The notes under the pieces: generated by a model
Seen by the model: only the letters and a program-made list of their open reading frames with translations
Databases searched by the model: none
Told to the model about the DNA's origin: nothing
Source of the DNA: a virus
Virus record (IMG/VR): IMGVR_UViG_3300045988_081205
DNA length: 64,000 nucleotides
Direction: 5' to 3' (one strand)
Translations under genes and position numbers: made by a program
In this document: in pieces, positions 1 through 64,000 of the stretch
Layout of the letters: each line of letters begins with the position of its first letter
Numbering within the stretch: the first letter of the stretch is position 1

Positions 1-19
1 ATAAAATGTTGGAAAATAC

Positions 20-48
20 TTGACAAGTAAAAAATTTTATGGTATAAT
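20..48 (+). promoter_or_regulatory. sigma-A/sigma-70-type early promoter
   Basis: TTGACA 20-25, 17-nt spacer, extended -10 TGgTATAAT 40-48. The same tacTTGACAa...TGnTATAAT layout recurs across the + strand blocks. Confidence 0.75.
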
Positions 49-61
49 ATAAGAAAGGTTA

Positions 62-140
62 ATAGAGGGTAGCTAACTTCTATTATTTAGGAGAGTTGCT
101 TATACCAACTCTCCACTTTTAATATTTCTTGTATAAGGAG
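62..140 (+). promoter_or_regulatory. structured 5' leader of HNH gene 1 (hairpin 1, terminator-like hairpin 2, loop-SD pairing)
   Basis: Hairpin 1 at 62-83 (ATAGAGG/CTTCTAT). Hairpin 2 at 90-114 (GGAGAGTTG/CAACTCTCC) followed by a T-rich run. Loop CTTATAC (99-105) is complementary to GTATAAG (131-137), which overlaps the SD AAGGAG (135-140). Homologous leaders lie at 2815-2901 and 15258-15336. Confidence 0.6.
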
Positions 141-151
141 AATATATACAT

Positions 152-826
152 ATGGAAGAAAAAGAAATCTGGAAAGATGTAGTTGGGTATGAAGGTTATT
201 ATCAAGTAAGTAATTTAGGACAAGTAAAATCGTTGGACAGGTATGTTAAATACAAGAGAACTGGATTGCGGTTGATAAAAGGTAAAATTTTATCACAGAA
301 AACAGATAGAAATGGATATAAATGTGTATTGATATGTATAGATAACAAAAGGTGGTATGTGACAGTGCATAGACTTGTGGCATTGATGTTTGTACCAAAT
401 CCAGATAATAAGCCACAAGTTGGACATAAAGATGAAACTAAAACAAATAATCGAGCAGATAATCTCGAATGGGTAACTCCAAAAGAAAATAGTAATATGC
501 CAAAACATATAGAAAGATTGTCTGTTGTGTTATCTGGTGAAAATAATCCAATGTATGGAAATTACGGAAAGTTAAGTTCTAGATGGAAAGCTGTTGTAAC
601 TGAAGAAACACGTGCAAAAATGTCTAAGAAATCAAAAGGAAGATTTACAAGAGCAACCCATCCAGCTTCTAAAAAAGTTATGTGTGATGGAATTGTTTAT
701 GATACTATTCTGGATTGTGCAGAGCATTATGGAATGAATCGTAATACATTTAGTAATTATTTGAACGGAAGAGTAAAAATGCCAGATAAATGGAAAAATC
801 TAGGGCTTTCTTTTTATAAGAAATAA
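152..826 (+). CDS. free-standing HNH homing endonuclease (NUMOD4-like N-terminus + HNH_3-like core)
   Basis: N-terminal EIWKDVVGYEGYYQVSNLGQVKS and VHRLVA...GHKDETKTNNRADNLEWVTPKEN motifs. Paralogue of 2910-3473. Own promoter and SD. Confidence 0.85.
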   Translation: MEEKEIWKDVVGYEGYYQVSNLGQVKSLDRYVKYKRTGLRLIKGKILSQKTDRNGYKCVLICIDNKRWYVTVHRLVALMFVPNPDNKPQVGHKDETKTNNRADNLEWVTPKENSNMPKHIERLSVVLSGENNPMYGNYGKLSSRWKAVVTEETRAKMSKKSKGRFTRATHPASKKVMCDGIVYDTILDCAEHYGMNRNTFSNYLNGRVKMPDKWKNLGLSFYKK

Positions 827-914
827 AATGAAAAAGGATGAAAACGGTGAATGGGTGACGCTGAACGAAAAAATTGTGGAGATGAAATGTTGGAAGAAAT
901 TGGAGGTGTAAATA

Positions 915-1262
915 ATGGATACTGTTGAATTTTTGAATGAAGGTACTAGGATGTGTAATAATTATGAAGCATGTGTTGGTTGTCCTATGGAGGAAACAGA
1001 TGATTGCTGTATGGTTAATATGAATCTCAAGCAAATGATAAGTATTGTGGAGCAATGGGCAAAAGAACATCCTATAAAAACAAGGCAGAGCGAATTGCTT
1101 AAGCTATTTCCTGAAGCTAGTGTGCTATATGATGAATATCTAAATATCTGTCCAGCTCAACTTTCAAGTGAATGTCGTGATAAGGAAACTGGTGGATGTT
1201 ATGACCCCGGAATGGATTGTGGCAAATGCAAACGTGATTTTTGGCTAAAAGAAATTGAATGA
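915..1262 (+). CDS. hypothetical Cys-rich protein
   Basis: 115-aa ORF preceded by GGAGGTG. Several Cys pairs. No recognised family. Confidence 0.55.
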   Translation: MDTVEFLNEGTRMCNNYEACVGCPMEETDDCCMVNMNLKQMISIVEQWAKEHPIKTRQSELLKLFPEASVLYDEYLNICPAQLSSECRDKETGGCYDPGMDCGKCKRDFWLKEIE

Positions 1263-1270
1263 GGTGAATG

Positions 1271-1432
1271 ATGACAAATCAAGAAGCTGCCACATTGATA
1301 GTCAAGGAATATGGCAATTATAGAGGAATTTGTATTGAATATAAGCAATTTTCTTATATCAACCCAAATCTATCTGAAGCTATTGCTATGGCTATAGCAG
1401 CATTAAATAAAGAAAATAATAAGGAGGATTAA
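1271..1432 (+). CDS. hypothetical small protein (53 aa)
   Basis: Not in the ORF track (<60 aa). ATG follows GAGGTGA and fills the gap between neighbouring genes in the same orientation. Confidence 0.35.
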   Translation: MTNQEAATLIVKEYGNYRGICIEYKQFSYINPNLSEAIAMAIAALNKENNKED

Positions 1433-1440
1433 GTAAGTAA

Positions 1441-2073
1441 ATGAGTAAAGCAATTATGATTATTGGGGCAAGCGGTTCCGGTAAGACAACTAGCCTAGAG
1501 CATCTTGACCCAAAGCTGACATTTTACATTGATGCAGATGGTAAAGGACTAAGTTGGAAGGGATGGCGCAATCAATATAATAAGACTAATAAGAATTATT
1601 TTGTATGTGATGACCCTAATTCTATTTATAGTCTAATGCAGCAAATCAATGATAAACAGAAGCAGATTAAGTATCTTGTGATTGACACACTGAATGGCTG
1701 TATGGTAGCAGATGAGATGCGCCGAGCTAAGGAAAAGGCGTATGACAAGTGGATGGATTTAGCGCAGAGCGTATATAGCATTGTTGATTTCTCTAATAAG
1801 ATGCGTGATGATCTTACGGTGATTCTCATTGGTCATACTCAGACAAGCGATGATGGATTTACTTGTATGCTCACCAATGGGCGCAAGCTCAATAAGATTT
1901 GTCTTGAAAGCAAGATGACCACTGTGCTACTATCTCGAATCAACGATAATGGCGAATATGTGTTTGAAACAAGAGCAAAGAATAGCACGGCTAAGACCCC
2001 AAGAGGCGCGTTTGAAAAGGATGAAATTCCTAATGATATTATGTTAGTCATTGATGCTCTGAAAGATTTCTAA
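1441..2073 (+). CDS. P-loop ATPase, Sak4-like / AAA_24-type recombination protein
   Basis: Walker A GASGSGKTT at the N-terminus, ~210 aa. Followed by a DUF669-like gene, as is typical for phage Sak4 modules. Confidence 0.65.
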   Translation: MSKAIMIIGASGSGKTTSLEHLDPKLTFYIDADGKGLSWKGWRNQYNKTNKNYFVCDDPNSIYSLMQQINDKQKQIKYLVIDTLNGCMVADEMRRAKEKAYDKWMDLAQSVYSIVDFSNKMRDDLTVILIGHTQTSDDGFTCMLTNGRKLNKICLESKMTTVLLSRINDNGEYVFETRAKNSTAKTPRGAFEKDEIPNDIMLVIDALKDF

Positions 2074-2151
2074 CTACTCCAGCTAAAAAAGCTGAGTAAA
2101 ATATAAACAATCTATTTATTAAAATCAAATTAAAGCGAGGTTAAATTTATT

Positions 2152-2763
2152 ATGAAGCGAATCAATAATTGGGAGAATATTCAGGAAAGCACATCTTTTA
2201 AGCGTCTAACGCCAAATGGCTATATTGTTAAGATTCTCAATGTAGAAGATCATCCTGAAAAGGAATATCTCAAGATTTATTTTGACATCGTAAAGGGCGA
2301 TGATAAGGGTTATTTCAAGAAGCAGTATGACGGCGATACGCGCAAGGAACGCAAATGGCCCAATGCTGGTACATTCATCCGTTCTTATAAGGATTCTGCG
2401 GCATCTATGTTTAAGGGATTTATCAATGCCATTGAAAAGTCCAATAAGGGCTATCAGTGGAATTTTGACGAAAAGACGCTTGTCAATAAGGTCGTTGGTC
2501 TAATTATTGCCGATGAGCAGTATCAGAATCAGAAGGGTCAGGTTCGTGTCCGTAACTATGTCGCGGCCGTTCGCTCTGTTGAGACTATTGAAAAGGACGA
2601 ATATGAAATTCCTGCGCTCAAGGAGCTGACCACCACAAAGACCACAACTGCTCCTGCTAATGACCTAATCCCTGATTTTGGCGATGTGTTTAACACTACA
2701 CCAACCCCTGCTGAATCAGAAAATCCTTGGGATGATTCTGACGAGAATAATCCCTTCATGTAA
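2152..2763 (+). CDS. DUF669-like protein (putative ssDNA-binding partner of Sak4) with acidic C-terminal tail
   Basis: Position directly after the AAA_24-like ATPase. Acidic tail DDSDENNPF resembles SSB tails. Confidence 0.5.
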   Translation: MKRINNWENIQESTSFKRLTPNGYIVKILNVEDHPEKEYLKIYFDIVKGDDKGYFKKQYDGDTRKERKWPNAGTFIRSYKDSAASMFKGFINAIEKSNKGYQWNFDEKTLVNKVVGLIIADEQYQNQKGQVRVRNYVAAVRSVETIEKDEYEIPALKELTTTKTTTAPANDLIPDFGDVFNTTPTPAESENPWDDSDENNPFM

Positions 2764-2772
2764 AAATAATAC

Positions 2773-2801
2773 TTGACAAAAAGTTAATGCTGTGATATAA
2801 T
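2773..2801 (+). promoter_or_regulatory. sigma-A-type early promoter
   Basis: TTGACA 2773-2778, 17-nt spacer, TGaTATAAT ending at 2801. Confidence 0.75.
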
Positions 2802-2814
2802 TACAATAGAGGTT

Positions 2815-2901
2815 GATAAGAAGTTGCAAATTCTTATCATTTGAAGGAAGGTTGCTCGTCTCGACCTTCCTTACTCTACAAATTAAATCTAAGACGAGGA
2901 G
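2815..2901 (+). promoter_or_regulatory. structured 5' leader of HNH gene 2
   Basis: Hairpin 1 at 2815-2838 (GATAAGAA/TTCTTATC). Hairpin 2 at 2844-2872 (AAGGAAGGT/ACCTTCCTT). Loop CTCGTCT (2855-2861) is complementary to AGACGAG (2892-2898), which overlaps the SD GAGGAG. Confidence 0.6.
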
Positions 2902-2909
2902 ATTTTATT

Positions 2910-3473
2910 ATGGAAGAAATTTGGAAACCAGTTAAAGTTAGGGGAGAAGATTTCACAGGATATTATGAAGTTAGCAATTTAGGAAGAATTAAAAAATTGT
3001 CAACATGGAGTTGTGACGGTAAAAGATTTCTAAAAGAGCGGATTATGAAACAAACTCTTGATAAGAAGGGTTATTTGACTGTAAATTTGCAAAAGGGAAG
3101 TCGCCGTTTTACTCGTATATTTGTGCATAGAATAGTAGCAGAGGCATTTATTCCTAATCCAAATGATCTACCTCAAGTTGGGCATAAAGACGATACGGTA
3201 TTAAAGACTAATAACTGTATTGAAAATCTTTATTGGACAACTAACAAAGAAAATGCAAATACAGAAGGAAGAAAACAAAGATTATCTATGTCTCATATGG
3301 GCGCAAAAAATCATGGTGCTAGAGCTGTGATATGTGAAGGCATTACATTTCCAACGATGTCCGATTGCGCTAAACATTATAATATATTTGTTCAAAATAT
3401 ATGTGCGTGGTTAAATGGGAGAGAAAAAATGCCAAACCTATGGATTCAAAGAGGACTAAAAAGAGTTGATTAA
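2910..3473 (+). CDS. free-standing HNH homing endonuclease (NUMOD4-like + HNH_3-like)
   Basis: MEEIWKPV...GYYEVSNLGRIKKL and VHRIVAEAFIPNP...GHKDD...NLYWTTNKEN. The ATG at 2910 is preferred over the track start 2841 because of the SD GAGGAG and the alignment with 152-826. Confidence 0.85.
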   Translation: MEEIWKPVKVRGEDFTGYYEVSNLGRIKKLSTWSCDGKRFLKERIMKQTLDKKGYLTVNLQKGSRRFTRIFVHRIVAEAFIPNPNDLPQVGHKDDTVLKTNNCIENLYWTTNKENANTEGRKQRLSMSHMGAKNHGARAVICEGITFPTMSDCAKHYNIFVQNICAWLNGREKMPNLWIQRGLKRVD

Positions 3474-3499
3474 CGATAAGAATTCATAAAAATATTAAA

Positions 3500-3526
3500 G
3501 GCGGGGCTTGACAATCCCGCCTTTTT
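3500..3526 (+). terminator. intrinsic terminator
   Basis: GGCGGG (3500-3505) / CCCGCC (3516-3521) stem followed by TTTTT. Confidence 0.6.
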
Positions 3527-3536
3527 ATTATATGAT
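3508..3536 (+). promoter_or_regulatory. sigma-A-type promoter whose -35 lies in the terminator loop
   Basis: TTGACA 3508-3513, 17-nt spacer, TATGAT 3531-3536. Confidence 0.5.
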
Positions 3537-3555
3537 AACTGTGAGGTGATGATGC

Positions 3556-4185
3556 TTGAATAGATTTCTATGTGTAGCTCAACTGCAAGAACTGCGAATC
3601 GACCTATATCAGACCCATATGAAAGCCAAATTCAGCGTCATCACTAATCATCAATGCCTTACTATGAGCCAAACATTGAGCCGCAAATGGAATGAGCCGC
3701 AAATCAAATCATGGCTGACAATGGCACAATATATCCATCCACGTATAGACAGCTATATATATGTCAAAAATAAACATTATTATACAATGAAAAAATCTGA
3801 TATACCTACTAGGCTATTGGTATCAGGCAATATCAATGAATGGAAAAAATCATTATATTATAATGTGCAATATTGCCGTATAGTTGAATATAATGCAGCT
3901 GATAGCATGAATATAGAAATGGATGGGCAATGGCTGGATTCATGGAGATTCTTGAATATATGCGGCGATTCACCTAGAGTGTTTACTATCAAGCGTCCTG
4001 ACGGCTGTGAGGGCTGTATATGCCGATTGCGGCTTGAATATGATGCAGGATATAACATAGAGCAAAATCGGGTCATAGCGCATCCTAGCGGTCTTGGTGT
4101 GGTTGATTGCAAGAAAACAGATGCGGTTATGAGCCAAGAAGAAATTGATAAGTGGATGTTAGAATATGAGATAATTTCCTCTTGA
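3556..4185 (+). CDS. hypothetical protein
   Basis: 209-aa ORF (TTG start in the track; true start uncertain). No recognised motif. Confidence 0.5.
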   Translation: MNRFLCVAQLQELRIDLYQTHMKAKFSVITNHQCLTMSQTLSRKWNEPQIKSWLTMAQYIHPRIDSYIYVKNKHYYTMKKSDIPTRLLVSGNINEWKKSLYYNVQYCRIVEYNAADSMNIEMDGQWLDSWRFLNICGDSPRVFTIKRPDGCEGCICRLRLEYDAGYNIEQNRVIAHPSGLGVVDCKKTDAVMSQEEIDKWMLEYEIISS

Positions 4186-4210
4186 CAAATCAATCAACAT
4201 ATGATATACT
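4182..4210 (+). promoter_or_regulatory. sigma-A-type promoter
   Basis: TTGACA 4182-4187, 17-nt spacer, TGaTATACT ending at 4210. Confidence 0.7.
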
Positions 4211-4240
4211 TGGATTATCAAAAAGATGGAGGTAATAAAT

Positions 4241-4387
4241 ATGAAATGGGAAGCGTGGTATTATGACTATATCAATGGCAACAAGAAAACGTACATTTAC
4301 GTTGAAGCCGATTCTTTTGATGAGGCGATTGCTAAAGCTCGTCGTATTGACCTTAGAGTAAACGCGGCAAGAGTGGTAAGTGAATGA
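4241..4387 (+). CDS. hypothetical small protein (48 aa)
   Basis: ATG 9 nt after GGAGGT. The stop overlaps the next ATG (ATGA coupling at 4384). This makes the antisense track ORF 4190-4396 spurious. Confidence 0.5.
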   Translation: MKWEAWYYDYINGNKKTYIYVEADSFDEAIAKARRIDLRVNAARVVSE

Positions 4388-4866
4388 GCAAGCCACCTAC
4401 AGTTAAATGCCGCCAATGCGGTAAATCAACGCCAAAACAAGATGCAATCGAATATAAGCCTAAGTTCTATTTCTGCTGTGAACAATGTAGGCAGGATTAT
4501 ATCAATGCTCATATCGTTAAGCCCAAAGCAGAATCAAAAGATGATAGGCGCAAATTGCTGGATTATATACGTCAAGTTGCCCCTGATGCCAATATGCGGC
4601 TTGTAGGTATCCAGCTTGCTCAGTTGATGAAAGATAATCCTGATATGACATATGGCGGCATTGCTTATACTATCAGATATATCCATAAAGAGCTTGGAAA
4701 GGATATATCTCAATCGCCGCTTGGACTGGTCAAGTATAAGTATGATGAATGTAAAAAATATTATGCTTGGCTAAATCAGGTAAGACAGAATATACAGCAA
4801 TGGCAAGCTGAAGATGGAGTTGAGACGATTGTGAAAAGAAATGATGAGGAGGATGTGTTTGGATGA
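4384..4866 (+). CDS. hypothetical Zn-ribbon protein
   Basis: N-terminal CxxC...CCxxC. 160 aa. Confidence 0.6.
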   Translation: MSKPPTVKCRQCGKSTPKQDAIEYKPKFYFCCEQCRQDYINAHIVKPKAESKDDRRKLLDYIRQVAPDANMRLVGIQLAQLMKDNPDMTYGGIAYTIRYIHKELGKDISQSPLGLVKYKYDECKKYYAWLNQVRQNIQQWQAEDGVETIVKRNDEEDVFG

Positions 4867-5123
4867 AACATAAAATGATTGGATGTTCTGAAGAATGCCT
4901 AGAATTTGCCTGTTGCGATTTCTGCATCTATGTTCACCATGATTTTTTCTTTGATAAAGACGGTGATATTGTCCGTGGCGGACCAGTTGGATGTGGATTG
5001 CATGACGATGAGCGTCATCAAGATATCGCTGAAAGCTGTGGTCATTGTCCTGATTTCCATTGTTTTAGAGCACATGAAGATAATATGGTTGTAAAGGAGA
5101 TTGATGATGATGACGTGGTATAG
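4863..5123 (+). CDS. hypothetical Cys/His-rich protein
   Basis: 86-aa ORF, translationally coupled. TAG stop. Confidence 0.5.
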   Translation: MKHKMIGCSEECLEFACCDFCIYVHHDFFFDKDGDIVRGGPVGCGLHDDERHQDIAESCGHCPDFHCFRAHEDNMVVKEIDDDDVV

Positions 5124-5331
5124 TATTGGCAAAAATAGTAAACCAGATGATTATGAATGGGTGCTTGTTTCATTTCTTACAGAAGACAGTAGACAAAGAT
5201 GCTCTGGCACTTGTGTTGTAGCTGCACTTTGGGAAGATGATGAGGGATGTGCTATATGGTATGACGGTAATCGATTCTATAACATTCATACAACAGACCG
5301 TTGGGCATATATTGAATTGCCGGAGGAATAA
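5101..5331 (+). CDS. DUF551-like small protein
   Basis: The W...P...EWVLV...W...RWAYIELP pattern is shared with 8846-9079. Confidence 0.45.
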   Translation: MMMMTWYSIGKNSKPDDYEWVLVSFLTEDSRQRCSGTCVVAALWEDDEGCAIWYDGNRFYNIHTTDRWAYIELPEE

Positions 5332-5334
5332 TCA

Positions 5335-6807
5335 TTGCTCTATGACCAAAATTCTGTTAGGCTGCTATTAGGTTGTTTGCTAATTAAGCCATCTCTTGCT
5401 ATTTCTGATAAGTACCCTCTAAGCCGTGATGATTTTACGGTCGATTTTCATCTCAGATTATGGCAAGGGTGTGTTGCCCTAGCTAAGCGTGGAGCTGAGT
5501 CCATATCGTCACTAGACATTTATATGCTATGTAAGAACAATAAGCAGGTAGAGGATATATTCAAGTTAAATCAGTTAGACGATTTCATTGATACAGTCAA
5601 GCAGCTTGCTAATGTAGGTAATTTTGAGGTCTATTACAACAACACGCGCCGAGCCACATTACTTCGTTCTTACAAAAACGCTGGCTATAATGTAGACAAA
5701 TTTGAGCAAGACGATAAAGCGACCATAGAGGATATAGTACAATACTTTGACGCACAGCAAATAGCTATAAAAAAGCAATTTTATAAAGACAAGGATATAG
5801 ACGAGCTAAAAGCCGGTGATGGATTTGAAGCGGTTAAAGAGGGATTTAAGGCAGAGCCGCTATTCGGTGCAACGACTTTTAGTGAATATCTAAACACAGC
5901 AGCTAGAGGCTGGATTCCGGGGCAGCTATCTATCTATTCAGTCGGTTCAGGCGTAGGAAAGTCAACTATTGGCTTGGCTAATCTTGTGCAAGTATGTTGT
6001 CCTAGAATCTATGATATGGATAAGGGGCAATATGTAGACAATCCATGTTATCAACATAAAGCTGGTCTATATCTTCAATTTGAAATGGCTGGTGATACTG
6101 AAATTACGCCTAAAATTGTGGCTACAATTAGCGGCGTACCATGCTTTAGCATCTTGAATGGGCGGTATGAAGAAGGTGAAGAAGAGCGTGTGGATGAGGC
6201 TATTAAAATTCTGCATGAATCTAAGTTATATATCGTCACCATGCCCAATTATACTGTTGATTTGATTGAATCCTATGTAAAGGATTATGTAGTCAATAAG
6301 CAAGTGGGCTTCCTATGTTATGATTATATCGTTGAATCCTCATCTGTATCGAGCGACTTAGCTAAAAAGAATGGCGTATCTACTCGTTCAGATCAGGTGC
6401 TATCTGGCATAGCAAGTAAGCTCAAGGATTTAGCTGTTGAATATAATATCGCCGTCTTGACATTTACTCAGGTCAATGCTAATGCTATGACGCAAGAAAT
6501 TATGGATAGCGGCGTTGCGGCTGGTTCAAGAGCAATTCAGAACAAGGCTGATGTAGCTGGCGTAATCATGCCATTACGCCGTAAGGAGCAAGAGATAGCT
6601 GATATGATGATGGAGAAATATTCTGATAAGATAAAGCCAAATCGCGTATTACACCTCTATAAGATGCGCTTCTCACAGGTTGAGCAAGGTATTAAGATAT
6701 ATTTTAATCTTGATTTGAATACAGGTCGAACAAAGGATTGTTTTGTAACCACAAAATTCGATAATCCTTATCAATTAACTAAGACAAGGTTGGTGTATGC
6801 TAAATGA
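5335..6807 (+). CDS. replicative DNA helicase, DnaB-like
   Basis: N-terminal LLGCLLIKPSL-type DnaB N-domain. Walker A GSGVGKST. ~490 aa. TTG start. Confidence 0.8.
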   Translation: MLYDQNSVRLLLGCLLIKPSLAISDKYPLSRDDFTVDFHLRLWQGCVALAKRGAESISSLDIYMLCKNNKQVEDIFKLNQLDDFIDTVKQLANVGNFEVYYNNTRRATLLRSYKNAGYNVDKFEQDDKATIEDIVQYFDAQQIAIKKQFYKDKDIDELKAGDGFEAVKEGFKAEPLFGATTFSEYLNTAARGWIPGQLSIYSVGSGVGKSTIGLANLVQVCCPRIYDMDKGQYVDNPCYQHKAGLYLQFEMAGDTEITPKIVATISGVPCFSILNGRYEEGEEERVDEAIKILHESKLYIVTMPNYTVDLIESYVKDYVVNKQVGFLCYDYIVESSSVSSDLAKKNGVSTRSDQVLSGIASKLKDLAVEYNIAVLTFTQVNANAMTQEIMDSGVAAGSRAIQNKADVAGVIMPLRRKEQEIADMMMEKYSDKIKPNRVLHLYKMRFSQVEQGIKIYFNLDLNTGRTKDCFVTTKFDNPYQLTKTRLVYAK

Positions 6808-6977
6808 CATGGGTGATTTATGGAATAGCATTGTGTGTATCGTTTTTAGCCATTCTTTTTGGAGAATACGAATACAAGAGAACCAATAAATATAGCGATT
6901 TGCTCATATGCGGCATTGGTTGTGGTTTATTGGCGTTTACGTTGATGTTCGGCGCGACATTGATTTTTGTCTTATGA
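6804..6977 (+). CDS. small two-TM membrane protein (57 aa)
   Basis: Not in the track. ATGA-coupled to the helicase stop and TTATGA-coupled to the primase ATG. Two hydrophobic segments. Confidence 0.4.
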   Translation: MTWVIYGIALCVSFLAILFGEYEYKRTNKYSDLLICGIGCGLLAFTLMFGATLIFVL

Positions 6978-8023
6978 TCGACATTCAATCTCTTAAATCT
7001 CAGCTAACCGATGACCGCATTATAGAGCTAATGGATGCTCTAGGTGCTCCATTGATGAAGGCTGATAGCAACAATTTGATATTTCCAAGCATATGCCATC
7101 AGAGCGACCCGTTAGCTCATTCCGCTAAATTATGGCTATACCTCGATTCTATGCAATTCCACTGTTGGAGCTGCGGCTTTTCAGGTGATGCTATATCTCT
7201 AGTTCAACACGTCAAGCATCTTGACTTTAATCAAGCTGTCTCATATATCTGCTCAGTCCTACATCTACAAGTAGGGCAAATAGAGCAAAATGAGCAGCTT
7301 GATAATTGGGCTGAATTGCGCCGATTTTTACCTAATGCTGAGCCAGAGCCAGATAAGCTCTTGACATATGACAAGTCTATATTATCTCTATTTGACCATT
7401 TATATCCGCAAGAATGGCTAGATTATGGCATTTCAGTGGATATACTTGATAAATTTGGCATAGGCTGGTATGCGCGTCAGGCGTGTATTTCCATACCTGT
7501 TGTGTTTAATGGTCAACTAGTAGGCGTGAGAGGGCGATACACAAGAGAGCAGAATGTGGCTAAGGGTAAGTATAGACCAATATGTACGCTGGATGGGACA
7601 GTTCTAAAGTTGGCAACATCACAAGTCATGTATGGCTATGACCAAAATAAAGCCGCTATTGAAAAGTCACGCCAAGTAGTGCTATTTGAGAGTGAAAAGT
7701 CAGTACTAAAAGCGCCAAGTTACAATTTGCATAATGCTCTGGCCGTCTTTGGCTCTAATATAAGTAGACAACACATACAGCTATTACTAGAGCTAGGTGT
7801 GAATGATGTGGTGCTATGCATGGATAGCGACTATAAGCAAGTAGGTGATGATGAATTTAAGTTCTTTGTTGTCAAGATGAAGAAATTAGCAGCTAAGCTA
7901 AAGCCATTCTTTAACTGTTCGATAGTATATAACAATCAAGGCTATGATATGTATAAATGCAATATGATGGATATGCCATATGAGCAAGCTATGAAATTAT
8001 GGGAAAGTAGGGTGAGAGTATGA
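6974..8023 (+). CDS. DNA primase, DnaG-like (CHC2 zinc finger + TOPRIM)
   Basis: CHQ...HCWSCGFSGDAISLV zinc finger. TOPRIM-like VVLFESEKS and CMDSD. The ATG at 6974 is preferred over the track start 6908. Confidence 0.8.
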   Translation: MIDIQSLKSQLTDDRIIELMDALGAPLMKADSNNLIFPSICHQSDPLAHSAKLWLYLDSMQFHCWSCGFSGDAISLVQHVKHLDFNQAVSYICSVLHLQVGQIEQNEQLDNWAELRRFLPNAEPEPDKLLTYDKSILSLFDHLYPQEWLDYGISVDILDKFGIGWYARQACISIPVVFNGQLVGVRGRYTREQNVAKGKYRPICTLDGTVLKLATSQVMYGYDQNKAAIEKSRQVVLFESEKSVLKAPSYNLHNALAVFGSNISRQHIQLLLELGVNDVVLCMDSDYKQVGDDEFKFFVVKMKKLAAKLKPFFNCSIVYNNQGYDMYKCNMMDMPYEQAMKLWESRVRV

Positions 8024-8343
8024 GAACACCATGCAAGTATGCGCATGAAAACCGGTATGATAGATATGTAGACGGTAAAATTCGTGAAGTAATAATCAAT
8101 GAATGCTGGGCTACCAAAGAACCATTTGAATGTGACAGTAAATGTAAGGAGACGTGCGGTGTATATGAATCAGCCAATAAAGGCAAGGCGTTAAAATGGC
8201 TCAATGCAGGATACTTTGATGAATGGTATGGTTGTACTTGTAAATGCGCGAGATGTGGGGCTGAAGTATGTGGATGTGATGCCCGTAATTATTGCCCTAA
8301 TTGTGGTTACGAATACAAGGCATGGGATGGCAAAATTCTATAA
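8020..8343 (+). CDS. hypothetical Cys-rich protein
   Basis: 107-aa ORF with several CxxC pairs, coupled to the primase stop. Confidence 0.55.
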   Translation: MRTPCKYAHENRYDRYVDGKIREVIINECWATKEPFECDSKCKETCGVYESANKGKALKWLNAGYFDEWYGCTCKCARCGAEVCGCDARNYCPNCGYEYKAWDGKIL

Positions 8344-8352
8344 ATTTAATAC

Positions 8353-8381
8353 TTGACAATCAACCTCCTTTATGATATAAT
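8353..8381 (+). promoter_or_regulatory. sigma-A-type promoter
   Basis: TTGACA 8353-8358, 17-nt spacer, TGaTATAAT ending at 8381. Confidence 0.75.
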
Positions 8382-8408
8382 CACTATATCAACAATAAGG
8401 AGGTTGAT
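8359..8408 (+). promoter_or_regulatory. 12-bp inverted repeat pairing the promoter spacer with the Shine-Dalgarno of 8415-8849
   Basis: ATCAACCTCCTT (8359-8370) is the exact reverse complement of AAGGAGGTTGAT (8397-8408). Confidence 0.6.
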
Positions 8409-8414
8409 TTTATT

Positions 8415-8849
8415 ATGAGTAAATTCAAAGTAGGAGATAAGGTGGCTTATGTAACCAAGCCAGATGAAGAAATTGGCGAGGTGAATTGTGTCGTAGAGGA
8501 CAGATATGGTTGTCATATCTTTGTTGCGTTCAACAAAAAGAAAGTATATGAAATGCAACTAGCCGGTTATAACTATGATGAAGATAAGTTAGTTAAGATT
8601 GACGAGTATACCTTATCAGATGATGAAATCTATACCATGCTCAAGCCGAAGCTCGAAAGTATGTGTATGAAAACAGAATATCACAAATTATTGCCAACTG
8701 TATTTGAATTAGAATTTGAATCACAAAAGGATTATGACCCATATGTTCCAGAAAGTGATGTAATTAAAGCTATTGCTCTAGCATATCGTTCTGGTTATCT
8801 TAGAGCTAAGAAAGGAAGACCATTTAAGATTGGAGGAGAGAAAGAATGA
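8415..8849 (+). CDS. hypothetical protein
   Basis: 144-aa ORF with a strong SD. Confidence 0.65.
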   Translation: MSKFKVGDKVAYVTKPDEEIGEVNCVVEDRYGCHIFVAFNKKKVYEMQLAGYNYDEDKLVKIDEYTLSDDEIYTMLKPKLESMCMKTEYHKLLPTVFELEFESQKDYDPYVPESDVIKAIALAYRSGYLRAKKGRPFKIGGEKE

Positions 8850-9079
8850 TTGAATGGCATAAAGTAACAGATGAATTGCCACCATATGATACGCCAGTTC
8901 TTGTGTCTGGTTCAGACACAGGCACATATCTAGAGGAATATGTTCATGTAATGAAAATATTTATTAAGAATCATACATATCTGTGGCAATGCATGTGGGA
9001 CGCTGATGTGTATGAAGTATATGAAGATGATTATTGGGCATATATTAACTTACCAAAAAAGGACGGTGATTCAGATTAA
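8846..9079 (+). CDS. DUF551-like small protein
   Basis: EWHKV...LPPYDTPVLV...YWAYINLP pattern. Confidence 0.45.
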   Translation: MIEWHKVTDELPPYDTPVLVSGSDTGTYLEEYVHVMKIFIKNHTYLWQCMWDADVYEVYEDDYWAYINLPKKDGDSD

Positions 9080-10685
9080 GATTCATCCACTACTAGATTC
9101 CCTTAATGAAGTCACATTTTTAAGGGAATACTTAACCGCTTGTGGCATAGCTGATGTTGACTCATATCTCAATCCAGATAGTATTGAATATCAATCACAT
9201 GATATGTATAAAAATATGGACAAGGCGATTAGCTTATTCAATTATCATATGCCAAATGGAAAGATTGTGATTGTTCAAGACAGCGATAATGATGGCAGTT
9301 GTTCAGCAGCAATTACATATATGCTATGTCGTGAATTTGGCGCAACTGATATTGAAGTGTTATATCATGCAAATAAGCAACATGGATTATCTGACCTCAT
9401 GCCGCAAATTATCACTGAATCACCTAGCTTAGTTATTGTTCCTGATGCTGGCAGTAATAATATCTCAGAATGTCAAGAGTTGTTTCAGCGCAATATTGCC
9501 GTATTGATTTTAGACCATCATAACATTGAGTCACATAATTATTGTGCTATTGTGGTAAACCCATTTAATGATGAACAGGATGAACATATCAATAAATCAA
9601 TCTCTGGTACAGGTGTTGTAGAAAAATTTGCTTGTGCTCTTGGCTCAAATCAATCTTTCAAAGACCTCGTGGCTATTAGCCTAATCTCTGATATTTGCAG
9701 CTTACGTTCATCTGAGAACCGTAAATATGTATATGATGGCTTGACTAATCCAACTAATCCATTTATCAAATATTGCTTAGAGCATTGTTGCAATCGTGGC
9801 GTCAATCCAGAGGGTGTGGCATTTGGTATTGCACCACTTGCTAATGCTCTTGCTCGTAGTGATGACCAGTCTACCAAGCGGCTATTTTTTGATGCACTGA
9901 TTGGTAAGATTGAACCAGAAGTCGCTGTGAAGGCTATGAAAGCCGTAAAGTCCAAGCAGGATTATCAGGTTAAAAAGGTCGTAGATAAGCTGTCAGATGG
10001 GCTTGACACGTCTCACAAGGTCATTATCGGCTTTGGTGAGCCTGAGAATAAATCCTATTTAGGGCTTGTAGCTAATAAATTCTGTGGCAAATATAATAAG
10101 CCTACGTTCTTGCTAAGAGAGCTAAATAGCACAACATGGTCTGGCTCGATGCGCAGTCCTATTGATTTGCTTGAGATTATCAATGAATCAGGGTTGGCTA
10201 AATGTCAAGGACATGATGCTGCAGCTGGTATCACTGTCAAGAAATCAAATCTCAAGCGATTTGCACGATTCTTAGATGGGCTGGATTTGGACGTAGAGCC
10301 AGATATTGAAATAGCGGCTCAGATTGAGCCTAATAATATCACACACAATCTTGCAAATGTGTGTGTAGAAAATAATATCCTATGGGGCAAGGATATAAAC
10401 AAGCCGTTATTTCATTGTACTTTAACATCTCCGCAGATTTATGTATATCGTAATCGCTCAACTACTGTCAAGCTGATTCAGGATGGCATTGAGTTTATCA
10501 AATTCTTTGTTAATAATGAAGAAGCAAGCCAATTTGAATCAGCTCAAGGTAAATCCATAGAGGTAGTAGTATCGCTTGGATTGAATGAATATAATGGACA
10601 AATTAAGCCTCAAGCTATTATTGAGCGATATGAGATTATTGATAAGACAGAAAATGAAATTGATTGGAGTGAATATTTTAATTGA
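9066..10685 (+). CDS. RecJ-like DHH-family ssDNA exonuclease
   Basis: VIVQDSDNDGSCSAA (DHH motifs I/II), PDAGSN and LDHHN motifs. The start is uncertain: GTG 9066 is chosen, while the track ORF opens at 9006. Confidence 0.7.
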   Translation: MIQIKIHPLLDSLNEVTFLREYLTACGIADVDSYLNPDSIEYQSHDMYKNMDKAISLFNYHMPNGKIVIVQDSDNDGSCSAAITYMLCREFGATDIEVLYHANKQHGLSDLMPQIITESPSLVIVPDAGSNNISECQELFQRNIAVLILDHHNIESHNYCAIVVNPFNDEQDEHINKSISGTGVVEKFACALGSNQSFKDLVAISLISDICSLRSSENRKYVYDGLTNPTNPFIKYCLEHCCNRGVNPEGVAFGIAPLANALARSDDQSTKRLFFDALIGKIEPEVAVKAMKAVKSKQDYQVKKVVDKLSDGLDTSHKVIIGFGEPENKSYLGLVANKFCGKYNKPTFLLRELNSTTWSGSMRSPIDLLEIINESGLAKCQGHDAAAGITVKKSNLKRFARFLDGLDLDVEPDIEIAAQIEPNNITHNLANVCVENNILWGKDINKPLFHCTLTSPQIYVYRNRSTTVKLIQDGIEFIKFFVNNEEASQFESAQGKSIEVVVSLGLNEYNGQIKPQAIIERYEIIDKTENEIDWSEYFN

Positions 10686-10848
10686 GCAATTTAAGAAAAT
10701 GGACTAAGGCGATTAGTATGGTTACATCTGTTATACTATATACACTGATTTTACGTGGTTATAGCAACAGATTGGTGTTGTTGGTAGTGGCTGTTATTGC
10801 TTGTATGACAAATAGCCTAGATGGTTGGATTGGAGGGGATGAGTCTAA

Positions 10849-11028
10849 TTGAGTAGAGCAGAAAGAAATCGTCGCAAACGGATTGAGCGTCCCCTAAAAT
10901 ATGCTCCTATCAAATGCCCAAATTGCGGCTTAATGGTAGATGAAAAATATGTAGTTGACATAAATTCTACCTGTCCTATTTGTGGTAATGAGTTATTTGC
11001 AGAATTAAAGAAAATGATTGAAAAATAA
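10849..11028 (+). CDS. hypothetical Zn-ribbon protein (59 aa)
   Basis: TTG start after GGAGGGGA. CPNCG...CPICG. The antisense track ORF 10845-11081 is considered spurious. Confidence 0.4.
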   Translation: MSRAERNRRKRIERPLKYAPIKCPNCGLMVDEKYVVDINSTCPICGNELFAELKKMIEK

Positions 11029-11041
11029 TTAAAATAGGGTA

Positions 11042-11070
11042 TTGACAAAGCCTCCTGTTCATGGTATACT
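11042..11070 (+). promoter_or_regulatory. sigma-A-type promoter
   Basis: TTGACA 11042-11047, 17-nt spacer, TGgTATACT ending at 11070. Confidence 0.75.
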
Positions 11071-11092
11071 TGATTTATCAAAGAACAGGAGG
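11051..11092 (+). promoter_or_regulatory. 10-bp inverted repeat pairing the promoter spacer with the Shine-Dalgarno of 11101-11361
   Basis: CCTCCTGTTC (11051-11060) is the exact reverse complement of GAACAGGAGG (11083-11092). Confidence 0.6.
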
Positions 11093-11100
11093 TTGTTTTA

Positions 11101-11361
11101 ATGCAAGACGTATTAACCTATGAAGCATGGCTCGATGCTGTATGTCATATCTGTAATAGCTTGTTGAAAGCAAATGTAAGCATAACAGGCAATAACGAAT
11201 TTAAGGTGACAGCTACAAAATATCGTTGGATTACATTTGTTGATTGCATTGGATTTGAAGTAATGTACAATGAAGGCTTTGAGCCAGCATTTGGTGCAAC
11301 TAAGCTGATGGAAATTATTATTGATAGATGGGAACAACTGCTGGTTGAGGAGGATAAATAA
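11101..11361 (+). CDS. hypothetical protein
   Basis: 86-aa ORF, SD GGAGG 9 nt upstream. Confidence 0.6.
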   Translation: MQDVLTYEAWLDAVCHICNSLLKANVSITGNNEFKVTATKYRWITFVDCIGFEVMYNEGFEPAFGATKLMEIIIDRWEQLLVEEDK

Positions 11362-12056
11362 TGCAATATATGGGTGGCAAAAGCCGCATTTCTAAACAAA
11401 TTGCAGAGGTATTAAATTCAGCTATCAACAAAGATACACCGTTTGTAAGCCTGTTTTGCGGCTCATGTGCTATTGAATCAAAAGTACAAGCAGATGTTAA
11501 AATTCTTAATGACAAGCATCCATATCTCATTGCTATGTGGCAAGCACTACAAAATGGCTGGACACCGCCTGATGTTGTGACCAAAGAAGAATATTATCGT
11601 GTTAAAGCTAATATGGACGAAAATCCTGCATTGACTGGATTTGTTGGATTTGGTTGCTCATTCGGCGGAAAATGGTTTGGAGGTCTAGCAAGCAATAAAA
11701 AAGGCGATAATTATTGTGCAAGAGCAGAGCGTAGTTTGCTCAAAGATTTGCGCGGAGTACAATCTGCTACATTCACTTGCCTTGACTATCATGACGTAGA
11801 AATCCCGGATGGTGCGGTTGTATATTGTGACCCACCCTATGCCAATACGACGGGATATACAGTTGGACAATTTGATACGAATGAATTTTGGTATTATATG
11901 CGTCAGCTGTCTAAGCGATGTGATGTATATATCAGTGAGGAATCTGCGCCTGATGATTTTGAATGTGTATGGTCACAAGAATTAACGAGAACGCTTGACT
12001 TCAATAAATCCAATCAACCAAAGAAAGTAGAAAAATTGTTCAAATATAAGGGATAA
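11361..12056 (+). CDS. DNA N6-adenine methyltransferase, Dam-like (D12 class)
   Basis: N-terminal YMGGKSR and catalytic DPPY (YCDPPYANT). Confidence 0.8.
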   Translation: MQYMGGKSRISKQIAEVLNSAINKDTPFVSLFCGSCAIESKVQADVKILNDKHPYLIAMWQALQNGWTPPDVVTKEEYYRVKANMDENPALTGFVGFGCSFGGKWFGGLASNKKGDNYCARAERSLLKDLRGVQSATFTCLDYHDVEIPDGAVVYCDPPYANTTGYTVGQFDTNEFWYYMRQLSKRCDVYISEESAPDDFECVWSQELTRTLDFNKSNQPKKVEKLFKYKG

Positions 12057-12057
12057 T

Positions 12058-15000
12058 ATGCAAACAGTAAAATTAACCCCAATGCGCATGATATTCAATA
12101 ACCCTGAATCCAATTTCTCAATTATATCATGCAGCACTAAGGATGAAACAATAGAAATCAACCCTCAATATGGCACAATCAGCCTAAAAGGAACTGGCAT
12201 TGCCGATCTGAAAATGGGGCAATCCATTGATTGTATCATAGAGCCATGTGTGGATGATAAATACAAATACAGCTATAAATTCATTGGCTTTGCTGGATTT
12301 GTAGCTAAAGATGGCAAATTCAACCTAACTGAAAAAGCCGAGCTACAGACATTGCGTAGTTTAATGACTAATGGGCAAGCTGAATCATGTCATGCCGCAT
12401 ATCCTCATTTTGTCAGTATGGTGCTGAATGGTGAAGCCGACAAGCTAGACTACAAAAAAATTCGTGGCGTAGGCAAGGTGTTATTGCCAAGATATATTGA
12501 TAAAATCAAGACGATCAACAAGCGTGTGGAATTTATGGGAGAAACATATGCTTGGGGCATTGAGCATGATGAGGATATAAACAAAATCGCCGCGGCATAT
12601 AAGAACGTATATGGATTCAGCCAAGATATAAATACCAATCCATATGCTATTATGATTAACTTGCTTGAATGGTCATTTGATAGAGCAGATAGGGTGATAA
12701 CTAAGAAAACAGCAAAATGGCTGGATAGCTATGAACGATGTGAGGCGGCTACTATCTATGCTCTAAAGCATAATGAGCTGGACGGCAATACAAGGATGCA
12801 AGCCAAGATGTTGTTTGATATGGTAAAGCGCAAAGCCCCTCAATGCGTTCATCATCTCCTCGATGTTGTGACGAAATCGGCGCAAGTACACTATGACGCT
12901 CCTAGCCAAAACACAGCTCTACAAGTCACATATAGTGCTGAACAGCATATTGCTGATGTTATCAAGAAAAAAATAGCCAATCCACATTACTATCCTATGG
13001 ATTGGCAGAAGTTTACAAGTGTAGACGGTTTAGAGCTGACTGATGAACAAACGCAGATTCTTGAAATGGCTTGTAAACAAGATGTTATGATGCTGACTGG
13101 TTCGGCTGGTTGTGTTGATTGCGATACTGAATTTTTTACTGGTACTGGTTGGAAGCGAATTGCGGATTATCAAGACGGCGACAGGGTGCTTCAGTACAAC
13201 GAGGACGGAACAGCAGAACTTGTAAATCCCATTGCTTATATCAAGAAGACATGCAATACGTTATGGCATTTTGAGACGCTTCGAGGATTAAATCAAACTG
13301 TCTGTGATGATCATAGAATTATATATGAAACAAGAGACGGTGTATTAAAAGAATGTAATATTGAACAACTAAAACAAATGCACTTACCGTCAACCAAGAA
13401 TTTCCAAGGGAGGTTTCTCACAACATTCAACCTTGGTGGTTCTGGTATAGATTTAAATGAATGGCAAATTCGTCTAATGTGCGCGGTTTTGGCAGATGGG
13501 CATTTCAACGCCGGTAATAAAAATAGCACAAGATGTACATTTCATATAAAAAAGCAACGTAAGAAAGATAGACTGATTTATCTTTTCAATAAAAATGGAC
13601 TTGAATATAAAGAACATGAAAGTACAGAAGAAGGATATACTGACTATCATGTGTATGTTCCAAGGAGAGAAAAGCAATTTACAGAGTATTGGTATGGGTG
13701 TTCTAATGAACAATTAAAGATAATTGTAGATGAGGTTGTTTATTGGGATGGATGTATAAGATACACAAAAAATAATACTAAGTATTTAACTTATTGTTCA
13801 TCTATAAAATCAGACGCAGATTTCATTCAATATGCAGCATCCGCGATTGGAATTAGAGCGTCTATAAGCACTTGTAATAGAATTGGTGAAATCAAGCATT
13901 TGAACGGGAAAGAATATATTAGAAAGACAAATGTATATACGGTTCATTTTTCCAACAGAACAAAAGTAGGATTGTGTTCAGATAATAGAAGTAAATGTAC
14001 TAAAACGCCCATAACTCAAGTGCCAACCACTGATGGATATAAATACTGCTTTACAGTACCATCACATATGCTCGTACTAAGAAGAAAAGATTGCATTTTC
14101 ATTACTGGCAACTGTGGCAAAACAACAAGTATGCAAGCACTTGTTAATATGCTAGATAGCAATGGGTACACATATACTCTACTTGCCCCGACAGGAATAT
14201 CTAGCAAAAAATTACGAGAAGCAACGCAAAAAGAAGCGTCCACCATCCATATGTTTTTAACCATGAGTGAGAACCTAGGAGATTATCTAATCATAGATGA
14301 AGCCAGTCAAATTAGCGTCCATTTGCTATCAATGCTATTTGATAAGGTAACAGACCGTACTAAGATAATCTTCATAGCCGACCCATCTCAGCTTGCATCT
14401 ATTGCTTGCGGCAACATTGTTGAGGATATGCTTGATAGCGGCATCGTGCCTGTATGTAACTTGACTAAGGTATTCAGATATAACACATCTGGCATTATTA
14501 CTATAGCTACTGATGTACGAAATGGAGTAAATGACCATCTGACAGATACTTTCACAGATTATAAGTTCATTGAAACTGATACATTAGTAATCAAGCAAAT
14601 TGAGCAAGAATATGCGCGGCTCTTAGCAGATGGATACAGTAAGGATGATGTGCTGATTCTATCTCCATTCAATAAGGGTGATGTTGGCTCATTGGCTATC
14701 AATGCGGCGATTCAAGCCAAATTCAATCCAAATGAATTAAGCAAGGTTGGGCATACTGTCAATGATGTACCTATATATTTCAAAGTTGGCGATAAGGTAA
14801 TCAATAAAAAGAATGAATATGCTATGCCGCTTGTTGATGATGATACGGCTTTTGTAGCAAATGGCGATATTGGCACAGTGATGGAAATTGTGCCTGATGA
14901 AAAAGAGCCATATATGATTGTGCGATATGATTGCGGCGATTGTATAGTAGATAAGGCGCATATCAAGAATACGCTACTTAGTTATTGTGTCAGCATCCAT

Positions 15001-15210
15001 TCAGCGCAAGGTAGCCAAGCAAAGGCTGTGATTGTAGTGATTGATAGAAGCCACGTAAGGATGCTATCGCGCAACTTGTGCTATACAGCGGTATCACGCG
15101 CACAAGAGCGGCTAATATTGATTGGAGATGAGGCGGCTATTCAAGATGGGCTAAAGGTGCAAGAGGAAAAGGAAAGGGATACTTATTTGCGATATTTTTT
15201 AATAAAATAA
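12058..15210 (+). CDS. RecD/Dda-like SF1 DNA helicase precursor containing an intein in the P-loop
   Basis: The Walker A motif is split as GSAG | intein | CGKTTS. C-terminal SIHSAQGSQ and YTAVSRAQERL helicase motifs. Confidence 0.8.
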   Translation: MQTVKLTPMRMIFNNPESNFSIISCSTKDETIEINPQYGTISLKGTGIADLKMGQSIDCIIEPCVDDKYKYSYKFIGFAGFVAKDGKFNLTEKAELQTLRSLMTNGQAESCHAAYPHFVSMVLNGEADKLDYKKIRGVGKVLLPRYIDKIKTINKRVEFMGETYAWGIEHDEDINKIAAAYKNVYGFSQDINTNPYAIMINLLEWSFDRADRVITKKTAKWLDSYERCEAATIYALKHNELDGNTRMQAKMLFDMVKRKAPQCVHHLLDVVTKSAQVHYDAPSQNTALQVTYSAEQHIADVIKKKIANPHYYPMDWQKFTSVDGLELTDEQTQILEMACKQDVMMLTGSAGCVDCDTEFFTGTGWKRIADYQDGDRVLQYNEDGTAELVNPIAYIKKTCNTLWHFETLRGLNQTVCDDHRIIYETRDGVLKECNIEQLKQMHLPSTKNFQGRFLTTFNLGGSGIDLNEWQIRLMCAVLADGHFNAGNKNSTRCTFHIKKQRKKDRLIYLFNKNGLEYKEHESTEEGYTDYHVYVPRREKQFTEYWYGCSNEQLKIIVDEVVYWDGCIRYTKNNTKYLTYCSSIKSDADFIQYAASAIGIRASISTCNRIGEIKHLNGKEYIRKTNVYTVHFSNRTKVGLCSDNRSKCTKTPITQVPTTDGYKYCFTVPSHMLVLRRKDCIFITGNCGKTTSMQALVNMLDSNGYTYTLLAPTGISSKKLREATQKEASTIHMFLTMSENLGDYLIIDEASQISVHLLSMLFDKVTDRTKIIFIADPSQLASIACGNIVEDMLDSGIVPVCNLTKVFRYNTSGIITIATDVRNGVNDHLTDTFTDYKFIETDTLVIKQIEQEYARLLADGYSKDDVLILSPFNKGDVGSLAINAAIQAKFNPNELSKVGHTVNDVPIYFKVGDKVINKKNEYAMPLVDDDTAFVANGDIGTVMEIVPDEKEPYMIVRYDCGDCIVDKAHIKNTLLSYCVSIHSAQGSQAKAVIVVIDRSHVRMLSRNLCYTAVSRAQERLILIGDEAAIQDGLKVQEEKERDTYLRYFLIK
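13111..14112 (+). mobile_element. intein (334 aa) with LAGLIDADG homing-endonuclease domain
   Basis: Starts CVDCDTEFF (block A-like) and ends FITGN followed by Cys +1. Internal LMCAVLADGHF and IVDEVVYWDGC LAGLIDADG-like motifs. Removal restores GSAGCGKTT. Confidence 0.8.
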
Positions 15211-15214
15211 TATA

Positions 15215-15243
15215 TTGACAAATATCTATATATGTGATATAAT
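15215..15243 (+). promoter_or_regulatory. sigma-A-type early promoter
   Basis: TTGACA 15215-15220, 17-nt spacer, TGaTATAAT ending at 15243. Confidence 0.75.
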
Positions 15244-15257
15244 ATAAATAAGGGTAA

Positions 15258-15336
15258 ATGGAAGGTGTACAACTTCTATTCTTTAAGGAGAACGCTTATC
15301 TCGTTCTCCTACCTTAATATTTTCTAAGATAAGGAG
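15258..15336 (+). promoter_or_regulatory. structured 5' leader of HNH-like gene 3
   Basis: Hairpin 1 at 15258-15279 (ATGGAAG/CTTCTAT). Hairpin 2 at 15287-15309 (GGAGAACG/CGTTCTCC). Loop CTTATCT (15295-15301) is complementary to AGATAAG (15327-15333), which overlaps the SD AAGGAG. Confidence 0.6.
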
Positions 15337-15347
15337 AAATATGTGTT

Positions 15348-16019
15348 ATGAGTAAATTCAAAAATTTGACAGGAATGAGATTTGGGAAACTAACAGCGGT
15401 TAAAATAGTAAAAAATTGTGAGCATAAGTGTAAAAGTGTAATTTGGCAATGCAAATGTGATTGCGGAAATATAGTGAACGTTAGAAGTAGTAATTTAATA
15501 AACGGACATACAAAATCCTGTGGATGTATAAGAAAAGAAATAATCATGAACAGAGACAAAGAACGAGCGATTCATAATGATTGTAACTCGAGGCTTTATA
15601 GAATTTGGCATGGTATGAAAAATAGATGTAATAATCCAAACGCTTACAACTATAAAAATTATGGTGGTAGAGGTATTACGATTTGTCCAGAATGGGAAGA
15701 ATTTATTCCATTTAGAGAATGGTCCAACAGCAACGGTTATGCAGACAATCTTACTATTGATAGAATTGACGTCAATGGAAATTATTGCCCTGAAAATTGT
15801 AGATGGGCTGATATAAAGACCCAAAATAACAATACCACTAGAAACAGATTGCTAACAGCGTTTGGAGAAACAATGAATGTTGCTCAGTGGAGTGAAAAGG
15901 TAGGTATAAAAAGAGGAGTTATATATACTAGAATCGATACTTATAAATGGGATGTGGAAAAAGCTCTAACAACACCAGTTGAGCAAAGAAAGCCTAGAAT
16001 TAAAGGAGATGCTGATTAA
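15348..16019 (+). CDS. putative free-standing homing endonuclease (HNH/AP2-associated family)
   Basis: RLYRIWHGMKNRCNNP..YKNYGGRGITICPEW and IDRIDVNGNYCPENCRWADIKTQNNN motifs. Own promoter and a leader like the two NUMOD4-HNH genes. Confidence 0.6.
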   Translation: MSKFKNLTGMRFGKLTAVKIVKNCEHKCKSVIWQCKCDCGNIVNVRSSNLINGHTKSCGCIRKEIIMNRDKERAIHNDCNSRLYRIWHGMKNRCNNPNAYNYKNYGGRGITICPEWEEFIPFREWSNSNGYADNLTIDRIDVNGNYCPENCRWADIKTQNNNTTRNRLLTAFGETMNVAQWSEKVGIKRGVIYTRIDTYKWDVEKALTTPVEQRKPRIKGDAD

Positions 16020-16301
16020 ATGACGGTTGGTGAATTAAGGAAACGGCTTGAAAGATATAACGACGATGAAATTATTGACATGAAGTGCTTAGTTGACAAC
16101 AATTACTATAAAGGATATATTAAAGATGTCTATAAGCTATTCGTGTCAAAGGCACAGAAAGAGCAACCAGTGACCATTGAATTAAAAGTAGATTGGAATT
16201 TATCCATCAGACAGAGATTTGATATGTTGGGTAAAGCAGTAGAAGATGCTATTGACCGTAACTCAACAGAGCTTACAAATATTGCATATGGAGGACGCTA
16301 A
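16020..16301 (+). CDS. hypothetical protein
   Basis: 93-aa ORF, TAAATG coupling. Confidence 0.55.
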   Translation: MTVGELRKRLERYNDDEIIDMKCLVDNNYYKGYIKDVYKLFVSKAQKEQPVTIELKVDWNLSIRQRFDMLGKAVEDAIDRNSTELTNIAYGGR

Positions 16302-16305
16302 TTAA

Positions 16306-16635
16306 ATGAATTATCCAACACCGCAGCTATGCGGCATCCGCGATTTAGATGCAGAATATAACAAAGAGCTAGAACGATACACTGCTCTAGTAAAAGAAAA
16401 GAAAGAAATTGGCGAACTTGAAGATATTGAAAATATCGATGTGAAAGACTGGTTGCCCGTCTTTGTAGTGCATTGTATCAGAGATTGCGTTGAGAGAATG
16501 GCAACAGGTGCGCCAAGATGGTTCACAGCTTATAGTTCTGATTATACTCCACATACGTTTGATGAATATGAGGCGGCTATGTATCTACAAGATTTGATTG
16601 ATGAAAAATTTGGAAATAGGAGGCATCACAGATGA
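16306..16635 (+). CDS. hypothetical protein
   Basis: 109-aa ORF in the operon. Confidence 0.55.
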   Translation: MNYPTPQLCGIRDLDAEYNKELERYTALVKEKKEIGELEDIENIDVKDWLPVFVVHCIRDCVERMATGAPRWFTAYSSDYTPHTFDEYEAAMYLQDLIDEKFGNRRHHR

Positions 16636-17003
16636 ACTATGAATTTCATGTAGGAGATTATGTTAAAACAAGAGCTGGTTATATTGGGTATATTGATAAC
16701 ATCAGCGATTTAGAAAATGATAATATTGCAGTTCATGTATGCTTTAGCGATGGAGATACCGCGCTCTTTAGAGTTAACGACTTAAATGTCACAAATAATT
16801 TTCTTCGTATCGGTGCATATGATTTCACTAAGAAAGAAAAGAAGAAGATTGAGCCAATCAGTGATTGCAACAAGCATATTTTTTCAAATGCAATCAAATC
16901 AGATAGTCAAATAGTAAGAGTGGTAAGTGATGATATTTTGAATAAAATCAATGAGCTTGTTGATGCGGTGAATAAATTGATAGATAAGGAGAATGTGAGA
17001 TGA
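16632..17003 (+). CDS. hypothetical protein
   Basis: 123-aa ORF, ATGA coupling. Confidence 0.55.
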   Translation: MNYEFHVGDYVKTRAGYIGYIDNISDLENDNIAVHVCFSDGDTALFRVNDLNVTNNFLRIGAYDFTKKEKKKIEPISDCNKHIFSNAIKSDSQIVRVVSDDILNKINELVDAVNKLIDKENVR

Positions 17004-17197
17004 ATACCGCTTGGGGCTTTATTGAAAAAGACTATGAGTCAAGAGCTACAATTAAGAAGCCAACCAGAGTATGCTCAGTATGTGGTGCAAATGAGCTTGG
17101 ATATACCGGCTCGTATTATAGTAAGGCTGAATTTTGGATTTGTCCAGAATGTATAAAGAAGTTAAAGAAATTGCTTGACAAGGAGAATGAGGAATGA
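17000..17197 (+). CDS. hypothetical Zn-ribbon protein
   Basis: CSVCG...CPEC. 65 aa. Confidence 0.5.
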   Translation: MNTAWGFIEKDYESRATIKKPTRVCSVCGANELGYTGSYYSKAEFWICPECIKKLKKLLDKENEE

Positions 17198-17391
17198 TTA
17201 AACGGCTATGCGATATTTGTGGTAAAGAGATTATAGGACTTAGAGATAGATATGCTGTTAGCATTGACAATGATTGCGTAAAAGCTGAATATTTTAAAGT
17301 TATTGAGGACGTATGCTCAGATTGCGCAAATTCTATTTATCACTATATTGAAGGCTTAAAAAAGCCTATTGACAAATCAACTGAATCGTGA
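17194..17391 (+). CDS. hypothetical Zn-ribbon protein
   Basis: CDICG...CSDC. 65 aa. Confidence 0.5.
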   Translation: MIKRLCDICGKEIIGLRDRYAVSIDNDCVKAEYFKVIEDVCSDCANSIYHYIEGLKKPIDKSTES

Positions 17392-17397
17392 TAATAT
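17369..17397 (+). promoter_or_regulatory. sigma-A-type promoter
   Basis: TTGACA 17369-17374, 17-nt spacer, TGaTAATAT ending at 17397. Confidence 0.6.
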
Positions 17398-17419
17398 ATA
17401 TGACAAGGAGGTAATGTAA

Positions 17420-17593
17420 TTGACAAAGCTACAGCTAATTCTAGCTTTGACAAAAATGCGCACAATGGCTGAAGGTACGTCACAAGTTCGCATCCACATT
17501 GGCAACCTACTATATGATATTGACCACATTGGCACAGTAATTGATATGGACACCAATAAGCCAAATATTGTTATTCATGTTAAGGAGAATTAA
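17420..17593 (+). CDS. hypothetical small protein (57 aa)
   Basis: TTG start 8 nt after AAGGAGG. Not in the track. The antisense track ORF 17343-17564 is considered spurious. Confidence 0.4.
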   Translation: MTKLQLILALTKMRTMAEGTSQVRIHIGNLLYDIDHIGTVIDMDTNKPNIVIHVKEN

Positions 17594-17608
17594 AAGGAGG
17601 ACGATTTA

Positions 17609-20047
17609 TTGTTTGTAAATGAGGTATATGAATCTATCTGGAAAGATAGATACCAAAAGGACGGTGAGTCATATGATAACCAGCTATGGCGTGTAGCTGA
17701 TTTTGTAGCATCCGCAGAAGGGGATTGGAACGCGCCTAAATGGGCAGAGAAATTCTTCAGTATTATGAAAGAAGGCTATTTCTTCCCTGCCGGACGCACA
17801 ATGAGCAATGCTGGCATTGGTGAAAAGCTAACTCTTAACAACTGCTTTGTAGCACCTATTGTTGGCAACAGCATGGAGCAGATTTTTAATGCGGTTAAGC
17901 TAGGTGCTATGACACATAAGGCTGGTGGCGGCATTGGATACGCTTTTAGCAATCTAGCACCCAATGGTTATAGAACCCGTAATGACGCGATTGCATCTGG
18001 TCCAGTTAGCTTCATGGATGTGTTTAATGCTCAGACGGCTACTGTGCAGCAAGGCTCAAGGCGCGGTGCAAATATGGGTATGCTCAGTGTGTATCATCCT
18101 GACATTCTTGAATTTATTCATGCGAAGTCAGCGACAGAAGGACGGCTCAATCATTTCAACCTATCTGTTGTTGTAGATGATGCTTTTATGCAGCTTGTCA
18201 TTGATAATGGTCAAGTTCAGCTACACTGGCCTATCTATGACGAGAAGGGTAATAAGCTACCGCCAGATAAGTGGGATAAGCAATTTACTAAGCTAGTACC
18301 AGCTCGTGATATTTGGAATGAAATTATGCAGATGGCATATGATAATGGCGAACCGGGCGTATTCTATGAAGATAATGCTAATAACCGAAATCCTGCATGG
18401 TATGTAGAAAGAATTGTTTGTAGCAATCCATGCGCTGAATATCTAGCAGGGACAATCAATGCAACAGACCCATCGCAGTATGGCGGCGCGTGCAATCTCG
18501 GCTCATTATTCCTACACAATTTTGTAAAGAATCCATTTACCAAGCAAGCTCATCTTGATACTGATGCTCTAAGAAATACAATTTCTGTTGCCGTCCGTAT
18601 GCTTGATGATATTATTGATGTAAATAAATTCCCTGACAAGATTTATGAAAATTATCAGAAGGGTATGCGCACTATTGGTATTGGTATCACTGGTTTAGCA
18701 GATATGCTTGCTATGCTAGGCATGAAGTATGATAGTCAAGAAGCAAGAGATTACGTTGAATCTCTAATGCAAATGATTACCAATGCTGAATATTATGCGT
18801 CCGTTCAACTTGCTAAAGAAAAGGGTTGTTTCCCTCTATGTGAACCAGACAAACACGTAAATAGCAACTATGTCAAATCTGTGTTAGAACATGATGTAAT
18901 TGCCGAGATGTCTGAATATGGTATTCGCAATGCCAAGATTCAGGCGGTTGCACCATGCGGTACAATCTCTATGGTATTTGGCAACAACTGCTCTAGTGGT
19001 ATCGAGCCAATCTTCTCATTGAGCTATGACCGTAAGGTAAAAATTGGCGGTCAGGATGATAAGGACGTAAAAATCGTCAAGATGATGGATTATGCTTATT
19101 ATCTTTATCACAAGCTAAAGGATCAAGGTAAGCAACTTGATTTTGACGAGTATGATATTTTCCCAACTGCGCTTAATATGTCTGTTGATGACCATGTAGC
19201 TATGCTTGCTATTATTAGCAAATATACCGACATGAGCGTCAGTAAGACAATCAATGTACCTACTGAAGCATCATTTGATGAAGTCAAGGATATTTACATT
19301 CAGTGCTGGAAGAAGGGCATTAAGGGTTGCACTATTTTTAGACCAAATGCAATCCGTCAGGGTATTTTGCTTACTGACAATAAGAAAGATACTGAATCTA
19401 AGCCAGAATCTACATCTCTTACTCTGCCTCGCGGCTCAATCATCGAGCCAAGTAACGACCTGATTGGCAAAAAGCGCAAAATCCAGACAGGATGCGGCTC
19501 ACTTCATGTTCTAGCATTCTTTGACCCTATTGACGGAAATCTACAAGAGGTATATTTCAACAAAGGCTCAACTGGCGGATGTGCCAATTTCATGACAGGT
19601 CTAAGCCGAATGGTCAGTCTACTATGCCGTGCTGGTGTAGATATTATGACTATTAAAGACCAGCTTGATTCGACTGGTGTATGCCCATCCTATGCTACTA
19701 GAAAGGCAACTCACCATGATACTAGCAAGGGGTCTTGTTGCCCTATGGCTATTGGCAATGCTCTAGTAGAGATGTACAATGAGATGCAATCAGAGTTAGA
19801 TGATAAAGAGGACGATATTCCTATCACATCAAGAAAGCTAAATAAGGCATCTAAAACAGTTACTGAGAATTTTGATAAGGCAACAGAGGCATTCAATAAA
19901 GTTGTCGATAAGCTTGCTCAACTGGCAAAGGATAGCGGCAATGTTTACAACGCGCCAACTGAGGTATGTCCTGAATGCGGCGAACCCGTAATGTTTGAAG
20001 GTGGTTGCAAAATTTGTAAGTCGTGTGGTTGGACAAAATGTGAATAA
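17609..20047 (+). CDS. nrdJ: ribonucleotide reductase, class II (adenosylcobalamin-dependent, NrdJ-like)
   Basis: 812 aa in a single chain. SNPCAEY active-site loop, TISMVFGNNCSSGIEPIFS, and a C-terminal CPECG...CKICKSCG Zn-ribbon tail. TTG start after AAGGAGG. Confidence 0.75.
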   Translation: MFVNEVYESIWKDRYQKDGESYDNQLWRVADFVASAEGDWNAPKWAEKFFSIMKEGYFFPAGRTMSNAGIGEKLTLNNCFVAPIVGNSMEQIFNAVKLGAMTHKAGGGIGYAFSNLAPNGYRTRNDAIASGPVSFMDVFNAQTATVQQGSRRGANMGMLSVYHPDILEFIHAKSATEGRLNHFNLSVVVDDAFMQLVIDNGQVQLHWPIYDEKGNKLPPDKWDKQFTKLVPARDIWNEIMQMAYDNGEPGVFYEDNANNRNPAWYVERIVCSNPCAEYLAGTINATDPSQYGGACNLGSLFLHNFVKNPFTKQAHLDTDALRNTISVAVRMLDDIIDVNKFPDKIYENYQKGMRTIGIGITGLADMLAMLGMKYDSQEARDYVESLMQMITNAEYYASVQLAKEKGCFPLCEPDKHVNSNYVKSVLEHDVIAEMSEYGIRNAKIQAVAPCGTISMVFGNNCSSGIEPIFSLSYDRKVKIGGQDDKDVKIVKMMDYAYYLYHKLKDQGKQLDFDEYDIFPTALNMSVDDHVAMLAIISKYTDMSVSKTINVPTEASFDEVKDIYIQCWKKGIKGCTIFRPNAIRQGILLTDNKKDTESKPESTSLTLPRGSIIEPSNDLIGKKRKIQTGCGSLHVLAFFDPIDGNLQEVYFNKGSTGGCANFMTGLSRMVSLLCRAGVDIMTIKDQLDSTGVCPSYATRKATHHDTSKGSCCPMAIGNALVEMYNEMQSELDDKEDDIPITSRKLNKASKTVTENFDKATEAFNKVVDKLAQLAKDSGNVYNAPTEVCPECGEPVMFEGGCKICKSCGWTKCE

Positions 20048-20060
20048 GGAGTAAATTAAA

Positions 20061-20285
20061 ATGACAGAAAATCGTATCAATTTTTATCTAGGCAGACTAG
20101 GTAATGAAGACTGGATTTGCTCATGCGATGAACTAGACCTAATGGGCGAACCAAATAAGGGCGATTTGGTGTATCTACCGATCAATGCTGACGATGATGA
20201 ACAGGAAATGTATGTGGTGCTACAGAAATATGTTGCGCCAAATGAAATTAGCTATTTCTGCAAGCCATATAATTGGGAGGATTGA
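20061..20285 (+). CDS. hypothetical protein
   Basis: 74-aa ORF. Confidence 0.5.
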   Translation: MTENRINFYLGRLGNEDWICSCDELDLMGEPNKGDLVYLPINADDDEQEMYVVLQKYVAPNEISYFCKPYNWED

Positions 20286-20289
20286 ACGA

Positions 20290-20547
20290 ATGGAATTTCT
20301 ACTAAGATATTTTATTGATGGCAATGTGGATTGTGAAGGACGTGTATGGACATATACTCATGCCGCGCAGATGATTATTCCTAGGATTGGTGAACGCGTA
20401 TGGGTCGATGATAACACCTGTGTAGAGGTTGATATGGTAACATATTCGCCTGATTACTATGATGAGGATAACCTATATCTAGTAGATGTAGAATGTCATG
20501 ATATTACAGAGGATGTCCTAGCTGAATGTGATGAGGAGGACTGCTAA
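20290..20547 (+). CDS. hypothetical acidic protein
   Basis: The ATG at 20290 after GGGAGGA is preferred over the track start 20185. Confidence 0.5.
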   Translation: MEFLLRYFIDGNVDCEGRVWTYTHAAQMIIPRIGERVWVDDNTCVEVDMVTYSPDYYDEDNLYLVDVECHDITEDVLAECDEEDC

Positions 20548-21168
20548 TTGCCTAATGTATCTAATGTTCGCGTATATGCACTAAATGATTCCATTAGAGC
20601 AGCTAAGTATCCAAAGGCGGTTGAGCTTGACGGCTTGACCGCAGAGCTCACCAAGGGTATTTTGGCTTGCTTGAATTGTCCAACAGGTGAGGGACATGAT
20701 AATGCTCTAAATGGTATTATTGTCCAATTTGACCTTACATTCAGCCAGAAGGCATGGGTAGAATTGCAAAGATACCACTTCGTTGATTTCGTCTCATCTT
20801 GCTCTACAATGCATAAACTACAGAATATGAATCCCAGATTGCAATGCAATCGCTATGTTGACCCTAGAGCTATTGATATTCTACAAGAAAAGATAAATGA
20901 ATATAACAGGTTACTCAAAGCAAAGAAAGAACAAGGGCTTGCCGTTGCAGATGAAGAATTGAAGTGGGCGCGACTTGAGATGCTATATAATATCCCTAGC
21001 GGTTTTGAGCTTACAGCTGCAATGACTACCAATTATAGACAGCTCAAAACAATCTATCAACAGCGTCGCAATCACGCTCTTACTGATTGGCAGGTGTTCT
21101 GTGATTTTTGCGAGACACTACCACGCTTCCTAGAACTAACACAGAGAGGATATGAACCAAATGAGTAA
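20548..21168 (+). CDS. ThyX-fold protein with degenerate active-site motifs
   Basis: Aligns without gaps (from memory) with Thermotoga ThyX over GH....I.F...F and IP....T.N.R.L......R. RHR is replaced by RYH, and the Ser/Arg of the ELSGRY segment by Cys/Thr. Confidence 0.5.
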   Translation: MPNVSNVRVYALNDSIRAAKYPKAVELDGLTAELTKGILACLNCPTGEGHDNALNGIIVQFDLTFSQKAWVELQRYHFVDFVSSCSTMHKLQNMNPRLQCNRYVDPRAIDILQEKINEYNRLLKAKKEQGLAVADEELKWARLEMLYNIPSGFELTAAMTTNYRQLKTIYQQRRNHALTDWQVFCDFCETLPRFLELTQRGYEPNE

Positions 21169-21484
21169 AATTTTTATCTCTCAGCCGATGAACGGCAAGA
21201 CAACTGAAGAAATTGAGAATGAACGCAATGATATCATTGACAGACTAGCAACACAGTTTGCCAGAGAAAACGAGTGTATTGAAGTTATTTATTCATTCTT
21301 CAAAAACACGCCGCATGACGTTAAACCCCTATGGTATCTAGGTGAGTCAATTAAGCTAATGAGTGAAGCTGATGTTGTATTCTTCTGTGATGGTTGGCAG
21401 ACAGCTAGAGGATGCCAAATTGAGCATGATTGCGCTCTTGAATATGGTATTGATACTATGTATGAGGAGGACTTAATTGATTGA
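21152..21484 (+). CDS. DUF4406 / nucleoside 2-deoxyribosyltransferase-like protein
   Basis: KIFISQPMNGK ... ADVVFFCDGWQTARGCQIEHDCALEYG pattern. The start may be the ATG at 21161. Confidence 0.55.
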   Translation: MNQMSKIFISQPMNGKTTEEIENERNDIIDRLATQFARENECIEVIYSFFKNTPHDVKPLWYLGESIKLMSEADVVFFCDGWQTARGCQIEHDCALEYGIDTMYEEDLID

Positions 21485-21987
21485 AGATTAAAGCAAAGCG
21501 ACTATCAGATACCGCCAAGCTACCTACTTATGGTAGTGAAAAAGCGGCTTGTGCGGATTTATATTGTGACCTACGTGTAGATAAGTGCATCGACCTAAAT
21601 CCTGCACATGTCGATTTCAAGCATATGGAATATAGCGGTGATTGTTTTGATAGAGTTAATATTGCTCCTCATGAGACAATTAAGATTCTTACAGGTTGGG
21701 CATTCCAGCCGCCTGAAGGATATGCCGGATTCATCTATGCGCGGTCTGGGCTTGCTACTAAAAATGGCTTGCGTCCTAGCAACTGTGTAGGTGTATGCGA
21801 CGAGGATTATTCTGGAGAATATATTGTCGCTGTCCATAACGACACAGACAAATATCAAGTCATCAACAATGGGGATCGCATTGCCCAACTTGAATTTAGA
21901 CCATATGAACAAGCTGAATTTGAGCTAGTAGATGAACTAGATGAAACAGAGCGTGGTCAGGGTGGATTTGGAAGTACAGGTGCTTAA
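21481..21987 (+). CDS. dut: dUTP diphosphatase (trimeric dUTPase)
   Basis: Motifs AACADLY, ARSGLATKNGL, GVCDEDYSGE, GDRIAQL and C-terminal RGQGGFGSTG. TTG start. Confidence 0.85.
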   Translation: MKIKAKRLSDTAKLPTYGSEKAACADLYCDLRVDKCIDLNPAHVDFKHMEYSGDCFDRVNIAPHETIKILTGWAFQPPEGYAGFIYARSGLATKNGLRPSNCVGVCDEDYSGEYIVAVHNDTDKYQVINNGDRIAQLEFRPYEQAEFELVDELDETERGQGGFGSTGA

Positions 21988-21989
21988 CC

Positions 21990-22220
21990 ATGATTCTACC
22001 ACGACTATGTATCAATGGTAGTAGATACCGTGTAGAGCTGTATTATCCAGAAGAACCAGATAAGCCAATCGCTATCATGTCCGGTTCAGCTAAATCATCA
22101 TGTGATTTATTTGCTAATATGCTATATATGGCATTAGAGAATTACGATGATGGATATGATATTGGATATAATGACGCTATAGAGGATATGGAAGGAGGTG
22201 AATTTGATGTGGAAGTTTAG
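21990..22220 (+). CDS. hypothetical acidic protein with GYDxGY repeats
   Basis: 76-aa ORF. TAG stop. Confidence 0.5.
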   Translation: MILPRLCINGSRYRVELYYPEEPDKPIAIMSGSAKSSCDLFANMLYMALENYDDGYDIGYNDAIEDMEGGEFDVEV

Positions 22221-22548
22221 ACCAATAGGAAAATACTATGAACTATTAGTCGATGGTGATAGCGTTTATCTATGCCGCAAACAAGATACTATCATTCAAG
22301 CCGTGATTGAAGAATTATGCAATAGACACAATACTGAGATGGCTAAATATGAGAATCTGGACGTTGAAATTGTCAGCTGTGATGAGGCATATTTGAATGG
22401 GCTTGAAGATGGTAAGGAAGAAGCTGCTCAAGAACGATATGACGCTGGCTATGACGAAGGATATCAAATTGGCAAAACAGATGGATATGACTTAGGCTAT
22501 AGACGAGGATTAGCTGATGCCATTGCTTGTGAAGATAAATTGACATAG
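22207..22548 (+). CDS. hypothetical protein with GYDxGY repeats
   Basis: ATG after GGAGGTG. YDAGYDEGYQIGKTDGYDLGY. TAG-TAA tandem stop. Confidence 0.5.
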   Translation: MWKFRPIGKYYELLVDGDSVYLCRKQDTIIQAVIEELCNRHNTEMAKYENLDVEIVSCDEAYLNGLEDGKEEAAQERYDAGYDEGYQIGKTDGYDLGYRRGLADAIACEDKLT

Positions 22549-22556
22549 TAAAAAAA

Positions 22557-22598
22557 TGGGGAACATGGTAGACATAATAATCTATCCAATGTTCCCCA
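22557..22598. terminator. bidirectional intrinsic terminator between the convergent blocks
   Basis: TGGGGAACAT (22557-22566) / ATGTTCCCCA (22589-22598). An A7 run lies upstream (a T7 run for the - strand) and a T-rich stretch downstream. Confidence 0.7.
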
Positions 22599-22608
22599 TA
22601 AATTTATA

Positions 22609-23136
22609 TTAAGCAGATGCTTGCATTACAATCTTTAACGTCTGGTCGCCTGTATTCTTGACTTGTTTAGCTTCAGTAGTATATCCTGTCTTAGTAGCTG
22701 TAACAGTATATGTATCGCCAATACCGCTTAGTAGGAACTGCTTAGCGTTGCCACTCACTGGGTCAACCGTCTCACCATCGACATCGGTCACAGTGATAAT
22801 AGCATCCTTTGGCGTTACATCAACAGTAAGTAGAAAGCCCTCTTGTAGTGTAACTGCACCCTTTACAATCTTGAAAAAGCGTCCATCAAGACCAACACCA
22901 CAATTACCACGACCCATAACAGGCGCACCAATTTCTTCGCCTTCTGAACCATGTAGAGTGATATAACCAGCGCCGCCAACTTTAACCACGGTAAATAATG
23001 CTCCATCCCAGAGCTGACCGCAAGTAGATACTGCTTTACTTCTGTCAACGCTTGTTGCCCCAACATCACAAATCACCCCGTTAATAATCTTGAGTGTGGT
23101 TGAATCTAGTCTTATGCCGCCACAAAAATTAGCCAT
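22609..23136 (-). CDS. hypothetical structural/adhesin-like protein with C-terminal Ig/CarboxypepD_reg-like beta domain
   Basis: 175-aa ORF. The C-terminal TVDVTPKDAIITVTD...YTVTATKTGY pattern is typical of small beta-sandwich domains. Confidence 0.45.
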   Translation of the reverse strand: MANFCGGIRLDSTTLKIINGVICDVGATSVDRSKAVSTCGQLWDGALFTVVKVGGAGYITLHGSEGEEIGAPVMGRGNCGVGLDGRFFKIVKGAVTLQEGFLLTVDVTPKDAIITVTDVDGETVDPVSGNAKQFLLSGIGDTYTVTATKTGYTTEAKQVKNTGDQTLKIVMQASA

Positions 23137-23157
23137 ATTTCATTCCCCTCTCTATAA

Positions 23158-23970
23158 TTATGCTTTAGCTACCCATGCTAATGCGCCATTTACAATGCCT
23201 AGCACCTTATCATTATCAGCAGCCGTGAATGCTGGCAAAATGGCGTCAACATATGCCTTATCAACTGCGTCATTATCTTCAGTTGGTTCGGCTGTTAGCT
23301 TGAGCTTGCCTACCATAGTGCCGCCTGATTTAAGGATTGCACTAGCTTGAATTGCACCTGTCTTACCATCTACATATTCTTTAGTAGTAGCATGATTCAC
23401 TGATGTTGGCGCACCTACGCTGACAGGTACATAAGTAGCCTGCGTATCAGCCTTAACGAATGCCGCTGTGCCATCATTTGAGCCTGTTAACCTAGGCGCA
23501 TTTGTACCAGTTGGCTCAATGGTCGAGCCAATATATAATGGTGCTGGACCGTCTGTACTGATTCTATGAGCATTGACAATACCATGCTCATTCATGTTCA
23601 GGTCACTGTCAATCTTACCATCATCGCCTAGTAGGCTATGCTCATCTACATATGCCTTGGTTGCGGCATCTTGGTCTGCAACTGGGTCAAGCAGGTCAGT
23701 GATTTTATGATTGTTTAGACTGACCTCTGATTCAATAGCCATGCCACTATCTGTATTGCTAATAGACTTAACGCCCATGATGTTATTGCCATTCATGTAT
23801 AGGTTGCCGCTCATTGGCACTGTGCCATCTGACTTAAAATCGCCGGATGCACCGCCATCGCCGCCTACACCTTTTACATTGAGCACTGGTCTGCCTTGTT
23901 CATCTTTAGTATAATTAAATTGGTCTGAATTTAATAGATAGCCACCATCTGCGGCTCTAATTGTTGCCAT
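23158..23970 (-). CDS. tail-fibre-like protein
   Basis: Repeated (A/T)TK(A/E)YVD motifs (DAATKAYVD, HATTKEYVD, DAVDKAYVD) and Gly-rich segments. Confidence 0.55.
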   Translation of the reverse strand: MATIRAADGGYLLNSDQFNYTKDEQGRPVLNVKGVGGDGGASGDFKSDGTVPMSGNLYMNGNNIMGVKSISNTDSGMAIESEVSLNNHKITDLLDPVADQDAATKAYVDEHSLLGDDGKIDSDLNMNEHGIVNAHRISTDGPAPLYIGSTIEPTGTNAPRLTGSNDGTAAFVKADTQATYVPVSVGAPTSVNHATTKEYVDGKTGAIQASAILKSGGTMVGKLKLTAEPTEDNDAVDKAYVDAILPAFTAADNDKVLGIVNGALAWVAKA

Positions 23971-23986
23971 ATATTATCACATCCTA

Positions 23987-24253
23987 TCAACTATATTCGT
24001 CTGGATCTTCATTCTTTTTAGCAAAGATGCGCTTAAATGCTAGAGAAATCAGCTCAAAGCTAAAAGCACCAGCTGCATATATCAGGACATCGCTAAGGTC
24101 GCATCCAATCGTCTCGCCCCAACGTATAACAGCATATGTCTTTAGGCAAGCTGCCCATATCATTACTAAAGTTAAGAGCCGGAGACAGTATATTACTATC
24201 GTCCGGCTCATTTCTCCTTTAGCCCATCTTCGCTTATTTCTAAGTTTAAGCAT
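23987..24253 (-). CDS. small membrane protein downstream of the endolysin (holin-like / lysis accessory)
   Basis: 88 aa with two hydrophobic segments and charged ends. Confidence 0.4.
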   Translation of the reverse strand: MLKLRNKRRWAKGEMSRTIVIYCLRLLTLVMIWAACLKTYAVIRWGETIGCDLSDVLIYAAGAFSFELISLAFKRIFAKKNEDPDEYS

Positions 24254-24259
24254 GGGTTA

Positions 24260-24928
24260 TCATCCCTTATTAGCTAATTTCTCCATCAAGTCTTTATTGT
24301 ATTTATATGTATCTAGCCAATCTACTGTAGCATCAGTAAATCCAAAGCGGCTCTTTACTTTTGCTTTATTCGCCTCATGCTTTTCGTCAATCTTCTCAGC
24401 TTTAGACCCATCGTTAAGCACCATTACAGTATGTCTAGATTCATTGACTAGCACATCGCCACGCTTGAGATAATCACTAGATGTTAGATATTTCTTGTCT
24501 GTAATCATCTCAAATTTGCCCGTCTTAGCCCATTGCTGTTTCATCTGGAATGTAGCAGGAGCATTGCCCTGTGCATATGCTACATCCATATTAACACCAG
24601 CCGCCTCAGCACATACCGCCATAAATGCGCTACAGTCTGTTTCACATGGCGTCTTGATTGCAGCTAGATTCCAAGCAACTTTCTTTGCTTCGGCTCTAAG
24701 CGTGTTTCTTTGCCATTGGTCATAGCCAATATTTTTATTAGCTACACCGGCTTCACATGCTTTAGCCATCTTTTCAGCCGTCTTTGGGTCTTTGGCTCGA
24801 ATCAACAAGGTCCATCCGCCATTATACCAGTTAGACCGATTCAACTCACGACCTGATTGATTGCCAGCTTGACCACCATGAATACCACCATGTTCATCAA
24901 TGCTGGCTTGACCGATATATACAGCCAT
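24260..24928 (-). CDS. endolysin, cysteine-peptidase type (NlpC/P60- or CHAP-like)
   Basis: Candidate catalytic Cys in ETDCSAFMAVC and His in ESRHTVMV. Lies immediately after a holin gene. Confidence 0.6.
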   Translation of the reverse strand: MAVYIGQASIDEHGGIHGGQAGNQSGRELNRSNWYNGGWTLLIRAKDPKTAEKMAKACEAGVANKNIGYDQWQRNTLRAEAKKVAWNLAAIKTPCETDCSAFMAVCAEAAGVNMDVAYAQGNAPATFQMKQQWAKTGKFEMITDKKYLTSSDYLKRGDVLVNESRHTVMVLNDGSKAEKIDEKHEANKAKVKSRFGFTDATVDWLDTYKYNKDLMEKLANKG

Positions 24929-25245
24929 TATTTATTCTCCTCTTGCTTAGTGCCATATAGCTCATTATGGAGCAGTAAGACACTAGATTCAATCATGTTC
25001 TCAATAGTAGCCGAATCAAACTTGATACCGTGCTCAGACAGATAGTTGACAACATATGCCTTTTTCTCTTGTGCCTGTTCGGTCTTGAACAGTTGTTCTG
25101 CGGCTCTGACAGCAATATCTACATATTGCTGTGTCTGAGCAATCTTGGTTTCACCATATTTCTGCTTGAGATATGGTACAAGAACACCCGTAAGAACAGC
25201 CACGATAAGACTAAGAACGCTAACAATAATCTGAGTATAATCCAT
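24928..25245 (-). CDS. holin (LL-H-like family)
   Basis: One N-terminal TM helix followed by an amphipathic charged region (VDIAVRAAEQ...). ATGA-coupled to the endolysin. Confidence 0.6.
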   Translation of the reverse strand: MDYTQIIVSVLSLIVAVLTGVLVPYLKQKYGETKIAQTQQYVDIAVRAAEQLFKTEQAQEKKAYVVNYLSEHGIKFDSATIENMIESSVLLLHNELYGTKQEENK

Positions 25246-25268
25246 TTTATATTCCTCCTATATTCCTA

Positions 25269-25922
25269 TTATTCAGTAATTTCTTTCCATCCAGCAGGAT
25301 ATGCAGATGGACTATATACATTGGCATCAATCAAGCTTTCATATACCTTACCTTCAAACTTAACCTTGTCGCCCTTCTTATACGCATCATGTGCGCCTGT
25401 TGGTTGTACAAAATCTGGTACTGTTTCAGCGGGTGGGGTTTCTGGTTCAGTTGTGCCGCCTCCACCAGTTTCACCTGAATCACCGCCATCTCCAGTTGAT
25501 TCTGTATATTCTTCCCATCCGGCAGGATATACGTCTGGTGCCCATACATTGGCGTTGATAATGGATTTATATAGCTTACCATTATAGCTTACAATATCCC
25601 CAATATTATAGGCATCTGTTGCGCCTAGTGGTTGAACCCATAGAGGATAACCACTTGGGTCAATGCCAACCTTTTTATATAAGCTAGTAGCCGTATCTGG
25701 CGTCCATTGAGCCGCAGATATATGATCTTGTAGTACCTGATATAACTGTGGATCACCTACAGCATTAACGCCATACACTACCCATTCACCAGTTACATAC
25801 TTTACATTAACCGCCCATTCATCAAAGATGCTAGATACAACTAGCGCCTTTTCTTCTGGTAGAGTTGTAGCGAAATATTGTACTGCTTTTCTAAATTGCT
25901 CTGCATACGCAATTCTTTCCAT
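25269..25922 (-). CDS. protein with two CBM5/12-like carbohydrate-binding repeats
   Basis: Two copies of W/FVQP.GA.DAY..GD.V.(Y/F).GK.Y.S.I.ANV..P...PAGW.E joined by a Gly/Thr/Pro linker. Confidence 0.55.
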   Translation of the reverse strand: MERIAYAEQFRKAVQYFATTLPEEKALVVSSIFDEWAVNVKYVTGEWVVYGVNAVGDPQLYQVLQDHISAAQWTPDTATSLYKKVGIDPSGYPLWVQPLGATDAYNIGDIVSYNGKLYKSIINANVWAPDVYPAGWEEYTESTGDGGDSGETGGGGTTEPETPPAETVPDFVQPTGAHDAYKKGDKVKFEGKVYESLIDANVYSPSAYPAGWKEITE

Positions 25923-26140
25923 TATTCAGCCACCTCCTCTTTTGTAGACAAGCCAATCATAGTATCGATAATCTTATTGGCTTCATCCAGTTTTGTTTGT
26001 AGCTCATCAATTAGAGCCTGTTGTGCCTGTTTATCAATCGTCTCTTGAGTTGGCGCATATACATGATTGCCATTCTCATCTATGATTTCTACGTAACCAG
26101 CTTTTGCAGGTAATGTCGGTTGATTTATCATATACACCAT
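25922..26140 (-). CDS. hypothetical small protein
   Basis: 72-aa ORF, coupled. Confidence 0.5.
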   Translation of the reverse strand: MVYMINQPTLPAKAGYVEIIDENGNHVYAPTQETIDKQAQQALIDELQTKLDEANKIIDTMIGLSTKEEVAE

Positions 26141-26145
26141 CCTCT

Positions 26146-27444
26146 TTAATTCTTTGCTTTAATATAAGCATGTAACCCAGTAGCAGGAGAATATGTTGGA
26201 AGCAGAACATTTGCACTATCAAAACTCAAGATTTTTGTAGCAGCACTACCAATGATATATACCTTATGATCTTGAGGATTCTCAAGCATGTCATATAGAG
26301 TTCCAACATCCAAATCATTTATCAAAACATTCCATGTATTAGCATGATCGACAGACTGATATAATTTTGTTCCATTCAAATAGAAAAATCCATGAGAACT
26401 ACCAAATACTCTATCTGATGTTGGGAGAGTTATCGGCGTAGCTTCTGTAGAATTTTCTAAAATTATATATGGGCTAGCTGCTGTAAATTTACTTGATGCA
26501 TAATTTAACAAAGCAACTGTGCCATCACATGCAAAGAACGTATTTTTTGTACCACTTGTTACAACCGCGCTCCCTAATAACGATGTTCCAAATTTGTTAA
26601 ATATATAACATCGTGGATTTATGACGCCACCATTTACATATCCAGCATACATTATATATTTTCCACCCAATTTTACAATGTTATTATATTGTGTATACAA
26701 ACTATTAGGTATTGTTGCTCCTGCTTCCCTAACATTAAAAGTATTAGGAAATGATGTTACTAAGCATGGCTGAACATTTTCAAAAGTCTGAACAACATAA
26801 AATAAATCTCCATCTACTTCCCATCCACCACTTACTGTCATGCGTTCAAAAGTTGTAGACACTGGCATACTGTTCAAATCGTAAGTATAATATCCATTAG
26901 TATCATGTCCCTGAGAACTCTGCTGTTTAATAGTTGTATACATATATTTCTTTTGACTTGGAACATAAAAAAACGTTAATGTGTCAACATTTGAAGATTG
27001 CGAAGACAATGATGTATAAAAATCATAAGAATTTATTGGGCTGTCTTGGAACGTATCTTTCCACAATATCTCTCCTGCCTTGCCCGGTCTGTATAACGTA
27101 TCTGCACTTGCGCCAATACTTTTGAATGTGCCTACATGCGGAGCGCTTTTCAATAGGTTCTTTAAGACAGGATATTGTGAACCATCTACAATTGCGCCAT
27201 TGCACAATAGCCAATTGTCTCCCAGATTGTTTCTAGCTGTTACAAGTACGTCTCCAATTACATATGAGCCTCCACCATATGCTATATGATTGAAAGCATT
27301 ATTTAATGTGTCGCCAGATGGCAAATTTAAGATACGTTGCGCTTGATCATCTAGTAACACCTGTCCACTAATTGTTTCTGGATATAGAGTATCATAATCT
27401 GTGCCATTATAATTCTCTATAATAAAATTTTTCTTTTCAGCCAA
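26146..27444 (-). CDS. putative receptor-binding / tail fibre protein
   Basis: 432 aa, beta-rich. Distal end of the tail module. TTG start. Confidence 0.4.
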   Translation of the reverse strand: MAEKKNFIIENYNGTDYDTLYPETISGQVLLDDQAQRILNLPSGDTLNNAFNHIAYGGGSYVIGDVLVTARNNLGDNWLLCNGAIVDGSQYPVLKNLLKSAPHVGTFKSIGASADTLYRPGKAGEILWKDTFQDSPINSYDFYTSLSSQSSNVDTLTFFYVPSQKKYMYTTIKQQSSQGHDTNGYYTYDLNSMPVSTTFERMTVSGGWEVDGDLFYVVQTFENVQPCLVTSFPNTFNVREAGATIPNSLYTQYNNIVKLGGKYIMYAGYVNGGVINPRCYIFNKFGTSLLGSAVVTSGTKNTFFACDGTVALLNYASSKFTAASPYIILENSTEATPITLPTSDRVFGSSHGFFYLNGTKLYQSVDHANTWNVLINDLDVGTLYDMLENPQDHKVYIIGSAATKILSFDSANVLLPTYSPATGLHAYIKAKN

Positions 27445-27450
27445 TTATAT

Positions 27451-27738
27451 TCACTCCTTCAATTTGAAGTATACTTGCCCACTTGTCATGCCAGCAGGAG
27501 GTTGAGTAGCAACCTTGATTACATCCTGTTTGAATGTAGAGTCGGATGTTGATTGAACTGCTACAATTCGGCTCGTCACATAGTTAAATAAAGCCGCTAC
27601 TACTGTCTTATCTGTCAACTGGTCGTTCTGTAAAATAGCTAGAGCCGCCTCATATTGTCCGGCTGACATATATTGCTTGAACTGCGTATTCAAATCAACA
27701 TCAGACAAATGCAAGTCTTGATATTTCATTGTCATCAT
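27451..27738 (-). CDS. hypothetical tail-module protein
   Basis: The ATG at 27738 overlaps the upstream stop. The track start 27768 is less likely. Confidence 0.45.
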   Translation of the reverse strand: MMTMKYQDLHLSDVDLNTQFKQYMSAGQYEAALAILQNDQLTDKTVVAALFNYVTSRIVAVQSTSDSTFKQDVIKVATQPPAGMTSGQVYFKLKE

Positions 27739-28061
27739 ACAATAGCCGCTCCTGTTACATGAAACCAAAAATCTGTGGCTTGTTGAAATGTTGGTTGCGT
27801 CTCAGATACAATATAAGCTGGGCTATATCTATCGCCAAAATATTGCTCTGTTGCTGTTAAGCCATCTAGCACATCATTTATAAGCCCAGCTGAAATAATC
27901 TTCTGTTGATTATTTGGTATTTGAGACAATACCTGCTGTGCTACATCATAACTACCAACCTCCATAGCATCTTGATACTGCTTTACCAACTCAGCGTCAT
28001 CAGTTGTAATATCTAGCATAGTTGGAAATGTATCAACTTGATTAGGAAAATTAGTTGCCAT
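27735..28061 (-). CDS. hypothetical tail-module protein
   Basis: 108-aa ORF with SD GGAGAG. Confidence 0.5.
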   Translation of the reverse strand: MATNFPNQVDTFPTMLDITTDDAELVKQYQDAMEVGSYDVAQQVLSQIPNNQQKIISAGLINDVLDGLTATEQYFGDRYSPAYIVSETQPTFQQATDFWFHVTGAAIV

Positions 28062-28076
28062 CTAATCTCTCCTTTC

Positions 28077-28637
28077 TTATTCGTTGAATTTTGGTCCAGC
28101 TATAAATTTACCAGTGCCAAAATTACCATAAAATACGCTATTCACCTTATCCCACAAGCCAACGTCACCTAGCTTATTCTGATATGGGATATAATCTCTA
28201 ATCAATACGCCATCATTCCATATTTTACATGAATGTAGGAATGCTGATAGAGCCGGTGTTTGGAAATAACCGTCTTTACTATAAGTCAATAGCGCCATAT
28301 TATTTTTCATCTTAAATTCACTTGCATCGTATTGTACTGATTGCCCATTTACAGTAAGCTGGTTTTTATTCATATCTAGAGTCATCTTAGTGAATGACGT
28401 GCCAACTGATATTGTCTTACTATTGTCTTGATTATAGCCAAATGTAATTGTTCCATTGTTATATGATGCGCCTAGATATGTATATGTATCAGGGTCTTCC
28501 TGTGCCGCCTTTTCGTTTGTATATATCGAGCCAAATAGATAGCCACTTGCTCCATTAAGCACAGTTAGTTCCATCTGAACACGTGTATTATTGTTAGGAA
28601 TAAAGCCCGTACTGATAAACTGTGTACCTGTAGACAT
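28077..28637 (-). CDS. hypothetical baseplate/fibre-associated protein
   Basis: 186-aa beta-rich ORF. Confidence 0.45.
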   Translation of the reverse strand: MSTGTQFISTGFIPNNNTRVQMELTVLNGASGYLFGSIYTNEKAAQEDPDTYTYLGASYNNGTITFGYNQDNSKTISVGTSFTKMTLDMNKNQLTVNGQSVQYDASEFKMKNNMALLTYSKDGYFQTPALSAFLHSCKIWNDGVLIRDYIPYQNKLGDVGLWDKVNSVFYGNFGTGKFIAGPKFNE

Positions 28638-28661
28638 AATATATTTTAGCTCAACCGGCTC

Positions 28662-30155
28662 TTATGTTCCATCTACTAGATAATATGGATACCAGCTTGA
28701 CGCTGATATGGTCATACTATTTGTATCACCGTATTGTGCATTATATGACTGTATCATATATTTCTTTGGGTCACCCTGTAATTTCATAGCATGACTCATA
28801 ATAATATTGACATCAAGCCAAGGAATTGGTATAGTAGCTAATGAAATACTATCATTAAGCCGACAGCGCCAATATAGCTCTATATCAGCTCTTTGTTTAG
28901 CCAAATCATTAGACATGATATTATCATATTCGCCGCTATAGCATACATGGCGAATAATACCAACGGAGCTAGAACCAACAGGGTTACCAACGTAGAACGG
29001 GCTATCTGGATTATCGTCATATGCCACAGCTGATGCTTGGTCATTACCCAAGTCTAAGAACGTGTGATTTGCTTGAAACTGAGCGACATAATATTTGTCT
29101 TTTTCAAGATAGTTTGCACCAGACCCATCTTTATTAACAAGTTTATATGTACCTAATATGGTTGGCGCTGCTTCACTAGCGCCAGCTGTAATCTTTAGAT
29201 AGATAGAACCTGTCACCTTACTAGGAGGCACAAAGCCAACCAACGTCCATTCTTGTAATGGTGAACCACCTGTTGCAGTTGGCGTTAATGATGGTATATG
29301 CAAAGTAACGGTCGAGCCATCCACTGTGGTATTATCGCTAAAATGGTCAATATTATGACTACGCCCATATACCTCTATATAATTCTTGACATTCTCAAAA
29401 TCTGTGTTTACTGATTCTGAGATGAGAATGTTCTGCCATACATCGTCATCAATCAATACAGGGTCATTTGCACCAGTTGGAATAAGCTCATAGTGAAATA
29501 CGCCATCTACGTCAAAATACATCTGATATTGTGGCAAGATAGCACATAGCTCTTTGAGAATATCATATACAGTACCGCCTTGAGCTATCTCAATATCATA
29601 TGGCACTTCTTGAATTGCGCCATCTACGTTCTTACATTCACTAACAATATACTTGTTGAACCCGCCTAATTCCAATGCGGCGATTATAGCACCACGCACA
29701 TCTGAACCTTGTGGCACTTTAGTAGGTACGCCCGGCAATTCGCCATTTCTCAATCCTGTTAATTTTGACATCAAGTCAAGCCCTGAGAAAGATAGAGTAT
29801 ATGTCGCCGCATCATATTGATAACTAGGCGCATTGATTAGATAGATGCCCTGATTATACCATTGGATATTACCAGTACGAATATTAAGATATCCTATCCA
29901 TGGTCTGATATATTTGTCAAGGAAAATCTTGCCACCGGGTTTAATCTCAAATGAGCTATCTGTTACAACTAAGCTGCACTCACACGAACGCCGCAAATCA
30001 GCATTAGCATCAACTGTGACTGATAACCCAATCAGGTTGCCGCTTAGTTCATCTACTACGTTCATGTTGAAATCCAACAGGTCTAGCTTAATATATTGCT
30101 TGATATATGATTGTCTAAGGATGTTATAATCATCCTGTGTGATATTCAATGCCAT
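28662..30155 (-). CDS. putative baseplate / tail-associated structural protein
   Basis: 497 aa. Position downstream of the tape measure. Confidence 0.45.
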   Translation of the reverse strand: MALNITQDDYNILRQSYIKQYIKLDLLDFNMNVVDELSGNLIGLSVTVDANADLRRSCECSLVVTDSSFEIKPGGKIFLDKYIRPWIGYLNIRTGNIQWYNQGIYLINAPSYQYDAATYTLSFSGLDLMSKLTGLRNGELPGVPTKVPQGSDVRGAIIAALELGGFNKYIVSECKNVDGAIQEVPYDIEIAQGGTVYDILKELCAILPQYQMYFDVDGVFHYELIPTGANDPVLIDDDVWQNILISESVNTDFENVKNYIEVYGRSHNIDHFSDNTTVDGSTVTLHIPSLTPTATGGSPLQEWTLVGFVPPSKVTGSIYLKITAGASEAAPTILGTYKLVNKDGSGANYLEKDKYYVAQFQANHTFLDLGNDQASAVAYDDNPDSPFYVGNPVGSSSVGIIRHVCYSGEYDNIMSNDLAKQRADIELYWRCRLNDSISLATIPIPWLDVNIIMSHAMKLQGDPKKYMIQSYNAQYGDTNSMTISASSWYPYYLVDGT

Positions 30156-30158
30156 ATA

Positions 30159-31067
30159 TTATGCCTCCGTGGGGATAAGTCCATTCATAAACAGGTCCGA
30201 CTTATTATCCGGTTTGCCTGTCTCTGTCCAGCTTGCATTAACATCGCACATACCCATACCATAATTGCTATCATAAGACACCGAGGGATTGCCTGTGATA
30301 AGGCAGAGCCACGCCTCACCATTCCAGTCCTTTATTATCTTGGGCTTACCATTCGTTAAGAATTTCAACAGGGTATTCTTTCTAGCTGTGATTTCCTGTC
30401 TATCAATATTGCCAGTTTGCTCAAAGTCAGCAGGTAGCACCTTGCCTTGAATTGAGCCAGTCTGATAATTCTGTAGTCCATTGCTAATAACAACAGGATA
30501 TTGCCGCCCATATGGTGTGAATACGCCTACTTGCCGCATTTGGTCATTATTGCCATATGCAACACCACAATATAGTTTATATACCGTGTCATAGTCACAA
30601 ATGAAGACACCCTTGAAATTGGTAGCAATTTGCTCGACAATATAATCGCCCTCAACATGGCTCATCATAGGCACATAAGCATATTGATATTCAGTGAAGT
30701 TAAGTGCCAAATTATCAGTGAATGTAAACGTCAATTCTGATAGGCTGTTAATTTCAGCCTCTTTAATTATGGTCCATTCAAACTCGCCTACTTTACGCCG
30801 TTTGAGTCTGTACCCTGTAACATCCTTTGCTATCTGGTCGACATTGCCAGCAGAGATGTTGTTCTCAAAGTTACAATCCATGACCGTCTCCCAGTCCCAA
30901 TCAGTAGGGATAGTTGGATTATATGGTTTAGTTACATTTTTGCTTACATTAAAATGGTCATATACGCCGCTCTCAATGCGCGTCTTAGTGATATGTGAGA
31001 CGTTGGTTGGCATAGGGTCAATAGCGTTTCTATCAGAACAAAAATTATAGCCTAATACAGCAATCAT
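30159..31067 (-). CDS. putative baseplate structural protein
   Basis: 302 aa, coupled to its neighbours. Confidence 0.4.
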   Translation of the reverse strand: MIAVLGYNFCSDRNAIDPMPTNVSHITKTRIESGVYDHFNVSKNVTKPYNPTIPTDWDWETVMDCNFENNISAGNVDQIAKDVTGYRLKRRKVGEFEWTIIKEAEINSLSELTFTFTDNLALNFTEYQYAYVPMMSHVEGDYIVEQIATNFKGVFICDYDTVYKLYCGVAYGNNDQMRQVGVFTPYGRQYPVVISNGLQNYQTGSIQGKVLPADFEQTGNIDRQEITARKNTLLKFLTNGKPKIIKDWNGEAWLCLITGNPSVSYDSNYGMGMCDVNASWTETGKPDNKSDLFMNGLIPTEA

Positions 31068-32146
31068 ACCGTCTCACCTCTATTCTCTATCTTTAAGTCG
31101 TATACATTGTTGATGCGCCGATTCCAGATGAATAGATATTCTGTATCAGCTGGCTTTGCTATCTTATTGGAGAATATACTGTAATAATGCCGCCATTTTG
31201 GATGAATGGCAACCAGCTCAATCCATACATAATTGCCCTCTTCACGATATGTTATTGTAACCGTCGCGCCATCATCATTGGTGAACGTTAGAATGGTTGA
31301 ATTAGGGTTAAAGTCACGTCCCCATATACCCATAGTGTAATCGCTAGCTATCTCATAGTTATCTTTCCATTCTACATACGTTCCACTTTGTCTGAGGTCA
31401 ACCTCTTTATCGTCAATATAAGTAGGAGGGTATGGGTTAGAATCACCCGGAATACCAACCATATTATTCTCAATTGTCACATATCCATCATGGCAATTGT
31501 TGGTCAAATACATAGTTGTATATAATCTTGGTATGACATATACAATATATATATTAACCTTGCCCGATTCGACCGCTGTTCCTTCTACAGTTTGCCCAAC
31601 TACCTCAATCTGATATGCCAACTTATCCTCAAAGCCTGAGAACATATAAGATACAGTTGTTGGTACGGCTTGATTCTGTAGGTATTTAACGCCGCTTGTT
31701 GCTACCAAATCGCCCTGAGCATCATATAAATTGAATTGATATTGCGCCAACTGCTCAGATTCAGCCTGATTATATTGTGCCTCAAACTCAAATGACGCAT
31801 TGGGGATATTATTGCTAGGCGGTATATTGCTAAAAGTTAAAGTAGGTTGAGTATAGCAATAGAATAAAATAGGGTTTGATTCAACTGATATATTGCCCTG
31901 TGCGTCAATCGTCTGAATCGTCGCTTGATATTTTGTACCATTAGCTAATGTATTGGCTGGTAATGTATGTATATAAGCAAATGTTGTAACCGTCTGTTTA
32001 TATACTTGCTCTAACGTCACATTATTTTTTATTGTTAATATGTTGCCTGTGACCTGAGAGCCACCTTGTGAATAGAACTTGAACTGCTGTGACTTAGTTG
32101 CGTCAAATGCCGCAATTTGAGCTAATGTTGGTTTGGTTAATACCAT
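31064..32146 (-). CDS. putative distal tail / baseplate protein
   Basis: 360 aa, strong SD AAAGGAGGA. Second gene after the tape measure. Confidence 0.4.
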   Translation of the reverse strand: MVLTKPTLAQIAAFDATKSQQFKFYSQGGSQVTGNILTIKNNVTLEQVYKQTVTTFAYIHTLPANTLANGTKYQATIQTIDAQGNISVESNPILFYCYTQPTLTFSNIPPSNNIPNASFEFEAQYNQAESEQLAQYQFNLYDAQGDLVATSGVKYLQNQAVPTTVSYMFSGFEDKLAYQIEVVGQTVEGTAVESGKVNIYIVYVIPRLYTTMYLTNNCHDGYVTIENNMVGIPGDSNPYPPTYIDDKEVDLRQSGTYVEWKDNYEIASDYTMGIWGRDFNPNSTILTFTNDDGATVTITYREEGNYVWIELVAIHPKWRHYYSIFSNKIAKPADTEYLFIWNRRINNVYDLKIENRGETV

Positions 32147-32161
32147 ATCTCATCCTCCTTT

Positions 32162-32491
32162 CTATATTGTTTTCCAAATCAAGTTACCTTCTGAATCTAT
32201 TGATAACACCTTACCGGCATCTGCTTTTGTATAAGGTGGTAAAATATCAACTGTTATAATAAACGCCTGATTCATTGAACCATTTGGACAAAATACCCTA
32301 TAACTCTTATTTACAGTTGGTGTATCGCCATAATACGCTATATTACTGTGTGTCTTGCCATTAGCTCTAACTGAGCATGTATTATTATCCCCTACAGCCG
32401 TTACTATAGCCGTATATATCTTAACTGAATCCTTGACTGCGTTTTGAGCCAAGATGTCCATTGATTGTAATAATTCTTCACTAGGTAACAC
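32162..32491 (-). CDS. hypothetical tail protein
   Basis: 109 aa. GTG start. TAG stop followed by an in-frame TGA 4 codons later. Confidence 0.45.
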   Translation of the reverse strand: MLPSEELLQSMDILAQNAVKDSVKIYTAIVTAVGDNNTCSVRANGKTHSNIAYYGDTPTVNKSYRVFCPNGSMNQAFIITVDILPPYTKADAGKVLSIDSEGNLIWKTI

Positions 32492-32512
32492 TAAATCACC
32501 TCTTTTAGATAA

Positions 32513-32548
32513 TCATGGTAGCCATATATTTCTATACAGCTACCATGA
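32513..32548 (-). terminator. 10-bp hairpin just after the tape-measure stop (attenuator or RNA-stabilising hairpin)
   Basis: TCATGGTAGC (32513-32522) / GCTACCATGA (32539-32548). No clear U-tract. Confidence 0.35.
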
Positions 32549-32555
32549 TGTTATA

Positions 32556-35500
32556 CTAACTACGTCTTGTCACATATTGTTGCGCCAATTCTCTAAGTCC
32601 ACTTACGAACGATTGAGCATCGCGCACATTGGGTAATGTAACATTGCTAATGTTGAGCGTCTGCGCCAAACTCTGTGCTTTTTGAGCCAAAGACGACAAC
32701 ATATCGCTAGGTGTCATAGACCCCCAACGCCATAGATTGTCCGTAATGCCGCTTGGTAGGATACCATCGCCCTGATTCAGCACTCTCAGCTCTGGACCAT
32801 TTTCACCAACTAAAGATAAGCCGCTGTCGGCATTACGTGTGCCACGAGCATAACCTTGAGCGCCTATCTTCTTCATTTCGGATGCATAGTTTAATAAGTA
32901 TCCTTTAGTAATATCATATTGAGCTTTATCATATAAGTCTTGAACTTCGTCTTTCGTTAATGATTCACTAAATAATTTGTCATATAATCGTTGATCGGCA
33001 AGTCCCTCAAAATCAAGCGCATCTGCTACATTGTATTCAGTCGCTAAAAGATCAGCTGGTATTTTTTTGTAGCCACCATGCATAGCGGCTGATGTATTGC
33101 TTTGGTCAATATAACCGAGCTCATCTTGCTTAAATTCTCCCGGTTTAGTGCTCCAAGCATCGGTCTGATGCTCCCAAGCCTCTTTGTATAAATCACGGTT
33201 GCTAGCCCATGTGTCTTGTTTGCTAACATCTGTTCCGAAATATTTTGAAGCGGCTTCATCGCCATATGCCTCTCTATATTCCTTAATCATTTGTTGCTTA
33301 GTATCTCTGAGCTGAGTCCAATATGCAACTTCAGCCTGAGACTGAGCGTTCTTTATCTTTTCGCCAAAGTCGGTTTGAACACCATAAGACCTTACATTTT
33401 CTTCACGAATCTGTTTCTTTAGCTCGGCTTCACGTTGCCGCCTTTCTTCTCTGGCTGCCTGTGCTTCGTTATATGCTATAAGAATTTGTTTGTAAGCATC
33501 ACCGGGCTTCATTGCCTCACCGAAAGTATCATATAGACCCTCTTCAGACATCCCCTCATACACAGTTCCAGATATCTGTCCTTGGGCATATTGTAACAGA
33601 TGCTTACGAAGAGCGTTTGGGTAATTTAGAACATCACCGCCATTGCTGAAATACTTTTTAAAGAACGCTTTCGATTCATCGCCTAGCATAGACATTAAGT
33701 CTTTAGTTTGGCTCTGTTCTATACCACGATACGTCTCTTGATAGTCTTTCTGCGCACTAGATATAGCATCGGAATCTTGCATATATTGGAAGCGCCCTTC
33801 ACTATATACTAGCATACGGCGCTGTTTAGCTTTTTCTAATGCCTCTAGCTTTTCTTCAAGGGCTATCTTATCCTCTAGTAGCTGATTCTGACGGTCATAT
33901 TCTTCTGCTGCTTCTTCAGCTATTCCTTTTTCAGCGGAGGCGTTCTTTACAGCTTTCGCAACTGCGGCATTATATTGTTCTTCGATGCTGGCACCCATCT
34001 GACGAATCATCGCCCAAGCTTCTTCAATGGCCGTAATAGCGCTATTCGCGTTTCCGCTTGCAAATGCCTGATGAATAGAGCCTGTTATAGATGATACAGT
34101 AGACGATACTTTGTCTTTTAGCCCATCTAGCAAACCACTAATAGAACCGGACAAATCGCCGCAATTCTTCTCAATATAAGTGATAAGCTCGTCAACACTA
34201 TATGTGCCCTCAGATACAATCTCAGAAAATAGCGTTTTTAGTACTTCAACAAATTGAGCAAATTCAGCCTCAGCTTGTTTATACTGTTCACTTGTTTCAT
34301 CAAATCCTTGTTGCTTGAGCTGAGATAGGTAATCCTGATAGGATTGATATATAGTGGCTACTTCTGATAGAGTTGACTGTAAATCAGATTTACTAATATC
34401 TGGGTCAATTAGTTTGAGACGTGTTGACTCGTCTGTTAGATATTCGCGCAGTTCTTCAATGGTATTGATGGTTTGAGCTTTGACCTCTTCTTGGTCTTTT
34501 TTGGTTGAGGATGAACCTCCTCCGCCACCACCACCTGTTGAGACAAACGGCTTGATGGATTCGAGCTGTTTCTTATACTCTTCCATCTTCTTTTTGTAAT
34601 TGCTTTGCCCAGCCGATTGTATTTGAGACGTAACCCATTTATTAAATCCCGCTATATCAGCATCAGCGCTTTTACCAAAAGTACGAAAATAAGCTTGTCG
34701 CAAGCCCTCCATATCGCTAGTTGTACCAGCGGCTCTACCACCAACAAGGTCAGACGCAGTACTAACGCCAGCCATATCCATCATAGACGCTAATTGGCTA
34801 GTGGTAATCATTGCAGCATTGCCAACCTCTTGAATAGCTAGTATCAACGCGCTAAAATCAGCTTGAGCTTGTGCCTGTTGTGCCTGAATAAATGACTGAG
34901 CCATACTAGCCATAGAACCAGATGTAGATAATGCCTGTTTAGCCGCTTCTGTTAATTGTCCATTAGCATCAAATAGAGAATTGACCAGTACACCACTAGC
35001 ATCATCCGCATTTTCATTTGCACCACGATATTGGTCAAGCGCGGCTATGTAGGTATCTAGCTTAGATGCTGATTCTTCTTCTGCTACACCAAGCTCTTGT
35101 ACGTCATTAGCTGCTCCGCTTAAATCAGTATTTTGTACTACACCATTAAGCGTTTCCCAGTTATTGATAAAATCAACTTGCCACTGGTCAAGATTTTCGC
35201 CATTATCTGCAAGAATTTTTAGAGCATTATAATAATCCTCTGTTGATGTTACAAGCTCACCTACTTGCCGAGTAGCAGAATCACTAGACGTAATAACATC
35301 TTGAGTATATTTTGACCAATTAGCTAATGACTGCCCTTGAGATTGCGCCCAATCAATCGTCTTTTGCTTTGTTTCGGTGATTGTAACACCCAATCCATTA
35401 AGAGCGTTTTTAGCAATTTCAGCAGCCTCGCTCCAATTTCCAAGAGAGGATGCCTCTAAATAGGCATCATATGATGTAGAATCTACATACTCATGTAGAG

Positions 35501-36956
35501 CTTCAAACGCTGCATTGGTTGCATCTTCAACAGACTCGAACGTTCCCTTTAGCGCATTTGCTTGTTCATCTGTTATAGTTAGAGTTTGTTGCCAAGTTGT
35601 AAGTGTTTTGTTACCAAATTCATCTGTGCTTAATCCGCTTACGGTTGCGCCAGTTACTTGTTTACCACCAGTTGTAACTTTACGGGCTGCCTCAACTGTG
35701 TCTGTCTGACGTAATTCAATCAGCTTTTCATAAGCTTCAATCTGCTTCTCTAGCTGCTCACGTTCTGCTTGTAGTTCTGCTTCGTTACCATCATATGGTG
35801 TATTATTAAGCTCATCTAGCTTTTTCTTAGTTTCTTCATACCCTGTCTTGGTATTTTCTAGCTCTTGGTTAGCTTCGTCCATAGAGGCAACAAGATTCTC
35901 AAACTTATTGTTTTCTACGGCTTGATTTACAGCTTTAATAACTTCAACTAAAGCTGTAATAGCTGCAACTGTGCCACCAACTATGAGCGCGATTTTGCCA
36001 CTGGCAAGCATACCTAGGAACGAGTCGCCACCAACTCCTAGATTTTTAAGTTGTAAACCAACCTCAGCTATCTTGCCTACAGTTTGCCCAACGATACCAA
36101 CTAGACCAGTAACACCAGTGCTTAATACACCAATTCTAGTAACAGCTGCGCCGACATCATTGTTAGCAAAATTAAGCATAGCTGTACCAGCATTGATGAA
36201 ACCGCCAACTAGGTCTTTTGATAATACGCGATTTGCAAAATCTTCAAATTCTGCTTTAAGAGCCTGTTGCTTTGCTTCTAGGCTCTCCATATATTTACTG
36301 TTTTCCTGTGCCGCAGAGCCAGCAGACTCTAAGGCTGCTTTGGTTGCATCAGCCGCATGACCAAAGTTCTGCATCACACTGGCAAGGACTTTATATTGAT
36401 TCTGTCCCGCGATAGTATCACCAAGAGCCGTTCTTTGTGCATCTGTCATTGAATCCCATTTAGGCTTCAATTCAGACAGCACATCAAATGTACTCTTTAG
36501 ACTACCGTCTACATTTTCTACTGTAATGCCATATTCTGCAAGCGCATCTTGATTCTTTACAATACGAGCCGCAATAGTAGATAATCCACGCGCAACCTGA
36601 CTACTGCGCCCTTGCATGATTTCTGTACCGCTAGTTACGAGACCTATGACTTGTTCAAATGAATTGCCATAAGTAGCCATACCACTAGCGGCAATTTCCA
36701 TTGCTTGTGATATGTCATTGGTGCCTACACTAAAATTGTTTGCCACTTCATTGTATGCGTCTATAACATGAGTGGCAAAATTAGCATCTTTACCAAATGC
36801 ACGAATCTGAGAAACAATAGATGCGGCTGCATCTTCTGCTGAAACAGCCGTATCAGCTACGTTCTGATAAGAAGCAGCAACTTTTGCAAGCATAGCGGCA
36901 TCCGAATCGTTGAATCCGCTCTTGCGGAACATAGATGCTGCTGATACCATCTCTGA
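32556..36956 (-). CDS. tail tape-measure protein, exon 2
   Basis: About 1466 codons, Ala/Gln-rich and helical, with TP901-type core (FRKSGFNDSDAAMLAKVAASYQNVAD...). Joins in frame to exon 1 after intron removal. Confidence 0.85.
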   Translation of the reverse strand, partial: SEMVSAASMFRKSGFNDSDAAMLAKVAASYQNVADTAVSAEDAAASIVSQIRAFGKDANFATHVIDAYNEVANNFSVGTNDISQAMEIAASGMATYGNSFEQVIGLVTSGTEIMQGRSSQVARGLSTIAARIVKNQDALAEYGITVENVDGSLKSTFDVLSELKPKWDSMTDAQRTALGDTIAGQNQYKVLASVMQNFGHAADATKAALESAGSAAQENSKYMESLEAKQQALKAEFEDFANRVLSKDLVGGFINAGTAMLNFANNDVGAAVTRIGVLSTGVTGLVGIVGQTVGKIAEVGLQLKNLGVGGDSFLGMLASGKIALIVGGTVAAITALVEVIKAVNQAVENNKFENLVASMDEANQELENTKTGYEETKKKLDELNNTPYDGNEAELQAEREQLEKQIEAYEKLIELRQTDTVEAARKVTTGGKQVTGATVSGLSTDEFGNKTLTTWQQTLTITDEQANALKGTFESVEDATNAAFEALHEYVDSTSYDAYLEASSLGNWSEAAEIAKNALNGLGVTITETKQKTIDWAQSQGQSLANWSKYTQDVITSSDSATRQVGELVTSTEDYYNALKILADNGENLDQWQVDFINNWETLNGVVQNTDLSGAANDVQELGVAEEESASKLDTYIAALDQYRGANENADDASGVLVNSLFDANGQLTEAAKQALSTSGSMASMAQSFIQAQQAQAQADFSALILAIQEVGNAAMITTSQLASMMDMAGVSTASDLVGGRAAGTTSDMEGLRQAYFRTFGKSADADIAGFNKWVTSQIQSAGQSNYKKKMEEYKKQLESIKPFVSTGGGGGGGSSSTKKDQEEVKAQTINTIEELREYLTDESTRLKLIDPDISKSDLQSTLSEVATIYQSYQDYLSQLKQQGFDETSEQYKQAEAEFAQFVEVLKTLFSEIVSEGTYSVDELITYIEKNCGDLSGSISGLLDGLKDKVSSTVSSITGSIHQAFASGNANSAITAIEEAWAMIRQMGASIEEQYNAAVAKAVKNASAEKGIAEEAAEEYDRQNQLLEDKIALEEKLEALEKAKQRRMLVYSEGRFQYMQDSDAISSAQKDYQETYRGIEQSQTKDLMSMLGDESKAFFKKYFSNGGDVLNYPNALRKHLLQYAQGQISGTVYEGMSEEGLYDTFGEAMKPGDAYKQILIAYNEAQAAREERRQREAELKKQIREENVRSYGVQTDFGEKIKNAQSQAEVAYWTQLRDTKQQMIKEYREAYGDEAASKYFGTDVSKQDTWASNRDLYKEAWEHQTDAWSTKPGEFKQDELGYIDQSNTSAAMHGGYKKIPADLLATEYNVADALDFEGLADQRLYDKLFSESLTKDEVQDLYDKAQYDITKGYLLNYASEMKKIGAQGYARGTRNADSGLSLVGENGPELRVLNQGDGILPSGITDNLWRWGSMTPSDMLSSLAQKAQSLAQTLNISNVTLPNVRDAQSFVSGLRELAQQYVTRRS

Positions 36957-36976
36957 CGGTTATAAATTATCTAATA

Positions 36977-37180
36977 TTATAGCTTTCCCCAACGCCAATC
37001 ATCATCTAATCCCCATTCATTGATTCGCCGCTCTTCCTCTTTTGCTCGGCTATCAATATGATAAGGTTGTTGATTATTTTGTTGATTGTCATGTTTTCCA
37101 AACAATCCAACTATCACACAGTATAATGTCCAGATACCAATAGCTGGAAAAATCAACATAATAAGCATTAAAGCAAACAT
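36977..37180 (-). CDS. intron-encoded small membrane protein (67 aa), not a homing endonuclease
   Basis: ATG at 37180 after AAAGGAGG. N-terminal TM segment (MFALMLIMLIFPAIGIWTLYCVIVGLF) and a charged Gln/Asp/Trp-rich tail. Bracketed by a 14-bp stem (36964-36977 / 37217-37230). Confidence 0.55.
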   Translation of the reverse strand: MFALMLIMLIFPAIGIWTLYCVIVGLFGKHDNQQNNQQPYHIDSRAKEEERRINEWGLDDDWRWGKL

Positions 37181-37206
37181 GATAGATACCTCCTTTAAGT
37201 ATCTAT

Positions 37207-37235
37207 AACATAGCACATATTAGATAATTTGTCAA
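37207..37235 (-). promoter_or_regulatory. promoter-like element inside the intron, upstream of the cargo ORF
   Basis: On the - strand: TTGACA (37235-37230), 17-nt spacer, TATGTT (37212-37207). Confidence 0.35.
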
Positions 37236-37574
37236 GGGGTTTTCAAGCCCTTCCCGAATAATTCTTTACCCTATATATTTGGAGGGTCGCCCTGTATATT
37301 CTGTTGACACATCCCTCATCAGGACTTCGCGCCCAATCTGCCCTTTTATGATACATTATTTATCATTGATTCTTTAGGTTTTTCAACCATGGAATCATCC
37401 TTATCGTCTTTCTGCTTTCGCACTAATTCATTGTTAATAATGAATAATTTTCACACTCAGGCATATCTCATCCTCATGTTGTAGTGATAAGGCTCTTGAG
37501 GCTTTCAAGGGTTTAGGGGCTGTTCTCTATGCACATTTACCATCTGTACATACCGGCTCAGACCGATTTGGTTT

Positions 37575-37973
37575 ACCGGTTCTTGCTACTTCTCTGCCAG
37601 ATTGACTTAGCTTTGTAACATATTTATCAAGTGCTGTACCCTGTAAATCACTGACCTTCTTAAAGTCGGTCATAGCATCATCAAGATTCTTGACTTGCTC
37701 ATACATACTGCTTAAAGCACCTGTTGCTAAATCAAGAACTTGTCTAAACTGCTGATAAGTAACAGCAATATTTTCTGTTTCTGCGTTAAGATTTTTCGTG
37801 GATTGAGTTACACCATCTAGCTCTTTTTTAGTTCGCTCTGCACCATCTGCTGTAACACCAATCTTTAACTTAGTATCTTTATTATTTTGGATTTCTCTAA
37901 GTTGTTTCTTTATACTCTCTTCCTGCAGCTGAACATCAACCAGAATCGAGTAGTTAGAGTTACTTCCAGCCAT
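37575..37973 (-). CDS. tail tape-measure protein, exon 1
   Basis: 133 codons ending ...SGREVARTG at the proposed 5' splice site. The track ORF 37527-37973 reads 16 codons into the intron before a TAG. Confidence 0.75.
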
Positions 37974-37976
37974 TCA

Positions 37977-38477
37977 TCACACTCCCTTTTTTATTTGTGA
38001 GTAGGCTATGAGGATTCCTTCTGCGCAATCATCCTCATTTTTTTTGCTACTTGGGGCAACCCATGCCAATTCGAGGCCAAATTCTTCATTCGCCATCTCT
38101 ATGGCTTTTTTCTTCAGAACATCTCTTTGTAATCCAGCTCTAGTACCATCAAAGAGATTAAGGTCGCCACGCCATTTACTTGGCATCAAGAAGCATGGCT
38201 TTATCTTGAAGCCAGCACATAATGCTAATATCACGCCTTGTACTGCGCCCAATTTTTCTATGGTAGACGCTCCTTTTTTTAATGGCACTTCCTCAGCATA
38301 GAGAATTGTCGGCTTATACTGTCTAAATATGCTTGATAATTCCATAGTAAGCCCCATTACTCTGTCATGCCAATCATCGCCCTTTGGCTTAATTGTGCCA
38401 TATGCAATGAGCCGCCCATTATCAAATATAGACCATCCAGTAGATGACGTACTAGCATCTAATCCTGCTATAATCAT
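37977..38477 (-). CDS. RuvC-like Holliday-junction resolvase
   Basis: MIIAGLDASTSSTGWSIF (first catalytic Asp), YAEEV, and C-terminal acidic residues. 166 aa. Confidence 0.6.
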   Translation of the reverse strand: MIIAGLDASTSSTGWSIFDNGRLIAYGTIKPKGDDWHDRVMGLTMELSSIFRQYKPTILYAEEVPLKKGASTIEKLGAVQGVILALCAGFKIKPCFLMPSKWRGDLNLFDGTRAGLQRDVLKKKAIEMANEEFGLELAWVAPSSKKNEDDCAEGILIAYSQIKKGV

Positions 38478-38479
38478 AT

Positions 38480-39034
38480 CTAGTCCACCTTAGTTGTCGT
38501 GACCTCTATGGCTTTATTGTGCATCTGCACTTTAAGCCCAGCCGCCTCCAACCCCTCTTTCATCCATTGTTTCATCTTGCGTCTACCTATGCGTTTATTC
38601 AGTTCTTCCCATGCGTCACGCTTTTTTCTGAATGCGCCATCACCGAATAGCGAACCGGTCGCGCCGTTATATATCAATTCAGCTAAATATGGTCGCGCAT
38701 CTTGTCCATAGAAATCACCAACTAGACCAATATGTTGTCCATAGCTAGAGCTACTTGGGTCAGTGCTACCAATGCTCATCTTATCGGGTTTGTATTTGAA
38801 CTCGCCCTCAACTGTTCTTTCATTTACTACTTTTGTAGTACCAGCTCCCCATGCTCTATAGAAATCACCAGTCCGCTCATATTCTTCTGGGCTATATGCC
38901 ATATACACTATATCATGTATCGCGCCTATATTCTCATCATATATCTTGTCTATGACATAGTTTATAGCTTTAGCTATAGGGCTATGTAACATAGCTAAGA
39001 CTTCTTTATCATTTCGTGCTTGGGATAGAGGCAT
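38480..39034 (-). CDS. hypothetical protein
   Basis: 184-aa ORF between the chaperone-like gene and the RuvC-like gene. Confidence 0.5.
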   Translation of the reverse strand: MPLSQARNDKEVLAMLHSPIAKAINYVIDKIYDENIGAIHDIVYMAYSPEEYERTGDFYRAWGAGTTKVVNERTVEGEFKYKPDKMSIGSTDPSSSSYGQHIGLVGDFYGQDARPYLAELIYNGATGSLFGDGAFRKKRDAWEELNKRIGRRKMKQWMKEGLEAAGLKVQMHNKAIEVTTTKVD

Positions 39035-39410
39035 TTTTCATCACCTCATCTACCTTATTACTAAATCTTGGTAATTCTCTTGCAATCTGCGTAATAGACT
39101 TCTGTAGAGATTCTTCATACTTGATGGCATCATACAACTGGAAGATATTTTCAATTCTATCATGCACTTCTTCAATGATGCCCGTCTTTAACCAATAATC
39201 ATGATCATGCGCCTCAATTTCTTCTTTCTTGAGGTCAGTTGCAAAATATAGAATGCACATATCAATGCTCTGTTGCCGCTCTGCCCATGAATTTAGTTTC
39301 TTTAGCCCATCAACAATAGACTGAATTTGACTATACGTTAGATACTGATTGACCTTAATGCCATATTCTTTAATCTCTACTGGCTCTTTGCTCATAATAT
39401 TTTCCTTCAT
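39009..39410 (-). CDS. putative tail assembly chaperone
   Basis: 133 aa, acidic and helical. Located between the major tail and tape-measure genes. Confidence 0.35.
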   Translation of the reverse strand: MKENIMSKEPVEIKEYGIKVNQYLTYSQIQSIVDGLKKLNSWAERQQSIDMCILYFATDLKKEEIEAHDHDYWLKTGIIEEVHDRIENIFQLYDAIKYEESLQKSITQIARELPRFSNKVDEVMKNASIPSTK

Positions 39411-39736
39411 TATTCCTTATTCTCCTTTACAATTACCTTATATTTTCCTTTATATTTCCTTAATTCTACATTATCTGGGATATAATTATATGGGTTTTCC
39501 ACCTTAATAACCTCATCACCCACTTTGACGTATAGATAGCCATGCCGCTCAAACTGTACATTGCCAGTTGGCGCAGACTTGATTGGGCAATTCGCCATAT
39601 ATGCTAGGGGCTTCCAAATATGATGCTCAATACAACGCCTGACATGAGGACAGATAGGATTTCCCTCTTGCTTGTTGCAAGTTGGGATTTCGTCATAATT
39701 CACTACATTACAATATGGACAATCCACTATTTTCAC
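39410..39736 (-). CDS. hypothetical Cys-rich protein
   Basis: 108 aa. CPYC...C...CPH..RC. Confidence 0.5.
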   Translation of the reverse strand: MKIVDCPYCNVVNYDEIPTCNKQEGNPICPHVRRCIEHHIWKPLAYMANCPIKSAPTGNVQFERHGYLYVKVGDEVIKVENPYNYIPDNVELRKYKGKYKVIVKENKE

Positions 39737-39759
39737 CTACTTTGTTTGAATGTAATAAA

Positions 39760-39789
39760 ATGGGGAAAGATACGAATATCTCTCCCCAT
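39760..39789 (-). terminator. intrinsic terminator/attenuator after the major tail gene
   Basis: ATGGGGA / TCCCCAT stem, followed on the - strand by TTTATT. Confidence 0.55.
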
Positions 39790-39803
39790 TAAAATTAAAC
39801 GCA

Positions 39804-40874
39804 TTAGCCGGTTACAGTAACCTCAGCATAACCAACAACGGCTGGACCATTGCCGGGGTCAGCACCCTTTAGAGTTGCAGAAATATGAGCCGTGCCAGCC
39901 TTAGCCGCAGTGACTACGCCAGCCGTACTAATAGTAACCACACCATCTCCATCTTCTTCAGCGAACGTAAAGTTAGCATTATCAACAATCTTAGGAGCCT
40001 TATTGCCATCAAATAGCACATAGCAAACTAGAGCCTGAGTGCCCCCATTTGCTAGAGCAATATCAGCATCCTCAAATGCGATGGCTCTGACTTCGTTCTG
40101 CCACTTTGCGCCAAAGATTTCTTCGGTCATAGTGCCATAGTAAGATTCAGCCTCGCAAGAATCAGTGTTATCAACTGCTAGAGCAGAGCCAGACAGAGAA
40201 ACAGTAGCCGCAGAAGTTGCGGTAAGATTAAGGTCTTGTGCGCCGTCAAGCTGTAGTCTAGGAATATCAGTGATTAGACGACCAACTTTGGTTGCATTGT
40301 TCGTAGTGGAAATATCCGCATTGAACAGGTCGTTAAGAATGATGACATGAAGCTCATCTGGTACATAGTCAACTGGGATAATAATGCTATCAGCATTGGC
40401 ATTCTGATAGAAATACATCACACAATACTTCTCGCCAGCCTTAGCGTTAGGAATAGCCATTGTATATGCGCCAGCCGCTTCAGTAATAGTGCCAACGGTA
40501 TAGTCCTTCTCGCTAGGAGTACGATACCAACCAATCATAGAACCAGCAACAGCGGTTGGAGCCTGTGGCAAAGTGACCTTACCAGCAGTCTGAACGGTTA
40601 GCTCATTTTGATAAACACCAAGACCGCCCTTCTGTAGATCAACACCAAGGTTAGCGGCAATATACTCTAGCTTGAAGCAAGAGTCAGTAATCTGAACAGT
40701 TAGACCAGAGTCATGGTAATACTTACCGATTAGTGCATTGCCCTTACCTCCACGGATTTCCTCCGAAGAAATAGTAAAGCCAAAGGTTGACTCGGTTAGA
40801 GTCTTAGCGAAGCCGATGATAGTCTGACCCTTAAGGAGAATAGCATCACCAACGCCAGCTAGGAATTTTCTCAT
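39804..40874 (-). CDS. major tail protein with C-terminal Ig-like (Big_2-type) domain
   Basis: 356 aa, strong SD. The C-terminus VVTISTAGVVTAAKAGTAHISATLKG...AEVTVTG is typical of Big_2. Position and the following terminator suggest high expression. Confidence 0.55.
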   Translation of the reverse strand: MRKFLAGVGDAILLKGQTIIGFAKTLTESTFGFTISSEEIRGGKGNALIGKYYHDSGLTVQITDSCFKLEYIAANLGVDLQKGGLGVYQNELTVQTAGKVTLPQAPTAVAGSMIGWYRTPSEKDYTVGTITEAAGAYTMAIPNAKAGEKYCVMYFYQNANADSIIIPVDYVPDELHVIILNDLFNADISTTNNATKVGRLITDIPRLQLDGAQDLNLTATSAATVSLSGSALAVDNTDSCEAESYYGTMTEEIFGAKWQNEVRAIAFEDADIALANGGTQALVCYVLFDGNKAPKIVDNANFTFAEEDGDGVVTISTAGVVTAAKAGTAHISATLKGADPGNGPAVVGYAEVTVTG

Positions 40875-40888
40875 ATAAGATTTCCTCC

Positions 40889-41713
40889 TTATTGATTTAC
40901 AATGTTATTTATTTGTTTTATCATATCGGAGTTGGCTTGTTTAACTATGCCATCTCCACCCATAGATTTATTGTAAGACTCAACAGATGTAATATACCCA
41001 TCGAGCCTGTCTTTCTTTTTCTTGTATATCCAATGCTCAAGCTCTTTAGCTTTTCCAGCATATAGCATAATAGGACGCAAAGTTGTAAACTCAACCTCTC
41101 CTGCGCATTCTTCAAATAATAACTGCAATGACCGCATTGTATACTGCATCAATGTTTGCTTATCAATGCCGCAATGAGCCGTAATGATAGCCATACGCCG
41201 TTCTAGGCTCGGTGTGCTGATACCCTGACTTTTCAATCTATCTACTTCACCCATCATCTTTTTCAAATCTGGATCGATATAGGTATCATCATAGTGCGGC
41301 ACGTTCTGATACAATATGATGCGCTTAATATCATCAAATTGCTTACCTGTAATTTCAAACGAATCATCAGGCGCAAGTATGCTAATTTTTTTCTTTTCAT
41401 TCATCTTGATTTTCCAATCTGGCATACCAAGACACAATTTCAAAATATTACAGAATTTATCTAGCATCAATCCTGATTGGTCTGTAGGTAACATGACTTT
41501 AAGTAAAAAATCAAGATAGCTCATCTGTATTATCTCAACAGAATTAAGCGCGTTTTTATCTATTTGAAGAATATCACAACTTGACAAAAAGACCTCGCTG
41601 TCGTATACTGATATAGGCGTTATATCAATATGGGTCGTATCTGATAATTTATATGGTACCGGCTTATCGAAATAAAAATATCCTTTTTCAAGGACGGCAA
41701 TATCAATCGCCAC
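40889..41713 (-). CDS. hypothetical head-tail joining region protein
   Basis: 274-aa ORF. Confidence 0.45.
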   Translation of the reverse strand: MAIDIAVLEKGYFYFDKPVPYKLSDTTHIDITPISVYDSEVFLSSCDILQIDKNALNSVEIIQMSYLDFLLKVMLPTDQSGLMLDKFCNILKLCLGMPDWKIKMNEKKKISILAPDDSFEITGKQFDDIKRIILYQNVPHYDDTYIDPDLKKMMGEVDRLKSQGISTPSLERRMAIITAHCGIDKQTLMQYTMRSLQLLFEECAGEVEFTTLRPIMLYAGKAKELEHWIYKKKKDRLDGYITSVESYNKSMGGDGIVKQANSDMIKQINNIVNQ

Positions 41714-42281
41714 AATCTACCACCTTACCAGAATCACCAACATTGACCGCCATATATAGCTGAACACCTGTGAATGTCTTATTGTTACCAATAGTTGATT
41801 TAGCCGCGCTATATCGGCTCATATCATTTAAGAACATGAGCTTACCTACGCCGCCTACTTCTGCGCCATTAAGCAAATATAGCATACAATGAATGAACAA
41901 ATCGCCGCGATTAACAGGAATACCGTTATATTCAACTAGACTCATCTGACCACCATATAAACAATCAAACGCATAGACTACTGTGCTAGTATATAACTCA
42001 GAAGCATGGATGTAATATTGGTATATCTTAACAACCTGCTTGGATTCAGCCATAGCGTCCTCAATTAGATTGGTTAAGAATACACTATATATATCCTGCT
42101 TGCCCTGCGCCCATACTAGCTTCATCTTCTGTTGAAATGTAAGCGGTTCATGGCTCAACGCCTTATAGTCCTTATATGCCAGCATTTTCCAAAAGACATC
42201 GGCAACAGGGTCGGTCGATTTTGCTAAATATACCATAATATTATATGGTATTGTCGGTAAACGACTTAATGAATTATACAT
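41703..42281 (-). CDS. hypothetical head-tail joining region protein
   Basis: 192-aa ORF with SD AAGGAGGG. Confidence 0.5.
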   Translation of the reverse strand: MYNSLSRLPTIPYNIMVYLAKSTDPVADVFWKMLAYKDYKALSHEPLTFQQKMKLVWAQGKQDIYSVFLTNLIEDAMAESKQVVKIYQYYIHASELYTSTVVYAFDCLYGGQMSLVEYNGIPVNRGDLFIHCMLYLLNGAEVGGVGKLMFLNDMSRYSAAKSTIGNNKTFTGVQLYMAVNVGDSGKVVDCGD

Positions 42282-42295
42282 CTAACCGCCCTCCT

Positions 42296-43048
42296 TTAGC
42301 CCATTGGAAATGGCGCGTTTTCATCCATTGGATAATCAACAGAGCTATTATCCGCAAGTTGATTCGCAATATCATCGCCAGCATGAACCTCATCAAGATA
42401 TAGCTCAAGAGTAAGCAATGTCGGCTTATCGATACCATATGCGTTGATTGCGTTTTGATAAGATAACAGCTTGAATGGTCTGCCACCTAGAATATATCTT
42501 GTATTCAACTTGAATAGTCTATATACATCCTCATTGCCCTGAACCATAACAACAGCATGGTTGTTTGGCGTAATGATTGGTGTACTCACCTGTGCTGATG
42601 GTGATTGCATATCATAGTCGACAACGCATGGCGCGCTAAAGATTACGTCATTGACCTCATCTTTAATACGCATGACATTGTTACAACGACGCACGCCAAC
42701 GGCACGTGGCAAACCATCAAATTTGCCAGAATCATGGACAATCCACACGTTATTATCGAACTTATAATACAGTCCACGCACAACAAAATGGTCAATGTTC
42801 CTAAATATTAGCTGTAAGAAATCTATAGTATCCTTTTGTCCTGTCGATGTGGTTGCCACAGTAGGCGCAACCCATGCTTGGACACAGCTGTATTCATTAG
42901 ACCCTATTTCATTTTGTTCTAGCAATTCGCCACCATTCTCCGGCGTTTTAGCAGACGTGTTGTACCATTGCGCACAAATGTATTCTTGCGTCAAATCACG
43001 ATAATAATCATTGGGGTTTGGTTGATATTGAAACATCTCGTATGCCAT
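42296..43048 (-). CDS. hypothetical virion protein
   Basis: The ATG at 43048 is preferred (the track opens at 43069). Confidence 0.5.
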   Translation of the reverse strand: MAYEMFQYQPNPNDYYRDLTQEYICAQWYNTSAKTPENGGELLEQNEIGSNEYSCVQAWVAPTVATTSTGQKDTIDFLQLIFRNIDHFVVRGLYYKFDNNVWIVHDSGKFDGLPRAVGVRRCNNVMRIKDEVNDVIFSAPCVVDYDMQSPSAQVSTPIITPNNHAVVMVQGNEDVYRLFKLNTRYILGGRPFKLLSYQNAINAYGIDKPTLLTLELYLDEVHAGDDIANQLADNSSVDYPMDENAPFPMG

Positions 43049-43049
43049 A

Positions 43050-43316
43050 TCAATCACCCATCCTTTCAATCCTGTTCGTCATGCGCAATACACATGAACG
43101 AATAATAGGATGAGTAAGCTCAAGCCCCATTTTACTTAATCCTGCCAATGTATCAGCAATTTCACCATCAACCGCTCTAAATCGCACAGATAGCCGCTCA
43201 CAATATGTTGTATAGTCGGATTCTTCGATTGTCGGTTCAAGACTGATTAAATCTTCAAACAATAACAGAACTTTATATAAAGCATGAATTTTATCTTGCT
43301 TGTCTGTTCTACTCAT
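43050..43316 (-). CDS. hypothetical protein
   Basis: 88-aa ORF. Confidence 0.5.
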   Translation of the reverse strand: MSRTDKQDKIHALYKVLLLFEDLISLEPTIEESDYTTYCERLSVRFRAVDGEIADTLAGLSKMGLELTHPIIRSCVLRMTNRIERMGD

Positions 43317-43330
43317 ATATCCACCCCTCT

Positions 43331-43771
43331 TTAATAATTATAGGAGGATAGATATAAGAGCTGGTATTTGTCGTGAATGAGCCTATCTACATCTTCTTCT
43401 AGCTTATCAATGACGTTCTGTTTTTCTTTGAAATTCTGCGAGGATACGCCATCCATCTGGAAAGATGATGGAACTTTAAGTTTTTGTGCAATCTGTGTTG
43501 CTACGTCCGTCTCGCCGCGCCACCAGTATATTACCCAATATTCGGCAAGAATCTGAATCTCTAAATCTGTTAAATCTGCGTCAAATTGTCTAAGCTCTGA
43601 ATCGTATGTTAACGGTTGTTCACATTCTATAAACTTTGCAGCTGAACTAACGATCCACCCATCAATCTTGTCGTGAAACAGCTCAATATTTGCATCATAT
43701 AGCTTGCGTAGTTTATAGTCATCAATTACACTTAATGCTCTTTGTCCAATAACATCAAATGATGTTGCCAT
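43331..43771 (-). CDS. putative head-tail connector/adaptor protein
   Basis: 146 aa. The call rests on position after the capsid module only. Confidence 0.3.
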   Translation of the reverse strand: MATSFDVIGQRALSVIDDYKLRKLYDANIELFHDKIDGWIVSSAAKFIECEQPLTYDSELRQFDADLTDLEIQILAEYWVIYWWRGETDVATQIAQKLKVPSSFQMDGVSSQNFKEKQNVIDKLEEDVDRLIHDKYQLLYLSSYNY

Positions 43772-43777
43772 AATTTA

Positions 43778-44434
43778 TCACTCCTTGTCATCAAGGGGTT
43801 CAATATCAATTAGATTTTTACCACTAAGTTCACCAATCTTAACAAGCACGTTCGCATCGACCGGATGTCCATCAAGCACCATATTAGAAATAGTATCTAC
43901 AATGATTTGCTTCTGCTGGTCAGTTGCGCCCTTATATACTTCACAGATATCAACTACATTCTGCTTGAGTAGCTCCTTGAGCTTTGTCGCACTAAGAATA
44001 TGACGATAAATTTCATCTAGGTCGCACTTATGAACAAATTCTGGGTCATCAATATATACCATGCCGCTAGATACGGTTTCGGGCATATTATTTACAACAG
44101 AAAATGCTTCTGACTCTGGAATCATCTTATACTTATACTGTCCTTCAATTCTATGCATACGAGTTCCGCGCAAATTGATATTGCCAGGACACATATTGAT
44201 GAACTTGATATTTCTAAGCGCCTTAGATTTATCCTCGACAGATGCCACATCTGTCTTAATCTGAGACTGTGCTTGCATAAGCACCTGCATCTGCGCCATC
44301 ATTTCTTCCATGCGCTTCTGCTGTTCTGCAAGCTGTGCCTTTAATGCCTCTTTTTCGGCATCAACAACAGGTGCTTCAGTCTGCTTGGTTGTCTTGGTAG
44401 TCGTAGTGGATTTAGTGTTTGTAGTATTTGCCAT
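43778..44434 (-). CDS. hypothetical protein with Thr-rich N-terminus and coiled coil
   Basis: 218-aa ORF immediately after the major capsid gene. Confidence 0.5.
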   Translation of the reverse strand: MANTTNTKSTTTTKTTKQTEAPVVDAEKEALKAQLAEQQKRMEEMMAQMQVLMQAQSQIKTDVASVEDKSKALRNIKFINMCPGNINLRGTRMHRIEGQYKYKMIPESEAFSVVNNMPETVSSGMVYIDDPEFVHKCDLDEIYRHILSATKLKELLKQNVVDICEVYKGATDQQKQIIVDTISNMVLDGHPVDANVLVKIGELSGKNLIDIEPLDDKE

Positions 44435-44470
44435 TCCTTTTATTTTCCTTTCTTATTTCCGTTATAAATA

Positions 44471-44493
44471 GAGAGGGGTTAATAACCCCTCTC
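44471..44493 (-). terminator. hairpin attenuator/terminator after the major capsid gene
   Basis: GAGAGGGG / CCCCTCTC stem, followed on the - strand by TATTTAT. Confidence 0.5.
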
Positions 44494-44502
44494 AGATAAT
44501 TA

Positions 44503-45594
44503 TTACTCAGTGATGGTGTATAGACCAGCGAAGGATGCACCAACAAACTCGAAGCCATAGTTTTTGCGCATTGTAAAATTCTGTGTAAGATCAGCATTCT
44601 CATAGAACTGATTGCTGTTGGTTAGAGTTGTAGACATAGCACCAACAACTAGCTTAGAACCAACAGGAGAAACAACATATAGCTTGTTGTCATCAAGAGC
44701 TAGACCATAGTTAGAGCCAGTAGGCATCTGAGGTAGCTCATAGAGAGCAAAGCCATAGAAGTCACGGAGAACATGGACAGAGCCGCCATTGGCGTCGTAA
44801 GTACCACGATAGCCCATAGTGCTATCAGGTAGAACGTTAGCTAGAGCAGAAGCAGTGCCCATGATAATTGGCTTAATGCCATTGTTATAAGCCTGAACGC
44901 GCTGTGCTAGGGCAATAAGCTTCTTAGCGTCAAACGCGGCATTCTCTAGGAACTGAGAAGGATAAGAAGCACCAGCTAGACCGGCATTAAGAGCGGCAAC
45001 AGCCATCTTCTGCATATCAATCTCAATGGAAAGAACGATAGCACGGACGAAATCAGCAATATCTTCCTTGCCAGCCATTACACGATACATATCAACGTAA
45101 GTGGTGATAATGCGCTCCTGCATGGAAATTACAACATCACCAGCATACTTCTTCTGACGGAAAGTAGTGCGCTCACCAGTACCACCAGCAGAGACAGTGT
45201 AAAGGGTACGAGGCATAACCTTGACCTTAACAATATCGCCAATGCCAGCCATACGGAAATCAACGAATGGAGCAAGAGACTCAGTAACATATGCAGGAAG
45301 AACTGCATTGACTAGAGCGTTAATAACTGCGAAGTTTGCCCAACGAACCATAGGATTAGCTGCCCACGCATCAGCATTCTCAGCGTTACGAGTGCAGTTG
45401 GAAAGACGCTCAACTTCTGCAAAATATGCGGCGTTGACAACATCGTGCTTTTCAGCAAGAGGCTTAGTTGCATCATAAGCGCCTAGCTTACGGCCCTGTT
45501 CAGCCTCGGACTTGTGGAAATGATAGTCCATGAACTGCTCATAGAACTTAGTGTTTCCATTGGAGAAAGCAACAATCTCTTTACTTAGATTCAT
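44503..45594 (-). CDS. major capsid protein
   Basis: 363 aa, strong SD AAAGGAGA. Position after the protease/scaffold and decoration-like genes. Followed by a hairpin. Confidence 0.6.
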   Translation of the reverse strand: MNLSKEIVAFSNGNTKFYEQFMDYHFHKSEAEQGRKLGAYDATKPLAEKHDVVNAAYFAEVERLSNCTRNAENADAWAANPMVRWANFAVINALVNAVLPAYVTESLAPFVDFRMAGIGDIVKVKVMPRTLYTVSAGGTGERTTFRQKKYAGDVVISMQERIITTYVDMYRVMAGKEDIADFVRAIVLSIEIDMQKMAVAALNAGLAGASYPSQFLENAAFDAKKLIALAQRVQAYNNGIKPIIMGTASALANVLPDSTMGYRGTYDANGGSVHVLRDFYGFALYELPQMPTGSNYGLALDDNKLYVVSPVGSKLVVGAMSTTLTNSNQFYENADLTQNFTMRKNYGFEFVGASFAGLYTITE

Positions 45595-45629
45595 AATATA
45601 TATCTCCTTTACTTATTTATTAAATTTAA

Positions 45630-46154
45630 TTAGTTGCGGGCGCACTTGAGAATCCAAGTAGGAACAGCTTCAATACCAATATCAACGGTATGCTCAGCCT
45701 CAATGGTAAAATAAGTACCAGAAGCAGGAGCGCTAGCAACTGCGACTAGGCGACCATCAATACCAACAGAGGCAACAGTAGCACTAGCGACAGTCTTGGG
45801 GTCCTTAGCATCTTGGAATGCAGAAGCAGGAACCTCAATGAAAGTACGACCAGCAGTTAGGCCCTTAATGGAGAATGCACTGCCCTTGGGGTTATAGAAA
45901 TAACGTGGATCGCTCATCTCCTGCATTTCAACAGTAGAGCCAACAGCGGGCTTTTCAACAAGCCATAGGTCAGTAGCATTAGCGGCAGGTAGTGTACAAG
46001 CAAATTCATAGCCACCATCAGTCTTTAGACCAAGAGCACCACGAGTAACAAACTGACCATTGTCTAGATCAACAGTAGCAATACCAGCACAGTTGATGGC
46101 ATCATTCTGCCAATCGTCAAGAGTGCGGATAACAAAAGAGTGAGTATTAGCCAT
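45630..46154 (-). CDS. putative head decoration / capsid accessory protein
   Basis: 174-aa beta-rich ORF directly upstream of the capsid gene. Confidence 0.3.
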   Translation of the reverse strand: MANTHSFVIRTLDDWQNDAINCAGIATVDLDNGQFVTRGALGLKTDGGYEFACTLPAANATDLWLVEKPAVGSTVEMQEMSDPRYFYNPKGSAFSIKGLTAGRTFIEVPASAFQDAKDPKTVASATVASVGIDGRLVAVASAPASGTYFTIEAEHTVDIGIEAVPTWILKCARN

Positions 46155-46189
46155 AATATATTTGTCTCCTTTTTAATCAATTTTAGTTT

Positions 46190-47860
46190 TTAGTCCCATA
46201 GACTAGTTCTTTTCTTGCCCTCAATTGGGGCCGCAAATGAAAATACGTCAGATTTTTCTTTCTTATTTACTTTCTTAGCCACAGAGAAACAACACGCTTT
46301 AACCTTATTGCTCCAAGCGTCAACTTCTTCAAACTTACATTCAAGGCCCTCTTGGCGAAGTTGCTTATATGCGTCATCCGCTAGATAATCTTTGCATTCT
46401 GTCATTACGGATTCTACACAAATAGCCTTTTCCTTGTCCTCTACATCTTTCTTAAACTGACGTAGCGTCTCAAGCTCAGAATTTTGACCCATAATGATAT
46501 TGTCTCTATCTTCAATATCTTTTTCAAGCTGTGCAATACGAGCTTTCATATCATCAGCAGACATTTCTTCCTCATGCCCATCATCGTCATGCCCGTCACA
46601 ATCAGCTAGACGATATTCAGCAACATTCTCAGGTTCTGCAAATTTCTTGATATTATCAGTCTCAGTAAATTCCTGCTTAACCTCAACAACCTCATCTGCA
46701 AGAGTAAGACCGTCCTCAGTCAGACTAAAATCGAGCCGATATAGGGTTTTTGCACGGTCGGTAATAATAGCAAATTTCTTGTTATCTTCCTCATAAATAC
46801 CATAAATACCATACGGCCAATCGCGCTTATCAATAGCGTCCCATAGCTTGCTCCAAAGGTCACCAATTTCAACTGCGCTAAATTCAATTTCAGCCATTTT
46901 CTTGTCCTCCTTTCTTTCAGAATCGTCATCAAGGTCTAACTTCTTATAGATAGCCTTAATTTTATTTACAACCTCAGTCTCATCATTCTGCTTTGCATAT
47001 GCTAGTGCAGCGCTCAGAGCGTTTCGGTTATACACAAATTTGTCACCGTCAAGCATCATAACTGGGTACTTGAGGTGTTCAGATGGCGCATCTTTCCAAC
47101 CATCTTCTACAAGTAGATATACAGATTTAACAAGCGTGTCACGATTCTTAGCCTCCATGATTTTATCTCTCATAGCTGCCTTGTCGTAATCACCCCAATC
47201 AGCCGTAGACATGGCTTCTTTGGACTTGTCAATCTTATACGTTTTCTTTTCAGCCATTGATTGTTTACGCTCCTCAACAAAATTCTTGAGTTGTGATAAA
47301 GAGTCAGACTTTTGCGCAAAGAACTTATCTGCATCATCCTCTGAAAATCTGACAAACTCTATATCAGATTCGGGACAACTCGGTTTTATGCTTTTCCCCA
47401 AAACTGTTACGCCCATAATGTTAAAACGTTGAACAATATTATCATCTTCGTCATCTGTAAAAATTTTCATTTCTACAGAAACAGCGCGATTCTTGTCTTG
47501 CTCAAACGCCTTGCAAAAATCTTTGGCATAAATTTTAGAGATAACAGTATCTACATATGCTCTAAGGTATCCATCATCATCATAGACAAATTCAACACTT
47601 TGGCTTCTTGGGATTCTGCCAACTATATGCTCATTCTTTGTATGAGTGGTGGGTTCTCCCATAAACATATCCGCAACGACCCATTTATTCAAAGCAGATG
47701 ACGCAGATTCGCGTAAGACATCTTCATCAATGATTAAATTGTGCGCGTTCGGTCTAGTTGATAAAAAGCCCATTTTGGCTATAGCAAATTCATCATCAGA
47801 ATAGCTATCAAAGTCAATTTTTTGGACATCATCAACAGCCAATGATACAATTTTTTCCAA
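46190..47860 (-). CDS. putative prohead protease-scaffold fusion protein
   Basis: 556 aa. The C-terminal half is highly charged coiled coil (scaffold-like). Located between the portal and capsid genes. TTG start after GAAAGGAGGAAG. Confidence 0.4.
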   Translation of the reverse strand: MEKIVSLAVDDVQKIDFDSYSDDEFAIAKMGFLSTRPNAHNLIIDEDVLRESASSALNKWVVADMFMGEPTTHTKNEHIVGRIPRSQSVEFVYDDDGYLRAYVDTVISKIYAKDFCKAFEQDKNRAVSVEMKIFTDDEDDNIVQRFNIMGVTVLGKSIKPSCPESDIEFVRFSEDDADKFFAQKSDSLSQLKNFVEERKQSMAEKKTYKIDKSKEAMSTADWGDYDKAAMRDKIMEAKNRDTLVKSVYLLVEDGWKDAPSEHLKYPVMMLDGDKFVYNRNALSAALAYAKQNDETEVVNKIKAIYKKLDLDDDSERKEDKKMAEIEFSAVEIGDLWSKLWDAIDKRDWPYGIYGIYEEDNKKFAIITDRAKTLYRLDFSLTEDGLTLADEVVEVKQEFTETDNIKKFAEPENVAEYRLADCDGHDDDGHEEEMSADDMKARIAQLEKDIEDRDNIIMGQNSELETLRQFKKDVEDKEKAICVESVMTECKDYLADDAYKQLRQEGLECKFEEVDAWSNKVKACCFSVAKKVNKKEKSDVFSFAAPIEGKKRTSLWD

Positions 47861-47951
47861 TTATCTTCCTCCTTTCTTCAAGGATATAACGAGACATTCG
47901 TCCCGTCTACTGTGGCCCAAAGAGCACTATGCCCAAGCCGCCCATTTATGG

Positions 47952-48371
47952 TTAATTGACATCTTGTGAATCAACACCAGTATAGTCAACAGACCACGTT
48001 TTCATTTCTTCAATAAGCCCCTTGGTATAATGATTCTTTTGCAGCTTATTGACGTAAATATCCTCAATCTGCAACATATGCATCTTTTCATAATATGGCA
48101 ATGTCTTGGTGTCCATGTATCTATAGAACATATTCTTAATTTCACCACGACACGCCTCGGTTGTATATACTACAGTTGCATCTAGTTTACTCTCAATCCT
48201 CTTGAGCGTCGCTTTGAGGGTATTTTGTTTTACTTTATCATCTTGTTCACTCTGATATTTTTTTAGGGCATTCGCAATATATAGTTTAATAGGCTTGCAA
48301 CATAGGGTAATAACCGCTGATAATGAAAGGATTGCTCCCAAAATTGCGGCGATATTCTTGACTGTTTCCAA
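47952..48371 (-). CDS. hypothetical membrane-anchored protein
   Basis: 139 aa with an N-terminal TM helix. TTG start after AAAGGAGGTG. Confidence 0.5.
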   Translation of the reverse strand: METVKNIAAILGAILSLSAVITLCCKPIKLYIANALKKYQSEQDDKVKQNTLKATLKRIESKLDATVVYTTEACRGEIKNMFYRYMDTKTLPYYEKMHMLQIEDIYVNKLQKNHYTKGLIEEMKTWSVDYTGVDSQDVN

Positions 48372-48396
48372 TCATAGACACCTCCTTTCTAGCGTA

Positions 48397-48573
48397 TTAT
48401 CCTTCTATTCCATTCTTATTTAACCATTTTAGCAATTTTGCATTTCGCTTATAATAGTGCGCGTCCTCATCTAAGTATTTAGCAGAAAATCCAGCCCTAT
48501 CTAATTCCCAAGCAAGTGTATCATCGGCAATAAAATAATCTTCTGGATTCTTTGGGATTCCAAGGATAATCAT
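48397..48573 (-). CDS. hypothetical small protein
   Basis: The ATG at 48573 overlaps the upstream TGA. 58 aa. Confidence 0.4.
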   Translation of the reverse strand: MIILGIPKNPEDYFIADDTLAWELDRAGFSAKYLDEDAHYYKRNAKLLKWLNKNGIEG

Positions 48574-49082
48574 TGATAATCCTCCAGCCCAACAATTCCC
48601 CAACTGTCAATATGACGGTCATATTCATCATATTCTGTTGACATTTGTTTGGCTTTATCATCCAATAGAATAATCTGCGCTACAACTTTATTCATATCCT
48701 GCATAAGCTCTTGTAACATAGCGTTGGCGTTAAAATCTTTTTCTTCTTTAGCAATATAATACGTCTGCTTAATAACTTGATATAGGTCAAGCGTTTCTCT
48801 AAGCATAGTATCCATCATTTGCTCAAGATTATCATATTCGCGCTTATCGCCGCGCGTCTCAGGGTAATATGTGGTAATATTCCACTGATGCTTAAAGTCG
48901 CTTACAGTATCAGCCATAAGCGGCCAGAGATGCGCTAATTTGTGATGTATAATATTTGCAGCATTCGGCATAGCAAATTTTACTTCCATCCACGAAACGC
49001 AACGGTCGAATGTGCGATTCAACTGGAAATACTGCCCAACTAGAATATCTAGGGCTTCACTTGTTCTTTCTGATAACATCAT
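48570..49082 (-). CDS. hypothetical helical protein
   Basis: 170-aa ORF. Helical-bundle-like composition. Confidence 0.5.
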   Translation of the reverse strand: MMLSERTSEALDILVGQYFQLNRTFDRCVSWMEVKFAMPNAANIIHHKLAHLWPLMADTVSDFKHQWNITTYYPETRGDKREYDNLEQMMDTMLRETLDLYQVIKQTYYIAKEEKDFNANAMLQELMQDMNKVVAQIILLDDKAKQMSTEYDEYDRHIDSWGIVGLEDYQ

Positions 49083-49093
49083 AATATTTCACC

Positions 49094-50671
49094 TTATTCT
49101 AATGAATCTCGGCTTGCTTCGCCACTTTCGGTAAGTGATGTTTCTGACTGACGGGGTCTACCACCCTCGTTATCTGAGCCGCCCTTGGTTGTATTGGTAT
49201 TTTTCAAGAGCTGTGTATATTTATCAATCCAACCGGTATATTTACTTTCAGCCATCATTGCTTCAAATACTTGTGGTTGATAGCCCGATACAGATGCCCA
49301 TGTCTGCATAGGTAGAACAATGCCAGAATCAGCCATTTTTTTCACTTTATCAAATCGAGCTTCACGCTCAAATGGGTAGTTAGACCCGTCGAAGATAAAT
49401 TTCCACTTGTATTTCTTTGTTAGCTGATTGACATAAAATTCTAGGAAATTGCTAAACTGTGGATATAGCGGCTTCATAGTCTGGTACATGTCATTAAGTC
49501 CAGCCTCAATCTCAGCGTTGGACTGTCTATCAGAGCTATAAATAACACGGCTCACACCAGAACCAACACCAGCAGATGTAGCAAGTTGAGTTGAATACAT
49601 ATCTGTATTCTTATCCTCAAACTGGTAGAACTTAATATTTTCAAGCGGCATTGCGGCAAGTTTTGACAATGAGCCAAGACCAGCCTTTGCCTTCTGCATA
49701 AATCCACCTAGCGTCTTTGGGTCAATAGCAAACTGATTCGCTTTAGTACCAGATTTAGCCGAATCAAATAGACGAATTTCACCAGCTAGAATAGCATAGG
49801 CTGACGCAATATCCTTGTTATACTGCAACTGAGCAATATCATCATTAGCAATGGCATTCTTCAGAAATGGAGCTAAAAATGGCGTATTATTAAATGTGCT
49901 AGGATTCCACTTAAATACCCATGCACCATCACTAGGTGATGTTTGCGTCCACATAGCATATGCTCCATTGCGTCTATTTAGTGGGTTTGTAGGGCGATAA
50001 TTTTTGAACGCTTCTTCCTCAGAGCCAAATACGCGCTGATAATATTTCTTAAATGCTGGGTCAAACCCATTGATGTCTACACCAGCTTGCAGGAAATAGC
50101 TCATGTCAAAATCAAACAACATGCCCTTTTCCCAATATCCAGTAAGTAGACATCTATCTTGTGGCAAAATCTGTAGGGCGAATTTCATTCCTTTGTTGCC
50201 CCACTTCGTCTTTCTGAACCAAGTGAAATATGTTTCATGCGTCACAATCTGTGCTATAACTTTACCAAATTCGGCCTTATAATCAAATTTGTTCAAAAAA
50301 TCATATACGCGCCGCTTATCCTCTTGGTATGCGCTTGATTCATAATCACTCTGAGTAAAAGCATTGATACAAACAGGCTGTAGATCAAATGATAGAGCGT
50401 TACAATATGCTTGTAGAGTTCTGGCAAATATCATGTCCCAGAATTTCATATATTCCATATAGCCCTGAATTTGCTCTGAATTTTCCTTATATTCAGCAAG
50501 AGCCTTGCGGATTTTATCAGAGCTTGGGGTTTCTGGATTGTTGTTCAAACTCTGCAATAGTTGATTACTCAACATTGGTGACCAAAAGCCAAACTGGTCA
50601 TAAGCATATAACGCCTGTGCAAACTCTGTTACAGCTTGAGCCTGTTCAAATGTTACTAGCGGTTCTGCCAA
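49094..50671 (-). CDS. portal protein
   Basis: 525 aa. First large ORF after the large terminase. Acidic C-terminus. TTG start after AAGGAGGG. Confidence 0.6.
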   Translation of the reverse strand: MAEPLVTFEQAQAVTEFAQALYAYDQFGFWSPMLSNQLLQSLNNNPETPSSDKIRKALAEYKENSEQIQGYMEYMKFWDMIFARTLQAYCNALSFDLQPVCINAFTQSDYESSAYQEDKRRVYDFLNKFDYKAEFGKVIAQIVTHETYFTWFRKTKWGNKGMKFALQILPQDRCLLTGYWEKGMLFDFDMSYFLQAGVDINGFDPAFKKYYQRVFGSEEEAFKNYRPTNPLNRRNGAYAMWTQTSPSDGAWVFKWNPSTFNNTPFLAPFLKNAIANDDIAQLQYNKDIASAYAILAGEIRLFDSAKSGTKANQFAIDPKTLGGFMQKAKAGLGSLSKLAAMPLENIKFYQFEDKNTDMYSTQLATSAGVGSGVSRVIYSSDRQSNAEIEAGLNDMYQTMKPLYPQFSNFLEFYVNQLTKKYKWKFIFDGSNYPFEREARFDKVKKMADSGIVLPMQTWASVSGYQPQVFEAMMAESKYTGWIDKYTQLLKNTNTTKGGSDNEGGRPRQSETSLTESGEASRDSLE

Positions 50672-50913
50672 ATTTCGCCCTCCTTTCTTTATTTTATTGT
50701 TTATATATTAGAGCAGTTAGATTATGGACTTCATTAACGTATGCCAAAGTTCATTGAGCTACTTGTCCTCCCTATCCGCTCGTTTTATATTTTTGAGTGT
50801 TTTTGTTTTCAGCTTTTTGATTAAACCTAAGTTGGAACTTGGATTCCACACAACCCTAATAGCACCTCCACGGCAACATACCAACATAGCAGCCGCTTCA
50901 TAGGTAAGTCATA

Positions 50914-52758
50914 TCACCAGACAAGTTGAATAGAATCTATATCAAACTCATCTTCTTGTAACTGTTGCTGCCATGCGTTCTCAATTAAATCAATAATGTA
51001 ATTACCATACATAATGGTTACAATTCTATCCTTTGTGCCTGTGCGCGGTTCTTCTAGTTTAATTTTATCCTGCTTAATAACCGTCTTTAGATTAACAGCC
51101 TCTATAACCATCATATCAGTTTGACCATATGGCTCAAGCTGATTAGCTAATTCTTCAGCGGTATATTGATAATATTCACCGCTATCCGTTAGTTCGTTCT
51201 GATAATCTTGCATAGAAATAAGGAATTTCATATTGTTGGTTTCAAGTTGTTTACGCAATGATAACCAACCGCTACTGTTTAATTCAGGTGTGCCAATAAT
51301 CGGTATCAAACATGGTACAGCATTTTTATCAACTGTGCGGTTATGATAATCGTCTATCTTAGCTTTAGATACAACCTGATATTTATCAGCCAATCCAAAT
51401 CCGCGCGAATCCCATCTTGCGCCCAAATCGGGTCGTGGTAATGGTTCTGTAAGGTGGTTTGCTATTACCTCACCACCACTACGCGAATCGAATAGACAAT
51501 AATCTGCATCATATACCCATTTAAGGTATCTAAATCTATCAGATGCACCGATTGTATCAGATGCGTCATGACCCTCTATATAATCAACATGACGCTCGAA
51601 TCTATTCTTTTTACTGTCCCAATGAGCCGACATAAGAGTAATAATTGTATTATCGTTCTTTGTACAACCAGTGGTGTTTGCAAATGCCAAGTCCATTGAC
51701 AGTATGCGTATCTCATCCTCTTTCTTTTCTGGGAAATCAGGTTGTTCGCCAGCAAAGAATTGTAATGCAGTAGGTGGACGGAAACAATGCTCAATAATTT
51801 GGTTCTCTTTGAATGACTTTAGATTAAAGAACGCATCATCGCCCTCTGAAATCATCTCGTTCAAATCTTCCATTCTGAAGTCCATTTCGCCGCCAGCCTT
51901 ATCATTCCAATAGTCAGCCCATGTCTTAAACCCATTATCAATAACCATAAATATATCACCAGCAAAAATATTACATCTTACTTTGGTGTCGGTAAATATA
52001 CGAGTAAATGTCTTTTTGAACAATAGCCAGAACCACTCAAACTTATATCTGGCAGATGTGATATAGATATGTTGACATTCCTCTTTCCAACGAGGATTAT
52101 TACCATATACAGGGTTACTAAGATATTTGGCTTGTCTTGGATGCGCCATCTTCTCAAAGACGGAATCGACCATACCTTTTTTGAGCAAACGGGCTTCTTC
52201 GTATGTAAGAATTGTTGCTCTTGGCCCACGAGAGCTATCTTGGCATGGTAATACACGCAAAGTAGAACCGTTAAGCTTATTCTCTATTCTATAACCATCT
52301 TCTGGTTTAGTGATAACCAAATATTCGTGCTCATACATATATAAGAGATATGGCGATAATTTTTTAATCAATTCATCCCTTATTTTATCTTCAACCATCT
52401 TGTTCGCCTGTGCAACAGTTGATGATGTAATTACCGCCTCTGTATATGGATAAAGATTCATCTTTACAATATTACCTAGACCAACGATAAAAGTTTTAGA
52501 TAAGCCACGACAACATATTGCGAAGAACACATCTGATATGCCCATCAGATATATCATTATCATCTGAAATGGGCGCAACTTGATACCAAGAACTAAATCA
52601 ACATATATATGCCAATTTCGGCGTAACTAAAATAAAGTCAGCCACTCTATAGCATTTTCCTCTTTCTGCGCATCTTTCATTGCATTTTCTTTTGCTTTTG
52701 TTGTAATTAGGTGGTTTCCAAGGAACTTGCGTCTCAAGCCCCCCATCTGACTTTTCAT
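50914..52758 (-). CDS. terL: terminase large subunit, interrupted by one in-frame TAG (52627-52629)
   Basis: The segment YVDLVLGIKLRPFQ...CCRGLSKT (Walker A-like) ...ILTYEEA (Walker B-like) ...SMDLAFANT (nuclease Asp) contains no start codon between the TAG and the TTG at 52578. An ATG at 52758 with SD GGTGGTGA lies 43 codons upstream in the same frame. Confidence 0.7.
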
Positions 52759-52774
52759 TCTATATCACCACCTA

Positions 52775-53602
52775 TCATCTCTTTTGGTCTGAGGGCAAAT
52801 CTGGATATTCGCGCGTCCCCCCAACCAAATTCTTACAACATCTCAAAATATCTTTCCATGTCAGCTCAAATCCACTAAAATCCTTATACTTATTCAAGTC
52901 TTCACATTCACACGGTTTTGTATTCTCAATATTCCATGCCATGCGTTCTATGAATTTTCCAGTATCACTCTGCTTGTTTTCCTTAAATTGGTCTAGTTTT
53001 AGCACCTTCATCAATTTAAGAATTTCATCGCCAGCATCCTTATCTGTTGGGTCTTTGAACTTGCGTAGATTAGCTTGGCACAGATTTCTATACGTCATCT
53101 CTTTAGCTGTGTCCATATCAAGAATTTCGTCAGTGTATCGTTCAAATATATCATCAAGCCACTGATATTCCCATTCTTCATAATCAGCGCCCCACTGACG
53201 ATTCCATCTTGCTTTAAGCGCCACCTCATCTGTTTCTCCTTTAGCTACATCGCCCAAATCCTTGAAATTAGACAGCTCCATATCACTATCCCAAACGCCA
53301 GTTAATTTATCAGGAGATGTAGATAGATATGTATGATACAACATAAATAGACTAGGCTTTTTTCCCTTAGCCGCCTTTTCTAGCGTATCAAGACAAGCAG
53401 TATATTCAGCACGTCTCATAGGAATACCAGTCTGCATACAGGTTGACCATAATGCCGCGCCTTGATCTTTAGTGGATTCAAGAGCTTGTTTATATAGCTC
53501 AGTTACACATGATTTGCATGGTTTAATATATTCACCCGTTTTGATTGGGCTTTTATAGAATTGGCTATCTTGCTTTTCTTTGCCACAATATGGGCAAAAC
53601 AT
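52775..53602 (-). CDS. putative terminase small subunit / packaging-associated Zn-ribbon protein
   Basis: 275 aa with N-terminal CPYCG...CKSC. The functional call rests only on its position immediately upstream of terL. Confidence 0.3.
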   Translation of the reverse strand: MFCPYCGKEKQDSQFYKSPIKTGEYIKPCKSCVTELYKQALESTKDQGAALWSTCMQTGIPMRRAEYTACLDTLEKAAKGKKPSLFMLYHTYLSTSPDKLTGVWDSDMELSNFKDLGDVAKGETDEVALKARWNRQWGADYEEWEYQWLDDIFERYTDEILDMDTAKEMTYRNLCQANLRKFKDPTDKDAGDEILKLMKVLKLDQFKENKQSDTGKFIERMAWNIENTKPCECEDLNKYKDFSGFELTWKDILRCCKNLVGGTREYPDLPSDQKR

Positions 53603-54509
53603 ATTCTCATTCCTTTCCGTTCCGTTTATTTTCCTATAAATATGACGAAGCAGCCAAGATTGCTCTCGGCTGCTTCGTATTTGTTAAGGTTCAATATTCA
53701 ATTAAACAACAGTTCCCATTGAGTTGGGCTTATTGTAGATATGAGCCGATTGGCTCTGACCACCATCCTTTCTTTAATTATGCTTCGGATAAACCAGTGG
53801 ATAATTCAAGAGAATAGTGACCTCCTTTCGGATATTCATAGCCGCCAATGAGTAGTAGCGACAGGCAGTTTCAGTATATACCTAGATACAAACATTTCGT
53901 TAAAGCTCCATTTATAAAGCGCCATCGAGCATCTAGCGCCACTCACTGTTATGTTTTATTATTTTACAAATGCGACATATTCTTGCCGTGTCGCCGGGCG
54001 TTATGGTGCAATGGGTCTTAGATGCCATCACATCTCGCCTTTGCATCGTTCTAATGGCAATACGGTTTTCATTGTTGTCATATGGTATACCGCAAACCTT
54101 CGATTAACGTCCACATATTGCCGAAAGACAACCCGGTTCTATGCTTCATACGCTCGTATAACACACCTGTTGCTATACGCCTATCGTCTAGGATAGGATT
54201 TTGCAAGAGCCGCCATTAACGACTCCAAGAACTCCTTGCACGCATGGTACATGAGATGAATTGTCATATCTCACCACAGTATATGACGCGCTCGTATTAG
54301 GATCTGCTGAATTGCAGATTCACGGCGAAGATATTCAACTCTGCTAGGTGGGTCAATCGCCCCGCAAGCATGATTAACACAGCCATAGCTATCACCTAGC
54401 AGAGAATGAATCAATTTAAGGGTGGTAGCGCCATTTGCAACTGACGCTACCGATAAAATAAATTCTGTCGGATGACAGCGAAAAGCGTTCAGGCTTTTCC
54501 TCTAGTGTA
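53603..54509 (-). ncRNA. ORF-free, hairpin-dense ~0.9 kb island (candidate large structured RNA; strand uncertain)
   Basis: Stops are frequent in all six frames. Visibly richer in G+C than the flanks. At least 10 local 5-12 bp stems, e.g. 54339-54350/54393-54404 (12 bp), 54424-54430/54445-54451 (7 bp) and 53645-53655/53668-53678 (11 bp). Confidence 0.35.
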
Positions 54510-55694
54510 TTATAGATAAAATGTTTTACGCCATTCTGCCCCATCTTCTGAATACGTAGTAAACATACAAGACGGTCTTGATGCTTTACAAATAGACTTT
54601 GCAAATCCATCAACACCACATACAGAGCCAACGCGCCAACACAATTTATCGCCTAACTCAGTAATGCCAGCATTCTTCATTTCTTGTCGATGTAAATGTC
54701 CAACGTAACACTCATCAATGTCAATATTATATAAATTTTCAAAATACCGCATTGTCTCAGCTATATCACCGCCATCTCCATGATGAAACATGATTGCATT
54801 GTTTTTAATGTATTTAATAGCACAATCCGTATAATCATCAACTGTAATGCCATCTACCGACTTTAGCCGCTCTTGTAGATACCATACAATGATTTTCCCT
54901 AGATTTTCTTCTTCAAACTGTGGCTTAGATGTCAATGGGCGGCACACATCATGGTTACCACCAACCATCACCACATTAACAGGAATTTCAAGCCTGTCAT
55001 GTAACTCAACAAACCAATCAGCTAGATATTCAGACAACTTGATGACCGTATCAATGACTGGCTCTCTCAGCTTAGTCAGACTAGATGTGCGTAAAATATT
55101 CTCTACACAATCACCAAGCACAGCAACCGTAATATCATCAAGCCAGATACAATTGTCATCATTACACATCTTGTTAAGCAACCCATCAAGCCGCGCCCTC
55201 ATAATGTCAAAATCGTACTTGTTTACAATTTCATTATATGCGCCCTTGATTTCATAAGTTGAACCAGCATGAAGGTCAGAAATGCAAAGAAGTCCACTTA
55301 CATTCGTTTGTGGTAACTTGTTGAATTCGCGAATAGTAAACGGCTCAAGGTTCTTAATTGACTCAGCAATCTTTTCTTGAATCAAATCTGCTCTTGCATC
55401 AAGTCTCTGATTTTGAACATACTGTATGTTCTCACTCTGTAATTTCTTACGTTCTTTTTCTAATTCCTGTTTAGCCTCTCTTAACTGTGATAGAATACTA
55501 GCATCTTTTTCATCTGATTCACAATCATCTGCGCCATTTAGCATATTGCGGACAAATACAGCACAACGTCGTAAATATTCCTCCGACCAAACACCCCTAT
55601 AATCTTCACCAAGACAACGAGCCGTCCATTCCTGCAAGTCAATTAACTTGCTATCTAGCAGCTCAGTCGCTTGTCGTATCTTCTGTAGATTCAT
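54510..55694 (-). CDS. calcineurin-like metallophosphoesterase with N-terminal coiled coil
   Basis: Motifs ISDLHAG (DxH), VLGDCV (GD), GGNHD, FHHGDGGD and VGHLH. Confidence 0.7.
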   Translation of the reverse strand: MNLQKIRQATELLDSKLIDLQEWTARCLGEDYRGVWSEEYLRRCAVFVRNMLNGADDCESDEKDASILSQLREAKQELEKERKKLQSENIQYVQNQRLDARADLIQEKIAESIKNLEPFTIREFNKLPQTNVSGLLCISDLHAGSTYEIKGAYNEIVNKYDFDIMRARLDGLLNKMCNDDNCIWLDDITVAVLGDCVENILRTSSLTKLREPVIDTVIKLSEYLADWFVELHDRLEIPVNVVMVGGNHDVCRPLTSKPQFEEENLGKIIVWYLQERLKSVDGITVDDYTDCAIKYIKNNAIMFHHGDGGDIAETMRYFENLYNIDIDECYVGHLHRQEMKNAGITELGDKLCWRVGSVCGVDGFAKSICKASRPSCMFTTYSEDGAEWRKTFYL

Positions 55695-56226
55695 TCAATT
55701 TCTGTTCCTTTTCCTTCTTTTTCCGTTCATAATCTTCTTTTTTCTTGTTGATTACATTGATAAAATCATCATAGCTCTGTTGCTTTGCTTGCTCAATGCG
55801 GTCATCTTGCATTTGCTTCAATGTTCGTTTTGCCGTTCGTTCCATTTCAGCCTGAGTTATCAGTTTGAGATCATTTGGTGTCAACTTACGCTCACGAACA
55901 CGCTTGCGATATCTTTTTGTAACCCCTCGTCCATTGACGTTATTGATGAAATCATCATTGCTTTTATATGTAATTTTGAACCACGCCGGGATTGTTCTCT
56001 CTACGAGCTCGCCATTATCATCTTTTGCCATTCCAGTCCAAGACGGCACTTCTTTTAACTCAAATGTTCCAACTCCGGGCATTTGACATCTTCCATCAAA
56101 ATGCAACATATGGACAATAGTATCGACACATGCTTGCCAATATTTTTTTACTGTCTCTGGTTTAGATTCAAGCAAACTAGCCGCATATTCATAAAATTGC
56201 TGATTCAACTTATTATGTTCAGCCAT
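55663..56226 (-). CDS. HU/IHF-like DNA-binding protein with long charged C-terminal extension
   Basis: MPGVGTFELKEV...beta-arm...FKITYKS resembles the HU fold core. About 90 aa of Lys/Glu-rich tail. Confidence 0.5.
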   Translation of the reverse strand: MAEHNKLNQQFYEYAASLLESKPETVKKYWQACVDTIVHMLHFDGRCQMPGVGTFELKEVPSWTGMAKDDNGELVERTIPAWFKITYKSNDDFINNVNGRGVTKRYRKRVRERKLTPNDLKLITQAEMERTAKRTLKQMQDDRIEQAKQQSYDDFINVINKKKEDYERKKKEKEQKLNESTEDTTSD

Positions 56227-56638
56227 CTTCTTCTTCCTTCATAAACTTGGGATTATCAGGATAATTCTCCAATACCCAAGCATCATATTCCTCTTTGGTT
56301 GCGCCTTTCCCATACAACGTACCAGCTTTTACATAACTCGCCATATGTTTCTCAGCCTTAAATTCTAATCGATAATAGCCCTGTCTGTCTGGATAGTACA
56401 TACGCCGCTTTTGAAAGCCATTCCAATATTCACCAGCTGGACGAGGGGGATAATCGCGGAATGTAATAACACCAATATCTGGCAATGAATATTCCACGCC
56501 ATGCTGTAGTGTCTCGCGGATGATATCGTGATAGTTTCTTAACACTAACTCAATAATCTTAGAATCAACGCCTGTACGCCGTCGTAGCTCTTTACTCATG
56601 TCGGCTTTGCCTAGCCTAGGATATTTGTTTTTATGCAA
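56219..56638 (-). CDS. HU/IHF-like DNA-binding protein
   Basis: MSKELRRRTGVDSKIIELVLRNYHDIIRETLQHGVEYSLPDIGVITF...RLEFKAEK matches the HU-family helix-helix-beta-arm pattern. Confidence 0.6.
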   Translation of the reverse strand: MHKNKYPRLGKADMSKELRRRTGVDSKIIELVLRNYHDIIRETLQHGVEYSLPDIGVITFRDYPPRPAGEYWNGFQKRRMYYPDRQGYYRLEFKAEKHMASYVKAGTLYGKGATKEEYDAWVLENYPDNPKFMKEEEDG

Positions 56639-56707
56639 TTATATCGTTCCTTTCCCTATTAGTCTACCACAATATATTGTGGCTAGTTCATTTTATCCAT
56701 ATATTTT

Positions 56708-59296
56708 CTACTGTTTTAACATATCCCCCGTGCGGACAGGTGGGGCTTCACGTGATTCAGTACGCCGCTGATTATCTGCCTTCTTGTAACATTCCTCTGA
56801 GCAGTAATGTTGACATACATCTCGCGGCTTAAACCGCTTGCCACAAATGGAGCAGATTGGATTAAGTTGCGCCGTATTGATTCTCAAATTCTCTACAATC
56901 GTCCAACCAAAACAAGCCCACAACATTTTCTTATTGCTTGATTTTTTGACAGTATATAGATAAGCCACCAAGCTATTTACCACAACATCTAGCGGCTCGT
57001 TGCTATATTCCACTATATCTTGTGCAATGCGGCGATATTTATATAAATCGTCTTCATTGATATGCGGGTCATCGCCATAGTCAAATCGGCGCTGATTCCA
57101 CATCCACCAATTATACCTCTCTATGATTGGGGAATTTTCTCTAGTTGTATAATCAACTGATTTATTTATCAACATCGTCCAGTCGAATTTCCCAATCTTG
57201 TTATTATAGCGAATTCGGGAAGTAGGGATTTTAGCCGATATACGATTCATCGTGGAATTGTTTGGAGGCTCTACTTGTGTATCTGGGTCTTTGTCTTTAG
57301 CATAGATGAAAAAGTTGGGTAATTTTGATTTAGTATATTTTTTAATAATATCAGCAATTTCTTTTGGAGGTTCACTTTTCCACAACGTTTTCGCAAAATC
57401 AATAATTTGATTGTTCTTCATTGTGAGCCAAGCAATAACTCTAATTTGCTCCTCAGTCATTTTACCGCCATTGGCGTTTTTTACCTTCGATATAGAGTTA
57501 CTTATCGGGCCAATCGACCCACCTGTATATGCGGTGCTTACGCCTTCATACAATCTATCCGCATCAATAATACCCCCACGAGCCTTTTTTAAGTCATATG
57601 ACAACGGCACAATTCCTTGCATATTACGCTTCGCTACGGTTGTTAGTGTTCTATCTTTTACAACCAAACTAATATCCCCATCAAAATCTTGCTGCAATAT
57701 ACGGCTAATCATATCGTGACAACTGAAGTAAACGCATTTTGTTCCGCCTAACCATTTATCGGTTAGTTCATTCCGCTTGTTAATTCTAACTGCGTGTTCT
57801 TGATACAAGTGTGGACTTCTCAAACAATCAAGCTCATCGCCATCTTTGAATTGATTGGTGTAAACCTCTCCATTCTCAAGTATGCCGATTGGGAATTGCT
57901 CACCTTTGAACAACCACTCACAAAATGCCACAGGGTCAGGAGAAATAAACAGATATTTACCGTTAATTCTCAATCTGCCGCCTCTTGCTTGCTTTACCAA
58001 GCTTTTTTTTGTTTGTTTCAACAACTCCCGGTTATACGCATCTTTGAATAATTCTGGATATATTGTCAACGCTTCTTGCATGGCTGATTTTGTTTGATTG
58101 TATTCAGTCGCGCCTAATAGTCTCATAGTAGTTTGATAGTCTCTCCCGACGCTATCAATTTCATCTGCTGTCTTGGCAATAAGCCGCTCAATCTCATTGT
58201 CTGTCATATCACTTAAAGATTGAAGCATCTGATAATTGATTCGCGCTTTTGGTATATAATCTTCCTCAACTTTGCAACAACCAAAGTAACAACCATAACT
58301 TTTGAAATTAGACTTGTAACACAACCAAGATGGATAAAACTTATACAGCTTGAACATTGACTTCGTTAGGATATACTGAATATCATCCTCAAGAATCTTC
58401 CATTCTTTACCATATATATCAGTTACAGCCCAATCGTCAGCGGTGAAATATTCTTTGAGCCATCCTCTAAAGTCGAAATAAGATACCAATCCTTTTATCC
58501 ACGGCGCTCGAACAATTTGTGTCTTAAATCCGGGCTTACAACACATACCCCAGCCATCTGTCTCAGCTATAATCGTCTCAGACGTTTTTCGCGTAATGCT
58601 GTAATCTGTACAATCAATAAAATCTGATTCAGCTATAACCGGCATTTCAAAATCATCAACTACAATACAGCGATCTATATCAAAGTTCTCAATTCTGTCG
58701 GTTGCAGACGCCATAAGACTCTTATAACTCAATAGCTTGTTTTCATTCATGCCGCCCAGCGCATTGATTGAATCAATGGTCAGTCCGCACATAAGAGTTT
58801 GCTCAACAGCTAAATAATCTTTTTCGCAAACGGCCATAAATCGCTTTGTGCGTATCATGCCCGCTCCACATGAATAGAAAATGTAATGTTCACCATTGTA
58901 ATTAAACCCGTTGTGAATAATGCTGTTTAGCACTTCAAAAAAGAACACATTGACAATGATGATTTTGTCACTTCGCTCAAATGTCTTAATGCCAAGACTA
59001 CGAGTCAATTCAGAGCAGAACAGGTTAATAATTGTCTTGTCTGTTACCGCATCTGGATTGAGTTCTCTTGTAATATTATCCTCAAGCGATTTTCTCAGCA
59101 ACTCAACAAGTTCATCTTTATGCTTCTTGATAACACGGTTAATTGATGAAACGCGCCATTTTCGATTTTGACCATCCTTCTCGCGCATTCTCAAGGCATA
59201 TAGCTTGACAAGTCGATTATGTATTGCTTGTTCCTTCGGCGTATAAAAAGCATCTGTTGCTACAGAAGGTATATAACAGAACTCTGTCAATGGCAC
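56708..59296 (-). CDS. YonO-like single-polypeptide RNA polymerase candidate (two double-psi beta-barrel type)
   Basis: RSPHLY (57806-57820 encodes RSPHL) followed ~40 aa later by DFDGD (57674-57688), the beta-prime-type Mg-binding signature. An upstream RAPWIKGLVS (58490-58510 encodes RAPWIKG) resembles the beta-type barrel. C-terminal Zn ribbon. GTG start. Confidence 0.6.
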   Translation of the reverse strand: MPLTEFCYIPSVATDAFYTPKEQAIHNRLVKLYALRMREKDGQNRKWRVSSINRVIKKHKDELVELLRKSLEDNITRELNPDAVTDKTIINLFCSELTRSLGIKTFERSDKIIIVNVFFFEVLNSIIHNGFNYNGEHYIFYSCGAGMIRTKRFMAVCEKDYLAVEQTLMCGLTIDSINALGGMNENKLLSYKSLMASATDRIENFDIDRCIVVDDFEMPVIAESDFIDCTDYSITRKTSETIIAETDGWGMCCKPGFKTQIVRAPWIKGLVSYFDFRGWLKEYFTADDWAVTDIYGKEWKILEDDIQYILTKSMFKLYKFYPSWLCYKSNFKSYGCYFGCCKVEEDYIPKARINYQMLQSLSDMTDNEIERLIAKTADEIDSVGRDYQTTMRLLGATEYNQTKSAMQEALTIYPELFKDAYNRELLKQTKKSLVKQARGGRLRINGKYLFISPDPVAFCEWLFKGEQFPIGILENGEVYTNQFKDGDELDCLRSPHLYQEHAVRINKRNELTDKWLGGTKCVYFSCHDMISRILQQDFDGDISLVVKDRTLTTVAKRNMQGIVPLSYDLKKARGGIIDADRLYEGVSTAYTGGSIGPISNSISKVKNANGGKMTEEQIRVIAWLTMKNNQIIDFAKTLWKSEPPKEIADIIKKYTKSKLPNFFIYAKDKDPDTQVEPPNNSTMNRISAKIPTSRIRYNNKIGKFDWTMLINKSVDYTTRENSPIIERYNWWMWNQRRFDYGDDPHINEDDLYKYRRIAQDIVEYSNEPLDVVVNSLVAYLYTVKKSSNKKMLWACFGWTIVENLRINTAQLNPICSICGKRFKPRDVCQHYCSEECYKKADNQRRTESREAPPVRTGDMLKQ

Positions 59297-59440
59297 TTAA
59301 TCAATCACCTCTAATTCATTCTCTGAACTACCATATATCCAAAGCGCCCAATCACGCTCAGTTGGCTCATATTCATCATCCCATACTTCTGGCTCTATAT
59401 CTTCTGATACATACCAGTTATAGCTCATTTCGCTCCACAA
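59297..59440 (-). CDS. small acidic protein (47 aa) translationally coupled to the RNAP-like gene
   Basis: TTG start 8 nt after AAGGAGGTGG. Its TAA is immediately followed by the GTG of the 862-aa ORF. Confidence 0.4.
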   Translation of the reverse strand: MWSEMSYNWYVSEDIEPEVWDDEYEPTERDWALWIYGSSENELEVID

Positions 59441-59469
59441 TTTCTTACCACCTCCTTGAGCTTAATGCT

Positions 59470-59498
59470 ATTATATCATATAATTGATTATTTGTCAA
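59470..59498 (-). promoter_or_regulatory. sigma-A-type promoter driving the leftward RNAP operon (proximal)
   Basis: On the - strand: TTGACA (59498-59493), 17-nt spacer, TGaTATAAT (59478-59470). Confidence 0.7.
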
Positions 59499-59513
59499 TA
59501 CTAAAATTTCTAC

Positions 59514-59542
59514 TTGACAAAAATTGATTGATGTGATATAAT
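59514..59542 (+). promoter_or_regulatory. sigma-A-type rightward promoter (upstream copy)
   Basis: TTGACA 59514-59519, 17-nt spacer, TGaTATAAT ending at 59542. No ORF follows for ~260 nt. Confidence 0.65.
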
Positions 59543-59562
59543 CTCTTATAAATTATAAATAT

Positions 59563-59591
59563 ATTATACCATATATTACAGTATTTGTCAA
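59563..59591 (-). promoter_or_regulatory. sigma-A-type leftward promoter (distal), face to face with the promoter at 59514
   Basis: On the - strand: TTGACA (59591-59586), 17-nt spacer, TGgTATAAT (59571-59563). Confidence 0.65.
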
Positions 59592-59675
59592 TAGTTAATT
59601 TATTCATAATTTATTAACATATAATTCATAATACTGTAATATTTATATGATATAATATCTAGTATATATAATTAC

Positions 59676-59721
59676 AATTTAACTATTATCTACTCATAAA
59701 TTCGTAGATAATAGTTAAATT
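59676..59721. repeat. 18-bp perfect inverted repeat
   Basis: AATTTAACTATTATCTAC (59676-59693) / GTAGATAATAGTTAAATT (59704-59721), 10-nt loop. Confidence 0.8.
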
Positions 59722-59753
59722 GATGTGAAAAATCAATTTATCAAAAATTATAC

Positions 59754-59782
59754 TTGACAAGTGCAAAATGATGTGATATAAT
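59754..59782 (+). promoter_or_regulatory. sigma-A-type promoter of the right-hand early block
   Basis: TTGACA 59754-59759, 17-nt spacer, TGaTATAAT ending at 59782. Confidence 0.75.
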
Positions 59783-59802
59783 CATTGTATGAGGTGAGAT
59801 AA

Positions 59803-60018
59803 ATGAAAATGAATTGTATGTATTGCACAAAAGGATACCATTTGCCACTGCAAAGCGAATATAGCGGCATAGAAGCTGGATTTATCAACGACAATGGATT
59901 GCTTCGTATTCGAGCATTTGACGAAAATGATGACTTACAAACTCAAGATATTGTCAGTTTGAATTATTGCCCAATGTGCGGAAGGAAATTACGTAATGCC
60001 AAGAACAAAGAAAATTAA
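59803..60018 (+). CDS. hypothetical Zn-ribbon protein
   Basis: 71 aa. CMYC...CPMCG. Confidence 0.55.
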   Translation: MKMNCMYCTKGYHLPLQSEYSGIEAGFINDNGLLRIRAFDENDDLQTQDIVSLNYCPMCGRKLRNAKNKEN

Positions 60019-60226
60019 CGCAGTAGTGCAATATGGCGATACTGACTGGATTATCAATGATTGCGGCAATGGACAATTCGAGCTATATAATATCAACACA
60101 AAGCAGATTTTAGCAAAGAGCAATAATCCACTAGATTTTGATAAGCATATAGACAAGATTTTTGGCAAGGAGGCGGCTAGACGTGTTCGAGATTTTCAAG
60201 CTAAACAAGAAGAAGAAAGCGCTTGA
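59996..60226 (+). CDS. hypothetical protein
   Basis: 76-aa ORF. Confidence 0.5.
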   Translation: MPRTKKINAVVQYGDTDWIINDCGNGQFELYNINTKQILAKSNNPLDFDKHIDKIFGKEAARRVRDFQAKQEEESA

Positions 60227-61364
60227 AGAGCAGATTTCTCAACTCAAAGCAGATATTTCTAGTATGCAAACAGAGATTGATAACTATGACGAACATCGGC
60301 AAATTGCGGCACATCAATATGAAAACACCATGCGATCTGCAAAAGCGGCTCAGTCTATCCTTGATGCGTTAAATGGTAAAATTCATGCCATTGAAGAAAT
60401 GCAGGATTATAATATCCCGTATTATCAAGATTCGTTAGATGAGCTTGAGCATAAGCGCTATGAGCTACAAAGCAAAATTGAATCAGCTGTGAATACTGGA
60501 TTGTATCGCATTGAGCAAGGATATACGCTCAATGACTCTGCTAGGCGCGGCAAAGAAATGCAGGACGTGTATGGGCGCGGATTGATTTACAGTTGCAACG
60601 CATATATTGACAGCAAAGAAAAATCTGTGACAACCGGCAATATTGCTAAAAGCAAAGAATTGATTAAAAATAAATTTAATTCTTATCAGTCTAAAGCAAA
60701 TAAAGTCGGATTGGCGCTTAATGCTGAATATGTGAAGGCACGGCTTGATATGCTTGATATTAGCTTAGCTATCAAGGTCAAGCAGAAAGAAGAAAAGACG
60801 CGAATCCGTGAAGAAAAGCGCAGATTGAGAGAACAAGAACAGTTACTTGCTGAGGCTGAGCGTGAAAAAGCAGAACTTCAGAAAGAGCGCAGAATGTATG
60901 AACAATCTCTCCGAAAGACACTCAATGCTGAAGAACGTGCTAAATTTGAAGCAACGCTTAAAGCAATCGATAAGCGTATTGCAGATATTGATTACCGTGT
61001 TAATAATGCAAAGGCTGGATATCTGTACATTGCTGCAACGCCAGCCATGCCAAATTGCTGCAAGCTGGGCGTAACACGTCGCCTTCAGCCCTTGCGTAGA
61101 ATTTCCGAATTGTCATCGGCATCAGTCCCATTTCCATTCGTTTGCTATGGGCTTGTATTTGATGATGACGTGTTTGACCTTGAGACGCGCATCCATGATT
61201 ATTTTGACGATAAGCGAGTTAATAAGGAAAATAAACATAAAGAATTTTTCTATGTGAGTCCCAAAGAAGCTATTGATGTACTGCGTAATGAATTTCATGT
61301 AGATGTTCATTTTGTAGATGAAGATTGTGATGAAAATGAGGAGGATTGCGCTGATGAAGGTTAA
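60183..61364 (+). CDS. DUF4041-like coiled coil + T5orf172 (MUG113, GIY-YIG-superfamily) domain protein
   Basis: Long coiled-coil N-terminal part. C-terminal GYLYIAATPAMP..CKLGVTRRL.PLRRISELS...FFYVSPKEAI fits T5orf172. GTG at 60183 after AAGGAGG. Confidence 0.55.
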   Translation: MFEIFKLNKKKKALEEQISQLKADISSMQTEIDNYDEHRQIAAHQYENTMRSAKAAQSILDALNGKIHAIEEMQDYNIPYYQDSLDELEHKRYELQSKIESAVNTGLYRIEQGYTLNDSARRGKEMQDVYGRGLIYSCNAYIDSKEKSVTTGNIAKSKELIKNKFNSYQSKANKVGLALNAEYVKARLDMLDISLAIKVKQKEEKTRIREEKRRLREQEQLLAEAEREKAELQKERRMYEQSLRKTLNAEERAKFEATLKAIDKRIADIDYRVNNAKAGYLYIAATPAMPNCCKLGVTRRLQPLRRISELSSASVPFPFVCYGLVFDDDVFDLETRIHDYFDDKRVNKENKHKEFFYVSPKEAIDVLRNEFHVDVHFVDEDCDENEEDCADEG

Positions 61365-61512
61365 ATTCAAAGGAAAATATGATAACGATATTTATACTGT
61401 TTATAATGTGCGGGATAATAAGGCTGGTTATCCACATTTCTTAATCTATGTAGCTAAAGAATGGCGATATATCAGCGCAAAGAATTTTACACCAGTTAAG
61501 GAGGATGAATAA
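61354..61512 (+). CDS. hypothetical small protein
   Basis: The ATG at 61354 overlaps the upstream stop. 52 aa. Confidence 0.4.
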   Translation: MKVKFKGKYDNDIYTVYNVRDNKAGYPHFLIYVAKEWRYISAKNFTPVKEDE

Positions 61513-61513
61513 A

Positions 61514-61720
61514 ATGATTATCTATACTTGCCCTAAATGTGGTGGTGACATTTACCATAATTATATTTCGCCTATTGATATATGGGCTTGCCTAGATTGT
61601 GACTGGAAGTATGAAGTGCCAGATAAACTTGAATATCGCCCATTCGAGCAAATTAAAATTAAATCAGATGAAGATTGGACACTATATGAAGCGCTTGATA
61701 ATGTAATGGTAAATGGATAA
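61514..61720 (+). CDS. hypothetical Zn-ribbon protein
   Basis: CPKCGG...CLDCDW. ATG 9 nt after AAGGAGG. Confidence 0.5.
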   Translation: MIIYTCPKCGGDIYHNYISPIDIWACLDCDWKYEVPDKLEYRPFEQIKIKSDEDWTLYEALDNVMVNG

Positions 61721-61735
61721 GGAGGATGAATAAAT

Positions 61736-62275
61736 ATGACAAGAAAAGAAAAAGTTAATGTACTCGAATGGTATTGTGATTATTGTGGCAATACTTGTGA
61801 TACGTGTGAATTAAAAAATATGTACGATAAAGAAACGGATGGATTTACAGACAGCTATTCTTGTGCATTTGATGAAATGGACGATAAAATGCTTGATAAA
61901 ATCTATAATTGGTATAAAGAGCTTGACCCAGCAGCTTGTGAAAATGCAGAAACTAAACGTTATGACAAAGAGCCAGATGCCATTAAGTTGCATATTGAAC
62001 CAAAGGTGGCGCAACATTATGCAATCTGCCAGAAGCTCAATCAAGTATATAAAGCAAAGAACCATGATTATGGAGATTCGTTTGGTGATACATACAAAAA
62101 GCTTGGCATCATCAGTGCTGTGACTCGGCTTAGTGATAAGATGAATCGACTCATGTCGCTTGCTGTATCGCATGATGCTCAGGTCAAAGACGAAAAGATT
62201 GAGGATACATTGCTTGATATGGCTAATTATGCTATTATGACGTTGATTGAATTAGGATATGAGGTGGACAAATAA
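61736..62275 (+). CDS. DUF1599 (Nmad1)-like protein with Cys-rich N-terminal extension
   Basis: KNHDYGDSFGDTYKKLGIISAVTRLSDKMNRL...DTLLDMANYA matches the DUF1599 pattern as I remember it. Confidence 0.45.
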   Translation: MTRKEKVNVLEWYCDYCGNTCDTCELKNMYDKETDGFTDSYSCAFDEMDDKMLDKIYNWYKELDPAACENAETKRYDKEPDAIKLHIEPKVAQHYAICQKLNQVYKAKNHDYGDSFGDTYKKLGIISAVTRLSDKMNRLMSLAVSHDAQVKDEKIEDTLLDMANYAIMTLIELGYEVDK

Positions 62276-62439
62276 TGGCTGTTTATATCAAACTTGAGGA
62301 TGCAGTTGAAGCGTTTAAGAAAGCCGAAGCAGATGATATTGAGAGGTATGGATGCTGGATTATTGATTGTTTCCCAGCAGAAAGAGCTATTGATATTATC
62401 TGTAAATGTCATAAATATTTAATGAAAGGTGAAGTATAG
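62275..62439 (+). CDS. hypothetical small protein (54 aa)
   Basis: TAATG coupling. Not in the track. TAG stop. Confidence 0.35.
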   Translation: MAVYIKLEDAVEAFKKAEADDIERYGCWIIDCFPAERAIDIICKCHKYLMKGEV

Positions 62440-62440
62440 A

Positions 62441-62608
62441 ATGACTAATAGTGAATGGTTGCTTAACCAATCTAAAGAAGAAATTATTATAAATATGTCA
62501 AAGCCATGTCCTCATCATCATTGTCCCGACATTCTCAAATTATGTATGGAATGTTGGATTGATTGGCTTAATAAAGAGCATAAAGGACCAGATGAACCAG
62601 AGAACTAA
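62441..62608 (+). CDS. hypothetical Cys/His-rich small protein (55 aa)
   Basis: ATG 1 nt after the previous stop. CPHHHCP...CMEC. Confidence 0.35.
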   Translation: MTNSEWLLNQSKEEIIINMSKPCPHHHCPDILKLCMECWIDWLNKEHKGPDEPEN

Positions 62609-63008
62609 GCGCGGCATTGAATCGGCTTGTAGGGCAAGCAAAGAATCTGAATTTCCCAGATATCATCTCGGCGCAGCTCTGTACTATAAGGGTGTATTGC
62701 TTGCTACAGGATGCAATAGCACCAAAACAAGCCCATTGCAAAAGCGGCTTAATGCAGAGCGTGAATTTGACCCAAATCAGAGCGGTGTGATAAATTCGCT
62801 CCATGCTGAAATCAGGGCATTGAGTAAAGTAAAATATCTGGATATTGATTTTAGTAAATCGACGCTGTATGTATATCGTGAATATGCAAATGGGAACAAA
62901 GCAATGGCGCGTCCATGTCCTGCTTGTATGAAATATATAAAAGAATTAGGAATTAAGCATATTTGTTATAGTACGGCTGATGGAATTGCCGAAGAAAGGA
63001 TTGATTAA
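62592..63008 (+). CDS. dCMP/cytidine deaminase-family zinc enzyme
   Basis: HAEIRAL and PCPACMKYI zinc-binding motifs. The ATG at 62592 is preferred over the track start 62559. Confidence 0.8.
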   Translation: MNQRTKRGIESACRASKESEFPRYHLGAALYYKGVLLATGCNSTKTSPLQKRLNAEREFDPNQSGVINSLHAEIRALSKVKYLDIDFSKSTLYVYREYANGNKAMARPCPACMKYIKELGIKHICYSTADGIAEERID

Positions 63009-63680
63009 ATGGGAACTGATATTAACATGATTGCTGAGGTACGGCGTAATGGTGTGTGGGAGATGTCAACTGCCAAAGTATTCAAGAATCCATGGTATGA
63101 CCCAGCTTCAGATAAAAAATGGGCTATGACAGAATACATGAGCAAGCCCAATGATGATCGAAATTATGACTTGTTTGCTATTCTTGCAGGAGTTAGAAAT
63201 GGTGAAGGATTTGCCGGATGTAGAATCGGTGAACGATTCAAGCCGATTGCCAATCTAAAGGGTTATCCTGACGATATGTCTAAGAATGATGTGTTGTTTG
63301 GCGATGAATATGGCTCTTGGCTTACATTGAGAGAGTTGCACGAATATAATTGGGAGCAGTTACACAGAAAATACGGTTATGTTGACGAAGCCACATATCG
63401 TGATTATATTATGAATGGTAAACAACCAAATTCGTATAGCGGTGATATATGGGGACGCGATATTATTAAATTGACCGAACCAGAAATGGTTGATTTAATC
63501 AATGGAGAATATCCAAGAGACGAATCAAAGCAATATTATACTGCTTGTTATTTTGCGCCAATCACATATAGAGAATGCGCATCTTGGTTCTATGATGAAA
63601 CGACGGAAGGGCTGAGGCGACTTATTCCAGATGGTGGTACAGAAGATGATGTGCGCATTGTATTTGAATTTGATTGCTGA
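63009..63680 (+). CDS. hypothetical protein
   Basis: 223-aa ORF, TAAATG coupling. Confidence 0.6.
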   Translation: MGTDINMIAEVRRNGVWEMSTAKVFKNPWYDPASDKKWAMTEYMSKPNDDRNYDLFAILAGVRNGEGFAGCRIGERFKPIANLKGYPDDMSKNDVLFGDEYGSWLTLRELHEYNWEQLHRKYGYVDEATYRDYIMNGKQPNSYSGDIWGRDIIKLTEPEMVDLINGEYPRDESKQYYTACYFAPITYRECASWFYDETTEGLRRLIPDGGTEDDVRIVFEFDC

Positions 63681-63693
63681 AAGGATTGATTAA

Positions 63694-63876
63694 ATGAGAT
63701 ATATCACTCAAGATTATATAGAAATCAAGCCAATCGAATGTGCTGGATGTGATTATTATCAAATTGGCACAGATGCGTGGAATATCGTGGTTGGACTTGG
63801 TGGATTGGTTAATATGGTAAATCAAGCCAATAAAATTATTGAAGATTACATGAATAAACTTGAGGCGGAGGATTAA
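63694..63876 (+). CDS. hypothetical small protein
   Basis: 60-aa ORF. Confidence 0.45.
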   Translation: MRYITQDYIEIKPIECAGCDYYQIGTDAWNIVVGLGGLVNMVNQANKIIEDYMNKLEAED

Positions 63877-63881
63877 AAAGA

Positions 63882-64000
63882 ATGGCAACAAAACGAGTAT
63901 GTGACCGCTGCGGGGCGGAGATAAACCCCACAAGCTCTGCGACGTATGTAAACGTACGAAGCGCGTTCCATGAGGAATCACCTGATATTGAGCTTTGCTG
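63882..64000 (+). CDS. hypothetical Zn-ribbon protein, 5' partial (runs off the window)
   Basis: ATG after GGAGGA. CDRCG. Open to the end of the window. Confidence 0.45.
   Translation, partial: MATKRVCDRCGAEINPTSSATYVNVRSAFHEESPDIELC

Follow-up and report, generated by a model that had tools for sequence, protein, structure and literature searches.

A predicted group I intron in a phage tape-measure gene, with a putative promoter-equipped membrane-protein gene as its cargo

To our knowledge, group I introns of phages are regarded as ribozymes that are either empty or equipped with a homing endonuclease. The tape-measure protein (TMP) gene of the virus record IMGVR_UViG_3300045988_081205, of which a stretch of 64,000 nucleotides was analysed (the window), raises the question of what else such an intron may carry. 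A preliminary description, made from the sequence alone, had proposed an intron from which an ORF for a small membrane protein, instead of an endonuclease, is looped out. The points at issue are whether the interruption is an intron, whether the ORF is a gene, and what its product could do for the phage.

The interruption of the tape-measure gene

The TMP gene and the features of its intron lie on the minus strand (-). Exon 1 (37575..37973, ORF start 37973) comprises 133 codons and has the 3' end GCA AGA ACC GGT (ARTG), while exon 2 (32556..36956) has TCA GAG ATG GTA (SEMV) as its first codons and contains PhageMin_Tail from profile position 21. The predicted intron between them (36957..37574) is 618 nt long. 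The unspliced exon 1 ORF extends over 37973..37527, where the frame is stopped, after 15 intron codons and just past P2, by an in-frame TAG (37527..37529). The predicted splice junction is ACCGGT/TCAGAG, in the wider context of GCAAGAACCGGT followed by TCAGAGATGGTA. The spliced residues ARTG-SEMV align without a gap to ARTADEMV of the intronless TMP of PMBT24, with which the whole spliced TMP is colinear, and TMPs of Enterocloster and SPbeta-like phages align to the peptide across the junction as a single block. In two pattern scans of IMG/VR no intronless allele was found, all matches to the exon 2 motif carrying the intron. Further introns in related phages delimit mini-exons of only 8 to 28 codons, so that splicing is required there. 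ORFs of 256-377 aa are present in adjacent introns of relatives; scans of three of these ORFs gave only sub-threshold endonuclease-like matches, to DUF2726 and GIY-YIG.

The survey of relatives comprised 36 distinct introns in which the cargo region is complete, and two divergent lineages. The final nucleotide of the intron, omega-G (36957), is invariant across all introns; it precedes TC(A/G)GA, or TCCCA in the L119 type, and the bases past it vary at third codon positions only (S-E/D-M-V). Placing the 3' splice site after G36957 agrees with omega-G, with P10, with this third-position variation and with the gap-free alignment. Two other positions were rejected. Directly before the ATG at 36950 the preceding base may be G, A, C or T and therefore cannot be omega-G, and a site directly after this ATG is at odds with the conservation of its Met in intronless homologues.

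The internal guide sequence (37552..37562, intron positions 13-23), UCUGA followed by GCCGGU, contributes the 3' strand of both P10 and P1. In P1 the exon end ACCGGU pairs with the guide GCCGGU, and the U.G pair at the splice site is present in 36/36 introns. Exon and guide covary in four lineages (ACCGGU/GCCGGU, ACUGGU/GCCAGU, ACGGGU/GCCCGU and AGCGGU/GCCGC), with compensatory changes of both partners in L069, L119 and L138. P10, formed by the guide UCUGA and UCAGA of exon 2, is likewise paired in all 36 introns and covaries in L119 (GGGA/UCCC).

The ribozyme core with its extensions (37234..37520, intron positions 55-341) contains P3, P4, P5, P6/P6a, P7, P8 and P9, and the P5 extension bears two hairpins with GAAA caps. 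Over the 36 introns nearly all helix pairs are canonical and compensatory changes occur in P1, P2, P3, P5, P5a, P5b, P6a, P7, P8 and P9; P4 and P6 are invariant and hence uninformative for covariation. An early model with P3 at intron positions 55-58/232-235 and lacking P7 was dropped on the basis of covariation; in the covariation-based model P3 is formed by 55-58/283-286 and P5 by 73-76/232-235. A homologue at the same insertion site, L069, matched Rfam RF00028 (Intron_gpI) over model positions 1-253 with E 2.8e-6 and 31.8 bits, a score below the gathering score of that family (50 bits), and the Rfam alignment has an identical order of P3-P9. For the copy in the window, no group I match was obtained from Rfam, whether at the gathering score or with the limit relaxed to E<=10. 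Among GenBank phages the intron region had no DNA match and the ribozyme core only a 47-nt local one, and a core-motif scan returned mainly chance matches, from which five real relatives were left after filtering.

The final peripheral helix of the intron, 7 nt upstream of omega-G, is the cargo stem, a perfect 14-bp inverted repeat (37230-37217 / 36977-36964). Its 5' arm AAAUUAUCUAAUAU (37217..37230), which would make a P9.1-like helix, sits between the -35 and -10 elements of the cargo promoter, and its 3' arm is AUAUUAGAUAAUUU (36964..36977). A perfect inverted repeat of 14 bp was reached in 0/500 dinucleotide shuffles of the intron. In the L022, L032, L052 and L069 types the stem shows compensatory changes or another stem takes its place, and the same holds for the stem at this position throughout the cargo types.

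Covariation between exon and guide, covariation in the core and the Rfam match of a homologue all argue that the interruption is an intron, as the preliminary description had proposed from the sequence, and that it belongs to group I. Its 14-bp helix is also perfect, and the suggestion that this helix loops out the ORF is borne out by a covarying peripheral helix ahead of the 3' splice site. Two other points need revision. The stem does lie directly before the 3' splice site, as had been described; that site, however, follows G36957, 7 nt past the stem, and exon 2 consequently begins with TCAGAG at 36956 and not with the ATG at 36950. The downstream arm was also said to overlap the stop codon of the ORF, and in the window it does so by one base only, the first base of the arm being the last base of TAA; in relatives the overlap is larger.

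The cargo gene, its signals and its variation

The cargo ORF (36977..37180) encodes 67 aa, followed by TAA, and is composed of an N-terminal TM helix, a polar linker and the conserved tail EEERRINEWGLDDDWRWGKL. The first 28 residues are hydrophobic, with a hydropathy window at residues 6-24 (mean 2.44), and the AF2 model has a helix over residues 2-35 (pLDDT ~90) and a tail of low confidence. The tail is acidic and Trp-rich and ends in the strongly conserved N-E-W-G...D-W-R-W-G. Charges flanking the single TM helix leave the orientation of the 67-aa protein unfixed; the relatives with two and three TM helices indicate that the tail probably faces the cytoplasm. The dN/dS ratio is 0.17 overall and 0.023 in the C-terminal tail motif, with a dS of 0.79, and homologues of the ORF form 57 clusters. 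By a profile search with the tail motif, the superfamily comprises >1,100 clusters, the best 120 of which are close ORF-B-type proteins only. These values argue that the ORF is a real gene under purifying selection. Its GC content is 34%, slightly lower than the 39-42% of the sequences compared (window 39%).

Neither a curated family nor an endonuclease signature was matched by the 67-aa protein in Pfam, PHROGs, NCBIfam, PADLOC or PDB profiles. No homology to Sie, holin, toxin or defence families was found, the cargo proteins had no match among GenBank phages, and their conserved peptide motif was absent from the 185,579 reference genomes scanned.

The ATG of the ORF is preceded at 8 nt by the Shine-Dalgarno sequence AAAGGAGG (37189..37196), and AAGGAG or a variant with one mismatch occurs 7-9 nt upstream of the ATG in 33/36 introns. 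Further upstream lies a consensus promoter of the sigma-A/sigma-70 type (37207..37235), consisting of the -35 element TTGACA (37235-37230), a 17-nt spacer with the extended -10 TGC, and the -10 element TATGTT (37212-37207). In a promoter scan it matched the consensus at 10/12 positions. The window contains 13 instances of TTGACA-N14-TGN-TANNNT, where 0.12 would be expected, and the 12 other consensus promoters of this class are mostly in the replication module. The architecture, with the exact 17-nt spacer and the TGn extension, is present in all 36 distinct introns, where the nine variants of the -10 element all fit TAnnnT, and it is also kept in the divergent lineages. No terminator was found between the stop codon of the cargo and the 3' splice site, so RNA from this promoter would continue into exon 2. 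A hairpin in exon 2 (36834..36819) was considered as a terminator and rejected, as it is not conserved beyond codon constraints.

A hairpin at the ribosome-binding site (RBS), AUAGAUACUU-AAAGG-AGGUAUCUAU (37182..37206), pairs part of the Shine-Dalgarno sequence and the bases ahead of the AUG. By folding it is predicted only on RNA begun upstream of the cargo promoter: the full RBS segment gave -10.0 kcal/mol, and the segment from the predicted start site, placed 7 nt past the -10 element, gave -0.6 kcal/mol. The same start-dependent loss of the hairpin was obtained for 9/13 cargo types, the other four being without a clear pattern. Since the hairpin loop exposes most of the Shine-Dalgarno sequence, repression by it may be weak.

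The elements that the preliminary description had read from this region thus hold up well on comparison. The 67-aa ORF at 37180-36977 is upheld by dN/dS and homologues, its single N-terminal TM helix by hydropathy (6-24) and the AF2 helix (2-35), and the strong Shine-Dalgarno sequence ahead of it was located at 37196..37189. TTGACA-17-TATGTT upstream of the ORF proved to be conserved and of the consensus promoter class of the phage itself. The ORF had been said to lack homing endonuclease motifs, and none appeared in the five libraries, nor did the remote homology search proposed for the 67-aa sequence place it in any other curated family. A survey of homologous introns for the same ORF had been proposed as well; it recovered a conserved promoter, stem and motif, and not an identical ORF throughout, the cassettes being variable. 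This variation, and the resemblance of the RBS hairpin and promoter to the design of T4 intron ORFs, had gone unnoticed in the preliminary description.

In each intron the cargo is a variable cassette of one to three small TM proteins with the common C-terminal motif N-[DE]-[WY]-G. Every intron examined carries some cargo, of widely varying content, and none of the 36 introns or the two divergent lineages has an endonuclease as cargo at this intron, while all of them retain the promoter and the stem. As the number of TM helices in homologues of the cargo ranges from one to three and the tails have the motif in common, the TM part would seem to serve as an anchor and the tail as an effector. 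Intron cores are 93-94% identical where the exons are 63-75% and the cargo about 64% identical, i.e., the ribozyme scaffold is nearly constant while the loop cassettes interchange. The intron family appears to be fixed at one TMP site in a lineage of human-gut phages.

Proposed expression and role of the cargo

We favour, as moderately probable, the reading that the intron with its promoter-equipped cargo loop provides a membrane-anchored effector, made early, for conflicts with other phages or with the host. The loop would be a self-contained transcription unit with a consensus host-type promoter, an RBS and the 67-aa gene. As it shares its promoter class with the replication module, the cargo would be transcribed by the host RNA polymerase at an early stage and without dependence on the tape-measure transcript, which is late. 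The 5' end of this cargo RNA would fall within the 5' arm of the RBS hairpin, by which the Shine-Dalgarno sequence is in other cases partly covered, and the RNA should therefore be translatable; it would also be without the 5' arm of the cargo stem. The late pre-mRNA could form both structures, by which ribosomes may be kept off the intron and the 3' splice site brought to the ribozyme core. The product is suggested to act at the inner face of the membrane, anchored by its TM helix and with the tail as the effector. The preliminary description had named superinfection exclusion, a holin/antiholin-like function and a toxin as candidate roles, all of them conjectural; by analogy, superinfection exclusion at the step of DNA entry is our first-choice guess.

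A wider proposal, which we put forward tentatively and consider unlikely, is that this nuclease-free intron family persists and spreads as a fixed and recombination-friendly platform on which early membrane effectors, in effect intron-borne morons, are swapped, the cargo paying its way by excluding relatives. The cargo would act at the membrane on the tape-measure-dependent DNA entry of rivals, or on another step, and interference competition would replace endonuclease-driven drive. The conserved ribozyme flanks could serve as portable homology arms for the exchange of cassettes.

Alternatively, the cargo could be a membrane-damaging peptide, either in a type I toxin-like addiction module or as a holin/antiholin-like factor of lysis timing, and the intron would be kept either because harm results when the cargo is lost or mis-expressed, or because lysis is tuned by it. 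Like the type I toxins and holins already described, the cargo is short and hydrophobic, with an N-terminal TM helix and a charged tail; its RBS lies in a structured 5' leader, and the cargo of one relative had a very weak match to a holin PHROG (E 0.14). However, no significant match to a holin or toxin family was obtained, and the strongest selection acts on the soluble tail motif (dN/dS 0.023), not on the TM segment. A TM number of one to three among homologues sharing the tail would be unusual for holins, and the lysis gene, with an endolysin-like domain (24260-24928), is far from the cargo. A promoter-like site in antisense orientation (36953-36980, +) was considered as the promoter of a type I antitoxin; it is weak and not conserved in relatives, and its counterparts in other cargo types, derived by hand from the 3' ends, lose the -10 element. 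We regard this explanation as unlikely.

The cargo might also be an early factor of host takeover, e.g., a membrane-anchored inhibitor of cell division or of other host machinery close to the membrane, unrelated to rival phages or to the TMP. Phages of Firmicutes include examples of small early TM proteins by which division is blocked, e.g., gp56 of SPO1, and a small protein with a single TM helix and a tail that probably lies in the cytoplasm, under a promoter class shared with the replication module, would suit such a function. On the other hand, the copy number and type of the cassettes are highly variable between close phages, which fits a locus of conflict better than a fixed target, and there is no homology to known takeover proteins. 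The chance of this explanation appears equally small.

It is very improbable that no intron is present and that two TMP polypeptides (148 aa and 1464 aa) are separated by an ordinary intergenic moron. The downstream ORF does open with an invariant ATG and Rfam is silent on the window, but this ATG at 36950 has no preceding Shine-Dalgarno sequence and its codon corresponds to a conserved internal Met of intronless homologues (ARTADEMVEAAT). Nor would separate polypeptides account for the covariation of P1 and P10 with the exons, the invariant omega-G, the covarying core and the Rfam match of a homologue, and relatives would need TMP fragments of only 8 to 28 residues. Still less probable is the explanation that an AT-rich peripheral loop contains the ORF, Shine-Dalgarno sequence and promoter by chance, or that they are an eroded remnant of a homing endonuclease gene, since, although the region is AT-rich (cargo 34% GC) and short ORFs are common in it, selection is purifying with abundant synonymous change, the homologues reach 57 clusters in a superfamily of >1,100, the promoter is kept in 36/36 introns, and no library scanned contained an endonuclease domain matching the ORF.

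Comparison with known systems

The early effector proposed here would sit in an arrangement known from phage T4, where the ORF of the sunY intron lies in P9.1. As with the endonuclease genes of the T4 introns, the ORF is looped out from a peripheral helix of a group I intron, and the gene that the intron interrupts is an essential one. In T4, the promoters of the intron ORFs start transcription inside an RBS hairpin, which forms only on read-through transcripts (PMC2988022); an own promoter within the transcription unit of the host gene, and a hairpin restricted to read-through RNA, are likewise predicted here. The cargo differs, however, in being a 67-aa membrane protein (one to three such proteins in relatives) and not a nuclease, and no mobility function is visible. 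The timing would also be reversed: the T4 ORFs are driven by middle or late promoters but lie within genes of the early or middle class, whereas here a promoter of the early or host type lies in a late structural gene.

The second comparison is with morons of temperate siphophages. The product of the gene 15 moron of HK97, a small protein of the inner membrane, prevents superinfection in dependence on the tail of the incoming phage (PMC3594210). Like gene 15, the cargo is a small promoter-bearing unit in the tail region, associated with the tape-measure gene. Its content varies between related phages, with some cargo in every intron examined, and its GC content is slightly lower. In contrast to gene 15, it would lie inside a self-splicing intron, as predicted here, within a gene and not between genes, and no terminator was found for it, unlike in morons. 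The phage also looks virulent, unlike the temperate siphophages that carry morons: no integrase was seen among the window ORFs tested, the cargo motif did not turn up in the reference bacterial genomes scanned, and the nearest cultured relatives are virulent (PMC11035940). Expression from a repressed prophage, which is a feature of morons, is therefore probably inapplicable. The cargo has no sequence similarity to HK97 gp15, and its resemblance to proteins of the HK97 gp15, T4 Imm and P22 SieA type is confined to overall architecture and the connection with the tape-measure gene.

Useful cargo other than endonucleases is found in the group I intron of the fungal mitochondrial rnl gene, which carries rps3. 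That case belongs to a different domain of life, and its cargo, a ribosomal-protein gene, is single and fixed, with neither an internal promoter nor variation of cassettes. The question of whether an intron ever benefits its phage has been answered once recently, for a nuclease: in the jumbo phage PhiPA3, the intron endonuclease gp210 gives an advantage over co-infecting relatives (PMC11620839). There the effector is a homing endonuclease cutting the genome of the competitor, whereas the cargo here is a membrane protein without nuclease features; a benefit of the same kind is suspected by analogy and would be hypothetical for our phage.

If the cargo is expressed as predicted, accessory genes could be lodged safely within essential genes by way of introns, and the cassette proteins would be candidates for a new class of membrane effectors made early by phages of gut Firmicutes. 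Annotation that seeks only endonucleases in introns misses cargo genes of this sort and splits the tape-measure gene in two. The T4-type design of an intron ORF is known; what seems to be new at this locus is an intron in which a promoter-driven membrane-protein cassette would replace the usual homing endonuclease.

Structure and boundaries of the intron

The tape-measure protein (TMP) gene is split on the minus strand into a first ORF (37973..37527) and a 1464-aa ORF (36950..32556), the latter matching PhageMin_Tail only from profile position 21, with an intervening sequence of about 620 nt. The intervening sequence is, on comparative evidence, a group I intron of 618 nt (37574..36957), with bounds set by the P1 and P10 pairings, the terminal intron guanosine (omega-G) and a gap-free spliced alignment. 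The Rfam search of the window itself gave no intron match, and relatives were therefore used for the intron analysis. Searches with the cargo protein and intron motifs recovered >50 loci from IMG/VR and metagenomes that share this insertion, yielding 36 distinct intron sequences and two further divergent lineages. In the intron region the window was identical to IMG/VR contig 3300045988_079215.

The 5' exon always ends in ...GGU and pairs with the internal guide, forming U.G at the junction; exon and guide covary (ACCGGU/GCCGGU, ACUGGU/GCCAGU, ACGGGU/GCCCGU, and AGCGGU/GCCGC). At the 3' end, G36957, seven bases 5' of the ATG (36950), is invariant across introns. Among the six bases after it, only third codon positions differ (TCA/TCG followed by GAG/GAA/GAC/GAT, i.e., Ser-Glu/Asp), and in P10 the bases following G36957 pair with UCUGA immediately 5' of the P1 guide, covarying to GGGA/UCCC in one lineage. 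The spliced protein (...ARTG joined to SEMVSAAS...) aligned without gaps to ARTADEMVEAAT in the intronless TMP of Enterocloster phage PMBT24. A 3' splice site directly before the ATG was rejected, since the preceding base varies (G, A, C, T) and cannot be omega-G; the Met of that ATG is conserved in intronless homologues.

The comparative model runs from P1 to P10; it contains the P3-P7-P8 pseudoknot, and its long P5 extension bears two hairpins capped by GAAA. Almost all pairs were canonical, and compensatory changes were found in P1, P2, P3, P5, P5a, P5b, P6a, P7, P8, and P9. Independently of this model, Rfam Intron_gpI aligned over its whole length to the divergent homologous locus L069, with the helices in the same order; at 31.8 bits (E 2.8e-6) the match is below the gathering score.

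The last helix, P9.1-like, comes after the P9 hairpin, and 7 nt separate its end from omega-G. It is the perfect 14-bp inverted repeat (37230-37217 / 36977-36964, minus strand) that the preliminary description had proposed to loop out an ORF just before the 3' splice site, and both the stem and its placement were borne out. A repeat of this length was reached in 0/500 dinucleotide shuffles of the intron. Other cargo types keep a stem at the same place with a different sequence, e.g., ACAAAUUAUUCAAU/AUUGAAUAAUUUGU in the L022 type, a two-part stem (AAUUAUU...UUUAAUCUUUU / AAAAGAUUAAA...AAUAAUU) in the L032 type, and 16 bp including the -35 hexamer in L069; predicted duplex energies were -10.7 to -28 kcal/mol (36/36 introns). 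The overlap of the 3' arm with the end of the last cargo ORF, likewise claimed for the window, was seen in every type examined.

The exon 1 frame continues 15 codons into the intron to a TAG (37527-37529, minus strand) just after P2, which is kept in relatives and would stop ribosomes before they enter the ribozyme core. Directly upstream of the TMP gene lies a RuvC-like endonuclease gene (37977-38477, minus strand; Pfam RuvC, E 6.6e-6), an order also present in the intronless PMBT24. Also in the structural and packaging region, the Rfam drum RNA model (RF02958) is matched over its full length (50792-50906, minus strand; 54.2 bits vs a gathering score of 43).

The membrane-protein cargo and its exchange

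The 67-aa ORF is located in the loop of this stem at 37180..36977 (minus strand), as described previously. It had 57 homologue clusters (49-94% identity), in which the N-terminal hydrophobic part is variable and the tail RINEWGLDDDWRWGKL is almost invariant. Among 14 distinct alleles, the tail showed a dS of 0.79 and a dN of 0.019 (ratio 0.023), and the ratio for the whole ORF was 0.17. By sequence criteria, the invariance of the tail is at the protein and not the RNA level, and the ORF is a real gene. Hydropathy gave a single TM window at residues 6-24, in agreement with the one N-terminal helix expected, and in the AF2 prediction residues 2-35 form a helix with high confidence, and the tail has low confidence. 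The positive-inside rule, read from the sequences of two- and three-TM relatives, places the tail in the cytoplasm, and the one-TM protein presumably has the same orientation. Searches of Pfam, PHROGs, NCBIfam, PADLOC, and PDB with the cargo gave nothing significant, consistent with the reported absence of endonuclease motifs.

In the homologous introns the ORF is conserved as part of a variable cassette, with one ORF in the window, two in the L001, L015, L017, and L038 types (second start overlapping first stop, TAATG) and three in L016 and L018. Different small TM proteins, 61-110 aa long and bearing one to three TM segments, are encoded in further introns. The cargo tails share one motif, roughly K-x-Q-[DE]-K-Y-D-N-[DE]-[WY]-G-x-[IL], of which the window's protein has an N-E-W-G version plus an extra D-W-R-W-G. 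A tail-profile search returned >1,100 clusters, none of which has a name or a Pfam domain. No endonuclease was found in introns at this site among relatives, and none of the introns with a complete cargo region was empty.

Flanking exons were 63-75% identical between phages, vs 93-94% for the ribozyme core and about 64% for the cargo, a level at which the cargo is effectively unrelated. The same cargo occurs beside different exons, and different cargo beside near-identical exons. This pattern indicates that the scaffold is conserved or exchanged as one unit while the loop content is swapped inside it.

Relatives have up to two more TMP introns (e.g., L001 4400-5620 and 6270-7830), all following ...ACU; in loci L052, L138, and L155 one lies just after intron 1. 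Some of them begin only 8 or 28 codons past the first intron; the resulting mini-exons have only 8 to 28 codons, and the gene therefore cannot work without splicing. Their ORFs encode 256-377 aa, and three that were scanned gave only sub-threshold endonuclease-like matches (DUF2726 and GIY-YIG). By co-conversion, such neighbouring candidate nucleases could mobilise the cargo intron, which has none of its own.

Expression signals and the proposed switch

The SD AAAGGAGG (37196..37189, minus strand) lies 8 nt before the cargo ATG, and the promoter-like TTGACA-17-TATGTT, with a TGC extension, at 37235..37207 (minus strand), both as claimed. Every one of the 36 distinct introns, like the divergent lineages, keeps TTGACA and a -10 of the form TAnnnT, separated by exactly 17 nt with TGn at the end of the spacer; nine different -10 hexamers occurred, also in types with unrelated spacer and stem sequences.

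The pattern TTGACA-N14-TGN-TANNNT was observed 13 times in the window vs 0.12 expected. Of these, seven lie ahead of genes for replication and nucleotide metabolism on the plus strand (20-48, 2773-2801, 4182-4210, 8353-8381, 11042-11070, 15215-15243, and 17369-17397), and four, on both strands, form a divergent cluster (59470-59782) that looks like an early control region; these eleven mostly read TTGACAA...TG(A/G)TATAAT. In the structural module, the cargo promoter is the sole match oriented along the coding strand. As it is of the same class as the replication-module matches, the cargo would be transcribed early by host RNA polymerase, apart from the late TMP message. The remaining match (28807-28835, plus strand) runs antisense into minus-strand structural genes (ORF 28662..30155) with no long plus-strand ORF downstream; its product could be an antisense or small RNA or the message of a small gene.

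Within the replication module, two genes, at 152-826 and 2841-3473 (plus strand), each encode an endonuclease with NUMOD4 and HNH_3. The second is flanked by ORFs of similar size (2152-2763 and 3556-4185) and may therefore be an intron-borne homing endonuclease splitting a gene, or free-standing. Adjoining the divergent cluster, ORF 60162-61364 (plus strand; 400 aa) has a C-terminal T5orf172/MUG113 domain of a GIY-YIG-like nuclease family.

In most cargo types a hairpin between the -10 and the ATG (-6 to -10 kcal/mol) pairs part of the SD and the pre-AUG bases; it would be lost if the RNA begins 7 nt after the -10, a predicted start site. No terminator for the cargo was found in the sequence scan. 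We regard the anatomy of intron, stem, promoter, and gene as very probable. With more reserve, we favour an expression logic in which early RNA from the cargo promoter would be translated, and the late pre-mRNA would keep the RBS and stem closed, leaving splicing undisturbed.

Possible role and comparison with known systems

The closest cultured relatives (38% TMP identity) are siphophages of Enterocloster bolteae, about 100 kb in size. The phage is probably virulent, since its relative PMBT24 was described as such (PMC11035940), no integrase was seen among the window ORFs scanned and the cargo motif [EK]WGLDDDW had no match in 185,579 reference genomes. The variable anchor and conserved tail point to a membrane-tethered peptide binding some cytoplasm-facing partner, and a role in conflict is suggested by how fast the cassettes turn over. 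Superinfection exclusion is our tentative first choice, by analogy with the HK97 gp15 moron, a small inner-membrane protein encoded beside the TMP gene that blocks DNA entry tail-dependently (PMC3594210) and is the nearest functional analogue; the rival roles are host takeover and toxin or holin-like action.

The hairpin arrangement resembles that of the T4 intron endonuclease genes (PMC2988022), but the predicted timing is reversed. In one known case intron cargo, a nuclease, brings a benefit (PMC11620839). No published description of such intron cargo was found in the literature searched, which is weak evidence because coverage was incomplete. T4 provides the precedent for a ribozyme whose looped-out ORF is equipped with a promoter and an RBS hairpin of its own; what is new here is the kind of cargo, the exchangeable one-to-three-gene cassette and the placement of an early-type promoter within a late structural gene.

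Follow-up and report, generated by a model that had tools for sequence, protein, structure and literature searches.

How does a phage make its large terminase, TerL, when the gene carries a stop codon close to its 5' end? This question is raised by the viral record IMGVR_UViG_3300045988_081205, whose 64,000 nucleotides are referred to here as the window. On the minus strand, an ATG at 52758 opens 43 sense codons that end in a TAG, and the same frame then continues into the terminase body. This layout had been described in a first-pass annotation of the DNA and was confirmed by direct reading of the sequence. The features of the locus are as follows:

52765-52772, minus strand: SD-like GGTGGTGA, 6 nt upstream of the TerL start and conserved in relatives by alignment
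52630-52758, minus strand: TerL segment 1, 43 aa (ATG and 42 further codons), with homology to the N-terminal ends of uninterrupted terminases
52758-52756, minus strand: start codon ATG, opening the 43 sense codons MKSQMGGLRRKFLGNHLITTKAKENAMKDAQKEENAIEWLTLF
52632-52630, minus strand: candidate take-off codon TTT (Phe), the last codon of segment 1
52624-52629, minus strand: 6-nt coding gap, TAG plus TTA, missing from uninterrupted homologues in alignments and junction tables
52629-52627, minus strand: in-frame TAG, read from the sequence, the A-site stop at the proposed take-off
52626-52624, minus strand: candidate landing codon TTA, read from the sequence, a two-out-of-three match to the Phe anticodon
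50914-52623, minus strand: TerL segment 2 (569 aa), with resume codon CGC at 52623-52621 and stop at 50916-50914
TTG 52578 to stop 50914, minus strand: 554-aa ORF given by the ORF finder, in the same frame as the 43-codon ORF
52564-52578, minus strand: LRPFQ motif, upstream of the first ATG and containing the TTG used by the ORF finder
52492-52512, minus strand: Walker-A-like CRGLSKT of the TerL ATPase, from the translation; homologues have (C/S)RGLSK(T/S)

After the TAG, the frame runs on as LRRNWHIYVDLVLGIKLRPFQMIMIY... into the 554-aa ORF, and by direct reading none of the 16 codons between the TAG and TTG 52578 is an ATG, GTG or TTG. Since TTG 52578 is replaced by TTA in the relative L004, a synonymous change, it is not a conserved start. 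The LRPFQ motif is presumably the adenine-binding Q motif of TerL. Together, the 43-aa N-terminal and 569-aa segments would give 612 aa if the gap is hopped, compared with 614 aa for a read-through product, and both lengths fit the 607-617 aa of full-length homologues.

Identification of the gene as a large terminase

Pfam gave no match to the read-through protein, and neither sequence and profile searches of the PDB with the terminase nor megablast against phage genomes returned anything; the identity of the gene was therefore drawn from tblastn, PHROGs and a fold search. Annotated terminases were matched by tblastn, and the alignment to PHROG 15503 spans residues 18-236. Both the tblastn and the PHROG alignments to homologous terminases pass uninterrupted across the TAG. 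We also used an AF2 model of the uninterrupted homologue P0008, which is of low confidence at residues 1-46, and Foldseek matched it to T4 gp17, Sf6 gp2, HK97 and D6E TerL with E values of 6e-10 to 1e-6 and nuclease-domain TM scores of 0.64-0.70. The features of a large terminase were found, with an N-terminal ASCE ATPase carrying a Walker-A-like motif, a C-terminal RNase-H-like nuclease and an adjoining portal gene (PHROG 2739), which lies directly downstream of terL. By its modelled fold the gene is a large terminase, and by the alignments that cross the stop the 43-codon ORF encodes the real N-terminus of TerL. The earlier proposals that the stretch around the TAG is genuine TerL sequence and that a full-length protein needs non-standard decoding at this position are borne out by these alignments and by the 16 codons that lack a start. 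TerL homologues do not begin at the equivalent of 52578.

TAG usage and tRNA genes

TAG serves as a normal terminator in this DNA, ending 9 of the 73 well-scoring ORFs of the window, including those at 5121, 22218, 22546, 32162 and 32556 that had already been listed in the first-pass annotation. The terL site is the sole location in the 64-kb window where a TAG splits two same-frame segments that both have coding potential; no other in-frame TAG of this kind was counted there. A search for genome-wide recoding of TAG, TGA or TAA, based on gain in ORF length and on same-frame coding pairs, gave no signal beyond the terL site. No tRNA genes were found by ARAGORN in the window. In a relative whose genome closes the circle and which is 98% identical to the window over an 8.6-kb overlap, the remainder of the genome holds only a tRNA-Ile(UAU), and the tRNAs of other relatives are Leu(CAA), Val(UAC), Met(CAU) and Thr(UGU). 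A suppressor tRNA with a CUA anticodon is absent from the window and from the rest of this closely related phage genome. With one in-frame TAG in 64 kb and no tRNA-CUA in the phage genomes scanned, the hallmarks of stop reassignment were not seen. The protein P0001 has a Gln at the TAG position, and a CAG ancestor was considered on that basis and rejected: the DNA has TAG, and the Gln comes from a gene call under an alternative code.

An allelic series of inserts at one terL site

In the comparison of terL in related phages, which the first-pass annotation had suggested, homologues are either uninterrupted or carry an insert at exactly the TAG site. The uninterrupted homologues read ...W.T[LF][FY]/RRNW..., and the insert falls precisely at the slash. 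Across more than 100 homologous loci or proteins that lack the insert, the flanking codons are adjacent and the length of the junction is invariant; in L156, for example, the DNA at the junction is TTT TTC/AGA AGA AAT TGG. About 15 independent assemblies of the window's lineage (ENA, Logan and IMG/VR) share the TAG, with synonymous variation beside it, and five further lineages have analogous inserts at the same site. Altogether, about 42 distinct contigs yielded eleven variants of the gap, all at one position. A scan of species-representative genomes gave two MAG matches only. The alleles, written as take-off codon/stop and spacer/landing codon, are as follows:

6 nt: TT[TC]/TAG/TTA, the window's lineage
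6 nt: TT[TC]/TAG/TTC, sister lineage
6 nt: TTC/TGA/TTC, the only allele with TGA instead of TAG
7 nt: TAT/TAG C/TAT and TAT/TAG G/TAT
8 nt: TAT/TAG TT/TAC
9 nt: TTC/TAG NNA/TTC, where NNA is CAA, CTA, CGA, TGA or TAA

The sequence absent from homologues is therefore 6 nt long in the window, and its length in relatives ranges from 6 to 9 nt. A stop lies directly 3' of the take-off codon in every allele, this being TAG or, in one, TGA. The 7- and 8-nt gaps shift the frame, and in L029 and L057 the N-terminal ORF lies in another frame. No constraint is seen on the middle triplet of the 9-nt gap, which is itself a stop in two of the five variants. Thus a gap that is not decoded is seen in relatives, which have 7- and 8-nt gaps, TAG TGA and TAG TAA, the gap of the window being 6 nt. 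In all lineages but the window's, the stop and the resume codon are each preceded by the same codon or by synonymous ones (Phe/Phe or Tyr/Tyr). The landing codon is cognate in five of six gap classes (TTC/TTC, TTT/TTC, TAT/TAT, TAT/TAC), and the window's lineage has TTY/TTA, a two-out-of-three match. The non-identical pairs TAT/TAC and TTT/TTC argue for tRNA matching over simple duplication. Part of the matching could still derive from a small duplication. Among close relatives, alleles with and without the insert are intermingled. A further 7-nt allele, TAC TAG A TAT in L193, was discarded as a false positive of the regex: ACT AGA TAT there reads TRY in one continuous frame.

Selection on the codons after the gap

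Among the interrupted lineages, the 21 codons that follow the gap have a pS of 0.81 and a pN of 0.049, giving a pN/pS of 0.06. The two arginines directly after the gap are written as CGC CGA, CGA CGA, CGT AGG, CGT AGA, CGA AGA, CGC CGC or CGG CGC. Judging from this pattern, the codons directly after the gap are translated. Together with the recurrence of the TAG in independent assemblies, it shows that the TAG is neither an error nor the mark of a dead gene. In addition, the P0002 protein cluster has 1080 member sequences, the homologues number 706, the contigs are 80-97 kb in length, one of them with a coverage of 188, and a scan of same-frame segments found no other disrupted genes in the 64-kb window.

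RNA signals and neighbouring genes

MFE folds of 60 nt on either side of the site, compared between ten interrupted and four uninterrupted alleles, revealed no stimulatory RNA structure specific to the interrupted alleles. A small CAUAUAUAUG hairpin occurs in interrupted and uninterrupted alleles alike and is forced by the NWHIY codons. No clear internal SD was found around the site, and a scan of the window for other sets of a stop, matched codons and a downstream ORF yielded ordinary adjacent-gene junctions only.

A gene encoding an HNH domain and three NUMOD3 domains overlaps the terL ATG in all of the 9-nt alleles and in those only; in L009 it lies at 8940-9842. The window, like the 6-, 7- and 8-nt alleles generally, has no endonuclease gene next to terL, and a YonG-like gene abuts terL instead. 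The first gene of the window (152-826) is itself a mobile HNH endonuclease.

Proposed bypass and the alternatives

Gap lengths that are not multiples of three, stops within gaps and matching codons on either side are all consistent with translational bypassing. We consider it likely, from these comparisons, that a short programmed translational bypass ('stop-hop') takes place at the TAG in the TerL mRNA of an SPbeta/PMBT24-like gut phage. Ribosomes would start at ATG 52758 and translate 43 codons, which would leave peptidyl-tRNA-Phe on UUU (52632-52630) in the P site and the slowly decoded UAG in the A site. The anticodon would then un-pair, the mRNA would slide by 6 nt and the tRNA would re-pair with UUA (52626-52624) by a two-out-of-three match, where sister lineages have a perfect UUC. 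Decoding would resume at CGC (52623), yielding a TerL of 612 aa collinear with its uninterrupted homologues (...EWLTLF/RRNWHIY...), with AIEWLTLFR and NWHIYVDLVLGIK as the junction peptides of the gapless protein. Ribosomes that terminate would release the 43-aa peptide only, and so the site probably also lowers TerL output. We infer the hop itself, its efficiency and a role in immunity to endonucleases from the comparison of sequences. Synthetic stop-hops are inefficient, and we assume that hopping at terL is efficient enough for an essential gene. For the 7-nt alleles, +1 frameshifting was also considered. It would involve poor re-pairing (UAU to AUU) and add two residues, and it leaves the in-frame and 8-nt alleles unexplained; we dropped it because we preferred a single mechanism that covers these alleles as well.

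The closest competitor is infrequent read-through of UAG by a host or phage tRNA, either near-cognate or a suppressor, with TTA decoded as Leu to give a 614-aa TerL containing F-x-L-RR. Stop-recoded gut phages exist, the gap in the window is in frame at 6 nt, its TTA mismatches the Phe take-off codon, and a caller using TAG=Gln produced just such a 614-aa product (P0001) from such a contig. Among the four explanations of the first-pass annotation, programmed read-through came nearest to our result; the comparative evidence points to bypassing, which that annotation did not include. Since the 7- and 8-nt gaps change the frame, read-through cannot join their ORFs, and the free middle triplet with its stops (TAG TGA and TAG TAA), together with the allele that has TGA for TAG, means that the gap is not decoded and that amber-specific suppression fails at the identical site in sister alleles. 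An amber suppressor tRNA that would gate late expression, another of the earlier suggestions, is not supported for the same reason, as well as for the lack of a tRNA-CUA in the window and the rest of the closely related genome. The use of TAG as a terminator, its single in-frame occurrence and the invariant junction of the uninterrupted homologues, which suggests that two extra residues would not be neutral, also count against read-through, and we regard it as unlikely, though conceivable for the window's allele taken by itself.

It is also conceivable that the terminase is split, the 43-aa peptide ending at the TAG and the body being re-initiated at TTG 52578 or ATG 52563, so that the two parts cooperate or the N-terminus is dispensable. 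Gene callers do give a 43-aa ORF and an ORF of 543-560 aa, the tandem stops TAG TGA and TAG TAA resemble signals for efficient termination, and split phage enzymes are known beside homing endonucleases. Against this, strong purifying selection acts on the 16-20 codons from the stop to the first possible start, with effect from the first codon after the gap onwards. This segment has no start codon ahead of TTG 52578, itself replaced in L004; within it lies the conserved LRPFQ motif, upstream of Walker A, and in the window no SD-like sequence precedes the internal ATG. A split gene is therefore quite improbable. When an essential gene has a lone premature stop, it usually looks like a pseudogene. 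An inactivating nonsense mutation in a decaying prophage, a laboratory amber mutant or an assembly or sequencing error in a defective element had been put forward. An error is at odds with the same TAG in independent assemblies that differ synonymously around it. Loss of function is at odds with the purifying selection on the flanking codons, the 1080 members of P0002, the high-coverage contigs of complete size and the analogous inserts in five further lineages. We give a defect of any of these kinds almost no credence.

Comparison with known systems

The synthetic stop-hops of E. coli were reportedly described by Weiss, Dunn, Atkins and Gesteland in 1987. In these constructs, as outlined in a later review, matched codons flank a stop, peptidyl-tRNA moves from the codon ahead of the stop to an identical or synonymous one a few nucleotides on, and nine nucleotides specify one amino acid (PMC5009743). 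Their geometry is identical to that of terL TTC TAG TTC or TTC TGA TTC. They were engineered, whereas the terL sites are natural and conserved, belong to an essential gene and exist as 6-, 7-, 8- and 9-nt versions. According to Atkins et al. (2016), no natural in-frame stop-hop was known, and such cases may hide among those presumed to be read-through (PMC5009743).

In T4 gene 60, a 50-nt gap is reported to protect against the homing endonuclease MobA (bioRxiv 10.1101/2022.08.31.505936). As at terL, the insert is missing from homologues, and a gene for an HNH-family homing endonuclease lies just upstream, which in terL applies to the 9-nt alleles. Efficient bypass in gene 60 depends on RNA structure and internal SD signals, whereas the terL gap is 6-9 nt rather than 50, and a take-off stem-loop, an internal SD and a nascent-peptide signal were not identified there. 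The targets also differ (topoisomerase versus terminase), the sequences are not homologous, and no endonuclease gene adjoins terL in the window's lineage. The terL site, on our reading, works like gene 60 yet lies outside the gene 60 family. For the insert itself, the best explanation is that it would shield a conserved site, at the level of DNA, from a homing endonuclease. It would have to stay invisible in the protein. The 9-nt version travels with the HNH/NUMOD3 gene inserted immediately upstream of terL. For the window and the other 6-, 7- and 8-nt lineages, this rationale is indirect because no endonuclease gene is adjacent.

The terminases of Streptomyces phages Hau3 and StrepC.1 and of an S. 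catenulae prophage contain 7- or 10-nt bypass candidates that have MS support in E. coli (PMC10732093). Here too, short non-coding blocks with conserved junctions lie in the large-terminase gene where homologues are contiguous. In that group, the A-site trigger is the rare sense codon UUA, for which sensing of the host tRNA(bldA) has been proposed, all inserts shift the frame and the hosts are actinomycetes; in terL, a stop codon is the trigger (UAG, with UGA in a single allele), several of the alleles preserve the frame and the phages are gut phages of the Firmicutes type.

Inserts of 27-55 nt that are GC-rich and mobile are known as 'byp' elements in the mitochondria of Magnusiomyces capitatus. 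They occupy 81 genome positions, and their take-off and landing codons are sometimes two-out-of-three matches (PMC5009743). Like the terL inserts they are short sequences skipped by ribosomes, with the same two-out-of-three pairing as TTT to TTA in the window, but they involve specialised mitochondrial ribosomes and an unassigned A-site codon. Finally, the TAG=Gln 'code 15' gut phages, which have phage suppressor tRNAs, share with terL an in-frame TAG in a late gene, and it was Gln that the caller placed in P0001. They differ in that terL has a single site, TAG acts as a terminator and no suppressor tRNA was found in the phage genomes scanned, and the sister terL alleles are incompatible with reassignment.

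Implications

Very few systems are known that utilise translational bypassing, these being T4 gene 60 and its homologues, the Magnusiomyces mitochondria and the candidate Streptomyces phage terminases. On balance, we incline to the view that terL represents the first natural family of short stop-hops, in which widespread SPbeta-like phages of the human gut would make TerL by bypassing stop-led inserts of 6, 7, 8 or 9 nt. The inserts would be scars of immunity to homing endonucleases or parts of their cassettes, repeatedly placed at one site and tolerated only because they are translationally invisible. Eleven gap sequences of four lengths, with two stop codons and two tRNA species, form a natural allelic series at one site in one protein, which amounts to a ready-made mutational analysis of what the bacterial ribosome requires for a hop. 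Gene calling has left the terminase split or truncated in over 1000 database entries, or has 'rescued' it under the wrong genetic code, as in P0001; the case of TerL thus indicates that a lone in-frame stop in a phage gene is not necessarily a sign of code reassignment. Should the association with the upstream HNH endonuclease prove sound, conflict with selfish elements can repeatedly drive recoding in essential genes. If the stop-hop family is real, the logic of T4 mobA and gene 60 would extend to minimal gaps that do without elaborate RNA signals.

An in-frame stop codon interrupts the large terminase gene

We re-read the start of terL and found the description in the first-pass annotation, including its frame, its 43 codons and the 16 codons that lack a start, to be accurate as written:

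52772-52765, minus strand: SD-like GGTGGTGA, preceding the ATG at 52758
52758-52630, minus strand: 43-codon TerL segment from the ATG, ending …KEENAIEWLTLF, with TTT (52632-52630) as last codon
52629-52627, minus strand: in-frame TAG, directly after this TTT
After the TAG to the stop at 50914, minus strand: continuing TerL frame LRRNWHIYVDLVLGIKLRPFQMIMIY…, the same frame as the 43-codon segment

The first candidate start after the TAG is TTG at 52578; the 16 codons in between include no ATG, GTG or TTG. In a codon-usage scan of the 64-kb window, terL was the only site at which TAG splits coding segments of the same frame. Taking TAG, TGA or TAA as sense did not generally lengthen the window's genes, and TAG terminates 9 of 73 well-scoring ORFs, in agreement with the earlier remark that it also ends other genes.

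The product had no Pfam match. The alignment to PHROG 15503 covers residues 18-236 of the read-through protein and thus spans the TAG. A tblastn search with this protein matched 83 phage records. The best was Enterocloster phage PMBT24, whose annotated large terminase aligns in a single piece (47% identity, query 21-614); Thomasclavelia phages and SPbeta-like Bacillus and Staphylococcus phages came next. Neighboring genes are YonG-, YonJ-, YonD- and YonB-like, together with a portal gene, and the AlphaFold model of an uninterrupted homologue matches the T4 gp17, Sf6 gp2, HK97 and D6E terminases. Since all of these identify TerL, the 43-codon ORF is its genuine N-terminus. PHROGs divides this TerL between an N-terminal and a C-terminal family. 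In Enterocloster phages CB457P1 and CB473P1-3, the terL match falls into three pieces that span ~3.3 kb and enclose an annotated "intron-associated endonuclease 1"; in these phages the gene is also broken up by intron/HEG elements.

Inserts of 6-9 nt occur at one bond

Comparison of terL among related phages, a check proposed in the first-pass annotation, revealed a series of inserts at a single position. Uninterrupted homologues all have the sequence …W-x-T-[LFV]-[FYWL]/R-R-N-W… with invariant length, and in the interrupted genes a short insert falls exactly at the [FYWL]/R-R-N-W bond. The variants recur in independent ENA and JGI assemblies.

Insert variants in terL, given as take-off / skipped / landing / resume
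6 nt, window lineage: TT[TC] / TAG / TTA / CGN
6 nt: TT[CT] / TAG / TTC / CGT AGG
6 nt, TGA in place of TAG: TTC / TGA / TTC / CGG CGA
7 nt: TAT / TAG C / TAT / CGC and TAT / TAG G / TAT / CGC
8 nt: TAT / TAG TT / TAC / CGG
9 nt: TTC / TAG NNA / TTC / CGN (NNA = CAA, CTA, CGA, TGA or TAA)

Three features recur: the stop lies immediately 3' of a Phe or Tyr codon; an identical or synonymous Phe/Tyr codon abuts the resume codon in every lineage but the window's, which has TTA, a two-of-three match; and the predicted hop product has the length of uninterrupted TerL. Full-length homologues have 607-617 aa, and the window's TerL would have 614 aa by read-through or 612 aa by a hop. The middle triplet of the 9-nt alleles is unconstrained and is a second stop in two lineages. 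Judged from sequence, these recurring features correspond to the definition of translational bypassing.

Alternative explanations

Besides full-length terminases, the protein search found many "short" ones of 524-560 aa, including one cluster of 1080 members at 98% identity. The DNA behind these clusters again has the 42- or 43-codon ORF and then a stop, with the frame continuing beyond it. The database protein P0001 (614 aa, Gln at the site) was considered as a sense-codon ancestor and rejected, as its DNA has TAG. Its source, Logan SRR23525290 contig L005, had genes called with a TAG=Gln code, and the discrepancy was flagged by the field "translates_to_query: no". Such entries can pass for sense-codon ancestors.

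A sequencing error or a nonsense mutation in a defective prophage, both raised in the first-pass annotation, has a negligible chance of accounting for the TAG. In the window lineage it is present in ~15 independent assemblies with synonymous variation around it (TTT/TTC on the 5' side, CGC/CGA/CGG on the 3' side). Across interrupted lineages, the 21 codons directly 3' of the insert have a pS of 0.81 and a pN of 0.049 (ratio 0.06, against a looser 0.16 for the next 100 codons), which indicates that the continuing frame is translated from its first codon past the insert and argues against both pseudogenization and downstream re-initiation. Division of TerL into two products is very unlikely for the same reason, and the candidate TTG start reads TTA in the relative L004.

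A phage-encoded amber suppressor, the explanation favored at first, found no support: no suppressor tRNA occurs in the window or in the rest of the genome of IMG/VR relative 3300045988_079215 (98% identical over an 8.6-kb overlap), which was followed round until its sequence met window positions 902-3550 again and where only tRNA-Ile(UAU) genes were found. The tRNA set outside the window is small and variable (L117 14306-14398 and 16147-16220; contigs L112, L119-L124, L130-L155), with Ile(UAU) nearly always there, one copy being 91-95 nt, and Leu(CAA), Val(UAC), Met(CAU) or Thr(UGU) varying by relative. The host search gave only two MAG matches. Read-through by host tRNAs in the window's own allele is improbable, though less so than a split TerL, as here the gap is in frame and the landing codon TTA matches tRNA-Phe at only two of three positions. 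The N-terminal ORF is out of frame with the TerL body in the 7- and 8-nt alleles, so stop-codon read-through of any form cannot join the two.

Homing endonucleases and a possible origin of the insert

A gene of 300-315 aa separates the YonG-like gene from terL in every 9-nt allele (L008, L009-12, L026, L035, L036, L037 and metagenome copies) and overlaps the terL ATG. It encodes a free-standing homing endonuclease, as its product combines an HNH motif with three NUMOD3 repeats and an I-HmuI-like NUMOD domain. In L156, a close uninterrupted relative, YonG abuts terL and the endonuclease gene is missing. Alleles with and without the insert are intermixed among nearly identical TerL bodies. The insert of the 7-nt clade and the ~43 codons ahead of it act as an independent block: over the TerL body, uninterrupted L162 shares 86% DNA identity with this clade, but over its first ~43 codons it shows no alignment to the interrupted alleles.

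In T4, the 50-nt gene 60 gap adjoins mobA and shields the site from MobA; the 9-nt alleles similarly adjoin an HNH gene. The conserved …TTY/CGN AAT TGG… DNA may be the endonuclease target, small insertions there may give resistance, and those skipped by the ribosome may be the only ones compatible with TerL function. No endonuclease gene adjoins the insert in the window lineage or in the other 6-, 7- and 8-nt lineages; the gene could have been lost, or resistance could have been selected independently.

A ~90-nt leader (77-79% identity; L156 5838-5929 versus L009 8854-8941 and the L008/L035/L036 equivalents) is shared by two unrelated endonuclease genes, the HNH gene upstream of terL and, in another phage, a GIY-YIG/NUMOD3 gene on the downstream side of terL, which suggests a promoter/leader module shared by different homing endonucleases. 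The window has its own free-standing endonuclease gene at 152-826 (plus strand; NUMOD4, HNH_3, NUMOD3 and I-TevI DNA-binding domains), which is mobile, since its relatives are scattered over unrelated phage contigs; the next ORFs (1441-4185) are four in tandem of similar size (203-210 aa). In a 77%-identity lineage, L006/L007 carry an IS605 OrfB/TnpB (Cas12f-like) gene among the head genes (14244-15365) that is absent at the matching window position.

Other features of the window

The 240 nt that separate the terL stop (50914) from the portal start (50671) contain an Rfam "drum" RNA (RF02958) at 50792-50906 on the minus strand, matched over its full length (1-112) at 54.2 bits, above the gathering score of 43. 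Between the YonG-like and YonJ-like exonuclease genes, ~900 nt (53603-54509) have no ORF of at least 100 aa on either strand and no Rfam match; parts of ~53,600-54,260 align to relative L111 at 91-96% identity with small rearrangements, and the remainder to 54,509 does not align with it. This could be a regulatory region, an uncharacterized RNA or a decayed gene. The 862-aa protein at 56708-59296 (minus strand), whose relatives match PF05183 (RdRP) weakly or strongly, is presumably the single-subunit RNA polymerase of the YonO type known from SPbeta-like phages.

A proposed stop-hop in terL

In the bypass that we propose from sequence comparison, peptidyl-tRNA-Phe would sit on UUU (52632-52630) while UAG occupies the A site, the anticodon would let go as the mRNA slides 6 nt, and the tRNA would re-pair with UUA (52626-52624), so that decoding restarts at CGC (52623). 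A hop would yield the 612-aa TerL and termination a 43-aa peptide. We saw neither a conserved RNA structure nor an obvious internal SD particular to interrupted alleles. The synthetic E. coli "stop-hop" has the same geometry as the 6-nt form, and natural in-frame stop-hops were not known as of the 2016 review (PMC5009743). Bypass systems in the searchable literature are T4 gene 60 and its homologues, Magnusiomyces byps and Hau3-type terminase candidates of Streptomyces phages, the last with 7-10-nt inserts and a rare UUA trigger. No stop-hops are described there for terminases of gut or SPbeta-like phages. Low TerL output may be enough for a catalytic packaging enzyme, or may even be useful.

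Follow-up and report, generated by a model that had tools for sequence, protein, structure and literature searches.

What a phage carries in a gap of 907 nt between two of its genes is the question raised by this locus. The window, by which we mean the whole 64,000-nt stretch of virus DNA that was analysed (IMG/VR record IMGVR_UViG_3300045988_081205), is part of a roughly 90-kb phage genome, and the approximately 26 kb outside it could encode a partner. The gap (53603–54509) extends from the stop of a Metallophos/YonJ-like ORF, an exonuclease gene at its 5' flank (54510–55694, − strand), to the start of a YonG-like ORF at its 3' flank (52775–53602, − strand). The flanking genes are all co-oriented, and the ORFs on both sides are complete genes, not split exons. 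The genome is that of an SPbeta-like gut phage encoding a YonO RNA polymerase, with yonG-like and terminase genes directly 3' of the gap. No nucleotide similarity to the region was found among cultured phages (INPHARED, blastn in distant mode); the nearest phages by protein, at 25–35% identity, are Enterocloster bolteae and Thomasclavelia phages, whose annotation of the region is uninformative.

An earlier note, made from the letters of the window, had described the gap as its largest non-coding stretch, free of ORFs, rich in G+C and dense in hairpins. The gap is indeed the largest, if narrowly (907 nt compared with 865 nt at 59297–60161), and its longest internal ORFs, of 81 and 57 aa, are both on the + strand. 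The enrichment in G+C is real and modest (0.429 vs. 0.389 in the window as a whole, which places the gap at the 94th percentile among 907-nt segments), and the stems that had been named at 53645–53678 (15 pairs), 54339–54404 (12 of 12 pairs) and 54424–54451 are present. TRF detected no tandem repeats, of the ToxI or CRISPR type or otherwise, in 53500–54600; the sole direct repeat in the region is one 10-nt pair.

The gap is structured on one strand

The minimum free energy of the − strand of the gap was −291 kcal/mol, compared with −239 ± 6 kcal/mol for shuffled sequences (z −8.24), and folding of the + strand gave z −3.62. The controls were coding neighbours of the same size (z −1.98 and −0.38) and the other large non-coding stretch (z −2.25). 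These values confirmed that the gap is structured beyond chance and that the structure is specific to the − strand. The gap is an array of about ten tightly packed, independently folding small RNA modules on that strand, an anatomy that we regard as highly probable. The modules are described below in 5' to 3' order.

Module A (54411–54509) consists of three hairpins, of which A1 (54480–54499) and A3 (54424–54451) come from folding; A2 (54465–54478, followed by AAUUUAUUUUAU) is terminator-like for the upstream yonJ-like gene (scan match 54478–54465). The stem of A2 changes from CUGUC/GACAG to CCGUC/GACGG among relatives. Module A occurs in 17 of 36 related loci and was lost as a block (positions 1–99) in others.

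Module B (54331–54410) is an 80-nt three-way-junction motif composed of UUCAWUC, P1 (12 bp), an optional hairpin P2, P3 (7 bp), P1' and GUUGAAUAU, with P3 closing the conserved loop AUGCUUGYGGGGC (54359–54371). It is present once in the window; the element GCTTGYGRGG at 63926, considered as a second copy, was rejected as a + strand terminator-like hairpin. Module C (54258–54330), a 73-nt block missing from most close relatives, contains a hairpin (54302–54319), the conserved CCUAAUACGAG (54291–54301) and a further hairpin (54263–54287), with the compensatory changes CUGC/GCAG to CCAC/GUGG and GACAU/AUGUC to GACGU/ACGUC. Module D (54196–54257) is a motif of about 60 nt with two hairpins, AUCUC-GUGUACCAUGCGUAC-AAGGAG...GCAAAA, found in 21 of the 36 loci, including those of the distant phages L051, L084 and L088 (nhmmer E 2e-6 to 9e-6). 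Module E0 (54155–54198), with hairpins at 54180–54197 and 54155–54179, is followed by a drum RNA (RF02958; 54058–54154), a variant without the inner 3' hairpin of the model, and the two co-occur in 23 of 23 loci.

Module F1 (54005–54047) is arranged as P1, AGGCGAG/UUGAGC, a hairpin, CUAAGACC and P1', and module F2 (53972–53995), present in 6 of the 36 loci, is a hairpin, GGCGACA..UGUCGC, followed by AUUUGUAAAAUAAUAAAA, which makes it a weak internal terminator-like element. Module G (53837–53954) is a 118-nt pseudoknotted motif comprising an outer stem P0, a hairpin Pa, WUAUAAAY, a variable middle and a 3' hairpin CGCUACUAMUCA..GCG, the loop of which (ACUCAUU) pairs with the 5' strand AGUGAGU to form the pseudoknot. 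Module H (53603–53836) is the constant part, present in every close relative and the only part remaining in the shortest arrays (258–261 nt; L015 and L019). It contains a long G-U-rich hairpin H1 (53758–53822), hairpin H2 (53743–53756), H3 (53694–53740; AAUCUAC-stem-..UGAAUAU), and the RBS of the yonG-like gene at its 3' end (53603–53618). The 15-bp hairpin at 53645–53678, correctly placed by the earlier note about 40 nt ahead of the yonG-like start, was identified by the terminator scan as terminator-like and ends the structured part of H; in L023, this position is occupied by another hairpin, which has a good tail of U residues.

Covariation supports several modules

The earlier note had proposed an analysis of covariation among homologues, and this analysis supports the predicted stems of B, G, F1 and H3. 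For B, 20 distinct copies were aligned from phages with YonG proteins 39–100% identical; 94.9% of cells were paired, compared with 30–44% when partners were slid, 12 pairs had changed on both sides, none of 500 shuffles matched the observed pairing, and G-U pairs were numerous. For G (pseudoknot, Pa and 3' hairpin), 94.1% were paired compared with 32–60% for slid partners, five pairs had changed on both sides with frequent G-U pairs, and again 0 of 500 shuffles matched. The 11 distinct copies of F1 carry five differing P1 sequences, all complementary: UGCAA/UUGCA, GGCUA/UAGCC, CUCAUG/CAUGAG, CUCCUAC/GUAGGAG and GCGCUUAC/GUAGGCGC. The H3 stem likewise varies as ACAAUA/UGUUGU, ACCGCA/UGCGGU and CUGGCA/UGCCGG. 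C and D offer no more than compensatory changes here and there, or conservation among distant phages, and Rfam has no match for B, C, D, F1, G or H3. The suggestion of non-coding, structured RNA on the − strand thus holds through the conserved pairing and covariation in B and G, and the same covariation contradicts a decayed gene.

Modules are exchanged as cassettes

In 36 related gut-phage loci, the gap between yonJ and yonG ranges from about 240 to 1216 nt (258–1216 nt in close relatives and 243–515 nt in distant ones) and shows 24 cassette architectures. BLASTN breakpoints, a block map and an indel list showed that blocks of 40–220 nt are inserted or deleted independently in relatives, and one cassette is 97.8% identical between phages with YonG proteins only about 50% identical. 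Comparison of these loci shows that all modules except H behave as cassettes gained, lost and exchanged between phages.

The cassettes of relatives include known RNAs. The DUF3800-VIII RNA (RF03075) lies inside the orthologous array of L001, L003, L004, L007 and L009 (46–54 bits), and no covariance-model match to it was found in the window; in the Rfam scan of the gap region at E ≤ 10, drum was the only family. Relatives also have a pseudoknot-like cassette that is absent from the window and that gave no exact match in bacterial genomes.

The drum RNA is linked to a predicted RNase in bacteria

The array drum scored 39.9 bits (E 1.2e-5) over the full model (1–112), which has a gathering score of 43. 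The drum at the same position reached 43.3–44.9 bits in L027, L009, L024, L010 and L023, and 38.2–39.8 bits in others. Among 14 distinct copies, P1 is kept, P2 shows changes from C-G to U-A in five copies and from G-C to C-G in five, P3 covaries between two variants of the 3' half, and the conserved junction bases are aligned. A second, canonical drum (50792–50906, − strand; 54.2 bits against the gathering score of 43) lies between the terL-like stop and the portal gene and is conserved in the relatives scanned. Published drum RNAs carry a Rho-independent terminator at the 3' end (Weinberg 2017, PMC5737381); no terminator was found within 120 nt after either copy in the window.

The drum core gave 81 matches in GTDB genomes, mostly in Lachnospiraceae and other Clostridia. 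A PBECR4 ORF lies just downstream on the same strand in 54 of 80 of these matches, separated from drum by a perfect-stem intrinsic terminator in 52 of the 54, and PBECR4 aside, no conserved neighbouring ORF was found in these neighbourhoods. The layout of drum, terminator and PBECR4 recurs in 8 of 13 IMG/VR matches. PBECR proteins are predicted BECR endoRNases, and members of this fold often cut tRNA or rRNA (PMC5512222). PADLOC gave no match for the PBECR4 family, and searches by sequence for relatives with solved structures gave chance-level matches only. Unlike the tandem repeats of known type III antitoxins, drum is one fold of 100 nt; it could also be a cis-acting leader or riboswitch of PBECR4.

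The phage itself carries the RNA and not the protein, as far as profiles reach: hmmsearch with the PBECR4 profile (PF18813; E ≤ 10) found no match in the six-frame translation of the window or in phage loci L001–L089. DUF3800 was not found among the 79 window ORFs (for + strand ORFs, among the best 25 of 49 Pfam families). No nuclease partner was found for B, C, D, F1 or G, and no phage cassette was found by blastn inside the bacterial drum loci.

Transcription signals and a possible leader of the yonG operon

In 15 of 27 relatives, a sigma-A promoter cassette matching the consensus at 12 of 12 positions (TTGACA-17-TATAAT with TG) is found 3 nt past the yonJ stop. The window phage is without this cassette and has a weak sigma-70-like promoter (TTGACC-17-TATCTT, 9/12; 54328–54356, − strand) by consensus match only; at the same site, relatives have TTGACC-17-TATAAT (11/12). 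This weak promoter is placed in the 3' half of module B. In relatives, the array is bracketed by the predicted promoter cassette and the terminator-like hairpin, and more weakly in the window; because of this bracketing, it looks like an accessory non-coding operon that host RNA polymerase could read. In the window phage, the array RNAs would be made from the internal 9/12 promoter or by read-through of the yonJ transcript. TGnTAT-like elements abut both drum copies, and a promoter for each copy was not adopted because transcription would begin within P1.

Alternatively, the gap could work in cis as the leader of the operon for packaging and structural genes, its hairpins serving as processing or stability sites, attenuators or anti-terminators, or as the promoter region of a YonO-type RNA polymerase; the expression controlled would be that of yonG-terL-portal. 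The constancy of H, which ends in its terminator-like hairpin 40 nt ahead of yonG and is the sole remnant in the shortest arrays, agrees with such a leader, as do the co-orientation of all flanking genes and a simple B-type hairpin right behind the yonJ stop in distant phages. However, close relatives can do without all that lies 5' of H, drum and G are found in unrelated contexts, a host-type consensus promoter precedes the array in many relatives, and a leader leaves the exchange of near-identical cassettes between distant phages unexplained. We therefore consider a leader spanning the whole array rather unlikely. For the constant 3' module H taken by itself, the late-promoter or leader alternative of the earlier note could well be correct.

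Copies of module G in tRNA arrays

Metagenomes contain 58 further copies of G. Outside the yonG context, 21 of 29 copies precede a tRNA on the same strand by 11–19 nt (or about 100 nt); the copies in these tRNA arrays are found beside skipping-rope and RAGATH-33 RNAs, some of them immediately before a skipping-rope RNA. A DUF2828/DUF7788 gene is located near some of the G-bearing tRNA arrays. In the tRNA-array contigs, B, D, F1 and the pseudoknot-like cassette were not found; these occurred only in the yonG context.

These copies bear on a second alternative, in which the small RNAs serve the phage's own translation or tRNA economy rather than acting as anti-defence decoys; they would be non-tRNA components of arrays of the phage tRNA type, for example as processing punctuation, as modulators of tRNA modification or of ribosomes, or as RNAs with TROVE-like protein partners. 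The position of G before tRNAs and beside skipping-rope and RAGATH-33 RNAs favours it, as do the DUF2828/DUF7788 gene and the fact that GOLLD and ROOL are likewise adjacent to tRNAs (PMC5737381). Against it, drum is linked to an RNase gene rather than to tRNAs, and the array has no tRNA genes within it or close by, either here or in relatives: ARAGORN found 0 tRNA and no tmRNA in the window, and Rfam no tRNA in the window or 16 relatives. We judge this alternative unlikely. Phage tRNA arrays have themselves been discussed as counter-defence, so the tRNA-economy and decoy readings overlap.

A packaging signal or a single large RNA

A DNA-level pac or cos signal, with protein-binding palindromes upstream of yonG and terL and downstream of two HU-like genes, had been proposed from the position at the head of the packaging genes, the HU-like ORFs (55663–56638, upstream of the array) and several perfect inverted repeats. 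It is very improbable and gained no support: folding is strongly asymmetric between the strands, and the content of the region is variable and largely dispensable. The many G-U pairs in the stems would be A-C mismatches on the other strand, which also argues against palindromes acting as DNA. In SPbeta phages, packaging starts between yonR and yonP, next to yonO (bioRxiv 10.1101/2021.11.22.469490), and the analogous place here is 59297–60161.

A single large ornate RNA of the GOLLD or ROOL kind, the hypothesis favoured by the earlier note, or else a self-splicing intron, has on its side the size, the density of structure (z −8.2) and the phage location, and is extremely improbable, since cmscan of 53300–54800 on both strands at E ≤ 10 found no GOLLD (RF01998), ROOL (RF03087) or group I/II intron, a scan of the whole window at gathering scores likewise found neither GOLLD nor ROOL, the flanking ORFs are whole genes, relatives have internal promoters and terminator-like hairpins, drum and G also occur alone elsewhere (in the terL-portal gap, bacterial genomes and tRNA arrays), and modules inserted and deleted independently, each present or absent by itself, keep no long-range architecture.

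Proposed function of the array

The reading that we prefer is that the array RNAs act in trans as orphan, antitoxin-like decoys. Taken as a whole, the reading of the array as an accessory operon whose orphan small RNAs counteract RNases of hosts or prophages has, in our estimate, about an even chance of being right; the decoy function, considered by itself, we put at somewhat below even. In gut Firmicutes and prophages, drum is the RNA partner placed upstream of PBECR4, a predicted endoRNase, and DUF3800-VIII RNAs are found with RNase-H-like defence proteins of the DUF3800 family. The fold of DUF3800 is that of RNase H; the family has been connected with defence systems and serves type VII retrons as an accessory protein or domain (PMC10910872, PMC13594972, PMC7736814). 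The phage would carry such RNAs without their cognate nucleases. Upon infection, the RNA mimics would flood the cell and bind and silence resident nucleases, as pseudo-ToxI does with ToxN, and the coming and going of cassettes would follow the set of nucleases that the hosts possess. Other phages have G next to tRNAs, which BECR RNases often cut, so that tRNA-directed nucleases may be the ones countered.

More tentatively, and with the balance against it, the locus could be an RNA anti-defence island, that is, a promoter-to-terminator operon of shuffled orphan RNA partners of many nuclease systems. Here drum would be paired with PBECR4, DUF3800-VIII with DUF3800, and B, C, D, F1 and G with other partners. 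If so, the island would do with RNA what anti-defence gene clusters do with proteins, drum and PBECR4 would form a new RNA-antitoxin (type III-like) class of abortive infection widespread in gut Clostridia, and the guild of drum, skipping-rope and DUF3800 motifs would consist of antitoxin or inhibitor RNAs.

Since 2017, drum, skipping-rope and the DUF3800 motifs, eleven in number, have stood as sophisticated RNAs without an assigned function (PMC5737381), and drum now gains a concrete candidate partner, a predicted RNase behind an intrinsic terminator. The orphan phage copies predict an RNA-based counter-defence in which cassette content tracks host nuclease repertoires. Confirmation would establish a widespread toxin–antitoxin or abortive-infection family in human-gut Firmicutes and a new class of all-RNA anti-defence locus in phages, and would explain the non-tRNA RNAs in phage tRNA arrays. 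Should the anatomy alone prove right, B, G and F1 are still well-supported new RNA motifs for curation of the Rfam type.

Comparison with known systems

Both phage copies of drum (RF02958) span the whole model when aligned to it, including helices P1, P2 and P3 and the conserved bases at the junction. They differ from most bacterial drum-core matches in having neither the 3' terminator nor PBECR4; the array copy also falls below the gathering score and is without the inner 3' hairpin, and it is a single cassette in the company of many unrelated ones.

Type III toxin–antitoxin loci consist of an antitoxin RNA, a terminator and an endoRNase, and a phage pseudo-ToxI escapes them (PMC5086642). The bacterial drum loci resemble ToxIN, AbiQ and CptIN in combining a structured RNA, a Rho-independent terminator and a predicted endoRNase, and this phage has only the RNA, much as phages that escape ToxIN have mimics of ToxI. 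However, drum is a single complex fold instead of the tandem 34–36-nt repeats of type III antitoxins, PBECR4 is a predicted BECR-fold protein and not of the ToxN/AbiQ fold, and the array combines many unrelated RNAs where the escape phages have one mimic. In the window, no RNase gene follows the RNA. As the order of the bacterial drum loci is that of type III systems, we borrow the mechanism from these systems and do not claim membership.

Phage tRNA arrays with skipping-rope (RF02924) and RAGATH-33 (RF03102) RNAs are similar in their head-to-tail small RNA genes on one strand, their cassette-like turnover and their module G, and GOLLD and ROOL occupy a similar niche; unlike these arrays, the window has no tRNA gene in the array or elsewhere. 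GOLLD and ROOL reside in phages or prophages, often next to tRNAs; the locus also lies in a phage, in a window free of tRNAs, and G occurs in tRNA arrays of other phage-like contigs, whereas the window modules are 40–120 nt long instead of 500–800 nt and match neither family. Racrs (PMC10651486) and viral crRNA- or sgRNA-like decoys offer the same concept, in which a phage small RNA copies the RNA partner of a defence protein; the array, however, has no CRISPR repeats, and its presumed targets are RNase toxins (PBECR4 and DUF3800) rather than Cas proteins.

The DUF3800 motifs I–XI (PMC5737381) also combine many unrelated folds with one presumed job. The window has no DUF3800-VIII copy and the DUF3800 protein was not found in the phage, but in relatives DUF3800-VIII is an interchangeable cassette at this same locus. 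Drum, skipping-rope and the DUF3800 motifs, with their unrelated folds, are presumed to serve a single function in common with proteins encoded nearby (PMC5737381). At the present locus, unrelated folds and at least four covariation-supported motifs outside Rfam are interchangeable, which argues for a shared kind of job.

A structured gap in an SPbeta-like late module

The 907-nt gap (53603-54509) lies between a Metallophos exonuclease gene (yonJ-like; 54510-55694, - strand) and a 275-aa gene (yonG-like; 52775-53602, - strand). From the YonO-type RNA polymerase gene (56708-59296), the order runs through two HU-like genes and the yonJ-like gene to the gap, and from there through the yonG-like gene and the terL-like gene (50914-52578) to the portal gene (49094-50671). 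This gene order corresponds to that of the late module in Bacillus phage SPbeta. Pfam searches with homologues of the flanking proteins returned YonG_N, YonJ_CC, RdRP-like (YonO) and, weakly, TerL_ATPase. No nucleotide-level match to cultured phages was found, and the closest at the protein level were Enterocloster bolteae phages of 97-107 kb (35% identity). Many relatives of about 50-100 kb were present in IMG/VR, Logan and ENA, originating from human gut samples. In a distant relative (L055), a group I intron match (1502-1772; 49.7 bits, gathering threshold 50) coincides with, or lies close to, the end of the YonO-like polymerase gene. Elsewhere in the window, a 1050-aa RecD/UvrD-like helicase ORF (12058-15210, + strand) has a seemingly interrupted Walker A motif (..LTGSAG / CVDCDTEFF...HN / CGKTT..), which, as read from the translation, suggests an intein.

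The earlier note had described the gap as an ORF-free, G+C-rich island of hairpins read on the - strand, and this description was borne out. The longest ORF inside is at most 81 aa, the G+C content is 0.429 compared with 0.389 for the window (94th percentile), and the stems at 53645-53678, 54339-54404 and 54424-54451 are present. It is also the longest ORF-poor stretch of the window, by a small margin over the 865 nt at 59297-60161. Folded as RNA and compared with dinucleotide shuffles, the gap gave z = -8.24 for the - strand and -3.62 for the + strand; two coding neighbours of the same size gave -1.98 and -0.38, and the other large non-coding stretch gave -2.25. The structure is therefore real, above chance and strand-specific. 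G-U pairs are common throughout, so the structure is that of the - strand RNA and not of duplex DNA.

Cassette turnover

When the gap was compared by BLASTN with 27 close relatives, whose YonG is 68-99% identical, sharp breakpoints recurred at the same points. Gap length ranged from 258 to 1216 nt in these relatives and from 243 to 515 nt in four more distant phages, and a block map with an indel list showed 40-220-nt blocks coming and going independently. A census using one probe per block counted 24 architectures in 36 loci. The sole constant part was module H, the last 234 nt of the gap, of which the two shortest arrays entirely consist. We are highly confident that the - strand of the gap encodes about ten small, structured RNA modules in an array subject to cassette turnover. 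The single large RNA that had been proposed is contradicted by this independent gain and loss and by a sensitive Rfam scan of the gap, in which drum was detected and neither GOLLD nor ROOL nor any intron had a match at E<=10.

One cassette of about 45 nt (UUCCCAACAUAGCGCCAUGCGUGGGUG..GGCGC), with the look of an H-type pseudoknot, is absent from the window and occurs in arrays upstream of yonG in L001, L007, L022, L023, L027, L054, L055 and L083. Between phages with YonG proteins about 50% identical, its copies share 97.8% identity; GTDB genomes gave 0 exact matches. Two relatives carry inserted homing-endonuclease genes of the HNH or NUMOD4 kind at the array's 5' edge, between yonJ and the RNAs (L009 2623-3123; L026 2872-3669). 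Several paralogues of these genes are also found inside the window (152-826, 2841-3473).

Known and new RNA motifs

At gathering thresholds, the only Rfam match across the window was a canonical drum RNA (50792-50906, - strand, 54.2 bits) located 7 nt past the terL-like stop and ahead of the portal gene. Its position is kept in the close relatives scanned, and neither a terminator nor a PBECR4 gene was found with it. The sensitive scan of the gap added a second, full-length drum match (54058-54154; 39.9 bits, gathering threshold 43, E 1.2e-5). Orthologues of this copy exceed the threshold in five relatives, and we assign it to the drum family on sequence grounds, with the caveat of its own sub-threshold score. 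In five relatives, the same array has an additional cassette, a DUF3800-VIII RNA (46-54 bits); no other Rfam family matched in eight diverse arrays at E<=1. A 2017 study presented drum, skipping-rope and DUF3800 motifs as sophisticated folds that are unrelated to one another and carry 3' terminators, and presumed that they have a common function with nearby proteins (PMC5737381).

The same cassettes are recognisable in phages with YonG just 39-52% identical, with differing stem sequences, and the covariation check proposed earlier found covarying stems in B, G, F1, H3 (a hairpin of module H) and the drum helix P2. Module B (54331-54410) forms a three-way junction, in which the loop AUGCUUGYGGGGC is invariant. 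Across 20 distinct copies, 94.9% of cells were paired compared with 30-44% when partners were slid, and 12 pairs changed on both sides, which 0 of 500 shuffles matched. In module G (53837-53954), an outer stem and a hairpin are accompanied by a pseudoknot, in which the 5' strand pairs with the loop of the 3' hairpin. Here 94.1% of cells were paired compared with 32-60% slid, and 5 pairs changed on both sides, a count from few independent lineages and from joined 5' and 3' parts, because MAFFT misaligned the variable middle. The F1 and H3 stems each occur as four or five different complementary sequences, and compensatory changes were also seen in module C and hairpin A2 of module A. Such structure and covariation contradict a decayed gene, another suggestion of the earlier note.

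In module H, hairpin H1 (53758-53822) contains an 11-codon, UUG-started mini-ORF (MNYPLVYPKHN) after AGGAGG. Frame and stop are retained in distant phages (L055, MHYPLVKPKYN; L051, MHPLTVDIVEA), and it could encode a leader peptide or be due to chance.

Promoters and terminators

A 98-nt cassette begins 3 nt past the yonJ stop in 15 of the 27 close relatives. Its promoter (e.g. L003 2853-2881) is a perfect TTGACA-17-TATAAT preceded by TG, directed into the array and followed by a small structured RNA with GGCUUGGGGAUGC, resembling the module B loop. A second promoter in the 3' half of B matches the consensus at 11/12 positions in relatives and at only 9/12 in the window (54356-54328). A 15-bp hairpin closes the array; in L023 a different hairpin, with a good U tail, takes its place. 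By sequence, the array in relatives is bracketed by a promoter and a terminator-like hairpin. The promoter cassette is absent in the window phage and L001; in the window phage, expression would therefore need either the weak internal promoter or yonJ read-through. We infer that the YonO-type polymerase might read through the array hairpins, and yonG would therefore be expressible through the array.

Genomic neighbours of drum and module G

The drum-core pattern matched 81 times in GTDB genomes, mostly of Lachnospiraceae, Blautia, Dorea, Faecalibacterium and Enterocloster (examples in gut Clostridia, L146 4612-4644 and L128 4971-5003). Clustering of neighbouring ORFs gave a single dominant family of about 200-240 aa, directly downstream on the same strand, and no other conserved neighbour. 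This family is Pfam PBECR4 (PF18813; E 5e-37), a predicted BECR-fold RNase, and after a profile search it was found downstream of the drum core at 54 of 80 loci. A perfect-stem intrinsic terminator followed by an RBS separates RNA and ORF in 52 of these 54, and the same layout occurs in 8 of 13 IMG/VR matches. Characterised BECR-fold members often cut tRNA or rRNA (PMC5512222). No PBECR4 homologue was found at E<=10 in six frames of the window, outside which about 26 kb of the genome lies, or of all phage loci. DUF3800 had no match among the 79 window ORFs, as judged partly from the best 25 of 49 Pfam families.

The module G pattern matched 99 metagenome stretches, with 58 matches carrying the motif's 5' signature. 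Half of the copies lie upstream of yonG, as in the window. Among 29 copies elsewhere, tRNA genes were present in 23, and a same-strand tRNA followed the motif in 21, at 11-19 nt or, with an intervening skipping-rope RNA, at about 100 nt. These tRNA arrays also hold RAGATH-33 RNAs and a DUF2828/DUF7788 gene, and eight 140-165-kb gut contigs have G inside long arrays (L215, L227, L237, L269, L282, L225, L265, L280). Modules B, D and F1 and the pseudoknot-like cassette were found solely in the yonG context.

Proposed function and comparison with known systems

We tentatively propose, from sequence comparison, that the array may serve anti-defence. The drum RNA would inhibit PBECR4 or act as its antitoxin, and phage copies would be mimics that disarm resident PBECR4. 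DUF3800-VIII copies would likewise disarm DUF3800, the remaining cassettes would act against further nucleases, and cassette turnover would mirror an arms race. Anatomy and anti-defence function taken jointly are, in our estimate, evenly balanced between right and wrong.

A cis-acting leader of the late operon, akin to the late-promoter/antitermination region of the earlier note, is plausible for H and the simple B hairpin and does not fit the dispensable cassettes. The genomic context of G suggests a phage-internal, tRNA-related role, which overlaps the decoy idea. A pac site, part of the earlier cos/pac alternative, is disfavoured by the G-U pairs, strand asymmetry and variable content, and by the SPbeta precedent, in which pac lies between yonR and yonP. 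By analogy with SPbeta, a packaging start or early control region would more likely lie at 59297-60161 than in the array; this stretch, AT-rich and poor in ORFs, is situated upstream of the YonO-like gene and contains a perfect palindrome of 19 bp as well as two consensus-like sigma-A promoters.

For the proposed anti-defence role, pseudo-ToxI (PMC5086642) and RNA anti-CRISPRs (PMC10651486) are precedents of RNA mimicry. Both drum RNA and the concept of RNA mimicry by phages were already known. New, as far as the literature consulted shows, are the occurrence of such RNAs at a single phage locus as a mixed, shuffling array, the motifs B, F1 and G (also C and D, with lesser support) and the drum-terminator-PBECR4 layout in gut Clostridia. 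The order RNA, terminator, endoRNase defines type III toxin-antitoxin/abortive-infection loci (PMC5086642), and the bacterial drum loci, with RNA, terminator and predicted endoRNase in succession, resemble these ToxIN-like systems.
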